From: Mobula hypostoma
Lineage: Eukaryota
Reading direction: 5' to 3'
NCBI RefSeq assembly: GCF_963921235.1
Contig: NC_086097.1
Location: 83,144,001-83,208,000 of the forward strand
Length of the DNA: 64,000 nt
In this document: in pieces, positions 1 to 64,000 of the stretch
How positions within the stretch are numbered: the stretch's first letter is position 1
Layout of the letters: each line of letters begins with the position of its first letter
The notes under the pieces: generated by a model
Databases searched by the model: none
Seen by the model: only the letters and a program-made list of their open reading frames with translations
What the model was told of the DNA's origin: nothing
Program-made: the position numbers and the translations under genes

Positions 1-470
1 TACAATTAAGAATGACTGGGAAAAGGAACTTAAGCTTACCTTACCTACTGAGAAATGTCAAAAAAATTTTCAATTGGTTAACTCTTCCTCTATTTGTGCT
101 AAACATGCATTGATACAGTTTAAAGTTGTACACAGGGCTTATATGTCCAAGGATAAACTAGCTCGTTATTACTCTCATATAAACCCTGTATGTGATAGAT
201 GTCATTCTGAGATAGCTTCATTAACTCATATGTTTTAGTCTTGTCCTTTATTGAAGAAATATTGGGACAACGTTTTTGGTATTATTTCCACCTTCTTGAA
301 TATTGATTTACAACCTCATCCTATTACTGCCATTTTTGGTTTACCAATGATAGAAAAACATTATTTGACCTCTTCAGTTTGTCGGATGATTGCTTTTGTT
401 ACTTTAATGGCTAGAAGATCTATATTATTGAATTGGAAAGAGATTAATCCTCCTACTACATTTCATTGGT
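1..470 (+). mobile_element. L1-clade LINE ORF2 C-terminal fragment (cysteine-rich domain), decayed
   Basis: Frame from 14 reads DWEKEL...IQFKVVHRAYMSKDKLARYYSHINPVCDRCHSEIASLTHMF*SCPLLKKYW...ARRSILLNWK. This is the CxxC-x8-H-x4-C knuckle typical of fish L1 ORF2, with an in-frame TAG where a Trp is expected. Confidence 0.85.
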
Positions 471-1053
471 ACGCGAACTGCAGGGGGTTCAGTGAGGGGG
501 GCAGCAGGATCGTGATGTGCCTCATGATGAGCCTCTTGAAACACTTCATGATGATGGATGTGAGTGCGATGGGACAGTAATCGTTGAGGCAGGACACTGA
601 AGACCTCTTTGGCACGGGACGATGGTGGCGGTCTTGATGCACGTAGGAACGACGGCGCTGCTCAGGGAGATGTTGAAGATGTCAGTGAGAGTCTCAGCTA
701 GCTGGTCTGCACATCCTCTAAGCACTCTGCCAGGAATATTGTCTGGTCCAGCAGCCTTCCATGGGTTGACCCTGCACAGGGTTCTCCTCACATCGGCCAC
801 GGTAAGACACAGCACCTGGTCATTTGGAGGAGGGGTGGTCTTCCTCGCCGCCATATCACTTTCCGCCTCAAAACAATCGTAGAAGTTATTCAATGCATCT
901 GGGAGGGAGGCATCACCGGCACAGGCAGGTGGTATTGTCTTGGAATTGGTGATGTCCTGGATGCCCTTCCACATGTGTCGCGTGTCGCCGCTGTCCTGGA
1001 AGTGGCTGTGGATTCGCTGGGCGTGTGCACGCTTTGCCTCTCTGATGGCCCTC
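471..1053 (-). mobile_element. Rex1/Babar-type non-LTR retrotransposon RT fragment
   Basis: ORF 546..1070 contains [44 protein letters not shown] and TATIVP. After a frameshift it continues [18 protein letters not shown]...LNPLQFAY. Confidence 0.88.
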
Positions 1054-1269
1054 TGAGTGAAGTTAAACAATGGAACTTTATAGTTCTCTCCTCCAGACTT
1101 GTCTAGCTATGCTATCAAATTTATTGAAAGGCAAAGACAATAAAAATGCATCGACTTAAATGTAAAAACACCCTGAAATGGCACAAATAAAATTATTTAT
1201 AACAAGCAGAATAATGCCGCCATGGACAAGCAGAATAAAAATAAAATTACTTATAGCAAGCAGAATAAC

Positions 1270-1532
1270 GCCACCATGGACAGTCCCAAGCCTGGCTACG
1301 AAAGGAGGATAGAAAAGGAGGAAAGGAGGAAAGGGGCTAGCAAACCCATCCCGTTAAAAAACCAGTGCTACAGAAACACCAACAGAGACTCTAAATAACT
1401 CATCCCTGGGAGAGGGAGGAAGATGGGCTACACCTGAAGACAACTGAAAGACTGGCCCAGGACAGAGGACTCTGGCGAGCTACTGTTGGCAGCCTATACC
1501 CCAGTAGGGGTGAAGGGGCTTAAGAGAGAAGG
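1270..1532 (+). mobile_element. Short non-autonomous RTE-derived element (5' end joined to 3' end) with 11-bp TSD
   Basis: AGCAGAATAAC flanks it at 1259-1269 and 1533-1543. The 5' part has an RTE-like leader (GGGGCTAGCAAACCCATCCCGTTAAAAA); the 3' part resembles an RTE ORF end (LAQDRGLWRATVGSLYPSRG). Confidence 0.65.
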
Positions 1533-2419
1533 AGCAGAATAACCTTTAAAGTACGCAGCCTAAACATTCATCTGGTAGCAAATCACTGTATAACCACAAT
1601 AAATCACAAGCTTTCAACATGTAAATAATTATAAGACAGTAGATTCGGTTTTCATGTTATTTGATACTCCATGATAGTTGAGTACATTTTCCTTGGAATG
1701 GCTATGGAATTGAAAATAAAAGTAACAAAATATATCTCCGGTGTCAGAGAAGCCTCCTGCTGCTCTGAGACATGGTTAGTGCATAAATATTCTGACGCAG
1801 AAATGTGCACATACACTGCCGTGGAATTTAAATGCACTCCAAATGTACGTAGAAATAAAAAAAATTTGAATGTTGTTTAAATCAAGGTTACCGTTTTTGT
1901 CTAGCTTGTTGCAAAATTACAATTTATATCAGTTTTAGGCAGTCAGCAAATTTATTGAAAATATATTGAGATCTTGAATGGTAAAGGATAATCAACAGAA
2001 TTCTTGAACATGAGTCATGATATCATGTTTTTGTCATTTTATTAACACTGTTTCCTGGAAAAGCCACAACCCTTTCAAAAAACACACAAATAGTAGATAG
2101 GCCCAAAGCATTTAACAAAACATTAAATGTTGACTAGGGGAAAATTAAATATCATTAATTTGTTCTCATTTCTGTAATGGGTAAATGTGATACAAATAAA
2201 CTAACACACTTATTTGTGTAAACTTCTGAATATTAAAATTACCATCTGGATTCCTACATTCCTACATACATATCTACTGAAGGGCAAGTCTTTAGTTGGA
2301 TTGATTTCATGTCCTCCACTTGAGTGAAATTAAACAGAAAAATGTTATATTTTTCTCCTTCCAAATACTTCCAACCATGTTTTGAGATTTATATTGAAAG
2401 ATAAGATATAAAAGCAAGC

Positions 2420-2795
2420 TGCTGCCCCCCCCCCCCAACGCCCTTGTTGTGGCAGGAGTGATACCTGGCTCTCTGTCATTAGTGAGTGGGATGTCAAACT
2501 GTTGGGATGAACAGTGTTTTTTTGATGGGTTTTTTGGGGGCCTTGTTATTGCTTGTATGTCAGGTGGAGGGGAGGCTGATGTTTCCTGCTGCAACCAGTG
2601 GGGGAGAGGGAAGGTTGATGTTTTGATGCTGCTTATGCATGGGAATGGGGAGAGGAGCTTTCTTGTTCTAACGTTTTCTGTCATTCATGGTTTGGGGCTT
2701 TTCTTCTGTTTCATGGATGCCTGTGAAGACTAAGAATTTCAGGCTGTATACTGTGTACATTCTCTGATATAAAATGGAACCAGCGAACCAATGAA
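2420..2795 (+). mobile_element. Non-autonomous retroposon 3' portion with Rex1-like tail
   Basis: Ends in AAGAATTTCAGGCTGTATACTGTGTACATTCTCTGATATAAAATGGAACC, resembling the Rex1 tails at about 9000 and 20260. Confidence 0.45.
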
Positions 2796-5699
2796 AAAAG
2801 TTAATAAGAATGTATCAAGTTCAGGGCCATTTGTGAAAATTCAAAATTATTTAATTAAATGTATTTCTCACATCAACAGAGTAAATAAAATTTTTAGTCA
2901 AAAGACTAGGCTCTATTTCTCTTGTATGTATAAAATTCAAAAGCAGTTAAGCTGAGGTTGCCACCAAGTCAACCAAGCAGGTCTGAAAGAAATGCTAGTG
3001 AAGGTTTAAAGATAAATAAAAGTAGGAAGAGAAAAAAAATTCAGGTTCATATTAATTATCCAGGAATTCAGGATGTACCATCAATAACAATTTATTTTTT
3101 TATAAAGGAAAAAGAGAGGTTTTTTAGCAATAATCTTTTTCTGGCTATCAAGGTATTTGTTTCCTGAATTATCATTGTGCTCTGACGGCTAAACTACATT
3201 TCTTTTGAACCAAACTAAAACTTAACTGTATTGCTTAGAATGTGCTCCAAATAATGACTTGATAAAACTGCTTCCTATAAAATATATTCAGAAAATTAGA
3301 CTGCAAAGACAAATGCTACAGTGTTTCACATTAATAGAATTCAACCCTAAAGAAGTTGTTGCTGTAATATTAACAGTAATGCTGACTTCAAGATTTATGA
3401 ATGATTGATATCTTTCTTGAATCCTTTATGATATACTCATTGCTGTTTTAATCATAAATTCATGTTGCAGGATGTCATCAGCAGTGTTGGGGAAGATGGT
3501 TTTTATATTCAAATGAGAAAGGAGCATATGAATATCTTTCTCTAAACATATGTATAAAATAAAATATTTCAATAAACAAAGACTTCTCCAGTGTTATGTC
3601 AAAAACGTAGAGCAGCCATCTTAGTGTGTTGTTGAATTAAGCTATTATAAAGAGCCATTCGGACAGATGGCCAAAGAGATTTAGGGATTTTTCATTTTCT
3701 GAATGTTTGTTTATGAGTGCATGCATAACAGATTACTGTATAAATTTTACTGAAATGAAACTCAAGAGCAGCCAATTCATTTTAGTCTGTCTTCATCTGG
3801 TCACACCATTGAATAAATTACATTTGCCTATATCTGAACTATGTGTTTTGTTTATTTTTTATTTTGTAAAATATAATACAAACTGCATTTACTAGCCTCA
3901 GAAATATTTTTTATAATTATCTACCATTTACCTGTCCAAGGAAATACTTGTCAGACTAAAAGCCAAAAATAGTTCTGGTTTTGAGAGAAAAAAAATTTGA
4001 AATACATTTGGAGGAAATTACCATTGAATCAACAGTCAAAAGATTAACTTTTAAAATTATAATCAGCATAGTAAATGAAAAAGTACTGATTAAATAGATG
4101 TAGATTTTCAATTTGCCACTCAGCTGCAAAACTGGCATTTAAGATCAGTCAATCAGTATCGAAAGTGTGGTGCTGCTCCCAAAATGTCCTTAAGCAATCC
4201 TTATTGAAGGAGCATTGGATTGAGAACATTAAAGTGATGGATATGCTGAATAATGACGCTACAGATTGTGATGATGTACATTTCTACTGTTTCCAACTGC
4301 ATTTTATGGTGGCCCAGTTTTGAGCTGCCAAGTTTGTTCTGGCCCTGTTTCATTGAGAAAGGAAAAGGTGATCTCATTACTATGGCTTCAACAGTAACAG
4401 CAGAGGTGGGGAAAACCTCTGTTGCAGAAGTTAACAGAGTAGAAATAAACAGAATAGCCATTTTTTTAAAAAATCTGAAAATGATGGAATTGAAATTAAA
4501 CAGACTGTACAACCAAACAACCTTGAGCCTTTCTACTCAACTGAATCTGATGGAACCCAATATTTGGGTTTGGATCAGGTCAGGTCATGCAATGGTAATA
4601 CTTTATTTAGGCCATATTGATTTGCTTCGTCCCAGAAGAAGGCAATGGGAAACGACATCTGTAGAAAAATTTTCCAAGAACTATCATGTTCACGTTATAT
4701 GACACAGCACATAATGTTGATGATGATTTGCTTAGTATTACCTCATGTGCTCACTGTTCATGATCAATATTTGACATTTCATTTTAAAGGAATTCATTAA
4801 TTGGTTTGAAATTGTCATATTTACAACAACGATCCAGTTGAATATGGAAATAATCATGACTACTCAGTCTCAGATTTGGCTTATATCTGCAGGATCAGGT
4901 TGGGTTTGAATTTTATATGCAAGCAGGCCTTTCAGCCTCATGCTGATGTTCACGCTTGAAATTGTGGAAAATTAGCTCTACAGTAAATGAAACAGAACCA
5001 AATTATACTTCTTAAGTTTTTTAAAATTGGTTTTAAAACTATCAGCAATAATTTCTAATAATTAGAACAAACCTGTGTTCCGCTTTAGATGTGTTCCATT
5101 TCCGTTATTTAACAAATGCTTTTAAAGAGGGATGCAGCTTTTCAAGATATTTCTCCACATGAGGAATCGACTTTGGCACTGATTAATTCCTGACATGCTG
5201 ATAGGATTTACTGTATGGGGATTATTTGATGATTAACAGAATAGTCTAATCGCCTTTGGAATGTCCCATTAAATAAGGTTTAACACAACTTGAATTTTGT
5301 TTTCTATTTACTAGAAGTTCTACTTTTTTATAATTATTCTTCTGCTAGCGTCTGCTATTCTACTTCCCTATATATGGTACATGGTTAACTTGTCAGCTGG
5401 GCTATAATTATGCATATCAACAGCATCTTGCAAATCTGCAAATTTTAACATTCTATTCGAAAGAGTCTCACCTATTTTCTTCACCAGATGTTGCCTGCAT
5501 AGTTGCCTGAAACTAAGATGCTGTGTTAAGGAGAATGATCATGGCTTGTGGGAGGTAGGAAAACAAATTGGAGATGGATCATAGCCTTTAAAAATATTTA
5601 AACTGCTGCTTTCCTGCTTAAGTCACTGTATTGTTTAAAAAGTCTTTATATGTATTATCACGTCATCCATAATTACGACTACTTCATTGAAGATGTAGC

Positions 5700-6650
5700 A
5701 GCGGATGATTTTAATGTCCCAGATATTGAACAAAATATCTCACTGTAAGGGGGCTTGTTGAGATAAATTTATTAAATGCACCAAGATGGGTTTTTAAAGC
5801 CTCATGTAGAGAACTGCTCTGGGGAGAGGGGGATGGGGATTGGAGTGCAGCTGAGTGGGAGGCATTGAAGAGCAAAATACCTGGAGCTCAGAATCAGCAT
5901 GTCCCTGTAAGGGTAAGAAGCAAAGGTGGTAAAAGTAGGGAACCATGGTTAACCAAGGAAAGTGAGGATTTGATCAGGAATAAGAAGAAAGTGTATGTCA
6001 GGTACAGAAAATTGTTGTCAAGCAAGTCCTGTAAAGAGGCTGAAGGAGTGATCTTAATACAGTTAGGAGGGCAAAAAGGAACATAAAATGGCCCTTTCCA
6101 ACAGAATCAAAAAGAATTCCAAGATCTTTTATAAATGTAATAGAAGCAAGGTGATAGGGAAAGAGTAGGCCCCTCATGGACCAATAGGGAAGTACTAGTG
6201 TGAAGCCAGGGAATATGTGTAATGTCCTGATGAATTAATGGAAGTGTACACTGAGAGTTTGAAACATTGATGTTCTCTAAGGTGAACAAATCATAAGGGG
6301 CTGATGAAATATATCTCAGGGTATTATGGGACACAGAGGAGGAAATTGCTGGGCCTTTAATGGAGGATTGTGTATTATCTTTAGCCAGGGTGAGGTCATG
6401 GGAGACTAGATGCTCCTGAAAATGGTGAGATAGCTGAACAAGTTAGTGAAGAAGATATTTAGCTTGCTTGCTTTCACAGGCAGCAGTACTGAGTGTAAGT
6501 GTTGAACATCTTGGTGCAGCGTAAAAAGCACCGGTTGGCCAGAACTATTGGCACTTCTGTTCACCCCAGTAGAGAAAGGATATGGTAATGCTGGAAAAAG
6601 CATACAGAGAGATTCACCAGGATATTGACACAACCACTGACACTGCTGCG
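5700..6650 (+). mobile_element. Highly degenerate CR1 ORF2 fragments
   Basis: SREPWLTKE, LKVNKS*GADEIYLRVL and RFTRI remnants are collinear with the CR1 ORF2 at 40541-43140. Confidence 0.7.
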
Positions 6651-7089
6651 GAGTCTGGGTGCTCTCACAGGCAGACGGCAGAAAGAAGATGCCAATCAGA
6701 CACATGAGAATGCCCACATTCCAGCCTATTAGGGTTTCTTTGTGATTATATTTAACTCCCTTCCTTTTGTTCCAGTTTTTTCAAGTCTTGATTGAAGCAC
6801 AGCAATGGCAACACTCCCAACTTACCTTAGTCCACATTCCGAGATAGAAGATCAGTGATTTCAATAGACACTGTTAATGAAGCAATATTAATTTTGTTCT
6901 AGGTTATTGCTTTTGAGCTGCAGTGATGGTGTTAGTTTTTAGTTAGTTGGAGAGTTCTTAGTTAGAAGCCCTGGTGGCCTAATGTTTATTATTTTCCTTT
7001 TTTCTGTACAGTTCTTATTAAAACGCAGTGAACTGTTCAGTCTGTGTCTGTGTCTCTCCCTCTGCACGTGGACCATCACTGAACTCCTG

Positions 7090-7445
7090 TCAGATGTTGC
7101 CTGAAATGAAGGGCTTCAATTACGAGGACAGACTGGATAGGCTGCAATTGTAAGAGGTTGAGGAGTGACCTAATTGAGTTTAGTAAAATTATGAAGGTCA
7201 TAGATAGAGTAAATAGTCATAGTCTTTTCCCAAAAGTTGGGGAATCTAAAACTAGAAGATTTAAGGTAGCAGAAATGGGGTTTAAAGGAGATCTGATGGA
7301 CATGTTTTTCACACTGGATGGGTGGGGGTGATGTACTGTATGTGGAATGAGCTGACAGAGGAGATTGTTGTTCACAACATTTAACAAGAAATTTGAAAGA
7401 TACATGGAAAGGAAAATTGAGTGATATGGGCTAATTCACAGACCC
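7090..7445 (+). mobile_element. CR1 3' fragment
   Basis: Contains the LFPKVGESKTR and FTTFNKKFERYM CR1 C-terminal motifs. Confidence 0.7.
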
Positions 7446-8379
7446 TAATGTTAAAATAGTTACAGAAAATTGTTTCAATAAATAGCTGTTATTTATAGTG
7501 TGCATTGTTTAGTAATTTCCAGTGGTGTGCAAAATGGCAATGTATATTAAAGTACAGTCCAGAATCTTCACCCTTTTGCCACTGCTACAAGCCCAAACTT
7601 GTTTTCTGTTGAGACGATACAGTCTGTCACATCCCATCTCACTACACCATCTGTTCAAGGTCCAAGCATTTAGATATAATGTTCAGGTAGATGATAAATA
7701 TCCCATGGAACAATCTAATTCAAGGTCTTGTGCTCTGGTCATCAGTTTGCTCAGTGTGGCTTCCATGCTGCCCACGAGAAAAAGAGACTGGAATTGAGGA
7801 TGGATGGAGAGGCAATATTCTTTGGATTGTCTGATGCTAAGTTACTGAAAGAAAGATGTTTCTTTTCATTCTTTAAAAGTTGGTTATTCAGGACTAGTAC
7901 CACCCTCTGAATTGGGATCAGACTTGAAATTCTGGATGTGCTGGATTTTCAATAGGCCTGGTGGAAATTTATCCTTGTTTATTTGCACAAGTGAGAATCA
8001 TTGTAAACGTCAATTAACCATCCTAATTGTCTTTGAGAAACCAATGGTGAACAACCTTCTTTAAAATCACAAACCACAAACCAAGTAATAAATAATAGAA
8101 ATAGATTATGTTTAACCTTTACGTTATAACTTAGGTACACAAGATGTATGACTCACTTTTTATGAATGTAATGGATAAAGTCATGTCAAGGAGAAGCATT
8201 GTTTGAATGCCAGTCTGCAGGGGGTGGTTATGGCTGAGCTGTGATGTTAGTAATAAATGACTTGTTGAGTTGTCAGCTTATTTTATATTCCTCAGTGTTA
8301 TCACTACAGAGGTTCTGTCCTGGGCCAAGCACTTAAGTGCCATTGTGAAGTAAATGTGACAGTGCCTCTGTTTCCTTAG

Positions 8380-9060
8380 AAGTCTGCAAAGATTTCGGCA
8401 TGACATCTACAACTTTTGATAAACTTCTGTAGATGTGTCGTGGAGAATACATTGACTAGTCGCATCATGGTCTGGTATGGAAACCCAATGAGCTTGGATG
8501 GAAAATACTAAAAAAAGTAACGGAAGTGGCCCAATTCATCACAACTAAAGGCCTCCCCACCATTGAGCTCACCTACATGGAAGCTGTCATGGGAAAGCAG
8601 CATCCATCATCAAGGGTCCTCACCATCCAGGCCATGCTCTCTACTCACTGCTGCCATCAGGAAGAAGGTACAGGAGACTCAGGACTCACAGCACCAGGTT
8701 CAGGAACAGTTATTAACCCCTCAACTATCAAGCTCTTAAACCAGGGAGGATAACTTCATTCAACTTCACTTGCCTATCACCAAAATATTCTAACAACCTA
8801 AGAACTTACTTTCAAGAACTGTTCCTCTCATATTCTCCATATTTATTGTTTATTTATTTATTATTATTATTTCCTTTTACCTTCTTTTGTATTTCACAGT
8901 ATGTTGTCTTTTACACGCTGGTTGTTCACCCTGTTGGGTTCAGTCTTTCACTGATTCTATTAGGGTTATTGGATTTATTGAATATGCCCAGAAGAAAACA
9001 AATCTCAGGGTTGTATATGGTGACATATATGTACTTTGATAATAAATTTACTTTGAACGA
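8380..9060 (+). mobile_element. Rex1/Babar 3' end with 3' UTR
   Basis: NFCRCVVENTLTSRIMVWYG remnant, and the tail AATCTCAGGGTTGTATATGGTGACATATATGTACTTTGATAATAAATTTACTTTGAAC shared with 20260-20318. Confidence 0.75.
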
Positions 9061-10188
9061 TAACTTAGGTACAGTCTGGAATATAGAAGATTCTATATAG
9101 AATATAGAAGATCCTTAAAGCATACATCTTAAGGGACTTAAGATGTACCTGTGGGGTATACAATGTCCTCAGGAAATGGGTTTCAGCTTATATGGCTGAT
9201 TTCAGGCCAAAAACTGTAATTCTTCTTTATCTTAAAATATTATTTGCACAATAGAAAACTTGCAAGAAAGTGCAGAAAATATCAGAGCCTCAGAGGTATT
9301 TATTTAAGAAAAAATATCCCTAGAACACTGCATGTCAGTTGATAACAATCTTGCCTCTCAATTGGAGGTTTATGGGTTCAATAATGACCCCAGAAACTTT
9401 GGCACAAATTTTTAAGTTGACATTCCAGTGAGTGAGTGCAACACTGCCAACTGTACCATCTCTCAGCTGAGACTTTGAATTGATCGGATGAATATGGAGA
9501 TACGTGATTCTATTTTGAAGATCAGAGTCAAAAATAATGTAATAAATTAATTAAGAAATAAAATAAATTACTTTTCCTAAGTAGCATAAATGGAAGAAAA
9601 TAATTGGTTGTTATCTTATTGTTGTTTGTGGAAGCTAGTTTTGCACCAATTATGTACTGTCATCCTGGCATGTCAATAACACCTGCACCTCAAAATGCAT
9701 TTCATTGACTGTAGAGCACTGAAATGCTGTGAAATATACTTTAGAAATGCAAACCATTCATTTTGTTTTCTTTTTCTGAGTAAAATTAATCATGATCAAA
9801 TGCCAATACATTGCCTGCACATTATCTGACAGGTCAAGTACACATATTACAGTCATAATAGTACCTACAATATCCAAGAAAGGTAAATTGTTTTTCTTTT
9901 TGTTTACCAGTTTTGAAGTGTTATATGTAAATATGGAAGATTTTTAGTTTATTTGCATATTTACTGATAGATTACTTTTAGTTCTCGTCCTTTAAACAAA
10001 AGGAAAAACCTAAAGATTTGCAAGCAATTAATTGCACAGACGTTAAAACATTATAATTAGTGGGATTGAGAGTGAAACAAAATGAAAAGAAAATGAGAAA
10101 AAGTCTCTTTTTTCTCTGTCGGAGAACAATTATATGGAAGCTTGAGCCAACATGAATGTCCAGGAAAGCTGGAGGTGGAGATGGAGCT

Positions 10189-10555
10189 GGCATGGTAGTG
10201 CAGTTAGCAGAGCTCAGTCTGTAGCTCTACCAGTCCAAGTTTAATCCTGATCGCCAGTGCTCTCTGCTTGGAGTTCACATATTCTCCCTGTGAGCACATG
10301 GGTTCCCCCTGATACTCTCCCATATCCTAAAGACTTGCAAATTGGGAGATTAATTGTAGATGTTCCCCACAACTCTTCCCCATATTCTAAGGACTTGGCA
10401 CATCGGTAGGTTAACTGTAATTGCCCTGAATCTGCAGGTGGGTATTAGAGAATGGGAATATATTGATAATATTTTGTAAAGCAAAAGCTGGGGAATGTGA
10501 TTACTTGGTCAGCTGACAATTACTCAATGGGCCTAGTAGCCTCCTTCTATCCCAT
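10189..10555 (+). mobile_element. tRNA-derived SINE (HE1/V-SINE-like), degenerate
   Basis: tRNA-like head, then GGAGTTCACATATTCTCCCTGTG..ATGGGTTCCCC..CCCATATCCTAAAGAC, resembling the V-domain body. Confidence 0.7.
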
Positions 10556-11149
10556 ATGGGAATTCTTCTTAGAATGCATTGACTAATATGGAATGAGGTT
10601 TTGCTAATAAATGTCTTATGAAAGAGATTGAGTCCAAGTCTAGGTAGTCTCAATCTGAAAAGTAGAGCTATTCATTCAAACCCACAATCCATAACTAAAA
10701 TTGAGGAGTATGTATCCTAGGTGTTCATGTTTGATCATCACAAATATGCTGTATTAGTGTAATGATTCAGTAATATGCTGTAATACCCATCAAGTTGTCT
10801 GGGAATTTCCTTACCTAACTGAGTTGTTGGGTTGGTCGTGCACTATGTCATTCTATATTGCCTCGCAGTAGAAGTTTAATTTCACCAGTTCTGGACACAA
10901 AAGATTGCTGAACAAAGTTAAAATACATGAGATTGTGGGGGACACACAGTATGATTAGCAAAGAGAAAACAAGGAGTGGAAATAAACAGGGTTTTGCCAA
11001 GCCTAGGGGCTGCAATGAGTGGGCACCACGGAGATCAGATGCATAGGCCCAGGTTTCACAATCTATATCAAGAATTGGTGAGGGAACTAAACACTGTACT
11101 TCCAAGTTTATTAATGGCTCAAAACCAGCTTGGATTAAAAGAAACTACG

Positions 11150-11680
11150 TGAGTGAGCAAGAAGCTGGTAGATAGAATATAATGCATAAAATTGTAAGAG
11201 CATTCATTTCCGTGCAAGAAAAAGACAGAGGGGCAGCATATTTTTAACTGCTCAAAGATTAGGAAATGTTGATGTTCAAAGGGACCTCGTGCTGAAAGTT
11301 AAATACCTGATCAGCAAGCAGTTAAGAATGCAGTTGGCATGTTGGTCATTATTATGTGAGGAGTCTAGGATTATAGATGACTTACTCCAATTATATAGGG
11401 CCTTGGTGGAGCTGCATATCGAGTATTGTGAGTAGTTTTGTTCCCCTTGCTTAAAACAGGTTAAAGCTTGCCACAGAAGGAGAGGAGAGAAAATTCACTG
11501 AACTAGTTTCCTGGGATGCCAAGTATGCCAGATGAGGAAGGACTGCATTGACTCCTCTGGAGTTTAGAAAGATAAATGATGGTCTTATTAAATTCTGGCA
11601 GGATTGAATGGTAGAATAGGTTTAAAGGGCCAGATGGCCGAATACTGTTCTAATTTTTACACTCGTATGATCTTATCTAC
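11150..11680 (+). mobile_element. Degenerate CR1 RT C-terminal fragment
   Basis: LYRALVELHIEYCE remnant and a CR1-type 3' end. Confidence 0.65.
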
Positions 11681-11751
11681 CCACAATTAGCACAATTAAC
11701 ATCCTGCTGAAAAAGACCGAAAAATAACAATATGAACATCAAGAGCAATTA

Positions 11752-12046
11752 ATGGCTGCCATGAGAGGGCACAGGTTTAAGGTGCTTGGGAGTAAGTACA
11801 GAGGAGGTGTCAGGGGTAAGTTTTTTATGCAGAGAGTGGTGAGTGCATGGAATGGGCTGCCGGCAACAGTGGTGGAAGCCGATACGATAGGGTCTTTTAG
11901 GAGACTTCTGGACAGATATATGGAGCTTAGAAAAATAGAGGGCTATGGGTAACCCTAGTAATTTCTAAAGTAGGGACACGTTCAGCACAACTTTGTGGGC
12001 CGAAGGGCCTGTATTGTGCTGTAGGTTTTTTATGTTCTATGTTCTA
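11752..12046 (+). mobile_element. CR1 3' end with (TTCTATG)n-type tail
   Basis: MRGHRFKVLGSKYRGGVRGKFFMQRVVSAWNGLP, followed by GGGCCGAAGGGCCTGTATTGTGCTGTAGG and TATGTTCTATGTTCTA. Confidence 0.88.
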
Positions 12047-12484
12047 ATTCTTTCCTACCTATTCATTTGAAATAATTACATGGAGTTACCAAAGAACTGG
12101 GTGGACGGTCATCAGCTTGGAACATCAGAGCCATCAAAAATCAGCATTTATTTGAAGCTGGGGCATGCCAATGTTACAAACATTGCTTACAAACAGATCT
12201 CAGCTCTGGCTTTTTCTTCCTGCATGAAGAAACTTGTGAAGTAATCCAAGGCAAAATGCTAAGACTGCTGTGATGACTACATGTAAACTATCCAAGAAAG
12301 AATACTGGAAAATCTGTCTTGTAAAACTCCTCCTTTACACGTGGCAGGTTGTCTCAGACCTTGAGGTGAGACTCAACTGAGAAAATTCACCGCCTCTTCA
12401 TGATAGCAGACAGAGAATAAGTAATCCTTAGAACAACTAAGCTGATGGAGGAACTTGGAGGGTCAAGCAGCATTTGTGAGGGCA

Positions 12485-13098
12485 AACACGAGAAAATCTG
12501 TGGATGCTGGAAATCCAAAGCAACACACACAAGATGCTGGAGGAACACAGCAGGCGAGGGAGCATCTACAGAAAAGAGTAAACAGTTGATGTTTTGGGCT
12601 GTGACCCTTCATCCAGACTGGAAATGAAGGGGAGAAGTCAGAGTACAAAGTTAGGGGAGGGCAGGGAGAAGTACAAGGTGGGAGGTGATAGGTGAAACCG
12701 GGAGAGGAGGAGGGGGTGAAGTAAGGAGCTGGGAAGTTGATTGATAAAAAGGGCAATCTAATAGGAGGAGAGGAGGAGGATCTGGTGCTCCGCCCCTTTC
12801 CTTTCTTCTATGATCTTCTGTCCTCTCTTATCAGATTTCCCCTCTCCACCCCTTTATCTGTCTCACTAATTGACTTCCCCGCTCTTTACTTCAGCTCCTC
12901 CCCCTCTCCCGGTTTCACCTGTCATCTACCACGTTCCCCTTCTTCCTCCCCTTCCCCTGCCCCACCTTCTTACTCTGACTTCTCCTCTTCTCTTCCTTTC
13001 CAGTCCTGATGAAGGGTCTCGGCCTGAAACATTGACTGTTCACTCATTTCCATAGATGCTGCCTGGCCTGCTGAGTTCCTCCTGCATTTCGTGTGAGT
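12485..13098. mobile_element. Penelope-like terminal repeats as an inverted pair, each with a hammerhead motif
   Basis: 12485-12780 (-) and about 12790-13098 (+) are imperfect reverse complements and are related to the terminal region of the GIY-YIG element at 26422-27027. Confidence 0.75.
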
Positions 13099-13249
13099 TA
13101 GTTACAGAGCATGTTACAGATAAATTTACCTTTAACTCTCGTCCTGGATCAGGCATTACCTGAATTAAATTATTCACATTCAAGAGCTGGTGGCATGCAA
13201 ATCGTTAGTGTTATTTCCAGTTTCTAATATTTATAAAAAACTATGTGGG

Positions 13250-14415
13250 TATCAGAATCAGGTTTATTATCACTGGCATGTGATGTGAAATTTGTTAACT
13301 TAGCAGCAGCAGTTCAATGCAATACATAATCTAGCAGAGAGAAAAAAATAAAATAATAATAATAATAAATAAACAAGAAAATCAATTACATATATTTAAT
13401 AGATTTTAAAAAACGTGCAAAAACAGAAATACTGTATATTAAAGAAGTGAGGTAGTGTCCAAAGATTCAATGTCCATTTAGGAATCAGAAGGCAGAGGGG
13501 AAGAAGCTGTTCCTGAATCGCTGAGTGTGTGCCTTCGGGCTTCTGTACCTCCTACCTGATGGTAACTATGAGAAAAGGACATGCCCTGAGTGCTGGAGGT
13601 CCTTAATAATGGGCACTGCCTTTCTGAGGCACCACTCCCTAAAGATGTCCTGGGTACTTTGTCGGCTAGTGCCCAAGATGGAGCTGACTAGATTTACAAC
13701 CCTCCATACCAGACAGTGATAGAGCCTGTCAGAATGCTCTCCATGGTACAACTACAGAAGTTTTTGAGTGTATTTGTTGACATATTAAATCTCTTCAAAC
13801 TCCTAATGAAGTATAGCCCCTGTCTTGCCTTCTTTATAAGTACATTGATATGCTGGGACCAGGTTAGATCCTCAGAGATCTTGACACCCAGGAACTTGAA
13901 GCTACTCGCTCTCTCCACTTCTGATCCCTCTAAGAAGATGGGTATGTGTTCATTCATCTTGCCCTTCTTGAAGTCCACAATCAGCTCTTTCGTCTTACTG
14001 ACCTTGAGTGCCAGGTTGTTGCTGCGACACCACCCCACTAGCTGGCATATCTCACTCCTGTATGCCCTCTGTCGCCACCTGAGATTCTACCAACGATGGT
14101 TGTACTATATCGTCAGCAAATTTATAGATGGTACTTCAGCTATGCCTAGCCACACAGTCATGTGTATAGAGAGTAGAGCAGTGGACTAAGCACACACCCC
14201 TGAGGTGCACCAGTGTTGATCATCAGCGAAGAGGAGATACTATCACCAATCGGCACAGATTGTGGTCTTCTGGTTAGGAAAGTCGAGGATTCAATTGCAG
14301 AGGGAGATACCAAGGCCCAGGTTCTGCAACTTCTCAATCAGGATTGTGGGAATGATGGTATTAAATGCTGAGCTCTAGTCGATGAGCAGCATCCTGACAT
14401 AGGTGTTTGTGTTCA
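13250..14415 (-). mobile_element. Rex1/Babar RT C-terminal half plus 3' UTR
   Basis: ORF 13694..14038 reads WCRSNNLALKVSKTKELIVDF...FKFLGVKISEDLTWSQH...ESILTGSITVWYG. An upstream GAPQGCVLSPLL motif is also present. Confidence 0.9.
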
Positions 14416-15179
14416 TTTGCCACATGCTGCAAGCCCAACTAACAGTGCATTGGGAGCAAAAGTAGATCGCGCAAAAACACACAACGGTGAGGATTATATC
14501 GCTGCTCAGCAACGCGCTGTGTTACACCACTGTCAACTCCTCCTTCAGAAAAAGAAAGCCGGCACTGTTATAAATGCGTTCTGTGACAACGGGCTAGCGA
14601 GAAGTGAGTTTGATCACAAGGTCTACACAAGATGGAGAGCGGGCACGCTTGTAGCATTTTTGGAATAAAGTGAGAAATAAATAGCCTGGGATTAAAATCA
14701 GAAATGAAGCTGAGGTGGCTTTCGAAGATCACATGTATTTACATCCTTTAAGCCTTCCCTCGATTTTTGTTTCTCAGAGTATTCGTGCAGATCAAAACGT
14801 GCAGACGGAGCGCTCTACCGATAGATACTTTTAGAGATCCATGTCACCATATGCCTGTCCTTCTGGGCGATTCAATGTTGGTTCTGCTAGCAGTTCCCAC
14901 GCTGAGCATTTCGGTTCCATTCTATCATGAGAGGAAACGCGATTAGATTTGAATGTGAGCAAGGCTGCGTGGAATGCCAACAGAATTTCTCTGAGCTGAG
15001 GTTGGTTGAATATTTCTCGATAAGGGAAATGTAACCAAGTTGGGCAGCGGACACAACGGCACATCTCCCTTAACACGGGTCAGCCGTTTGCTCCCATGCT
15101 TTCAACCGATTCAAGCATCTAATGTGTATTTGATACGAAATCTGCACTTGCTCTCAACCTTAGCAAGTCAATTCTTTAT

Positions 15180-15590
15180 CAGATAGAGTCATAGAGCAGT
15201 ACCGCACAGAAACAGACCCTTCGGCCCACCTAGCCCGTGCCGGACTATTATTTTGTCGCCGCCCATCGACCTGCACCTGGACCATAGCCCTCCGTACCCC
15301 TCTCATCCACGTATTTATACAATCCTTTTTTTGAATGTTGAAATCAAACCCACGACCACCACATCCGCTGGCAGCTCGTTCCACACCCTCAACAATCTCT
15401 GAGTAAAGAGGTTCCCCATCATTTCCCCCTTAAACATTTCACCTCTCACCCTTAACCTCCAGTTCTAGTCTCATCCAACCTCACTGGTAAAATATTTACC
15501 CTACCTATACCCTCATAATTATATATGTCTCGATCAAATCTCCCCTCGTTCCGCTACGCTCCAGGGAATAGTCCCAACCTTTTCAACCTC
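15180..15590 (-). mobile_element. CR1 3' end
   Basis: Reverse complement of the CR1 terminus seen at 16400-16795. Confidence 0.75.
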
Positions 15591-15624
15591 AGGTTGTTTC
15601 TCGGGCCACTGGAACCACCAAGCA

Positions 15625-15780
15625 GAAATAGGTGAACAGATAATCGACGTTTCGGGTCGCGACCTTTCACCTGGACAGTCCGGATGAAGGGTCTCGACCC
15701 GATACTTCGACTGTGCATCTCCCGACACAGGCACTGCCCGACCTGCTGAGTTCCTCCAGCATCTTGTTTGATGCTCCTGA
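15625..15780. mobile_element. Short palindromic pair of Penelope terminal fragments with degenerate hammerhead motifs
   Basis: TCGACGTTTCGGGTCGCGACCTTTCACCTGGAC directly abuts its inverted counterpart AGTCCGGATGAAGGGTCTCGACCCGATACTTCGA. Confidence 0.65.
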
Positions 15781-15824
15781 TCCCTAGCATATCGAACAAA
15801 AATAAAAATGATGTGTATTATATT

Positions 15825-15954
15825 CCTGACGAAGGGTCTCGGCCTGAAACGTCGACTGCACCTCTTCCTAGAGATGCTGCCTGGCCTGCTGCGTTCACCA
15901 GCAACTTTTATGTGTGTTGCTTGAATTTCCAGCATCTGCAGAATTCCTGTTGTT
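15825..15954 (+). mobile_element. 130-bp Penelope terminal-repeat insertion beginning at the hammerhead core, 11-bp TSD
   Basis: TGTATTATATT flanks it at 15814-15824 and 15955-15965. The insert starts CCTGACGAAGGGTCTCGGCCTGAAACGTCGACTG. Confidence 0.85.
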
Positions 15955-16399
15955 TGTATTATATTTCTATACGCCATGGAACAAGATCGTTCAGTCCACC
16001 AAGTCGGTGCTGGCTCTCAGAGTTACCCCATCAATTATTCCCCCACACGCGCTTATCAACCCCTCCCCGATCTGATACTCCTGCCAACAGAGCACAGTGC
16101 GGTTATTTACAGAAGCAGGTGCGCACGTCTTTGGGTTATTATGCGGGCTGGGCACACGATCACAGAGAGAAGGTGTAAATTCCACGCAGATATCTCCAGT
16201 GGTCAGATCACATATTTGCAGTGTATGCTGATCTAAATCATGTTGACTATTACGCATTGATCTGCACTTTGGGAAGTACTTGGCATCTTAGAAACCAAGT
16301 TCTGTTTTATAATCAGAGAACAATAGTCCGGTAAAAATTAGAGCGACTGTCTTTCCCCAATCAATCCCCTCGCTAAAGGTGTGTTCTTTGGAACGTAGA

Positions 16400-16795
16400 A
16401 GGTTGGTGGGGGGACTTGATAGAGGTATTTAAAATTATGAGGGGAATAGATAGAGTTAACGTGGATAGGCTTTTTCCATTGAGAGTGGGGGAGATTCAAA
16501 CAAGAGGACATGAGTTGAGAGTTAAAGGGCAAAAGTTTAGGGGTAACATGAGGGGGAACTTCTTTACTCAGTGAGTGGTAGCTGTGTGGAACGAGCTTCC
16601 AGCAGAAGTGGTTGAGGAAGGTTCGATGTTGTCGTTTAAAGTTAAATTGGATAGATATATGGACAGGAAAGGAATGGAGGGTTATGGGCTGAGTGCGGGT
16701 CGGTGGGACTAGGTGAGAGTAAGAGTTCAGCATGGACTAGAAGGGCCGAGATAGCCTGTTTCCATGCTGTAATTGTTATATGGTTATATGGTTAT
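16400..16795 (+). mobile_element. CR1 3' end with (GTTATATG)n tail
   Basis: DLIEVFKIMRGIDRV...LFPLRVGEIQTRGHELRVKG motif with a microsatellite-like tail. Confidence 0.88.
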
Positions 16796-17184
16796 TCAAG
16801 GGCTCTTCGTCACTCCAATCAAGAGTACTGGGCTACACAGCAAAATAAAACTTTAAGAACGGAGCTTCTGTCGGTCGCAGTTCCTTTCTGGCCCTGCATC
16901 TCGACCTCATCGTCCTTAACTAGAAGCAAATAAAAGGAATTCTCATCGAACCAGATCATTAAGGTTCACCGATCTGTTAGCCATGTCGAAACGCCTCAGG
17001 AATGCGATCCAGAGTAATATTATTGCACCAGGCAGCAAGGAGGCGGGACAGGACCTGGAACAGGGTGGACCTCAAATATTTCCCAGCTTCGTCGGCATGT
17101 CACCTGGTTCACTGCAGTTCACGGAAATTTGCAATGAGTTCGCAGTATTCTGCCAGGGAGCCACAAATACCGTGTTAACTAGAA

Positions 17185-17472
17185 CTATGGGTCAGAACTA
17201 AAGATTCGGGCGAATAGATTTAGGACGGAGATGAGGGGAAGAGAACCGCTTTTCCCGGAGAGTAGTGAATTTATAGAATTATCTGCCCAGGGAAGTGGTA
17301 GAGGTATTCTCATTAAATACATAATTAGTTAGATTTTTGCTTAGCATGGGAATTAAAGGTTCTGGGGAAAAGGCAGGTACGTAGAGCTGAGTTCACGGCC
17401 AGATCTGCCTTGATCTTATTGAATGGGGAGCACGCACGGCTGGCCACAGGCCTACACCCATTATGTTCTCTC
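17185..17472 (+). mobile_element. CR1 3' end
   Basis: TRTMGQN*RFG..FRTEMRG remnant with a typical CR1 3' terminus. Confidence 0.7.
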
Positions 17473-18689
17473 TAGGGCACAAGAGACAAATGAAATGAAG
17501 TGACATAGGTGACAACTGGGGATCGCTTCCAGATTAGCGCAATGCCTTCTATGCTCGCTTTAACGTCAAAGTACGGAGGTATCTTCACGAAGTCCCAAAA
17601 CCCCTCCCCCATGACTCTGTGATTTCAGCCTCTGAGGTCAACGGAGGACATCCTTCAGGAGGGTGAACCCACGGAAAGCAACTGGCCCAGGTGAGGTATC
17701 TGGTCAAATACTAAAGACCTGCTCAACTGACTGGTGTGTTAACCAATATCATTAACCTCTCACTTTGGCAGTCTGAGGTAAGTTTTGCTTCAAGCAGGCC
17801 TCAGTCATATCAGGTCTCTAAGAAGAACGTGGTAACCTGCCTCAGTGATTATTGTCCAGAAGCATTTACACCCACCGTCTTGAACTGTTTTGAAGGCTGG
17901 TGATGAAACACGTCAATTCCTGCCTGAGAAGCGACTTGAAGTGTCCTGAAGAAGGGTCTCGGCCCGAATCATCAACTATCCTTTCTCATAGATGCTGCCC
18001 AACCTGCTGAGTTCATTCAGCATTTTGCCTACAGGCACAACATGGCCCCAGCAGATGCCATTTCTTTCGGCTTCACTCAAGCCTGGAACATCCGGGCAGC
18101 AAAAAATACATCAGGGTTCTCTTTACCGATTACAGCTCGACATTCAATAGAAAAATAACCCCCCCCAAAAAAAAACTAATCAATAACCTTCAGGGTGCCT
18201 AGGTCCCTGCTCTGCTCGCTTTACATTTATGACTGTGTGGCTAAGCACAGTTCCGCTGCCATATTCAAGTCTGCTGACAACAGTGTTGTAGGCCGATTCA
18301 AAGGTGTGACGAATCAGCATATAGGAGGGAGATTGAAAATCTGGCTGAGTGGTGCCACAACAGCCTCTCACTCAGTGTCACTGAGACCAAGAAGATGATC
18401 ATTGAAGTTAAGAGGAGGAAACTGCTGGTTCATGAGCCAGTCCTCGTCGGGAGGTCAGAGAAGAGGGTCAGAACTTTAAATTCCTCGGTATTACCATTTC
18501 AGTCTATCTGTCCTGGGCGCAGCGCCTAAGTGCAATTACAAAGAAATCACGACAGTGCCTCTACTCAGAGCTTGCAAAGATTTGGCATGTCATCTAAAAC
18601 TTTGACAAATTTCTATGGATGTGTTGTGGAGAGCATATTGACTGGTTACAACATGGGCTGATATGGAAACAACACCAATGCACTTAATT

Positions 18690-19555
18690 AGAACCGGAAT
18701 CAGGTTTAAAATCGCTGGCATATGTTGTGAAATGCGTTAACTTCACGGCAGCCGTACAATGAAATACGTGATAACTATGTATAGAGGAAAAAAATCTGAG
18801 TTGCATTAAATATATATGTCTATTAAATAGTTAAATTAAAGCGAGTACGGCAAAATAGCAGAAATAAAAAAGTAGTGAGGTAGCGTTCATGGGTTCAATG
18901 TCCAAATGTCCATTTAGAAACCAGATGGCAGAGGGGAAGAAGCTCTTCCTGAATCGCAGAGTGTGTGCCTTCAGGCTTCTGTACCTCCTTCCCGATAGTA
19001 ACAGAGTGAAGATGGCATATCCTCGGTGATGGGGATCCTTAAAGATGGACGCCGCCTTCCTAAGGCACTACTCCTTGAAGATGTCTGGGATACTACGGAA
19101 GCTGGTACCATCATACAGCTGACCAATCTTACAAGTTCCTGCACCTTATTTCGATCTTGCGCGGTAACCCCGCCCCCCCCCCATAGCAGATAGTATTGCA
19201 GCCAGTCGGAATGCTCTCCACGGTACATTTGTGGAAGTTGTCAAGTGTTTTAGTTGACAAACCAAATCTCCTCAAATTCCGAGGGAAATACAGCCGCTGC
19301 CTTGCCTTCATTATACTGTACCTGTATCTATATGTTACGTTCAGGTTAGATCCTCAGAGATCTTGACACCCAGGAACTTGAAACTGCTCTCTCTCTCCAC
19401 TTCCGATCCCTCTGTGAGGATTGGTTTGTGCTGCCTCATCTTACCCTTCCTCTTTGGTCTTGCTGACAAGTGTAAAGTTGTTGCTGCGACACTAACTGGT
19501 ATATTTCACTCCTGTACGCCCTCTCGTCACCATCTGAAATTATGCCAACAAAGGT
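18690..19555 (-). mobile_element. Rex1/Babar 3' fragment nested in the opposite orientation
   Basis: KARQRLYFPRNLRRFGLSTKTLDNFHKCTVESI; the 3' UTR closely resembles 13250-13560. Confidence 0.85.
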
Positions 19556-19948
19556 CAAATAGAAAACACCAGCAAACAGAAAAGCCTACGGAAAGTATTG
19601 GATACAGCCCAGAACATTTCAGATAAAGCCCTCCCCACCATTGAGCACATCTGCAAGGAGCACCGTGGCAGGAAAGCAGCATCCTTCATCAGGGACCACA
19701 CCACCCAGGTTATGCTCTCATCTCGATGATGTCATTAGAAAGGTAGTACGGGAAGCTCAGGACTCACACCAGCAGGTTCAGGACCAGTTATTATTCCTCA
19801 ACCATCAGTCCCGTGAACCACTGGGAATAACTTCTTTCAACTTCACTTGCCCCATCTCTGAACTGTTCCTACAACCTATGGGCTCACTTCCAAGGACTCT
19901 TCATCTCATGTTCTCGATAGTTATTGTTCATTCATTCATTCGTTCATT

Positions 19949-19953
19949 TATTA

Positions 19954-19994
<41 letters not shown>
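19949..19994. repeat. (ATT)n microsatellite; a second tract lies at about 20097-20135
   Basis: Read directly from the sequence. Confidence 0.95.
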
Positions 19995-20769
19995 TTAGGG
20001 ACATTTATTTTTCCTCAGCTCAAGGTGGAAAAACCTAAGATTTAGCCTAGCACTTCTCAATTGCTAGGAACTTTCGGACTATTCTAGTGTATTTAGTATT
20101 ATTATTATTATTATTATTATCATTACTATTATTATTCTATTTTGCATCTGCACAGTCTTTTGCCACAGTGCTTGTTTATCCACCCTGCTGGGTGCTGTCT
20201 TTCCTTCATTCATTCTATTAAGGTCCTTGAATTTACCCGGTATACACGCAAGAAAACGAATCTCGGGGTTTTACATGGTGGCATATAATACTTTGATAAT
20301 AATTTTACATTGAACCTTTGTGGCTGCGTTGCTGGAATCTGAGGCGGCGCTACATTTCCTTCCCATTCCCCCCCCCCACCCCCACCCGTGGTGCACGACC
20401 CGCTGAGCTCCTTCAGCAGATTGCATGCTGCCCCAGAATCGGCTGAATCTCCCTTCCAGTCTTCTGATAACACCCCCCTCGCTGTAAGCTAAGAAACACC
20501 TCGCTGTTCCTGATCACTTCCCCAACATGAGGAGATCGGCCAGGGTGACAATGCGAGGCTGGAATACAATGGAATTAAAAGTGCTAGGAAACAAAAGTAG
20601 TGAAATTAACTAAATGAGAGCAAGACCCTTTGCTAGAAATGATTTAAGCAATACTCATGAGAACTATGAGGATTATGTCTTACATTTCTATCGCAACTTG
20701 GTTTTAATCATTGTCTATAATTTTCCTCGCTTATTTCCTAAACCTTGAGCCTGTTTTAATGTAGATGTT

Positions 20770-21700
20770 GAGTGAAACCGTGGGCAAAACGTGGCCAAAC
20801 GCTGCAAGGATAACTTAAACTGCAAATAATTTTCTTCCTGTTGCTGCTGGGGCTGCAACCCCTCGCTGATAACAGCGTGCAGTTTAATTGCGGGTCGCCA
20901 CCAAGCCCGACCTCCAACTGGCTGGGTGCCCGCCAGACGTGAGCTGCGAGCTGCGAGCGGGGACGGAGGGGCAACGGGGATTGTCAATCAAGCGCGCGTC
21001 ACGGGCCGAGGCTCAATCAGAGCGGAGCGCGCGGCTGGTTTAGGACGCACTCGAGACACTCAGCAACAGGAACGGGAGTGCATTTGCACTCTGCTTCACT
21101 CACGCACTGCTGCTTGAGCTGGGCTTGGTTAAGCACTTTAACAATAAGGACTGGAGCTCTCCGAAATAAAGAGGCAGAGGGGAAACTCGTGAAAACTGTT
21201 ATTACAGAAAACATTCTGAGTTTAATCAGTGCGGCGGCTGCAGGACAATTTAATTTTTAAGTGTTGTAAGTTGCAGCAAAGTCTCTTGGACCTCAAGGCA
21301 TCCTTCAGAAGTTTGTTGCGAATTCTGCCGTTTTCGGGAGTTGTCATGCTGAGGGTGCGGCGTGACGGCGCGGGGTTGCTGGCGGTCTGCTTGCTGTGGT
21401 CTGGCTGTTGGGGAGCCGTGAGCGAACGGCCACAAGAGTGCCGGCCGTGCAGCCGGCAGCAGTGCGAGGAGCCGCGAACTTGTCCGGGCGCGAAGGTGTT
21501 GGATGCCTGCGGCTGCTGCCTGGTGTGTGCCCGGCAGAAGGGGGACACGTGCGGCGAGCTGGACGCCAATCTGGGCAAGTGTGACACGGGTCTGTGGTGT
21601 GTGAATGAAAGCCTGTCCAGTATTGAGGAAGGGGAGGACGGTGACAGTAGCTCCGGAATAGACCGAGGACCGTTGATAGGAGTCTGCAAAGGTGAGCATT
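20770..21700 (+). promoter_or_regulatory. CpG island / promoter and 5' UTR of the IGFBP-domain gene
   Basis: High GC and CpG density (e.g. AGCGCGCGTCACG, GGAGCGCGCGG) against a CpG-poor background. No ATG on + between about 20770 and 21345. CAATCA motifs at about 20985 and 21014. Confidence 0.75.
21346..21691 (+). CDS. First coding exon (signal peptide + IGFBP N-terminal domain) of a CRIM1-like (cysteine-rich motor neuron 1-like) gene
   Basis: GTCATGC start with G at -3, then the hydrophobic leader LLAVCLLWSGCWG. The domain CRPCSRQQCEEPRTCPGAKVLDACGCCLVCARQKGDTCG...GKCDTGLWCV...GVCK carries the IGFBP CGCCxxC motif. 346 nt ends AAAG|GTGAGC (phase 1), as recalled for CRIM1 exon 1 (CEEPRNCPG, GTCDRGLRCV, GVCE|D). 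Symbol withheld because orthology is uncertain. Confidence 0.9.
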
Positions 21701-21911
21701 TTCTATTGCACTTTTAAAAATGTAATCTGCTTATTTTAAATGGGCACAATCACGCATTGTCATTTAGAATATGATTGTTTTAAAGTACTACGGTAAAGCA
21801 GATTTAAATTACCTGGCTGTCAAGTTTACTCACCTGAGAGAGAACGTTGTTGGGCGGATAACGCCACCAAATGGCACAACCTATCAAAAGCAAAGCAAAT
21901 CTTAAAAACCA

Positions 21912-22094
21912 AACACGAGAAATTCTGCAGATGCTGGAAATCAAAGTAACACACACAAAATGCTGGAGGAAGTCAGCAGGCCAGGCGGCATCTGTGGAAA
22001 AGAGTGAATAGTTGACGTTTCGGGCTGAGACCCAAGGGTCTTGGCCGAAACGTCGACTGTTTAATCTTTTTCATAGATGCTGTCTGGCCTGCTG
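21912..22094. mobile_element. Palindromic Penelope terminal-repeat insertion with 15-bp TSD in intron 1
   Basis: AAATCTTAAAAACCA flanks it at 21897-21911 and 22095-22109. Arms 21912-22032 (-) and 22034-22094 (+) meet at GAGACCC-AA-GGGTCTT. Confidence 0.85.
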
Positions 22095-23984
22095 AAATCT
22101 TAAAAACCATCCCGATGTCTCTCAGAATTCAACAGGTTGTGTGTGTTGCTTTGGATTTCCAGCATCTGCAGATTTTCTCGTGTTTGGGACGTCTCTAGGC
22201 TTAGCTTTAAAAGTGTATTCTTTAATACATCAGTCCGTTATAAGATGAAAGTAGTAATTTTTTTAAACGAGTCAATCACGAATGGATGATGCTGCGAACC
22301 ACACTGTTAATGTATTAGTGAAAGGTGTGGCAGACTTGAAGCATGTTAAATCAACAGAAAGAAAAACTTGTACACCGCACCTGTTTAGTCGCAATGTGGT
22401 CTGTTCACAGTGTCCTCGTTCACGTTAGCCAAGATAAATACCCTGGGTTTCCACTGCTTCTCGAATTAGTGTTTGCAAAGTCACTTTCAACGTAATTTTT
22501 GTTTGCAGATATAAATTGCATTAAACATTATACCCGCTAAGATTTGTGACCAGGGTAGCTGTCAGTGCTTCTTTCGTATGCCTCTTGGTGAAGTTCTGGG
22601 GATCAATCGCTGCCTCCTTTTGAGACAACCGTTGCAATTGTCGCATTTTAATTAAAATAACCTCAGAACAGTGAGGTAGAAATTTGGTCTTGTAGAAGGG
22701 TGAAAAGAAAACTGCATGATAACCCTTAAATATCCCCAATATTCATGTTGCACGGCAGCTGGTTAAACTGTTTTCACACCATTTGTGAATTAAACAAGGC
22801 AGCAATCAGGGAAAAAACACAACTTATTTTAGTAAGAGTGCTCTCACTGATGTAGCATTCTGCCTGTAAGCCTAATTCCAGTTCTATACACGCTACAAGA
22901 ATGTAAGGAGTAAATTTTCAGTTGTTAAAATTGCAATGTTAACTTCTGAAGCAAAAGCTTTGGAGGCAAAAACAGATTGAAGTGAAAATATTGCTTTTTC
23001 ATGAGATAAGAATGCTCAATTTCTATAGCTGGCCAGTTTTGCAAAGGTGCTTGGAGAGATGGAACTAGGGCTGTGATGCAATCTGTGTATTGGTAACTAT
23101 ATAATAACGATTTTTTTAAAATGTTGACATGGGATCAAAATTTCTTTTGTCATAGATTTTATGGAGAATGATTTGACAATATATTCCTTTTATCTTTGAA
23201 ATCAAGAGGAGGATATCTCACCACTTTATTTGAGTTGCAGTTGTTCTTGGGAACATAAATCCAAAACCGCTTTCTTCAAGAACAGGTGGAGTTTATTGTT
23301 CTATCTGGGAACAGTTCCTGATGGGATTCTGAATATTTGGACTATAATTTGCTGTAAAAGCAAAATAAACTTCATAATTTGTTTGACCAGATCTTTTGGT
23401 GCCTGATCAGTTATAACTGGAATAGTAGAGAAGTGTGAGAAAACGTGATTGGAAAGATAAAAAGGGAAAATGACAAAGTTATAAAATTCACATTAAGTTT
23501 TAATGTCTAAGGTACATAATTTATCACATAGCTAAAAGATGGTTGTAGTTCAAATGACAGGACTTAACATTTTTAATTTTTTTTCTGTGGTGTGCTTACA
23601 CAAAATAGAAAACTAATTACTTAACGCACTTCAGTGATGAAATGGGAAAATGCCATCCTTTTTGTACCATAGTGACTCTCTTTCAACATAGACATATAGA
23701 TGACATCTTTGCCTGATACTGTCATCTAGCTGTACAATGCTGTCACTATCACATGGAAGCAAATTCTTCATGTTACAGTATGTTGGTTTAAGATAAATAT
23801 TTGGGTATTGAGGAGGTTCTGAATGGAATGGAAGTAACCCTCACTTCCTCACTCCAAAGAACCCTAAACTTGTGGATCATGAGGAAGTGCTCTTGTTTCC
23901 CTCAACCCTACAACAGAAGTGACAATGGAGAAAAATTCTTTCCTGTCTGAGCCACTCTTCAACACAGGATTAACCAGGCAGAAA

Positions 23985-24492
23985 TAATTGGAAATTCTCA
24001 GCAGACCAAGCAGCAACTGTAGATGGATTGATATTTCAGGTCAGTAACCAATCGGGGGGAGGGATCTCCACAAATGTTGCCTAACCTGCTCAGTAGTACG
24101 AACATTCTCATTTATTTTTTGATTTTTAGGAACTGCGGTGTTTTGTATCCCAGATTCAGCATCATTTTCTTTTGCTTTCCCCCTATTCACAATCTTTTCC
24201 ATCTATTTAAATGTTTATAGATCTCCTCCAGAGAGATCAATTGTGATACAGCAAACCTTCACCACTCTCTCACAGCCAGCACCACCAGTACTTGTGTTAT
24301 TCAGTCCGCTGGTCTTCATTCTTACATTTGCTTTGTGGTCTCTATCACTCACTTTCTCTGCAAATTAAAGCAAGACACTGAACATTTTATAGTTCTAATG
24401 AAAGGCCATTGCCCTGAAGTGCTAATCCTATTTTTCTCTCCACAGATGCTCTCTGACCTGCTGAGTATTTCCAGCATTTTCTGTTTTTATTT
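23985..24492. mobile_element. Old degenerate Penelope terminal-repeat fragments
   Basis: CAGATGCTCTCTGACCTGCTGAGTATTTCCAGCATTTTCTG and related pieces; hammerhead core eroded. Confidence 0.55.
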
Positions 24493-25714
24493 CAAATATA
24501 TCGTATTAACTCTAAAGTGATTCTGGATGTCTTGAGGCCATGAAAAAACTTTATAGGAATACAAGGCCTTGTAGTTGCAGTTAGATTTACAGTGATAAAA
24601 TAAACAAATGTATTGTGCTGGTTAACAAAGTTACCTTTTCTAATTGGGTTGTAAATCACAATTGAAATGCAAGCAAGGATCAAGCTATGCATTCTTTGAT
24701 GCATATGCCAGTAGAAGTTTTGCAGAAGCATGTTCATAGAACATAACAATTCCCCCTGAAGCTAGACATTCTTCAGTTCGCCCCCATCATCCCTTGATGG
24801 ATTTTACTCACCTTTTTACAGTAAGTCAATAAGCTTTCCAGCTGTCAGGTTCAAATGGTTTCTGTGTTCAGAGGCATTTTTTATTATTGCATGCTCTTCT
24901 GAAGGATTGATTCCCAGTGTTACTGATTTGACCCACCTGGCGATGACCTTTCTTATTGCAACCTTAATTTATTTGTTTCTGAGTTGAAATGTTTTTAGAT
25001 TTAAGCTGCAGAGAATAACAGAACATGGATGAAAGAAAATGCCAATATCCCTGTCTAGACTAGACTTTGAGATGACAATAGAGAGTAGGGAGTATCCTCT
25101 AATAGCAATTGTGTGATATGTACTTCTCTGAAGGTACATAATAGATTGAATGACTAAACTGGATTACTTAAACAGAGTGGAATGTGTAGCACAGCCTGCA
25201 TCTTTTTCAGAAAATATCCATTTAACCCCACTTGCCATTTCCCCATGGCTATGTAATTTTCTTCTTTTTTTTAGTACAATTAAAAAGGAAAAGCTAAAGA
25301 TTTGATGTGATTAACACGGCATCATGAAACATTTTTTTAAAAATTCTGGTAGCTCTAATAAGTCTCGAGGTTGGGGGGATGTCCAGAATAAATGTGAAAT
25401 GTTACGTGATAGCAGATGGAGTAGAAGATCTGTTAAGACTGACTATAGTTTTAACTATTTTTGTTAAAACAATTAACTGAAATCCAAATGCCCACTTCCT
25501 TGTCTCTGGTCTTCTGCTTATATTATAAAATTCTCAATTCATACATCAAACATAAGAAGTACTGATCCTTATGGCACCTCATTCGTGATGGTTTCTGATT
25601 ATTTGAGTTTTTTCTGCCATTCAGTATGATTATTAGATAACGCTATATCATTTTGCTATACAATTGTGTCTCTCAGGAATCCCTAATATACATGCTCATT
25701 GCCTGAGAATTTGG

Positions 25715-26060
25715 AAGGCACACTGGCACTGCCAGTGGAGCAGCTGCCTTGGACTCTGTCTGGAGTTTGCACATTCTCTGTATGTGACGTACTCCAGTTT
25801 CCTTTAACTGCCCAAAACTATGTAGATTGGTAGGTTAATTAACTTTTACAGATTTCCACTAGTGTGACCATTAGAATATATTGAGGGAAGGGGGCTGGTG
25901 GGAGTTGCTGGTGAGAATGGGGCTGGTATTGATGAGAAAATAAGGAGAAAATTTTGAAAAATGGGAATAATGTAGGATTAGTGTAAATGGATGACCCATG
26001 GTCAGTACAAATGTGCGGCATGAACGGCCTGTTTCTGTACTGTATGGTGCTTGACTGTAG
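25715..26060 (+). mobile_element. HE1/V-SINE-like SINE, degenerate
   Basis: GGAGTTTGCACATTCTC..., GGTAGGTTAATT, and the CR1-like tail GGCCTGTTTCTGTACTGTATG. Confidence 0.65.
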
Positions 26061-26421
26061 TGAAAAATTATTTATATCTCATTCTTAATGACTCCTCCCT
26101 TATCCAGATACAATGATCTTCCAATACAGGGTCTCCTGTTGGAGAAAAAAATCTTATAACATCTGTTAATCATGCTCAGAGAATCGTATTTATCAATGTA
26201 ATTACCAATCATTCCTCCAAATTCAACTGAGTATTGGTCCATTTACTTGATTTGTTCGACAAAGGACAATTCCCATATCCTGCATATCATTTGTTGTAGC
26301 TGTGTGATGTTATCCCCAAGGCCAGATTCTACCCTTTTGTAAACCGAAACTCTACAGTGTAGTCTAACGGCTGTGTTACTAAGACCCTGTATGAATGCAA
26401 ATCAACTCTTTATCCAACCAC

Positions 26422-27027
26422 GAGGAAATCTGCAGATGCTGGCATTTCAAGCAACACACATAAAAGTTGCTGGTGAACGCAGCAGGCCAGGCAGCATCTC
26501 TAGGAAGAGGTACAGGCGACGTTTCGGGCCAAGACCCTTCGTCAGGACTAACTGAAAGAAGAGCTAGTAAGAGATTTGAAAGTGGGAGGGAGAGGGGGAG
26601 ATCCAAAATGATAGGAGAAGACAGGAGGGGAAGGGATGGAGCCAAGAGCTGGACAATTGATTGGCAAAAGGGATATGAGAGGATCATGGGACAGGAGACA
26701 TAGGGAGAAAGAAAGGGGGAAGCCCAGAGGAGGGGCAAGGAGTATAGTGAGAGGGACAGAGGGAGAAGAAGGAGAGAGAGAAAAAGAATAGATATATAAT
26801 AATAAATAAATAACAGATGGGGTATGAGGGGGAGGTGGGGCATTAATGGAAGTTAGAAAAGTCAATGTTCATGCCATCAGGTTGGAGGCTACCCAGACGG
26901 AATATAAGGTGTTGTTCCTCCAACCTGAGTGTGGCTTCATCTTGATAGTAGAGGAGGCTGTGGATTGACTTATCAGAATGGGAATGGGACATGGAATTAA
27001 AATGTGTGGCCACTGGGAGATTGGCCA
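26422..27027 (-). mobile_element. 5'-truncated Penelope-like element: GIY-YIG endonuclease C-terminus plus terminal repeat with hammerhead; 14-bp TSD
   Basis: ORF 26843..27073 ends NLPVATHFNSMSHSHSD...LRLEEQHLIFRLGSLQPDGMNIDFSNF, typical of PLE endonuclease ends. CTTTATCCAACCAC flanks it at 26408-26421 and 27028-27041. Confidence 0.9.
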
Positions 27028-27418
27028 CTTTATCCAACCACCTTGTACAGAAAGAAATCTCTTGATTTATCATCTGGATAGCTAACTAAACACATGTTAA
27101 ATTTCTGCACTTTGTATACCAAATACTAAGATTCCATTACATATATCATTGCTTACCAATGTCTTTGCATTTAAATGGTATATTTTTGTTATCTTTCAAA
27201 AAAAATCTGTAATTTCCAGACATTACACCTTCTATTAAACATGTTTCAGTATGTTTATAACACTAGAAAACTCTTCCTGTCTCCTTTGCAGTTTATTTTC
27301 TCATCAGTGTTGGGTCTACATTCTGTACATAGTAACAAGCTCCCATAGTGCTACTAAATTCACATGCTTAATTTACATACAAATGTTCAGTTTTACAAAC
27401 AACAGAACTAGTTTTTTT

Positions 27419-27554
27419 CTCCCACTTTCAAATCTCTTACTAACTCTTCCTTCCGTTAGTCCTGACGAAGGGTCTCGGCCTGAAACGTCGACTGTGCCTC
27501 TTCCTAGAGATGCTGCCTGGCCTGCTGCGTTCACCAGCAACTTTGACGTGTGTT
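27419..27554 (+). mobile_element. 136-bp Penelope terminal-repeat insertion with 12-bp TSD
   Basis: ACTAGTTTTTTT flanks it at 27407-27418 and 27555-27566. Near-identical to the reverse complement of about 26453-26588. Confidence 0.85.
27457..27494 (+). ncRNA. Minimal type I hammerhead ribozyme motif (best-preserved copy)
   Basis: Layout: TAGTC (stem I), CTGACGA, AGG-gtctcgg-CCT (stem II), GAAA, CGTC (loopless palindromic stem III with GUC site), GACTG (stem I'). Activity not tested. Confidence 0.8.
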
Positions 27555-28299
27555 ACTAGTTTTTTTTTTCTCTCTGCACTTTTACTGATGTTCTTATCAG
27601 TCTTCTGTTATTTTTATGCCATTCATTACAATGCTGTGGAGGTATGTTTACCAGATTGAGTGATTTTTCGACAAAATCAATTTATGGACATCTGCAAAAA
27701 TGGGACCTGTTTGTTACCCAGGGATGGCATGTAGATTTGACTAGTTGAGACTGGAGTACTGATCTGGAATATATGCATGAAAATATCGGATGGAAGATGA
27801 GTTCAACTATGGTATCTCCACCTGCCATCAAGCAGCCAGATGCCATTCACACACAACCAGTTGAAAAAGGAAAGGAATATATACTTAGGAAGCAGTATCC
27901 CAGCAGGGAGTCATGCTATTAAAGGCAACAGTAGTCAGGGGTGGAATTGTTCTGTGTGGAAAGAAAAGGAATGTGATATCATTCACATCATTTTAAGATG
28001 TTTGTCCATTCTGCTTTATCAATGGGCTGAGGAAAATTACAGATTTGAATGGTGATCCCACAATTTATTGCAGTATCTTTTAATTTCCATTACATGAGAA
28101 TGTGGCAATGGTGGTCAGAAAAACATTGTCATAGCCCACAGGTAAGTGGCAAGATTGATGGGAAAACACATGCTTATCATATTGTATATTTATATAACAT
28201 GGTGTGTTGTTCCTTTCCACACCTTGTGGTGCATCAGGCAGCAATCTTGCTATTTCTTTAGCATTTTTGACTGTTTTGCTAACTCAACGCATTAACTTA

Positions 28300-28392
28300 A
28301 CAAGGATGGAAAGCATGCAAGGAGACGGCTGGATTTGAACCTGAAAGCTCTTGCCTCAGAGTCCAGTGCGGATGCCACTACACCACCAGCAG
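28300..28392 (-). mobile_element. tRNA-derived SINE head; a related copy lies at 39395-39482 (+)
   Basis: A-box TGGTGTAGTGG and B-box GGTTCAAATCC on the minus strand, without a complete cloverleaf. Confidence 0.6.
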
Positions 28393-28484
28393 GATATTTA
28401 ATGTGGCACATGCATTTTATTTTGAACATGACCTGAATGGCAAAAGTAGAGTTGATGTTAAAACCAAATAGATTTATATAAATG

Positions 28485-28890
28485 GAGTTCTTCGTTGTCC
28501 ATCGAGATCCGATGACAACATCCACTCCTTTAACAGTGAGATCTTTGATGACTACATAGTCCTATCCTGGACCCACAAGCTCTATTGCAGGTGGGACATG
28601 TATATGTAGTAGTGGTGGCAACCATGGCTGCATTTCCCCTGGCTCTATTCTGCTGTCTTCTGGTTGTTCTTTCCATCTCCAGAATATGAACCCCGTCCCT
28701 ACACAGCTTTCTCCAAGTGGTACGATCAACAACAATATCCTCCGGGTCCTCGGGTCTGATCTTGCACTTCCTTAAAGCATTCTTCATCTGATCCTTATAG
28801 CGCTGCTTCGGCCTTCCTGCTGAGCGTCAACCATGATGTAGCTGGCCGTATAACACTCTGCAGAGTAGCCGATATGGGGGCATCCTGGGG
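28485..28890 (-). mobile_element. RTE-clade LINE 3' end
   Basis: GRPKQRYKDQMKNALRKCKI...DRTTWRKLC...YTCPTCNRACGSRIGLCSHQRSHC*: an RTE C-terminus with a C2H2-like motif. Confidence 0.85.
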
Positions 28891-29404
28891 TAGACCAACA
28901 ATTTTTATATGGTATAGAATACCTGGGAACACTAACAGCCTTCAGTTACTGCATGCATAAGAAAAGTTTTTCGCTATACTTCAGTGCAAGTGACAATGAT
29001 AAACCATGAGCATTTACCAATTTATTCTTGCTAGCCTTCTACAAGTAGGATAAAGATATATCATGGCACTTCCTTAAGTTGGATTTCATTGTAATATGAC
29101 TTTCAGATTTTTTTTTCAGTAATTCAACTGCCAAAACATTTAACATTACTTAAGAGTGAGCAAGGAATCACACAGTCATTAGTAACATAAATATTTCTTT
29201 TCCAAAATCTGCATTTCTTGCCTTTGTAAAAGCCGGTATTATACTGCTTTAATTTTCTGTCATCAATATCAAGGAGTTCATTGGATTCTGGTTAATTGGG
29301 CCATCAGTAAACTGGGACAGCCACTTATTTGGGACAACTCCTCAAGGTCAAAAACAAAATGAGAAAGTTGCTGGGATTCCCATCATTTATTTGAGACACT
29401 ATGC

Positions 29405-32400
29405 CATAAGATTAGGAGCAGAATGAGACCATTTGGCCAATCGAATCTGCTCTGCCATTTCATCAGTGTTGTTCCAATTTTCTTCTCAGCCCCAGCCTCT
29501 GACCATATCCTTTCATGCCCTGACAATCAAGAATTTATCATCCTCTGCTTTAAGTATACATAAAGACTTGGCCTCCACAACTGCCTGTGGCAAAGAATTC
29601 CACAGATACACCACTTTCCAGCTAAAGGAATCCTCCCCATCAATTCTGAAAGGAGGCCCCTCTATTCTGAGGCTGCGTCCTCTGGTCCTAGACTCTCCCG
29701 CCATAGGAAACATCTTCTCCACATCCATTCTAACAAGACCTTTCACCATTCAATGGGTTTCAACGAGGTCACCCCTCATTCCTGTAAACTCCAGTGAGTA
29801 TAGGCCCAGAGCCATCAAATGTTCTTCATATGACAAACCATTCAATCATTGAATCATTTTTGTGAACCTCCTTTGAACCCTCTCCAGTTTCAGTGTATCC
29901 TTTCTAAGATAAAGGGGCCCAAACTGCTCACAATACTCCCAAGTGAGGCCTCGCCAGTGCTTTATAAAGTCTCAACATTACATCCTTGCTTTTATATTCT
30001 AGTCGTCTTGAAATGAATGCTAATGTCGCAGTTGCCTTCCTCACACAGACTCAACCTGTAAATTAACCTTTAGGGAATCCTGCACAAGGACTCTCAAGTC
30101 CCTCTGCACCACAGTTTTTGTATTTTCTCTTAACTTAAAAAGTAGTCAACCCTTTCATTGCTTCTACCAAAATGCATGACCATACAGTCCCAACACTGTA
30201 TTCCATCTGTCATTTCTTTGCCCATTTTCCTAATCTGTCTAAGTCCTTCTGTAGCCTCTCTACTTTCTCAAAACTACCTGCCCCTCCACCTACCCTCATA
30301 TCGTCTGCAAACTTTGCAACAAAGCCATCAATTTCATCACCCAAATCATTCACATAAAACGTAAAAAGAATTGGTCCCAACACACACCCATGTGGAGCAC
30401 CACTAATCACTGGCAGCTAACCAGAAAAGACTCCCTTTATTCCCACTCTTTACCTCCTGCCAATCAGCCACTGTTTTATCTGTGCTAGAATCTGTCCTGT
30501 AATACCATGGGGTCATAGCTTCTTAAGCAGCGTCATGTGTGGCACCTTGTCAAAGGTTTCTGACAATCCAAGTATGCATCATCAACCAATTCTATTTTGT
30601 CCATCCTGCTTGTTATTTCTTCAAAGAATTCCTACAGATTTGTTAGGCAAAATTTTCCCTTGAGGTAACCGTGTTGACTACAGCTATTTTATCATGTGCC
30701 TCCAAGTACCCTGAGACCTCATCTTTAATAATTGACTCCAACATCTTTCCAACCACTGAAGTCAGGCTAACTGACCTATAGTTTCCTTTCTTCTACTTCT
30801 CTCCCTTCTTGGAGTGGAGTGACATTTGCAATTTTCCAGTCTTCTGGGACCATTTCCAGAATCTAGTAATTCTTTGAAGATCATTACTGATGCCTCCACA
30901 ATCTCTTCAGCCACCTCTTTTGGAACACTGGAATGTACACCATCTCATCTAGGTGACTTAGGTACTTAAGACCTTTCAGTTTCCCAAGAACCTTCTCTCT
31001 AGCTAAGGTAACTTCACACACTCAATGACCCCTGACACCTGGAACTTCCTCCATACTGCTAATGTCTTCCACAGTGAAGACTGATGCAAAACACTTACTC
31101 AAAGTTTGTCCGCCATTTCGTTGTCCTGTCATGGTCCGGATCAGGGTCCCTTTAAATTTACCTTGTTTATGTTACGATCTGGACCGTTGATTCCCTGTTT
31201 TCCCGTGTCCCTCGACTTTGGTGATTAGAGGCAATTAACACTCGGCCAAACCGGTAGTTTATAGTCTCCAGCTTTCAGCCGTTCGATGCGAGAGCGTCTG
31301 CAAAGTCATCAAAGGTACGGTGTGCCGATGTCATCTGGCCGGAGCAAGCCTAGTCTCTGTCGGAGCGTGTGCCAGTAATTTGCCCTTCCTCACCGGAGCA
31401 ACCCTGTCTAGTTACCTCGCCAAAGCGAGCCTGCAAAGTTTCCTCACCGAGGTGGGTCCGTCAGTTAACCCGCCAGAGGGAATCAAGAACCGCTGTCTAC
31501 TGTTCCTGGGTCGAGTCGAGAGCTCGCCACTACCCGGAGGTTCCAAATCAAGTCCTGGCCCTGGCGGCATTCAAGTTCCAGCCCTGGCGGCATTCAAGTT
31601 CCAAGTCAAGTCCTGGCCCTGGCAGTCTGTGATTCCTGTCCTACCCCCTTGTCTGCACTCGAGCTCCAAGTCAAGTCCTGGCCCTGGCGGCAGTCGAGCT
31701 CCAAGTCAAGTCCTGACCCTGGCGGGATTCGAGCACCAAATCAAGTCCTGGCCCTGGCGGCATTCGAGCACCAAGTCAAGTCCTGGCCCTGGCAGCTTCC
31801 CAGTTCTGAGTCAAGTCCTGGCCCTGGCGGTCTGTGATTCCTGTCCTACCCCCTTGTCTGAATCCCTTCTGTGGCCCCACTCACCTCCAGCCCTTGTATG
31901 CAGCCCCCGCCTGCACTTCGGTCTAGTTCCATCGCCGGAGCTAGATAGGTACTGTCTGGTGTTCATTCGTGTTGGTCTTGTCTTGTCTTGTCCTCGCCTC
32001 TGTGGGGTAAGTCAGGCCGCCTTGCCGTTGCTCCACGGGGGGGTCATGTCTTGTCTTGTTTGGTCCTCGCCTCCGTGGGGGTAAGTCTGGCCATCTTGCT
32101 GTTGCCCCGCGGGGAGTCATGTCTTGTCTTGTCTTGTCCTCGCCTCCATGGGGTAAGTCAGGTCGTCTTGCAGTTGCCCCGTGGGGGGGTCATGTCTTGT
32201 CCTCGCCTCCGTGTGGTAAGTCAGGCCGTCTTGCCGTTGCCCCACGGAGGGTCATGAGTCCCGGCCCTATGTCCTGTACCCAAGGTGGGGTCCCGGCTCT
32301 CTGTTCTGTGTGTGAGTCCCGGCCCTATGTCCTGTACCCAAGGAGGGGTCCCGACTCTGTGTTCTGTGTATGTGTCCATGGTTCCATGTACCTGCTCTCC

Positions 32401-33323
32401 CGAGACCGAGGCTCTGTTTTCCCATGTTCCTCCTCTCCCTCGCCCATGTCATGTCCTTGCCTGGTTCTGGGGTCCAAGCCCCAGGCAAGACCCAGGTACT
32501 GGGTCCTTGCCCAATCTCTGGCTCGGAGTCCATACCCTAGCCTCTTCGTGTCTCCTCTAGTTCTGGGAGCCGATTCCGAGTCCTAGCCCAGACCCTTGGT
32601 CCCAGCCTAGTCGTAGTCCTGAGTCCTTGTCCTGTTCGCTACTCCTGCTCCTGCCTTGCTCTCCTGGTATCGAACAATAAACTAAATCTAAGTAACCTCA
32701 CAAGATGTGTCTTGCATTTGGGTCCACCTTTGCTCCCAATGCCCGCCATTGTGACATGTCCCCTAATACTACCTTTCCAGCATTGTTTTTCCAGTGGTGC
32801 AATATCCATTCTTGCTGCTTGTTTGCACTTTATGTATCTGAAGAAACTTTTGGTATCCTCTTTAATGTTATTGGGTAGCCTACTTTCATATTCCATCTTT
32901 ACCTTAATGACTTTTTTAGTTGCCTTATGTTAGTTTTTAAAAGCTTTCTAAACCTCGAACTTCTCACTGATTTTTGCTTTATTATATGCCCTCTCTTTTG
33001 TTGGCTTTGACTTGTTAGCCATGGCTATGTCATCTTTCCTTTAGAATACTTCTTCCTCTTTAGGATGTATATATCCTGTGCCTTCTGAATTGCTTCCAGA
33101 AATTCCAACCTTTGCTGCTCTGCTATCAACCCTGGCAGTGTTCTTTTCCAATCAATTCTGGCCAACTCCTCTCTCATGCCTCTGTAATTCCCTTTACTCC
33201 ACTGTAATATTGATACATCTGACTTTAGCTTCTCCTTCTCAGATTTCAGGGTGAATTCGATCATATTATGATCACTTGCCCCTAAAGTTCTTTTCCTTTA
33301 AGCTCTCTAATCAATTCTGTTTC
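29405..33323 (-). mobile_element. 5'-truncated CR1 (ORF2 part), itself interrupted by a solo LTR
   Basis: MIEFTLKSEKEKLKSD, KEDTKSFFRYIK, GAPHGCVLGPILF...AKFADD and MFPMAGESRTRG. TSD AGACACTATGC (29394-29404) and AGATACTATGC (33324-33334). Confidence 0.9.
31127..32756 (+). mobile_element. 1630-bp solo LTR (Gypsy or BEL type) rich in internal tandem repeats
   Basis: TGTCA...TGACA termini with the 5-bp TSD TGTCC (31122-31126, 32757-32761). AATAAA near 32676. The CR1 sequence rejoins across it. Confidence 0.85.
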
Positions 33324-34039
33324 AGATACTATGCTGTTTCACTTGGGCAGGAGACTGTTGCTGAACAGTTTCTAATTAGCATCAATCACACACACTTGTG
33401 AGGCCATTAGATGTTACACCACGCTTGGAGCGAACGGCTTTTAAATGGCATCAGCTGCATGTGTTTGTGTTCAAAAAAGTAGTGATTTTTGTCACTGATA
33501 ATTTGGAATCATCTTTCTGCTCATTTCTCACTGTTTTCAAACATTCAGTCTTGGAGGTGCCAGAAATGGCAGGGGATGAAAATGAAATGACTTCATGAAT
33601 TCAGCAAGTTAGGAACTATGAAGAACTTGAAGGTTGTAATTGAAGTGAAGATTTGGAGGATGCAGTTGTCATAGCATTATCTGAAGGCAGTCGATTATCT
33701 GCTCTAGGTGTCTGCTTTGATCTTATTCATTGCCTACTCTGGATGAATTCTTCCATTGATAACTTTTCAGGACTAATACAGTTTTATAGTACTGTAGTAG
33801 TATTGATTGTATTCTGATTTGTTCTGTATTTTATTTGAATACATAATTTGTTACTCAGTTTGTCCTTTTTTACGTAGGTTTTTAACTATTTCTGTGAAAC
33901 TTGAGCTAATCAGGGCTGCTGCCTTATTGAGCCAGAATGTATTGGTCATGATGTGTCCCAATTAACTGGAATCCACTGTATTAGAATTTATAAGTGCACA
34001 GTTAAGTTTGTGACTTAGCATGTTGGACAGCAGAATATG

Positions 34040-34470
34040 GGTGTGGTAGCGTAATGGTTAGTGCAACACTATTAAAGCTTGGGACATTTTAGAGTTTAAT
34101 TCCGGCGTGGTCTGCAAGGAGTTGGTATGTTCTCTCTGAGTATTGTGTGGGCTTCCTCCAGGTGCTCCAATCTCCTCCCATGGTCCAAAGATGTACCAGC
34201 TAGTAGGTTAATTGATCATTGTAAGTTGTCCTGTGATTAGGTTAGTGGCACAGTAGTGTAGTGGTTAGCACAACGCTTTACAGTACCAGCGATCCGGGCT
34301 CATTTCCTGCCACTGCCTTTAAGGAGTTTGACCACATGGCTTTCCTCCGGGTGCTGCAGTTTCCTCCCACAGTGCAAAGACCTACTGATTGGTAGGTTAA
34401 TTTGTCATTGTAAATTGTTTAAACTGGGGGGTTGCTGGGCAGTCCGGCTTGACAAGCCAGAAGGACTCAA
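34040..34470 (+). mobile_element. Two tandem HE1/V-SINE-like SINEs
   Basis: Heads GGTAGCGTAATGGTTAG (about 34045) and GTAGTGTAGTGGTTAGCAC (about 34253), each followed by the GGGTGCTCC..TTCCTCCCAC..CCAAAGA-type body. Confidence 0.8.
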
Positions 34471-34475
34471 TAAAT

Positions 34476-35748
34476 CAATCACTGTGTCGCTGGGCAGTGA
34501 GGGCAGCTCTGCACTGTAACTCAAATAGATCACTGTGTCACTGGGCAGTGAGGGCAGCTCTACACTGTAACTCAAATAGATCACTGTGTCACTGGGCAGT
34601 GAGGGCAGCTCTACACTGTAACTCAATAAATAGATCACTGTGTCGCTGGGCAGTGAGGGCAGTTCTGCACTGTAACTCAATAAATAGATCACTGTGTCGC
34701 TGGGCAGTGAGGGCAGCTCTACACTGTAACTCAATAAATAGATCACTGTCACTGGGCAGTGAGGGCAGCTCTACACTGTAACTCAATAAATAGATCACTG
34801 TCACTGGGCAGTGAGGGCAGCTCTACACTGTAACTCAATAAATAGATCACTGTCACTGGGCAGTGAGGGCAGCTCTACACTGTAACTCAATAAATAGATC
34901 ACTGTGTCACTGGGCAGTGAGGGCAGCTCTACACTGTAACTCAATAAATAGATCACTGTCACTGGGCAGTGAGGGCAGCTCTACACTGTAACTCAATAAA
35001 TAGATCACTGTCACTGGGCAGTGAGGGCAGCTCTACACTGTAACTCAATAAATAGATCACTGTGTCGCTGGGCAGTGAGGGCAGCTCTACACTGTAACTC
35101 AATAAATAGATCACTGTCACTGGGCAGTGAGGGCAGCTCTGCACTGTAACTCAATAAATAGATCACTGTGTCGCTGGGCAGTGAGGGCAGCTCTACACTG
35201 TAACTCAATAAATAGATCACTGTGTCGCTGGGCAGTGAGGGCAGTTCTGCACTGTAACTCAAATAGATCACTGTGTCGCTGGGCAGTGAGGGCAGCTCTG
35301 CACTGTAACTCAAATAGATCACTGTGTCGCTGGGCAGTGAGGGCAGTTCTGCACTGTAACTCAATAAATAGATCACTGTGTCGCTGGGCAGTGAGGGCAG
35401 TTCTGCACTGTAACTCAAATAGATCACTGTGTCGCTGGGCAGTGAGGGCAGCTCTACACTGTAACTCAATAAATAGATCACTGTGTCGCTGGGCAGTGAG
35501 GGCAGCTCTACACTGTAACTCAATAAATAGATCACTGTGTCACTGGGCAGTGAGGGCAGCTCTACACTGTAACTCAATAAATAGATCACTGTGTCGCTGG
35601 GCAGTGAGGGCAGCTCTACACTGTAACTCAATAAATAGATCACTGTGTCGCTGGGCAGTGAGGGCAGCTCTACACTGTAACTCAATAAATAGATCACTGT
35701 GTCGCTGGGCAGTGAGGGCAGCTCTACACTGTAACTCAATAAATAAAT
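34476..35748. repeat. Minisatellite, about 24 copies of a 51/52/54-bp unit
   Basis: Consensus GATCACTGTGTCGCTGGGCAGTGAGGGCAGCTCTACACTGTAACTCAATAAATA. Variants lose TG or 3 nt of the AATA run. Confidence 0.97.
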
Positions 35749-36747
35749 CAGTGTTGCTGGGCTGGCAGTCTAAATAATAAAAAAAAATTATTGTGAATGC
35801 GAGCTTTTGAAAATTTGTATTGGTCATAATCCGAGTCGCATCATGCCATGTTCTCACACCATGCCTGTGTTTACTAATCCACAGTGGTTCCTGGTTGATT
35901 AATACTGGAGTTACTTTTTCCTTTCAAAATTTATCCTTGTTTTTGTTAGTTTTAATGGCCTTGCTCTTCATCATCTCTGAATCTTCTTTCACTTTTCCAT
36001 TGTTGGTAGATGTGGCCTCACCTGCCAAGGTTTTGAGCACAGGAATTCGCTCCTTAAACATCTGTTTCTCAATCTACCTTTGCCCATTTATTAGATCCTA
36101 CTTGAAACCTATCCATTTGGTTATCATCTTTTGCATTTTGTTCTGCTGGTTGTGTCATAGTGCAGAGTCAGGAAAGAGCCAGAGGCTGGATGTTGGTGCA
36201 TCTGTCTTCTTGTTCTACTGCTTGGCATTGAGTCCAGAAATGAAATGCAAATGTCCTGAGCTGACAAGGCAATTGTAGACCTAACCACCCTCTCAAATGG
36301 CGTATGTTGAATGATTTGATGAATTTAAATGAAATCGTTGACCTTGGTTGAAAAGATAAGTTGTTTGTTCCCATCCATAGATGCTGCCTGATTTGCTGAG
36401 CTCCTCCAGCACATTGTGTGTATTGCTTTAGATTTCCAGTATCTGCAGTACCTCTTATGACCTCTTAAGTTGTTGTTTACTTTACCAAAAATACTGAATT
36501 AAATAAACTCATTCCTTTTAAAATTATGTTTCTTCATCAAAGGCATTTGAAAACTGTTCACGAGCAAAGCCATACAGGGAGCAAGGCCTCAGCACCTGTG
36601 GCTTGCGGTACATTTCATGTATTGGAGTGGGGAGAAGGAAGAAGGAAAGCAAAGTTCTAGGATAGAGGGTGGTTGCAGGGGTGAGGGCTGGTGTAACAGG
36701 TGTAGTTGTTAGAATAGTGTGGGGATCAGTGACGCTCAGACCTATTA

Positions 36748-38314
36748 CACTGGACTACAAAGATTTTGCTTCCTGAATACTATTGGGTGTATCTTATGGT
36801 CAATAGCCCAAAATCCATGCAAATCGCCATGAAATTTCCCTACCTGGCACTATTTTTTTGAAATTGTCTATATTTGTTATTTCAACTTATAATTTAAGTG
36901 TAATGAAAATGTTGCCCACAATGTAAGCTGAAAAGTGTTCTATTTTGTACACACACACACTACATGTATATTGGTTTGTGATCACATTGATGTACATGCT
37001 CTACACTCATAGCATATTGTGTGTACTCATTATAATAAAGTAAGTCTATCTTCAGGAGTATTTGTTACAACAGCTTTGTTACTTTTATATTTCTGGTGAG
37101 TATACACTTAAATCTCAAAGACGGAGCATGACTCCTCTTATTAAGAAAGTCTATCAGCTCTACTTTGGGTGTAGAATTGGTGAACAGGACAAAGCCTTGG
37201 CTCACGTTTATTGCGCAATACGCACTGTCAATCTTAGAGCTTGTGTCAGAGGCTTTCGGAAGTCAATGCCATTTGCTGTCTCGGTGATCTGGCGAGAGCA
37301 GAAGGATTATGTGCAGAATGCTACTTCTGTCTGACCAGTGTGTCTGGTTTCTCTGCTAAAACAAGAAATCCATTGAATACTCCAATCTACTGCATGCCGA
37401 AAGTCTTCCAGCACTGAAGCCATGAGAGACAGTCTAGGGGAGGAAGACAAAGACGCCATGATGCACAAGCCAGGAATGGAAAATGATACTGATACAGATT
37501 TTGAACCCTTTAAGGTTGAGTGAGCCTAAACTGATCACTCAATCTGAGTTAAATGACCTGGTCGGAGACCTTGGTTTGTCAAAGGCAAAATCTTAATTTC
37601 TGAGTTCAAAGCTGCAAGGATGGAATCTGCAGTCACCGGGCACTAACAGTTCCGTGAAGGATTTCTATACTGGAGACAGATGTTTCCCAAAATAACTAAT
37701 ACCAAGATTAAAGAAGGCATTTTTTGTTTGTCCACAAATCAAACAGGTCATCAATGACAGGCAACTCAAAGAACTTCTAGTGGGACTGGAGAAAATCGCA
37801 TGGGAGGCATTCAAGGATGTTGTTGAAAATTTTCTTGGCAACTACAGAGCACCAAACTGAGTGCAGCTGGTTAACAATATGCTTCAAGCATATAAATCCA
37901 TGAAGTGCAACATGTCACTGACGATTTATATTCTGCATTCCCATTTAGATTTCTTCCCTGCAAATCTTCGTGCTGTCAGTGACTGGCACGGTGGAAGATT
38001 TCACAAGGAGGTAGTGATCATCGAGAAATGGTATCTGGGCATCTTGAATCAATCAATGCTGGCTGATTATTGTTGGACACTTAAGCAAGAAGCCTCAGAC
38101 ACTGAGTACAAACAAAAATCATCAACAAACCATTTTATCTTGGTTGAACTATTGCAATTAAATGTACAATATTCAATAAAAGTTGATTTCTTGCCTCTCA
38201 AGTCTTGCATGATACAAGTGGTCTGAAATTATATTTGTGTTCAACTTCAAGTGGCCTATCACACCATCAAATTTCTAAGGAAGCAACACTTATGTAAAAA
38301 TTTACTGTCCAGTG
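36748..38314 (+). mobile_element. Chapaev3-like (CMC superfamily) DNA transposon, internally deleted, with transposase pseudogene
   Basis: CACTGGAC...GTCCAGTG termini with a 3-bp TTA TSD. Peptides YFGCRIGEQDKA, MPFAVSVIWREQKD, QSELNDLVGDLGLSK, KIKEGIF and HSHLDFFPANLRAVSDWHGGRFH...MLADYCWTL match recalled Chapaev3 transposases. Confidence 0.8.
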
Positions 38315-38329
38315 TTATATATTATAACA

Positions 38330-38800
38330 CCATTATGGATGACTGGGAAGTAGTGAATCCTGCCCTCCAATATGCGTATGAATCCTGGACTACCTGCAGC
38401 AGGCATCTCAAGAGACTTGAGAAATACTCCAAGGCGCTCTCTGTAAAGTCGTTGAAACTCACTAGCGGGGTAACATCTTTAGTATTGAGTCAACTGCATT
38501 CAGCAAGCCACTTCCTTTTCACCAGACTTCCGGAACAGACACTCTATTTTGACCTCAGTCTTGGATAGAGATTACCAGTTGGACAGGGGAAAAGATTGCC
38601 AGAAAAACAACCAACATCCTACTGACATCTCGGAATCTCTGGCCCACAAATGGGGAAGAAGCATTTGGGATGATGTTGAGAACCCCAAGGCCATGTATCA
38701 GAGTACACAGACGCTCTGCATAAGTGACAGAAGGAGAAAATCACCTCACATGCCCCTCACCCACCAGTATGCCTTGCCAATCTTCCTGACCCATCTGTAG
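38330..38800 (+). mobile_element. Very degenerate RTE ORF fragment
   Basis: PALQYAYESWTTCSRHLKRLEKY and RLPEQTLYFDL remnants. Confidence 0.55.
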
Positions 38801-38804
38801 AAGA

Positions 38805-39072
38805 CTCTGCAGAATAGAGGAACATCCTTTTAGAATGGACATGAGGAATCTATTTAACCAGACAGTGATAAAACTGTTGAATTTGTTGCCACATGTGGCT
38901 GTGGAGGCTATGCCATAGGCTATATTTAAGGCAGAGGTTAATGGATTCTTGATTAATCAGGGTATGAAAGGATATGGGGAGAAGGCTGAGAGGGAAAATG
39001 GATCAACCATGATGAAATAGTGGAGCAGACTCAATGGGCCAAATTCTGCTCCGATGTCTTATGATCTTATCG
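38805..39072 (+). mobile_element. CR1 3' end
   Basis: FRMDMRN..., GAGCAGACTCAATGGGCC and the tail GTCTTATGATCTTAT. Confidence 0.75.
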
Positions 39073-39341
39073 CATTGGCCTCATGAGCCATCTCAGAAAA
39101 CTCAAAGTTGGAGCAGAGATAAGTAATTGTAAACCCTGAAGACTGCATAACACAAAAAATGTATCAAAATGTTGTACCACATTAAGGGTACTATTTAGGT
39201 ACACATAATTGTTTTTGTTCTTAATAGGAAGGAAGGTTTGAGGTTGTCACTGTGCAATCTTCATCTAGCAAATTGTCAAACATGTTAACTGTTCTGTAGG
39301 TTATAATGTACTACTTTTGTGTGCTCACTAACATGAGTTCC

Positions 39342-40225
39342 TCACTGTATTTGAAGTTCAAAGTAAATATTATTATCTAGGTACATATATGCTGGGGCGG
39401 CTAGTAGAGTAGTGGCATCAGCACTGGACTTCAAAGCAGGTGGTCTTGAGTTCAAACCCAGCTGGGTCCCTACCTGGGCAGCATGATATATGCATCTTTG
39501 CTGTCCAAATGTTCCAGGGTTGAGAGACCCAAATGAAGTGACATGCGCGGTGAACCTGTTGCACCAGTAGGCCAATTGGAGTGGATCTAATTTACTTCTC
39601 AGGCAGGAATTGATATGTTTCATCACCAACCTCCTAAAGCACTTCTTCACACTGGGTGTAAGTGCTACTGGATGATAGTCATTGAGACAGGTTACTGTGT
39701 TCATCTTGGGCACTAGTGTAAATGAAGCCTGCTGGCGGAGGTGGGTACCACAGACTGCTGAAGCGAGACGTTAAAGGTGTTGGTGAGAACTCCAGTTAGT
39801 TGATCATCACAGGTCTTTTGTACTCTGCTAGGTACTCTGTCTGGGCCAGATGCTTTCTGTTGGTTCACCCTTCTGAATGATGTTCTCACATCAGCCTCAG
39901 AGTCTAAAATCGCAGGGTTATTGGGGGCTTTGGGAGTTTGTGAAGGTGTCTCCATATTTTGACGGTCAAAATGAGCATAAAAGACTTTGAACTCGTGTTG
40001 GAGCAAGTTGTTGTTGTCAACTACATTGTTTGATTTGACTTTTTAAGAGGTAATAGCATTCAAGCCCTGCCACAGCTGTCAAGCATCCTGCAATGATTCA
40101 AGTTTGGTCTGGAAATGCCACTTCGCACGTGATATGGCTTTTTGGAGATTGTATCTAGACCTCTTGTGTCACACTTGATCGCCAGATCTGAATGCCACTG
40201 ATCTGGCCTTCAGCTGATTGCCACT
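39342..40225 (-). mobile_element. Rex1/Babar RT fragment
   Basis: KASGPDRVPSRVQKTCDDQLTGVLTNTFNVSL and VTCLNDYHPVALT...LDPLQLAY. Confidence 0.85.
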
Positions 40226-40499
40226 TCCCTGTTAATAGACTATAAGACAAAAGGAGCAGAAATCGGCCATTCGGCCCATCGAGTCTGCTCCACCATTTTA
40301 TCATGACCTGATCCATTCTCCCATTTAGTCCCACTCCCCTGCCTTCTCACCATAACCTTTGATGCCCTGGCTACTCAGATACCTATCAATCTCTGTCTTA
40401 AATATGCCCAATGACTTGGCCTTCACTGCCGCCTGTGGCAACAAATTCCATAGATTCACTACCTTCTGGCTAAAAAAATTTTTTTTCGCATCTCTGTTC

Positions 40500-43140
40500 T
40501 GAATGGGCGCCCTTCAATCCTTAAGTCATGCCCTCTCGTACTAGACTCCCCCATCATGGGAAACAACTTTGCCACATCCACTCTGCCCATGCCTTTCAAC
40601 ATTCAAAATGTCTCTGAGGTCCCTCCTCATTCTTCTAAACTCCAAGGAATACAGTCCAAGAGCGGACAAACATTCCTCATATGTTAACCCTCTTATTCCT
40701 GGTATTATTCTAGTGAATCTTCTCTGTACCCTCTCCAAAGTCAGCACATCCTTTCTTAAATAAGGAGACCAAAACTGCCCACAGTACTCCAAGTGAGGTC
40801 TCACCAGCAATTTATAGAGCCTCAACATCACATCCCTGCTCCTATACTCTATTTCTGTAGAAATGAATGCCAACATTGCATTCGCCTTCTTCACCACCGA
40901 CTCAACCTGGAGGGTAACCTTAAGAGTATCCTGCACGAGGACTCCCAAGTCCCATTGCATCTCAGAACTTTGAATTCTCTCCCAATTTAAATAATAGTCT
41001 GTCCGTTTATTTCTTCTGCCGAAGTGCATAACGGTACACTTTCCGACATTGTATTTCATTTGCCACTTCTTCGCCCATTCTTCCAATCTATCCAAGTCTC
41101 GCTGCAGACTCTCTGTTTCCTCAGCACTACTGGCCCCTCCACCTATCTTCATATCATCAGCAAACTTAGCCACAAAGCTATCTGTTCCATAATCCAAATT
41201 GTTGAAGTACAATGTAAAAAGAAGCGGCCCCAACACAGACCCCTGTGGAACACCACTGGTAACTGACAGCCAACCAGAATAGGATCCCTTTATTTCCACT
41301 CTCTGTTTCCTGCCAATCAGCCAACGCCCTATCCACATATGTAACTTTCCCGTAATTCCATGGGCTCTTATCTTGTTAAGTAGCCTCATGTGTGGCACCT
41401 TCTGAAAATCCAAATACACAACATCCACTGCATCTCCCTTGTCTAGCCTACTTGTAATTTCCTCAAAAAATTGTAATAGGTTTGTCAGGCAGGATTCTCC
41501 TTTAAGGAAACCATGCTGAGTTCTGCCTATCTTGTCATATGCCTCCAGGTACTCCATAACCTCATCCTTGACAATCAACTCCAACAACTTCCCTACCACC
41601 GATGTCAAGTAATAAGGTCTATAATTTCCTTTTTGCTTCCTTGCCCCCTTCTTAAATAGCGGAGTGACATTTGCAATCTTCCACTCCTCTGGAACCATGC
41701 CAGAATCTATCGACTTTTGAAAGATAATGGCTAATGCCTCAGCAATCTCCACAGCTACTTCCTTCAGAACACAAGGGTGCATTCCATCTGGTCCGGGAGA
41801 TTTATCTACCTTTAGACTATTCAGCTTCCTGAGTACTTTCTCTGTCGTAATTGTGACTGCGCACACTTCTCTTCCCTGCCACCCTTGAGTGCCCGGTATA
41901 TTGCTGATGCCTTCCTCAGTGAAGACTAATGCAAGATACTCATTCAGTTCCTCCGCCATCTCCTTATCTCCCATTACAATTTCTCCAGCATCATTTTCTA
42001 TCGGTCCTATATCTACTCTCACCTGTCTTTTACTCTTTATATACTTGAAAAAGCTTTTAGTATCCTCTTTGATATAATTTGCTAGCTTCCTTTCATAGTT
42101 CATCTTTTCCCTCTTAATGACCTTTTTAGTTTCCTTTTGTAAGCTTTTCAAAACTTCCCAATCCTTGTCTTTCCACTAATTTTTGCTTCCTTGTATGCCC
42201 TCTCCTTTGCTTTAACTTTGGCTTTGACTTCTCTTGTCAACCACGGTTTCATCCTTTTTCCATTGGAAAATTTCTTCTTGTTGGAATATACCTGTCTTGC
42301 ACCTTCCTCACTTCTCGCATAAACTCCAGCCACTGCTGCTCTGCCATCCTTCCCGCCAGTGTCCCTTTCCAGTCAACGTTGGCCAGTTTCTCTCTCATGC
42401 CACTGTAATTTCCTTTACTGCACTGAAATACCGACACATCAGATTTCGGCTTCTCTTTTTCAAATTTCACTGTGAACTCAATCATGTTATGATCACTGTC
42501 TCCTAAGGGTTCCTTCGCCTCAATCTCTCTAATCACCTCCGGTTCATTACACAATACCCAATCCAGTACAGCCGATCCCCTAGTGGGCTCAACAACAAGC
42601 TGTTCTAAAAAGCCATCTCCCAAACATTCTACAAATTTTCTCTGGAGATCCAGTGCCGAACTGATTTTCCCAATCCACTGGCATGTTAAAATCCCCCACA
42701 ATTATCATAATATTGCCCTTCTGACAAGCCTTTTCTATTTCCTGTTGTAATTTGTAGTCCACATCACTGCAGCTGTTTGGAGGCCTGTATATAACTGCCA
42801 TCAGGGTCCTTTTACCCCTGCGATTTCTTAGCTCAACCCATAAAGATTCTGCACCTTCTGATCCTATATCACCTCTTTCTAATGATTTGATATCATTTCT
42901 TACCAATAAAGCCACGCCACCCCCTCTGCCTACCTGCCTATCCTTCCGATACACCGTGTATCCTTGGACGTTCAGCTCCCAGAGACATGCATCCTTTAGC
43001 CACGTCTCAGTGATGGCCACAATATCATACCTGCCAATCTGTAGCTGTACGACAAGATCATCCACCTTATTCCTTATGCTGCGTGCATTTAAGTATAACA
43101 CCTTAAGACCAGTATTTGGTACTTTTTGCTTTGATTGCAC
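40500..43140 (-). pseudogene. CR1 ORF2 (APE + RT), several frameshifts
   Basis: Overlapping ORFs 42589..43140, 42249..42701, 42148..42333 and 40541..42151 together give one collinear ORF2. Confidence 0.92.
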
Positions 43141-43377
43141 TGCAACTCATCCCAATGGCGACAAATTTGTCCCATCACCTGCCTGTCTTTCCTGACATCT
43201 TTACTGCTCACTATCTTAGATTTATTTCTGTTTTCCCCTTCCTCTGCTCTATCATTCTGGTTCCCATCTCCCTGCCAAATTAGTTTAAACCCTCCCTAAC
43301 AGCTCTATTAAATCTTCCCGCCAGGATATTGGTCCCCTTCGGGTTCAGGTGTAACCTGTCCATTTTGAATACTTCCC

Positions 43378-44207
43378 CTAGAAGATATCCCAATTATCCA
43401 AGAATCTGAAGCCCTGCCCCCTGCACCAGTCTCTCAGCCACGCATTCATCTGCCTGATCCTACTATTCTTGCCCTCACTAGCACGTGGCACAGGTAGCAA
43501 TCCCGAGATTACTACCCTGGAGGTCCTCCTTCTCAGCTTCCTTCCTAACTCCCGGAAATCTCTCTTCAGGACCTCCTCCCTTCTCCTATCTATGTCATTG
43601 GTACCAACATGTACCAAGACAGCTGGCTGCTCACCCTCTCCCTTCAGAATATTCTGGACCCGATCCAAGACATTCTGTACCCTGGCACCTGGGAGGCAAC
43701 ACACCATGCGGGTATCTCTATCAGGCTCACAGAATCTCCTGTCTGTTCCCCTGACTATGGAATCCCCTACGACTACCGCATTCCTCTTCTCCCTCCTTCT
43801 CTCCTGCACAACAGCGTCAGGCTCAGTGCCTAAGACCCAGCCACCGTGGGCGTCCCTGTCAGATCATCCCCCTCAACAGCATCCAGAACAAGATACTTGT
43901 TGCTGAGGGGGACAGCCACAGGGGTGCTCTCCACTATCCGGGCATTTCCGTTCCCTCTCTTGACAGTGACCCAGTTTTCTGACCCCTGTAGCCTAGGGAT
44001 GACTACCTCCCTGTAGCTCCTGTCTATCACCACTTCACTTTCCCTAATAAGCAGTAGGTCATCAAGCTGCAGCTCCAGATCCCTAACACGGTCTCTGAGG
44101 AGCTGCATCTCGGTGCACCCGGCACACTTGTGGCCATCAGGGAGGCTGGAGGTCTCCCAGGATTCCCACAACTGACACCCTGAACAAAGCACTAACTCTG
44201 CAGGTAT
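43378..44207 (-). pseudogene. CR1 ORF1 (zf/lz + esterase), disrupted
   Basis: Split between ORFs 43830..44192 and 43378..43809. The likely start appears mutated to ATA (IPAELVLCSGC). Confidence 0.85.
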
Positions 44208-47200
44208 GCTATCTAATTCTACAGGAGTGAAACAGGAAAAATAAGTCTACTCACCCACTTACCTCGCCAAACAGATGAGCTTTTTAAACCGTTAGCTCAT
44301 ACCGTTAGCTGTGAGAGCCCTGCTGTTCCTGTCTGTCCGGGCCGATTCGCCAAGGGGAGAGAAAAAAAGAGTTGGTGCTTCGCTCTCGCCTCTTCCCATT
44401 ACCGCCAAAGCCCATTGAAGCCAAAGCCCTACACTCTGCTGCCACTCACTCCGCTGCCCGCTGTATGGGGTGGTCTCCTTTTTAAACTCTCCGCGCTGTC
44501 CTGTCTACGTCACGCACCTGCACAGTCTCGTCCTTCTTGCACTTGGAGAAGATTTTTAAAAAACTGCCTTCCTTCAGAATTCAGCTCCCACGCCGCTCTG
44601 CTTGTCCCAATCCAAAAGACAGCCATTGGAAGTAACCTTCCTTTTTAAACTCTCCACGCTGTCCTGTCTATGTCACGCGCCTGTGCAGTCTCGTCCTCCT
44701 TGCACTCGAAGAAATACATGAGATCTGCAACGCTAGAGAAATATTGAATTCCTTCATTAGTTAACTACAACCTTTTTCCATCAGTCACGCCCCTTTTCCT
44801 CCATTCCTCTTCCAAACACACTGAAAACACAGCTTGAATTGTATAATGCTTCCAATGTTTAAAAAAAAAGTTCACAAGTCAGTTTTGGAGAAGTACATTC
44901 TGTTTACTGATGAGCTCTATCTATGTTACAAAAAAAAGGACAAAGTTTAAGATCTAATCATTTAAGTAGATAAATAACAATTCTGTTACCTTGGAATTCT
45001 TTTCCAGGAACTTGTACATATTATAATAAGACACTTATTTCACTCTTTGTTTCTTATGGGCTGGGGGGTGGGAGCTGCAGTGACTGTCACAGAATGAAGG
45101 AGCTATTTTCTGAATGACTTGAAATAATTGGAACAACAAGAAACTTTATTTTCTCATACATTAGTGCTTCTAATATAAATGCTCTAAGACTTTGGGTGGC
45201 ATGAAAGTGGTTGAAGGAATGACAGTTAATCCCAAAGGGGGGAGAGAGAACATTCCAACGGGAATGAAACTTGATACAGAAGTATCCTATGCTGAAATGT
45301 ACAGACTTTATAACAGTTTGTCTCTTTGATTTTACATTTTTCCTCATAACATGTACTTAATAAACATATTGCTTCAACTATTTATGCACCTGGGGAAACC
45401 TGTTAATAAGCAATACTAATTCATTCATTCTAAACTTTTAACAATCAGTACCTTGTCTAAATTACGCTCCAGTATTGCAGTTTAAACTCTGTCCAGTTTT
45501 GAATGGATTTGTGCCTACCTTGTAAATTTATCAAGAGATCTTTTATTTGTTAGACTTTACTTTCTTTTTCCCCACTTGAAAATTTAAAAAGGTAAAATTA
45601 AATAATGGATACTTTTGTTGCTGAGTAAAACAAAGAGGATTAATTTCAAGACATTAATTCATTGACAGATGGAAAAGTAGGTATGAGGGAATTTTATTAT
45701 GATTTTGTGCCAATGAAAAGCAAACATTTTGATATCAAAGCTGGTCAATGCCAGGTCTTTGACTTTGTGTTGAAGGGAAAATGTTCATCATTAGCATTAA
45801 AGTAAGTTGCCCAGGGGGTGTCCGTTGCCTGTACTTTCCTGCTTCATCACAGTGCACCCTGCCCCCCACCCCCACATAACTCTTCAACATTGATTCCTGT
45901 CAGGCATTAATTCAAAAGGGTCCCTGACTTCCAGCACTTGTGGTCCCATCAAGCTGGCTAAGTAGCAAATTCATTAGAGTCCTTGACTGCTAATTGGGGG
46001 GGGGGGGGGGGAAACAAGATAATTGATAGCTTTAACATGTCATGTTATTACATAATTGGCAAATACGTATTTTTTAAAATGAAATAATTGAAAATAATTG
46101 TATTACATCATTATATTCTGAAGTAGTTAGGGAAATTGCAGTGTGCATTCCAAAAATTTATATTTTGTTTTGGTGGTGCCAGAGGAGCTGGAAATCTAGT
46201 TTGCTTTGCCATTAAAATTTGCATTTTATTCCATGAGATCTAATTAATCTTGTGAGGGCGTATTTTTCAGTCAAACTATTTCATCACTTAAATATTCAGC
46301 TGGTTTGCCTTGATTGTATGATGCAGGCCGCAATAGAGTGCAATCAGTGGAAGAGCATTGTACCCCTGACAACAACACTGGGACTTCTGCCTTAAACAAG
46401 GTGCTGTTGGTTTCAAGGCATAATGATGGCAATGGCCGATAATATTACTGATGATAAGCCTCTTTTGTCGTCATTGTAACTCAAGATTTGGGCAAAATAT
46501 TGATTTCAATAATAATGAACATCTGTACAGTTGAATCTAAGTAATCAAGTCAAATGGCTCAAACTGTAAGTTGGTTTGCTAAATTCTTCTTCTGTAATGT
46601 CCAGTTAGGCAGTCTAGACCAAATTTATTGTTACAATATGTGGGGGTGTTGCATTTTGATTAGGAGCCAAGAAGCATCACTGGTTGTTGCAAAACTAAAG
46701 TTGTTTTGGTGTGTTCATGCTAGCAATGAACTAAAAGCATGATGATCTTCAAAAATGATCTGATTTGTCAGAATACATCCATAACCTTATTGCTTTAATT
46801 ACATAATGCTCACTTCTAATCAGAAAGAACATAGTAGCCATACAGTACCGCTGAACAATATGTATTCAACATAAAATTTGCACTTGAGAGTTTGGGAAGA
46901 AGAGTGGCTTGGCCATTTTATTGTATGAACAGATGTAAGACAGATTTATCCCTATTAATTTCTGATTTAAATTTTGTTTATGCACACTTTTTAACATTTT
47001 GGGCTGAGCTAGATGAAGAACTAATTTTTAGTTTGTTCATTTATCGAACTAGTGAAGGAAAATATGTCTGGAGGAGGGCTGACTCATTTCATAGATGGCT
47101 AATCACTATTAAAATCTGTAAAATAATTTTAAAAATTGGCAGTGGATGTTGTTTGTTACCAAATAAAATTTTATCAAAATTGGCTTGCAACCTAACTAGA

Positions 47201-48059
47201 AAACAAAGGTCCAGATTCACATTTTATTGGACCTTATAAATTTGTTTCCTAATGAGTTATAGTCTTGTGTCATAATACATGTCATCATTAACTCTGGTCC
47301 ATTGTTGACTCAGGGTGATATTCTCAACTGTATTCAAGTTAAATGGCAGTTTATGCTCTGGACTAATAATAAGATCATTTGATTATATGAGCAATGAAAA
47401 ATAAAATATTCATGGTGTTTTTTTCCAATCAAGGCTCAATTTTTTTGAATAATGCAAGGCCAGGCGATAAGCACAATTAGATTACACTTCTAAATAATAC
47501 AGACACTTCAAATCAGTTTGATGCAATTCATTAAATGGCAGGGTTTACACCAGTAGCTTTAGTGAATTAATTCCAGAAGTAAAAGAAGTGGTGATTAAAA
47601 TACTTCCATGGAATTAATCTTGGAAGAAAGGCTTCAGTGATCAATTTATAAAGAGGATTTTAAGCTAGAAGAAAGTAGGCAGTATATCTGAATCAGCAAT
47701 GGCTTATGTTTATTGGGGACATTGGGCAGGCAATTTCCAAATGAGCTTCACAGAATGTTGTCAGAAGAAACTTAAAACAAGAATTGGGAAATTAGATGGA
47801 CAACTCCATATTTTGGAGACCGGTCAACTATAACCTCTGACATCTCTATGTCACAGCAAATCAGAATTTTTAATTTATCTCCCTTGATTCCACTACACTT
47901 GGCTTGACCCAATCACCATCTGTCCAACTCCTTTCTTGCAGCTGCTTTATTACATAGCCGGTCCATATTCAATACTGTAAAAAGGTGAAAAGGTTCATTG
48001 GTTAATAAAATTCTTCTGAAATTCTGAAATTCTTCTTCTGAGTAGACATGAAAACTAGA

Positions 48060-48750
48060 AAGAAAAGAAAGGCAGCATGATGATCAAACCCTAAATCTCC
48101 CCCTCCCTGCACAAAAACTGACCAGGTACATCAACCCTCAAATCCCCCTCCCTGCACAAAAAAAATCAAAGAAAGCAGAACAGGCACATTGAGCCTCAAA
48201 TCCACCCACCCCCACCGCACAAAAAACAAGAAAGATTGGGGGGAGAAACATGGAATACAAAAGTACTTTAAGACGGGGAGAAAAAAAAGTCCATAGTCCA
48301 AATTCACATCCAAAATGCAGAAACCCTGGGCAACATTCTCTGGGCACAGCGGCAGGATCCCCCCGCCCACATCCCGGGAGCGTAGCACAGCAAACCTCGG
48401 CGATCAAAAGGCAGGCAGTCGTTGCTGACCTTCTGCATTCGCCTCAATGTTTCAATCTCCCTCATCACTTTAATCAGCGAACAATGGAAGCTTTAATCAG
48501 CAAAATTGGGTTGAACACCGGTTCACATGGCGTCCTTGAGGTTCGCACATGCTGCTTCTGCCTCTCGGAGACTGCAAAGCACTGCAACACCCAAACAATC
48601 TCCAGACAGCAAATCACAGGCTCCAACAGTTCCAGGATCACATTCAAGATGAAAAACAAATGTAAAAGAAGTGAAATACTATGCTAAGTTTCATGATCTA
48701 CCCAAAAGATGTCGACTGAAGGAGAGTTGTACACAGGTATCATCTAGACT
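48060..48750. mobile_element. Unclassified interspersed repeat with a short internal duplication
   Basis: Abrupt GC/CpG-richer block. AAAT(CT)CCCCCTCCCTGCACAAAAA occurs twice (about 48093 and 48140). Family not recognised. Confidence 0.4.
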
Positions 48751-49117
48751 GGAAGAATAGGACTTTTCCTAAAAGAATTGGTGAGAGTAAAGCTATGGTT
48801 TGTAATTTTCAAAGCAAACTCAATTCGCTACCAGTTGAGCCCATCCCTTCCTTTGGTGTCGCGGGCCTGAACCAAACTGTTCTCAACCTTAGTGTCACAT
48901 TTAACTCAAGATTAACTTTTGACTAAGATCAAAACTACTAATCTCTCTGATATTGGCCATATCTCACTGCTTAAATTCATGTCCCTTATTCATCCCTAAC
49001 TTATTTGCAAACTGGACTACTACCAATTTCATTTGGCTCATTTTCCATGTTTTTCACCCCTCATAAACTTGGACTTAGCAAATACACTGTTTAGTAATTT
49101 GTTCCACTGTTCTATTA

Positions 49118-50032
49118 TAGAAACATAGAAAACCTACAGCACAATACAGGACCTTTGCCCACAAAGCTGTGCCGAACATGCCCTTACCTTAGATATTACT
49201 TAGGGTTACCCATAGCCCTCTATTTTTCTGAGCTCCATGTACCTGTCCAGGAGTCTCTTAAAAGACCCTATTGTATTCGCCTCCACCACCGTTGCTGGCA
49301 GCCCATTCCACGCACTCACCATTCTTTGCATAAAAAAACTTACCCCTAATATCTCCTCTGTATCTACTTCCAGGCACCTTAAAACTGTGCCCTCTCATGC
49401 TAACCATTTCAGCCCTGAGAAAAAGCCTCTGACTATCCACACAATCACTGCTTCTCATCATCTTATACACCTCTATCAGTTCATCTCTCATCCTTCATCG
49501 CTTCAAGGAAAAAAGGCCAAGTTTACTCAACCTATTCTCATAAGGCATGCTCCCAATTCAGGCAACGTCCTTGTAAATCTCCTCTGTACCCTTTCTGTGG
49601 TTTCCACATCCTTCCTGTAATGAGGCGACCAGAACTGAGCACAGTGCTCCAAGTGGGGTCTGACCAGGGTCCTATATAGCTGCAACATTACCTCTCAGCT
49701 CCTGAACTCAATCCCACGATTGATGAAGGCCAATGCACCATATGCCTTCTTAACCACAGAGTCAATCCGCGCAGCAGCTTTGAGTGTCCTATGGACTCGA
49801 CCCCAAGATCCCTCTGATCCTCCACACTGCCAAGAGTCTTGCCATTAATACTGTATTCTGCCATCATATTTGACCTACCAAAATGAATCACCTCTCACTT
49901 ACCTGGGTTGAACTCCATCTGCCACTTCTCTGCCCAGTTTTGCATCCCATCAATGTCCGCTGTAAACTCTGACAGCCCTCCACACTATCCACAACACCCC
50001 CAAACTTCTGTGTCATCAGCAAATTTACTAAA
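49118..50032 (-). mobile_element. CR1 3' fragment with internal deletion
   Basis: SKFADD, HFGRSN, DLGV and MRGHSFKV. Same subfamily tail as 11752-12046. Confidence 0.9.
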
Positions 50033-50612
50033 ATTACATAGCTTATCCTTGCTGCTTTTCTAACCAAGTTTGAATATGTACAGTGCTGTGCAAAAGTTTT
50101 AGAAACATATAGTATATATAGCTAAGGTTTTTATAGTATAAAATGAAAACATGCTCAAGACTAATTTATCCTAGTTAATGTTTTATATGCCCCGTTGTCT
50201 ACCCTTCTCACTTTCCTCTATTCCTCTATTAAAAAGAAATGTTGGTTTTCTGACCAATTCCACCTACCTCAGTACTTATGATCTGCCTGTATGAAGTGTG
50301 GGAGAGGGTGTTGTACATTTAAAGGAAATTTACTTCTCCCATTACAACAACAGAATTCCATTAATATTTACTTTCCAAGACCAACGATGATGCTGGAAAG
50401 TATGGTTAAAGGCTTGGGTTCTGACTTCAAAAAGTTTCAGATAGCTGACAAAACTTTTTATTTACTGCTGCTACCTGCAGAAGCTTCTGCCAGCAGTTTG
50501 TTAAGCTTCCACTTATGTACTATTCTTCTGAGCATCTCATGAGCAACAGAATGAAGTGAGTAAGATGACTGTTCAAAGACTACCTAAGCCCACTTGTTAG
50601 CATATTTACTTA

Positions 50613-50674
50613 CAGTGCTGTGCAAAAGTCTTTGGCACATATATAGGATACCTAATACTTTTGCACAGTATTCT
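50613..50674. mobile_element. Tiny Tc1/mariner-type hairpin MITE; relatives at 50081-50127 and 50776-50845
   Basis: TA-CAGTGCTGTGCAAAAGTCTT...ACTTTTGCACAGTA inverted termini around a TA-rich spacer. Confidence 0.7.
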
Positions 50675-50899
50675 ATATGTTACCAAATAACACGTAATAC
50701 TACTATGCTAATACAAAGCTAAGTACTCTTATTTCTGTTTCCCAACCACCTTTCTATTTTAAACAATAAACGGTACAGTGCAAAAGTCTTGAGCCCTAGC
50801 TATATATACAGTACTATATATACCTAAAACTTTTGCACAGCACTGTATGTATTTAAACTTGGTTAGAAAAGCAGCAGGGACTTGCTCTGTAATTATAGG

Positions 50900-51530
50900 C
50901 CAATTAGTTGAACATCAGTGCTGGGAAATTAGAGGAAAAAATTTGAGGGACTGATTAATTTACACTTGAAAAGCCAAGAACTGGTCAGCATAGATTTGTT
51001 GGTGAGAGATCCTGTCTGACTAATTGAACTAAGAATTTTGCAAGAAACTTAGTGATAAAGGTAGTGCTATTAAAGTGGTTAACATAGATTTCAAATGGCC
51101 TTCAACAAGGTTAGAGCCAAAATGTTAGAGCCCAAGGGATTAAAGAAGAGTTGGCAAATTAATATCTAATTTTTTTTAGCTTGTACAGGAACAAACCTAA
51201 TGATAGACTGTTCAAGATTTGGATCTGATGCAGCACAAGATACACTATAATATCAATCTTATAATAACAATGTATAGGTAACAAGTACAAATTTGGTTTT
51301 GTGACTAGTGATGTACTTCAGTGATTGGTGCTGGTGTTCTTGATATTTGTAATATACATTAGTACCTCGGAGGTGTCTGCAATTCGAAATGTACCTCTTG
51401 AGAAGGTGACTCTTAGCATCACTTAAGAAGCTTCTTGATGAGTCCTCATAAAGCTCATGTGGACCAGGTATGGCTAAATGGGATTAAAGTAGATAGGTAC
51501 TTGAAGATTATTGTATTTCTGTGCTATATA
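50900..51530 (+). mobile_element. Very degenerate CR1 pieces
   Basis: QHRFVGERSCLTN and VTSDVLQ*LVL remnants. Confidence 0.55.
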
Positions 51531-51538
51531 ACTTAATG

Positions 51539-51618
51539 CAGTGTTTCCCAACCTGAGATCTATCAACCCCTTGTTTAATGGTATTGGTCCATAGCATAAA
51601 AAGGGTTGGGAACCCCTG
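51539..51618. mobile_element. 80-bp hAT (Charlie-like) MITE with 8-bp TSD
   Basis: CAGTGTTTCCCAACC...GGTTGGGAACCCCTG termini, with ACTTAATG at 51531-51538 and 51619-51626. Confidence 0.88.
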
Positions 51619-54600
51619 ACTTAATGACTTTTGATGGCAGTACCTCTTTAGCACACTGCGCTAACCACTCCTTGCCTCCAACCTCTCATATGTGCTTGTA
51701 TGATTTCTTTTTAATGAGTATGCCTTGAAATAGTGTGTTGGATGGCAGGGGGCTGCCAACACATTCATTTACATGTTTGGTTGGCATTGTTTGTTGTATC
51801 ATTCTCGGGATATGCTTGGGAAGCAGAGGCAACACTTGGGGGTGGTGGTAGGTAGGCAGGCGGGCAGGGGTGAGAGTACTGGTGGAGATCTGAATCAGCT
51901 GGGGCTTGTCACCATTTCCTCCTTGGAAGTTCTCAAAATTGGAGAATTCAACTGTCTCCTGCTATGGTTTGACTGCCTTGACGGACTTTGATATTGGTGC
52001 AAAACTGCAATTTAAAAAGAAATTACAACACATTTCAGGGTGATGAGTTTTTAACAAAACAGAAGGAATTTACTGATCTTTAGTTGGACCAAGATATTTT
52101 GAATTCCTGCAGTTAATATTTGAGCAGCAGATCTAAAGTGACATTCCATATTAATGGGTGAACCACACTGCCTGTTTCAGAGTCCAGATTAACCAAGCGC
52201 ATTGTCATTGCAGATCCACTCCCTTATAATATTGCAAAAAATCGTATACGTAGTGGCTCAGGGTACGATAGCAAATTTCATGTGTTCCATGTTATATTTG
52301 TAGTATACTCTAAACATGGGCTTACAGCCAACAGATAATATTTACATATTATCTGTTGGTGCTCCGGTTTCTTCGCCCACGTTCTAAAGGTATACAGGTT
52401 AGTAAGATGTGGGTATGCTGTGGTGGTACTGGAAACATGGTGACACTTGCAGGCTGCCTGTGGACAATACAAATGATGCATTTCACTGTCTGATTCGCTG
52501 TTTTGATGAACATATGACAAATAAAGCTAATCTTTAAAACAATGGTTGTGTTACATCCTCTCAGTGGCCTAAATATTGGAGAATGCTTCTTTTTCAATAT
52601 CTAAGCCACAGTTTCAGTGTAGAAATACTGGCATCAAGTGACTGCTGTTTTGCAACTAATTGTAAACCCAGGACAGACTTTCTGATGGTAAAGAGATCAT
52701 GAATAGGGAGTGTCAGGTTGGATTATCCTGGACTTGGCCTAGAAGTTATGCTTTGGTTGATCAGAGGTGGTTGGTTTCAAAGTCTAGAGAGGTGTTTGGT
52801 TTCGTGCTTGGTCAGGCTTGAAACAAAGTTTGATTGGGAGACTTTCCACGTATGGATGTCTCTTGCACGGAAGTGTTAATTCATGGCTGTTTACCATGTG
52901 ACAGTTGAACATCGATTAACACTAGCTACCGGGTGAACATGGTTCGATTGTAGCACAGACGTCCAAAAGGAACATTGCACACACAATGATGTCATTGTAG
53001 TATGTGAATCATATGATTGGTACAAAGGTTAAAAAAACACAACTTGGTGCAATGTTACCACTGTCATCTTGTCACTTACTAATCTACATTGGTCCCACTT
53101 GTGCTGATAAAAAGAAGCAGGTTTCAGTATCTCAGTTAAAGTTATTTAGAAATGATTTTTACTTGAATGTTTATCATGAAAAAGCAACCTCACATTAAAT
53201 TAACAAAACGTTTACCTTGGCAGCTGCTGATCTATTTGATAAAGTTATTATGAAATGTTATCAAAACTATGTCAATAAGGAGATTGCAGCACACAGTGGA
53301 GTGTTTTGATAGACTAATAGTTTCGAGGCCGTTTAAAAGATTTGTGTGAGATGTAAACTCTGGAAGATGACTTTGTATGAAGAAGGCACATATTGCATGA
53401 TGCTATTACAACATGGTTAGACTCTGTTCTTAGTGATTATGATTCTCCTTGAGCTCGATTTCAGCTTCTAGCAGCAAGATCTGCCAGCTATGATCTCAAT
53501 ACTGGATGTTTAATCACATGAAATTTGAAAATGTGCATTTATTGTGGAGTTGTGTTCCCAGCAAGTTCCAGCCTTTGACTACCAACCACATCACAGTCCT
53601 TCTTCGTGTCTCTCACCCTCTAGGAATGATTATTTTTTTAAATTTCAATCTCCTTCCCAGCTTATTATTCTATTTCAATTATTACCTAATTTGTAGGTTG
53701 GTGCTCATGATATTTATTGGTTAGGCTCAATTATGTTCTGCTTAGGAGGTTTGGTAGTGGATATTTCTCGGGAGTTTTCAGTAGCATTGGGTCTAATATC
53801 TGGACTGTGAAGAGAATACATTTTCATTATTTCCAGTGCTGCTGCTTATAGGCACAGCAATTTGTCTTTACTGGGTTTTGAGCTCTTGTGTAAAATTGTG
53901 GATTATTCAAACTTTAATCCATCTGAATTCTTTTCCTGTGAGAGGGGTTCTGATTGGTGTAACTTGTTAGAAAGTATGTTTAGAGGTGTTTTGCTGCTTT
54001 TACATTGATAGCAAGTTTATGTTATGCTGACTTTGGCTATTGCTTGATGGCAGCCCAAAGGTGCTGTGGATTCAAAGCCTCCCTCCAGCTACACCAACTC
54101 AGTGGGGAGGAAGGACAACTCATATGAGATCATATGCGAACATGGCTCTGCAAAGCCTGGAACTGTTCAGGTGGCCATTGGACTAAGGAGCACAGGATCA
54201 ATTCATTTTACAAAGTGCTTTCTGAATGATCAGCAGCAGAAGATCAGTTAGTTTCAGAGGGCTCAAAGCAAAGCTCAAAATGAAGGAGTTCCAGAACCAG
54301 GTTGCTGCATCTGAATTGAATAACATGTCAGAACTCAGAAAGAGGGGAGGAACGTCTCGGGCAAAACTATTAAAATGAAGTGAAAGGTGTAATTTATAGA
54401 AATGATAACATTTGGTGAAGGGGACCCAGGATCATCAAATGCTGGGAGTGAAAGAAACAATGAATGATGATTTAATAAGACTTGTGTGAATAAATTATTG
54501 TAAACTTCTACATTTTACTCTCATTAACATGATAAAGAAAACTAATATTTATTTAATCATCTACAGCCAGTAGGTAATATAAAACATTCCATCAAATGAA

Positions 54601-55679
54601 GTGAAATTTCAAAGTTCTGTATGATATAATTTTGAAAAACCTAATGTAGGTTTGAATGCATTGCCAAATATTCCATGAATTAAGCAGAAACCAATCTGTA
54701 GGCGGGTAAGGATTCAAATGTTTATTATGAAAGTCTGTGTGAACAGATTAGCATTGTGGGTTTAACATTTTTTTTTCCTGAGGAGTATAATGCTGCATTC
54801 TAACCAGCATCACAGTTATGTTTTGTTTCCTTTTTTAAAAAAAGTAGTAATTCCTGAGTCAGGGAATCTGTCCCTTCCATTTGACCACCTTGGGCGTGGG
54901 GGGGGGGTGGATACTGAGGATGCAACAACGTCTAATTCAACATTGTGGAAGGAAAGTTAACCTAGAATTTACTATAGGTAATAAACATTTTCATACATTA
55001 TTTGTTTGCCATCTGGCAATGCAAGAATTTATACAAATGGCCATTTCTATTTATATTAAATACCCACCATTACCAGTGTGTTTTTCCCTACCTGTAAATA
55101 TACCAAATCAAAATAAATTTCTTTACAACTTTACTGGCCAACTCTTCTTTTCCAGCATTCATACGTATGCAAGCTCCCCTGTAATACTGCATCTCCTCAT
55201 GTTGTTGAAGGATGGTTGGCTTTTTTTCATGTTAAGTGCCGAAACAATAAATGCCAGGCACAGCCAGTGTGACTGATATTGTGAGTACTGTATATGATTA
55301 GATGTTTGCTCACATGTCTTTTGCTCATACAAGCCTACATAATGCTTGTCCATAATCACTTGTCCAGAATCAGACTACAAGTGGGGAATTGAGACCTGCT
55401 CTGGCATTGGTTAAGGGGTCCCAATCATGCTTGTAACTGTCACAAAGTCTAAAGCACCTTTTGGGTTGCAAGTATGTTTTTTCTTTTGATTTGTTTTCTT
55501 CCATTTTCCCTTGCTTTCCTCCTCTACAAACCTCTGTTGCTCCTGATATATTTGAAGTTCTCATTTGTGTGCAAGACGCTTCAGCCATCTTCCATTGAAT
55601 CACTAATCATAATCTCCCGAACACCTATCCCTTCAAATAACTATATTGTTAGCTTATGTTAAATGTGTCTAAGGGTCAC

Positions 55680-56875
55680 ATGAGGGCATTTTCAGGGTCT
55701 CAGTAGAGATTTTAGTGCCTCTGTGAACTACAGGGAAGGCACTAGAGACTGGAAGATGGCTATTGTGCTTTTTAATTTGAGGTCAATGGTGGGGTGATAA
55801 ACCAGGGAACTTCAGGCTGGCGAGCTTAGTATCAGTAATGGGAAGGTTACTGGAAGAGATCCAGATTTATTTGCAATTAATTAAGGATAGTTAGCATAGC
55901 TTTGTACAAAGCAAATCATGTTTTATAAATTTGAGTGAGTTTCTTTTTTTAAAGTGGTGACCAAGAAAATTGCTGAAGGCACAGCATTAGGCATTATCTA
56001 TATTGACTTTAGCAAGGCTTTTTACAAAGGCCCCTCACAGTATGTTGGTCTGGAAGATTAGAATGCCAGAGATCCAGGGTGAGTTAGGAAAATTGGATAC
56101 AAAATTGGCTTGGTGATGGGTGTCATTGGGTGGTTGTGGGGGTTGCTTTTTCCAGTTTGGAGTGCTACACGATTGGTTATATGTCTTTTGTTGTTTGTCA
56201 TATACAGTATATAAAAGGTTTAGATGAGAATGTAGGTAGCATGATTAGTAAGTTTGCAGATATCAACAGAAATGGTGATATATAGTACCAAATTTACAAC
56301 AGGATATAGATCAACTGTGAAAGTAACAAAGGAATGGCAGATGGAACTTAACTACAAGTGTGAGGTGGTGCATTTTGGAAAGTGAAGTTAGGGCATACAC
56401 AGTGAAATGCAGAGCCCCAGAAAGTGCTGGAGAACAGATCTTGTTTAAGAAAACAGTTGTGTTTAAATGGGAAGATGGGAGACAAGGTGGTGAGGAAGGT
56501 GTATGGCATGTTTGTTTTAGTGCCCAAGGCACTAAGTATAAGAATTGGGACATCATGTTATCATTGTGCAAAACATTGGTTAGCTTGTCCTTGGAGTATT
56601 GTGTGCCGTCCTAGTCACCACACTCTTATCAAAAATTCTATGACAAGATGAAAATGATAGAAGTAAATAAATTTGAGAGGCATAGGCAGAGGCTTGGGTC
56701 TGTTTCCCATGGTAGTAGTGTCAAAGGCTAGATGGCATAACTTTGAGGTGGGGGGGGGTGGATGGTTAAAGGAAATCTGAAGTAAATTTTCACATAAAAC
56801 GTGAGAGAGGCATGGTGATTGTCATAATCACATTTGGCCAGATGGCCTCTTTCTGTGCTCTACAATTGAATGACT
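55680..56875 (+). mobile_element. Degenerate CR1 ORF2 RT region to 3' end
   Basis: YIDFSKAF, ISKFAD, KCEVVHFG and LCKTLVSLSLEYCV remnants. Confidence 0.8.
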
Positions 56876-57544
56876 GTGATTCTACACTTGGGTCTCACTC
56901 AGAGTAGGATCTGTACCTGAAACTGGTTGAGGCCGCCTTCTTACATGATGGTACTGCAATATATTTTTTACTGGTCTGAAGAATGTGTATTGTATTCAGA
57001 TCAACCATGCTTGATACAAATACTTTTAACTTTCAGTTTATATCAATCTGAATGCTGCTATAGCCGACGTAAACTGGATTATTATGAGGCAATCTTGTCA
57101 ATGGCTTCACAACACTTTTAAGCACAATTTCCTCCTTACTGACATCAAAGGTGTAGCGTTGTGTTCAGGTGAGTTGGATTGGTTTAATCAATCACTGTGT
57201 ACTGAAGTACAGTGGTCTCGGAACCATAATTTTTTGCACTTCAGTATGAACTCAACAAAATTCTTGGAAAGTAGAACTGAAATTTATTATGATTATATGG
57301 AATCTCTCCAATTCACTTGTGCTGTACACAAGTCAAAATGGAAATCATGTAACTGAAGTCAGTAAGATGTGTCATTGTTTTAATTTGCTTTGCCTGTAGA
57401 TACAGGCTGGACCAGACTTTTTCCCAAAAAGAAAAGTGCATTCAACATTTGAAGTAGTTCATTACAGTCTTAATATGTTTGTACTTTGCTCCTTTTTCAG
57501 AATCACTTGCTTATTTTAAACATGGTGCTCTGAAATTTAAATAC

Positions 57545-58407
57545 TGTTACGTACCCCGTAACTGGGTTGCCAAACCAGCAGAAATGGATCACTCAGTTGG
57601 AGTCTGGAGTACTAGAACTAAGAAAGTTTTATTAAAGAAACAAGCAACACAGTAATCGAAAGGATAATAAATGCAACAGTTCAGTGATGATAAACACACA
57701 TGTGCACAGCATTAAGTTAACAGCATCAATCAAGCTCTATCGTTGTCTAGGGGTAAATGACCAAATTTCAAAATGACTCAAAGTTCAGTCCAGTTAGTAG
57801 TTCAGTTCGCAGTAATCGTTGCCATGGCGATGGACAACGTGGGGGAAGAGAGAGAGAGAGGGAACAGGAACAACTGATCATTCAGCACAGCTTCACTCAC
57901 AGACCGGCGAGATGCTCACAAGCAACTTTTGGGCGGGTCCTTGGTGATGTCACCTGAGGTCACCGACTGTGACCCCTCCTCCAGATGCGGTCGATCCTCT
58001 GCAGTGAACCCGGCACCCAGGCAAGGGCGGACACACACCGGGTTCCCGCTGATCGTACCTTTCCACCCTTGTCGTTGTCTGGTACTTCTCACCCACTCGT
58101 GAGAGGCGCACCGCTTCCAGGGTCTCGTTACCTCGGGTGGCATGTGTCCCCGTCTTAGCGAACCTGTCCCTTTTTATCCCCCTGCTGGGGTATCGCCTGT
58201 CCATCACTTCAAACAGTTCAGGGTTCAAAGGGGGGAGCCGCTCCAGACAGCTCTCTCTCCCACATCCCTTCATTACACATCTCCAGACGCTGCTCCATTG
58301 TTCCTTATCTCTCCTTCCCCTGAGGGCAGGTGGCAGACCAACTGCTGATGCCACTGATGCTAGCCCAGGCCAGCAAACATCTTAATTTTATGTGTATTCT
58401 CGTAACA
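57545..58407 (-). mobile_element. 863-bp solo LTR (Gypsy-like)
   Basis: Perfect 7-bp inverted termini TGTTACG...CGTAACA with the 4-bp TSD ATAC (57541-57544, 58408-58411). Minus-strand AATAAA at about 57630 and ATAAAAA at about 58173. CpG retained. Confidence 0.88.
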
Positions 58408-59177
58408 ATACTCACAAAAGCTAAATACGGTACAGTACCTGAGTTAAAGCTCTCAATCATTTTGATAAGAACACTTAAGTGCTTTTGCAATATTATAAAT
58501 AGCACTATCCTGAACAAACTTAAAATCAGCCAAAATTATTAATCAAGAATGATTACTAAGAAGTTTGAAAAACACTAATTGTGCCAGTATGTATAATACA
58601 AAAATGCCTTTCTGTAAGGATCTCGTTCTTAATGAGGTTTATTTTCTACGATATTTTTTTTTTACTCGGCCTTCTGTTTCTTCAATAGTGCAGAATTCAG
58701 CTTTCAGAATTCAGACTGAGCACCTAGCAAACAGAAAACTTGGTGTGCTTAATGTCAGAAAGCTTCATTTAAAAGCTGTTGGAAAACAGCAATCCAGCAA
58801 GGTAAATCTTCAATGTGCTGAATGGAAAGACTTTACCAAAAACTGAACAGAATGGCAGAGTAAGTAGATTAGTGTTCATAGCCGTGACAACCTCTGCTTT
58901 TCGTCCTGTAGAGGTGTCTGCTCTTATTCCTGCTACCCAAGAGACTAACTGCATGTGAGGAGAGGATGCACTGATTTTGATAACATTTAGGGAAGAGATT
59001 ACTTTTTTAAAATTTGATCAGTGAGTTATTGGTAGCTTGGAAGTCCTGAGTTTACATTGGTGCTAGGTTGTTGTGGAATGGAGAATGAAGCCACAGTATC
59101 TAAATACTGTAATATCAGGTCATAGATTATACCTTTTTGTGAATTATAATGAAAGTTGATGTTGAATAATTTTGATC

Positions 59178-59572
59178 ATAAGAGATAGGAACAGAATTAG
59201 GTCACTTGGCGCATTAAGCCTGCTCCACCATTCCATTCTGGCTGATTTGTTATCCCGCTGAAACCAATTCTTCTGCCTTCTCCCTGTAACCTATGATGTC
59301 CTGACTAATTAAGTACCCATCAGCCTCTGCTTTAAACTATGCTCAATGACTTGGCTTCCACAGTCATCTGTGGCAATGAATTCCACAATTTCACCTTCTG
59401 GCTAAAGAAATTCATCTGTTCTAAATAGATATCCCTCTATTCAGAGGGTGTGCCCTGTGGTACTAGGCTCACCTACAATGGGAAGCGTTTTTCTCCACTC
59501 CACACTATCTAGGCCTTTCAATATTCAAGAGTTTCAATAAGATACTCATTTTCCTAAACTCCAACGAGTACA
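59178..59572 (-). mobile_element. CR1 3' end
   Basis: Similar to 40240-40650 and 29405-29800. Confidence 0.8.
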
Positions 59573-60641
59573 CTAACCTGCTTTAAAATGAGTGCAAACC
59601 AACTAGCATAGCTGAAATACCTTCTCCCAATACCATGCCAAAGGCAGTGCAGCAATTTGACTATTTTTGTAGTACTGGTATGTTCCAATTTTAACTTGCT
59701 TTGCAGGTTTTAAAGAAATCAGCAGATACATGGGCCAGGATAAAAAACACTTGGTAATTTTCCTCCAAGCTCTCCATCCAGCCTATCTAACCACAGTTAA
59801 TCCCAGTTCCATCCTAATAGAACCTTATTAGAAGGCAATGGTTTAGAGTGTCCTCACCTTCCTAGGTGGTGAATCAAATCAGCCTGTTTGAGAGTTTTTC
59901 CACCAAACTGAAAGCACTTCCTTTTAATCAATCTGACCTACAAAAGAAGATGCAAGCTAAAGAAACGAGGTAAATAAGAACATCTAACATGTTGGACGCT
60001 TGACTGGGACATGAAGTACCAATCTCTTCTAAGTTGAATCAGCCATGAAAATAGGCGAGCTTGCTCATTTAATAAATGCAGGAGAATAACTGGGTAATGT
60101 TCTCCCTGAGTTCTGAAGTAATTTTGTTAATTGGGTCAACATGCCTTTGGTCAAGATTGCGCCGGCCTGCTGTCTCTAATGAGATTGTGCCTCAGACTTG
60201 CGTAGTTGTGTTTAAGTTCATAGGGATAGTTTTGGGGAATGGAGTTGGGGAGTAATGTCATGGTTTAGGGATAGGGCTATGGGGGAGTTAGAGGCTGGAG
60301 TATAGGCCTCCACTCCATGTTCGAAGGCCAGCAATGTGGACGTGTGACAAAGAACATCAGTAGATGGATGTTTCGCCAGCAGATGCTGTGGTTGAAGACC
60401 AGTCAAGACGAGGGTTGGTGCCCACCGCCCCCCCGCCCACCAGGTTCACAAGTCCATCCAGGTCCCATGTTTAGAGGCCTGTTATGGGCGTCAGAGGGTC
60501 CAGAGTGGGAGGCCGAGAGTTCACTGTCCAGAGTTCGAGGTCTTGTCATCAGCGAGTCTTAGGGTCAATACCAAAGCTCGAAGGTGGATCAAAAGTCAAG
60601 GCCCAATGGCTGAAGCTCTGAGTCTGCAGAAGCTCTAGTTA

Positions 60642-62274
60642 CAGTGCTTATAAAAAGTATTCATCTTCCCCCCCTCTGCCGGAAGTGTTCATGATTTATT
60701 GTTTAACAACATTGAATCACAATGGATTTAATTTGGCTTTTTTGACACTGATCAACAGAGAAGACTCGAGTCAAAGTGAAAACCAATTTCTACAAATTGG
60801 TCTAAAATTATGACGACTATTAAACAAACTAATTGATTGCATAATTACTCACCCTCTTCAAGTCAGTATTTAGGAGATGAACCTTTGGCAGCAATTAGAG
60901 CCTTGAGTCTGTGTGGATTGGTCTTTGCACATCTGAAAACTGCAGTTTTTCCCCATTCTTCTATACAAAACTGCACGAGCTTTGTCAGATTGCATGGGGA
61001 TTGTGAGTGAACAGTCCTTGACATCCAGCCACAAATTCTTAATTGGATTGAGGTCTGGATTCCGACTTGGCCACTCCAGGACATTAAATTCGTTTTTAAG
61101 CCATTCCTGTGTGCTTTGGTTTTATGCTTGGGGTCATTGTCTTGCTGAAAAACAAATCTTCTCCCAAGTCGCAGTTCTCTTGCAGACTGCATTAGGTTTT
61201 CTTCCAGGATTTCCCTGTATTTTTCTGCATTCATATTACCCTCTACCTTCACAAGCCTTCCAGGGCCTGCTGTAGTGAAGCATCCCTACAGCATGATGCA
61301 GCCACCACCACACTTAATGGTAGGGATGGCATGTGTTTAATGATGTGCAGTGTTTGGCTTATACCAAACATAGCATTTAGTCTAATGGCTAAAAAAGCTC
61401 AATTTTGGTTTCATCAGACCATAGAACCTTCTTCCAGGTGATTTGTGTCTCCCACATGTCTTCTGGCAAACTCTAGCAGAGATTTCATGTGAGTTTTTTT
61501 TCCCAACAGTGGCTTTCTCTTTGCCACTGTCTGATAAAGCTGCAACCGGTGAAGCACCCAGGCAACAGTTGTATGTGCAGTCTCTCTTATCTCAGCCACT
61601 GAAGCTTGTAACTCTTCTGGCCTTGTCATAGGTCTCTTAGTGGCCTCTCTCTCTAGTCCCCTTCTTGCACGATCACTCAGTTTTTGACCACAGCCTACTC
61701 TAGGCAGATTTACAGCTGTACCATATTCTTTCCATTTCTTGATGATTGATTTTACTGTACTCCAAGGGATATTCAGTGACTTGGAAATTTTCTTCAATCA
61801 ATCTCCTTTCAATAACCTTTTTGTAGAGTTGCTTTAAGTGTTTTTTGTTGTCTTGGTATAGATACTGACTCACCAGCAGTTGGACCTTCTAGATATAGTG
61901 TATAATTATTACCCTATCATGGTCTGAGTCGACGTTCCCCTTTATTACAGTGAGTTGAAACACCTTGACTGCACACAGGTGCTGTCCATTCAACTAATTA
62001 CGTGACTTCTAAAATCAATTCGCTGCACCAGTGATGATTTGGTGTGTCATTAAAGGGCGTGAATACTTAGGAAATCAATTTTACTTTGTTTTATATTTGT
62101 AATTAATTTAAATAACTTTGCAGAGATTGGTTTTCACTTTGACACAGAGTCTTTTTCTGTTGATCAGGGACAAAATAAAAAGCCAAATTAAATTCACTCT
62201 GATTCAATGTCGTAATATAACAAAACATGAAAATTTCTTGGTTGGGGGGGGGTGAATACTTTTTATAGGTACTG
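60642..62274 (-). mobile_element. Full-length Tc1 transposon with about 210-bp inverted repeats and a disrupted DD34E-type transposase
   Basis: TA-CAGTGCTTATAAAAAGTATTCA...TGAATACTTTTTATAGGTACTG-TA. Peptides KKISKSLNIPWSTVKSIIKKWKEYG, AKRKPLL and FVFQQDNDPKH; the PDLNPIE region is frameshifted. Confidence 0.95.
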
Positions 62275-63767
62275 TATAAGCAATGAAAAATTTTGTACGT
62301 TTTCAAATGGAGGAACTTGGCTAATCTTTTGTGAAAATGAAGCAGACTCCCATGTACACATGTTGTTAATTAGGAGTAAAATTATGTGAGCTGCGTAATC
62401 TATCACCAAGGAAGAATCGGTTTGCATGCTATTGGTATTTAATTTTCCCTTTTTCCTATTTATTTGTCATGGATGTATGACTGTTTTCTTGCAAAAAAAA
62501 AAGTCCATTTATGAGTACTTAATGCAGCGAACTTTTTTCTTGGGGTCCATTGATATTCATTTCTAGCAGAGATCTCTGGCTCAACAAATTGCTATGGGTG
62601 GCTGTACTTTAAAATTACTTTGACTCTCAAATAGTTTGGGATGTCCTGACATCTTGAAAAGTGCAAAGCAAATGCAGATCTTTTTGGCAGCAGTAACTTT
62701 AACTAGTGTTCTGGTTGAGGAAAGGTTCAGTGATCTGTTAATAGTTTCATAAAAAATAATCTAATTAACTTTTTTCCCTTCAAAAACTAATCTTTGTCCA
62801 GTGAAGTGGATGATTCTGTAGTCTGCATTAGAACTTCTGTAACAACCCTGAACATGAAATCTAGATTGCCTCTGTCTAGGTTTGAGTATCTGTTTACTGT
62901 CTGTAGCAAAATAAAAGTCTCGCCATGAGAATTAGTTAGCTACTTATTACTCTAGCAGTGTTTGAAACTAAACTTTTTCAGAAAACAGGCCAATCATAAT
63001 AGAAATTGTACTTCATTGTTATATAATAAAAAGTGTTTTTAATTTTCGCAATTTAATGGCTGCCAAAAAGCACCGTTACCTTATTTTTGTAGGTTACTGT
63101 ACCTCCAATGATTTAATCATGGAGCATGGAACCAGGCCCTTTGATACAACTGCTCCATGCCAGTCCTGAGTCCATTTGAGCTCATTTTGTATTTGAAAAT
63201 AATTCGCTTAAATCGAAAGCTATTACAAATGCATACTTTGTAAACCCACAGCAGGATCCTTGAGCATGAAGAGAAGAGGTTCAAAGTAGTGGGAGATAGA
63301 CAGTTACATAGTTCACTTTTTTAAAGTGTCATCATGGTTTGAGAATGGGCTGTATATCAGCTTCCCAAGAACAGTTGGAGACGGCAATGGACGTTTGATT
63401 TTTGCAGTGATTCCACATCCGGTGAACCAACTAAATAAAAATAAGTGTAATCCTGCTTAAAAATGACAAATAAACAGGGTTTTAAAAGCTGTCTACTTTT
63501 AATATATTTATTAATTTATTTGGTAGTACTCCAAACACTTCTGAACAAAAGTTCTAGTCACTTTGCTGATTAATATCACTGTAGTTTTATAACTATGCAC
63601 TAATTGTGGTGAGTTCTGCCCGCTGCAGATAGCACTGACCCTCAGTGAAGGCTGTCGTGCAGTCAGAAGGAAATCCGTGCGTCATTGAGGCATGGTTCTT
63701 TTTTTAATAGTCTTGCTCTCTGAAGCCTGTATGGGCAAAACACAATGAATTGGATTTTTAAAAACAC

Positions 63768-64000
63768 AAACACGAGGAAATCTGCAGATGCTGGAAATTC
63801 AAGCAACACACATCGAAGTTGCTGGTGAATGCAGCAGGCCAGGCAGCATCTCTAGGAAGAGGTACAGTCGACGTTTTGGGCCGAGACCCTTCGTCAGGAC
63901 TAACTGAAAGAAGAGCTAGTAAGAGATTTGAAAGTGGGAGGGGGAGGGGGAGATCCAAAATGATAGGAGAAGACAGGAGGGGGAGGGATGGAGCCAAGAG
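63768..64000 (-). mobile_element. Penelope terminal repeat running off the window, with hammerhead motif (GAAA>AAAA)
   Basis: Nearly identical to about 26420-26650. Confidence 0.9.

Follow-up and report, generated by a model that had tools for sequence, protein, structure and literature searches.

Minimal type I hammerhead ribozymes (HHRs) in the pseudo-LTRs (pLTRs) of Penelope-like elements (PLEs) are a known class, described in 2014 by Cervera and De la Pena (PMC4209133), who reported that a minimal HHR (min-HHR) of Schistosoma has no activity as a monomer and low activity as a dimer and who proposed a role in the processing of precursor RNA. Eight of nine dimers of the Xenopus retrozyme are reported not to have cleaved. 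According to Frangieh et al. (PMC11167929), the HHR of PAc, a PLE of the anole, cuts only with the element's protein, can be dispensed with during insertion in vitro and yields no ends at its cut in RNA-seq; the PAc tail is the span between two start sites of the reverse transcriptase (RT). Traits already described for PLEs include 5' truncation, a truncated partner in inverted orientation and, optionally, a tail of 30-40 bp (PMC8557442, PMC3846280), and a CX2-5CxxC linker is given by Craig et al. (PMC8557442) as a mark of Neptune and Nematis.

As a case study, we considered a window of 64,000 nucleotides, the whole stretch of Mobula hypostoma DNA analysed here, in which a sequence-only reading had proposed a scattered family of dimer-type hammerheads of the PLE kind. 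The architecture does match the PLE min-HHR consensus, but the motifs are not free-standing: they are the 3' ends of truncated PLE insertions. With a probability of roughly 85%, we read them as minimal type I hammerheads in the 3' pLTR of a Neptune-type PLE, whose copies here are likely dead and whose parent RNA likely pairs through ACGU and cuts after GUC. The scattered copies are likely inactive 5'-truncated insertions, and their identity as PLEs, dead at this locus, is the part of this reading that we hold to be highly probable. The features of the family in the window are listed below.

27458..27493, + strand: minimal type I hammerhead motif in complete form; its stem I is AGTC/GACT with a U-G pair beside it
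26422..27027, - strand: 5'-truncated PLE with GIY-YIG endonuclease end, ORF end at 26843-27025 (P0001)
27419..27554, + strand: 5'-truncated PLE 3' end, short form without tail, with target-site duplication (TSD)
63772..64000, - strand: 3' end of a young PLE, tailed, at 95.6% identity to the 26422 copy, extending past the window edge
15825..15954, + strand: 130-bp PLE end with tail, beginning one base before the HHR core, with 11-bp TSD
12484..13099, both strands: older PLE ends in inverted, head-to-head arrangement, making up the inverted repeat 12522-13099 (70% over 619 nt)
15644..15790, both strands: two PLE ends that meet head to head at the 5' arm of stem I (junction 15676/15677), cores of both arms mutated
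17943..18027, + strand: eroded short PLE end that begins within the 5' arm of stem I, inside degenerate LINE-like reverse transcriptase sequence
21909..22187, both strands: two PLE ends that meet head to head where stem II begins (junction 22033/22034), tails on both arms
24388..24481, + strand: old relic of a related subfamily, degenerate HHR and downstream box (found by nhmmer)
36369..36450, + strand: old relic, downstream box and tail, HHR unrecognisable (found by nhmmer)

The stretch 27457-27494 (+) reads TAGTC-CTGACGA-A-GGGTCTCGGCCT-GAAA-CG-TC-GACTG, with the AGTC..GACT motif at 27458-27493, and has the build that the sequence-only reading gave it, namely both core boxes, stems I and II, a GUC site and a loop-less ACGT. 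The CUGACGA and GAAA boxes are accompanied by an unpaired (bulged) A after A9, a stem II of 4-5 bp (GGGU/GCCU) closed by a CUCG loop, a stem I of four Watson-Crick pairs plus U-G, and an ACGU palindrome in the place of stem III; GUC ends at 27489 and the cut is predicted after C27489. This is the sole copy in the window that retains every hammerhead element.

All five motifs named in that reading are present, as are its eroded copies, within a base or two of where it had put them. The minus-strand copy that it gave as 26514-26550, and that we place at 26513-26550, has an intact core and one stem I mismatch as described, and the G12A that it saw at 63865-63902 (-) is a CpG transition; since G12 is the general base of the hammerhead according to a review of the ribozyme, this copy would be inactive. 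For two copies the description needed adjustment. At 13001-13038 (+), which had been called decayed, CGTC has indeed become CATT, so that the stem III palindrome is gone, but the core itself is intact. At 15825-15858 (+) the core is intact as claimed, with the refinement that the insertion at 15825-15954 starts one base before it, so that the 5' stem I arm (TATTC) is target DNA belonging to the TSD and not element sequence. Eroded copies were located at 12583-12619 (-, ending at about 12619-12620), 15644-15676 (-), 15677-15713 (+), 17943-17977 (+) and 22010-22033 (-)/22034-22058 (+).

Among the nine whole copies examined, four (27457, 26550, 15821 and 13001) keep all 11 core positions, all nine have the bulged A between A9 and 10.1, and the majority have the G10.1-C11.1 pair, which is G-U after CpG decay in 27457, 15821 and 13001. 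The ACGU palindrome is present in five of the nine and lost in the four older ones, and there is no loop 3. With nine copies as seeds, nhmmer returned 13 matches in the window at E<=6e-7 (nine of them the seeds themselves) and 18 at E<=1, adding the relics at 24388-24481 and 36369-36450. The six matches of an Rfam search of the window at E<=5 include no hammerhead, an outcome that we would expect of covariance models faced with loop-less minimal forms. The Rfam match to MIR1858 at 12679-12929 was rejected, being merely the long inverted repeat.

The motif occurs in the window far above chance. A structural min-HHR descriptor matched four times, whereas 200 shuffles averaged 0.015 matches and never exceeded 1; only one of the four matches (27462) shows, in addition, an uninterrupted run of at least 3 stem I pairs together with a palindrome at 15.2/16.2. 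A 28-mer, allowed up to 3 mismatches, matched six times, against none in 100 shuffles. The loosest pattern, CTGANGAN{8,24}GAAAC, is less decisive, with 4 matches against 0.84 expected, a number reached in 2 of 100 shuffles.

The tie that had been proposed between the motifs and the GIY-YIG element at 26422-27027 is borne out, as the HHR at 26513-26550 lies inside this element, on the strand of its ORF and about 300 nt past the stop codon, and the other copies share its downstream box. The element is the longest PLE copy in the window and has exact boundaries, set by a 14-bp TSD, CTTTATCCAACCAC, at 26408-26421 and 27028-27041; the ORF is followed by a C/T-rich 3' region, the HHR and a long 3' end with tail. 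The insertion at 27419-27554 is flanked by ACTAG-T(n)-CTC at 27407-27421 and 27555-27572, with T-runs of unequal length (12-15 bp) and with a 27419 boundary uncertain by 3 nt because CTC fits both sides, and that at 15825-15954 by the 11-bp TSD TGTATTATATT at 15814-15824 and 15955-15965. TSDs of 14, 12-15 and 11 bp were thus found at three of the seven insertions searched, with none convincing at the three hairpin loci and 17943.

Downstream of the motif, the copies share one linker, then the GATGCTGCC box and then either of two ends, the motifs sitting about 65 or 100 nt from the PLE 3' end. The short end, ...GTGTGTT, is found at 27554, about 13099 and about 18027, and the long one, which runs about 35 nt further (the PLE 'tail'), in the copies at 26422, 63772, 15954 and 12484 and in both arms of 21909-22187. 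The downstream box accompanies the HHR in all copies that have one but the short 15644-15676 arm. Between the short copies and the ORF-bearing copy, identity is 93-95%. Head-to-head inverted pairs occupy three loci in the window: in the pair at 12484-13099, the left arm (-) carries a tail and an eroded HHR (12583-12620) and the right arm (+) an HHR (13001-13038) and no tail, and in that at 21909-22187 neither arm has a CUGANGA box. A tblastn search of the window found PLE protein similarity only in the 26.7-27.1 kb piece and no full-length pLTR-ORF-pLTR tandem copy; no full-length or tandem element of this family was otherwise seen in the window, and the start of the ORF was not found there.

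The 60 last residues of the ORF (P0001), which gave four matches among 12 candidate proteins, are 86%, 81% and 85% identical to the Mobula and Hypanus proteins P0002-P0004 (86% and E 1.2e-23 for Mobula P0002). These relatives carry an RT YIDD motif, a CX4CxxC linker and a GIY-YIG-type motif; the zinc-finger linker region seen in them is absent from the truncated window copy. A Pfam scan of P0001 gave no match, and the Pfam GIY-YIG match of P0002, at 20.9 bits, is below the cut-off of 22.6. A search with P0002 returned 63 long RT proteins at E<=1e-20, and P0002 is 50% identical to the full-length P0012 (E 1e-103), whose last 76 aligned residues match the Neptune1_Ap row in the supplement of Craig et al. 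(PMC8557442) at 73 of 76 positions when compared by eye. The element would therefore be classed as an EN+ PLE of Neptune type, a placement made through the linker, which is common to Nematis too, and through the similarity of P0012 to Neptune1_Ap.

We then considered related elements, scanning metagenomes with alignment A3; the best 80 of 448 confirmed stretches were kept, and 42 of these have an endonuclease (EN) end plus at least 300 nt of 3' flank. A min-HHR in sense orientation lies within 1200 nt of the EN end in 19 of the 42 loci, mostly 90-190 nt downstream, and the descriptor has no match in the other 23; as controls, none of the 42 ORF interiors matched and there were no antisense matches. 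The motif of one locus, L009, is identical to the Acropora digitifera Neptune row of Fig. S3 of Cervera and De la Pena (PMC4209133). Of the 20 relative matches, 17 have at least 3 stem I pairs. Ten of the 20 were aligned with two window copies; the ten set aside were nine near-duplicates from the L009 and L076 families and a second match in L032 that has no stem. In these 12 rows, 97.6% of cells pair, with 28 double-sided changes against 9.3+/-2.4 in shuffles. Because the descriptor required stem II, the share of this covariation that falls in stem II is circular. Stem I was not required by the descriptor, and there 35 of 36 cells are paired, with 19 double changes against 6.6+/-1.9 in shuffles and with 25-33% of cells paired in slid controls. 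The catalytic core, for which the descriptor had selected, is invariant across the 12 sequences while the stems covary. The covariation of stems I and II that had been suggested as a check is therefore found across related elements, but is undetectable among ten window copies alone (86.7% pairing and no covariation beyond shuffles, the one double change being reached by 433 of 500).

Among the same relatives, the min-HHR at L040:2763-2803 has AGCU instead of ACGU as its stem III palindrome, a putative compensatory change that fits the dimer model. Two loci each hold a 5'-truncated partner in inverted orientation that brings a further HHR on the other strand (L009:1912-2505 / 3696-4286 and L063:424-751 / 1946-2280). 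Exact-motif scans of viral contigs and of metagenome contigs gave no match, and a protein scan of viral contigs gave three pattern matches and no relative.

Conservation was compared between three young and two old copies of the window. Identity in the HHR (0.71-0.89) exceeds that in the 40 nt upstream (0.58-0.62) and in the linker (0.53-0.65), so that between subfamilies the HHR is better kept than these flanks; the downstream box (0.77-0.84) equals it. As this 30-nt box is as conserved as the HHR, the latter is a constrained island in the parent lineages, and not the sole one. The window copies themselves decay neutrally and their core is unprotected: measured from the majority of the nine whole copies, differences fall in 9 of 99 core cells, 17 of 171 non-core non-CpG cells and 19 of 90 CpG cells.

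This PLE family is extremely abundant and has several subfamilies. Positions 26300-27700, compared with public DNA runs at 85% likeness, matched 197,281 and 176,429 contigs in two runs (figures that are not copy numbers), and the summed contig depth is in the millions over the element against 8-90 over most flank bins. The largest loose-end piles among those listed lie at the HHR edges, at 27458 (579 and 412 contigs) and 27495 (513 and 407), the loose sequence being the flanks of other subfamilies; 3047 further loose-end rows exist beyond these. In each of two runs guessed to be RNA, about 10,500 contigs matched the element and hardly any matched its flanks; because such contigs give no strand, ends or level, we do not count these matches as evidence of expression. 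Among the public-run contigs listed there is no pile of starts or ends, and the 15 joints listed of 1051 include no empty-site joint. For the 26422-27027 insertion, only the 5' junction is bridged in a second organism (31-letter rule, X5 record 32).

As there is no loop 3, a monomer would be unable to close stem III. On its own, the 38-mer is predicted to adopt a different hairpin, with a folding energy no better than that of shuffles (z -1.24), and within the motif's own 3' context the prediction gives stem I p<=0.01. The predicted optimum for two copies is a symmetric dimer, with stems I, II and III all intermolecular, 8.3 kcal/mol below two monomers. In plus-strand RNA of the window, 124 of the 132 bases of the copy at 27423-27554, including 36 of its 38 HHR bases, are predicted to pair with 26453-26584, so that the motif at 27458-27493 is predicted to be locked in a duplex with this inverted copy 0.9 kb upstream. 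These two inverted copies are 93% alike and lie 0.9 kb apart; a long RNA duplex is predicted from either strand and is a possible substrate for A-to-I editing.

The cycle that we envisage for the parent would begin with the transcription of an intact tandem element. Two HHRs would supply the stem III that each lacks by pairing ACGU:ACGU between molecules, probably with help from the element's own protein, and their slow cleavage would reduce multimeric transcripts to unit length. A/T-rich DNA would be nicked by the RT/GIY-YIG protein, and reverse transcription, mostly on uncut RNA, would start at either of two sites lying 65-100 nt past the HHR and would usually stop early, leaving short HHR-bearing stubs without function of their own. 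Dimer cleavage is a step that we infer for this family from the literature, where activity is low or protein-dependent. In view of the predicted folding, the low published dimer activity and the dependence of PAc on its protein, slow and probably protein-assisted dimer cleavage in the parent RNA is something that we favour with modest confidence, well below that placed in PLE identity and dead local copies.

The 5' ends of the insertions bear on what the motif does in the parent. Those of the short copies (15825, 17943) and the hairpin centres (15676/15677, 22033/22034), a small set of cases, fall in the span from the stem I 5' arm to where stem II starts; none of the window's copies has a clear start at the ribozyme cut site, and 10 of the 15 joints listed (of 1051, leaving 1036 further joints) end at 27458-27472, a weak count made at 85% likeness with sides of 21-30 letters. 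Sharp 5' ends at the outer edge of the hammerhead could mark a defined step of PLE transposition, either a 3' splice site at stem I, whose use would remodel the ribozyme, or a folded (dimeric, protein-bound) ribozyme that stops the RT and sets off the fold-back from which the inverted arm is made; this proposal is speculative and we consider it unlikely, but if it were true, the role of the ribozyme in the PLE cycle would be readable from insertion junctions, given the abundance of copies. The same ends and, weakly, the same joints would suit a motif that the parent retains for its structure or as a signal, whether to bind protein in folded form, to make the RT pause or switch template, or to provide the context of a splice acceptor; self-cleavage would then be weak or incidental to transposition, and PLE identity unchanged. 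Such an account also gains from the older copies, in which a pyrimidine tract and CAG end on the stem I 5' arm, the arm on which an intron end likewise falls in D. virilis (PMC4209133), from the independence of PAc insertion from HHR cleavage (PMC11167929) and from the proliferation of Naiads without canonical HHRs (PMC8557442). It fits less well with a core that stays invariant in 12 aligned sequences while the stems covary (a core selected by the descriptor) and with the compensatory rescue of PAc cleavage at C3-G8 (PMC11167929); moreover, the joint counts are weak and subfamily homology ends at 27458 anyway. We regard it as possible, if doubtful. The tracts with CAG of the older subfamily lie at 12985-13003 (+) and 12618-12640 (-), and in most copies the ATG of the conserved downstream box has a second pyrimidine tract with YAG before it (13039-13058, 27495-27512); by their sequence, these sites may be splice acceptors of a PLE intron.

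Upstream of the complete motif, 21346-21691 (+) has a signal-peptide-like start and an IGFBP domain (Pfam PF00219, E 8.6e-10) and ends in a GTGAG donor; a donor-like site on the minus strand near 21826-21834 may belong to a divergent transcript. A host function would mean that at least one copy, most likely 27458-27493 in the sense strand of a presumed intron of the IGFBP-domain gene, has been domesticated and cuts the host pre-mRNA; this reading draws on the completeness of this motif, on its position on the plus strand downstream of that exon and on the neighbouring 26422-27027 insertion, which is common to the second organism by its bridged 5' junction. The motif has no core-intact partner on the same strand downstream of that exon in the window, nearly all of the motif's bases are predicted to be held by the inverted copy, and the copies decay neutrally; a host role of 27458-27493 is unlikely, and domestication seems to us extremely improbable. 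Autonomous spread of the motifs as tandem units of a non-LTR retrozyme or SINE would accord with copies of just 85-136 bp that have TSDs, and PLE pLTR-derived retrozymes have been published from one chondrichthyan. Yet the 5' ends of our copies range from inside the HHR to inside the ORF, the short copies are as close to the ORF-bearing copy as noted above, and no motif overlaps any of the 11 tandem-repeat rows, for which reason a tandem retrozyme organisation was rejected: by the definition of at least 2 consecutive HHR units, this is not a retrozyme. We therefore give this origin very little credence and keep to truncated insertions of a Neptune-type PLE, for which annotation should treat the motifs as repeat debris and not as regulatory ribozymes of a host gene.

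Elsewhere in the window, 40541-44246 (-) is a fairly well-preserved CR1-type LINE with esterase-like ORF1 pieces, an AP endonuclease and a 544-aa RT stretch, and 34465-35762 and 31558-32377 hold a 54-bp minisatellite (24.6 copies, 95% matches) and arrays of 35/36/58/73-bp repeats. The ORF pieces at 60863-61797 resemble a broken Tc1-type transposase; a Pfam scan of one of them gave no match.

The family should be a useful resource, being extremely abundant, divided into several subfamilies and drawn from a lineage missing from the published min-HHR alignment, as the 56 rows of Fig. S3 in PMC4209133 include no cartilaginous fish; with so many insertion junctions gathered around a single ribozyme, it could contribute to testing what PLE hammerheads do in vivo. 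Our literature search, outside which lie Repbase, Dfam, the paper of Lunse et al. and the bioRxiv supplements, any of which may list it, returned no paper describing this cartilaginous-fish PLE hammerhead family. With the min-HHRs of Cervera and De la Pena (2014, PMC4209133) it has in common CUGANGA, an unpaired H, a stem II beginning with G10.1-C11.1, GAAA, a palindromic 15.2/16.2 followed by UH, a short stem I and a U-rich upstream flank, as well as mostly single motifs on truncated PLEs and opposite-strand pairs 100-700 bp apart; it differs from them in its own stem sequences. The dimer-cleaving PLE variants of Lunse, Weinberg and Breaker (RNA Biol 14:1499, as cited in PMC6765202) likewise have a palindromic, extremely short stem III.

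Neptune EN+ PLEs (Craig et al. 2021, PMC8557442), of which Neptune1_Ap is the nearest named and the Acropora digitifera Neptune HHR the nearest ribozyme, share with the Mobula family a C-terminal GIY-YIG, the CX2-5CxxC linker (in the relatives P0002-P0004), 5' truncation, an inverted partner copy, an optional 30-40-bp tail and an HHR after the ORF. By contrast, the Mobula family has a very high density, its linker is truncated away in the window, and its HHR follows the stop codon after about 300 nt of C/T-rich sequence, a distance that is about 90-190 nt in most loci of the invertebrate type. PAc, a Poseidon of Anolis (Frangieh et al. 2024, PMC11167929), also has a pLTR HHR upstream of two RT start sites, tailed and tail-less ends and A/T-rich targets, but belongs to another clade and its ORF starts inside the HHR. 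The non-LTR retrozymes (bioRxiv 10.64898/2026.07.22.740005) likewise carry a type I HHR of PLE pLTR origin, and are tandem arrays, whereas the Mobula copies are dispersed or head-to-head.
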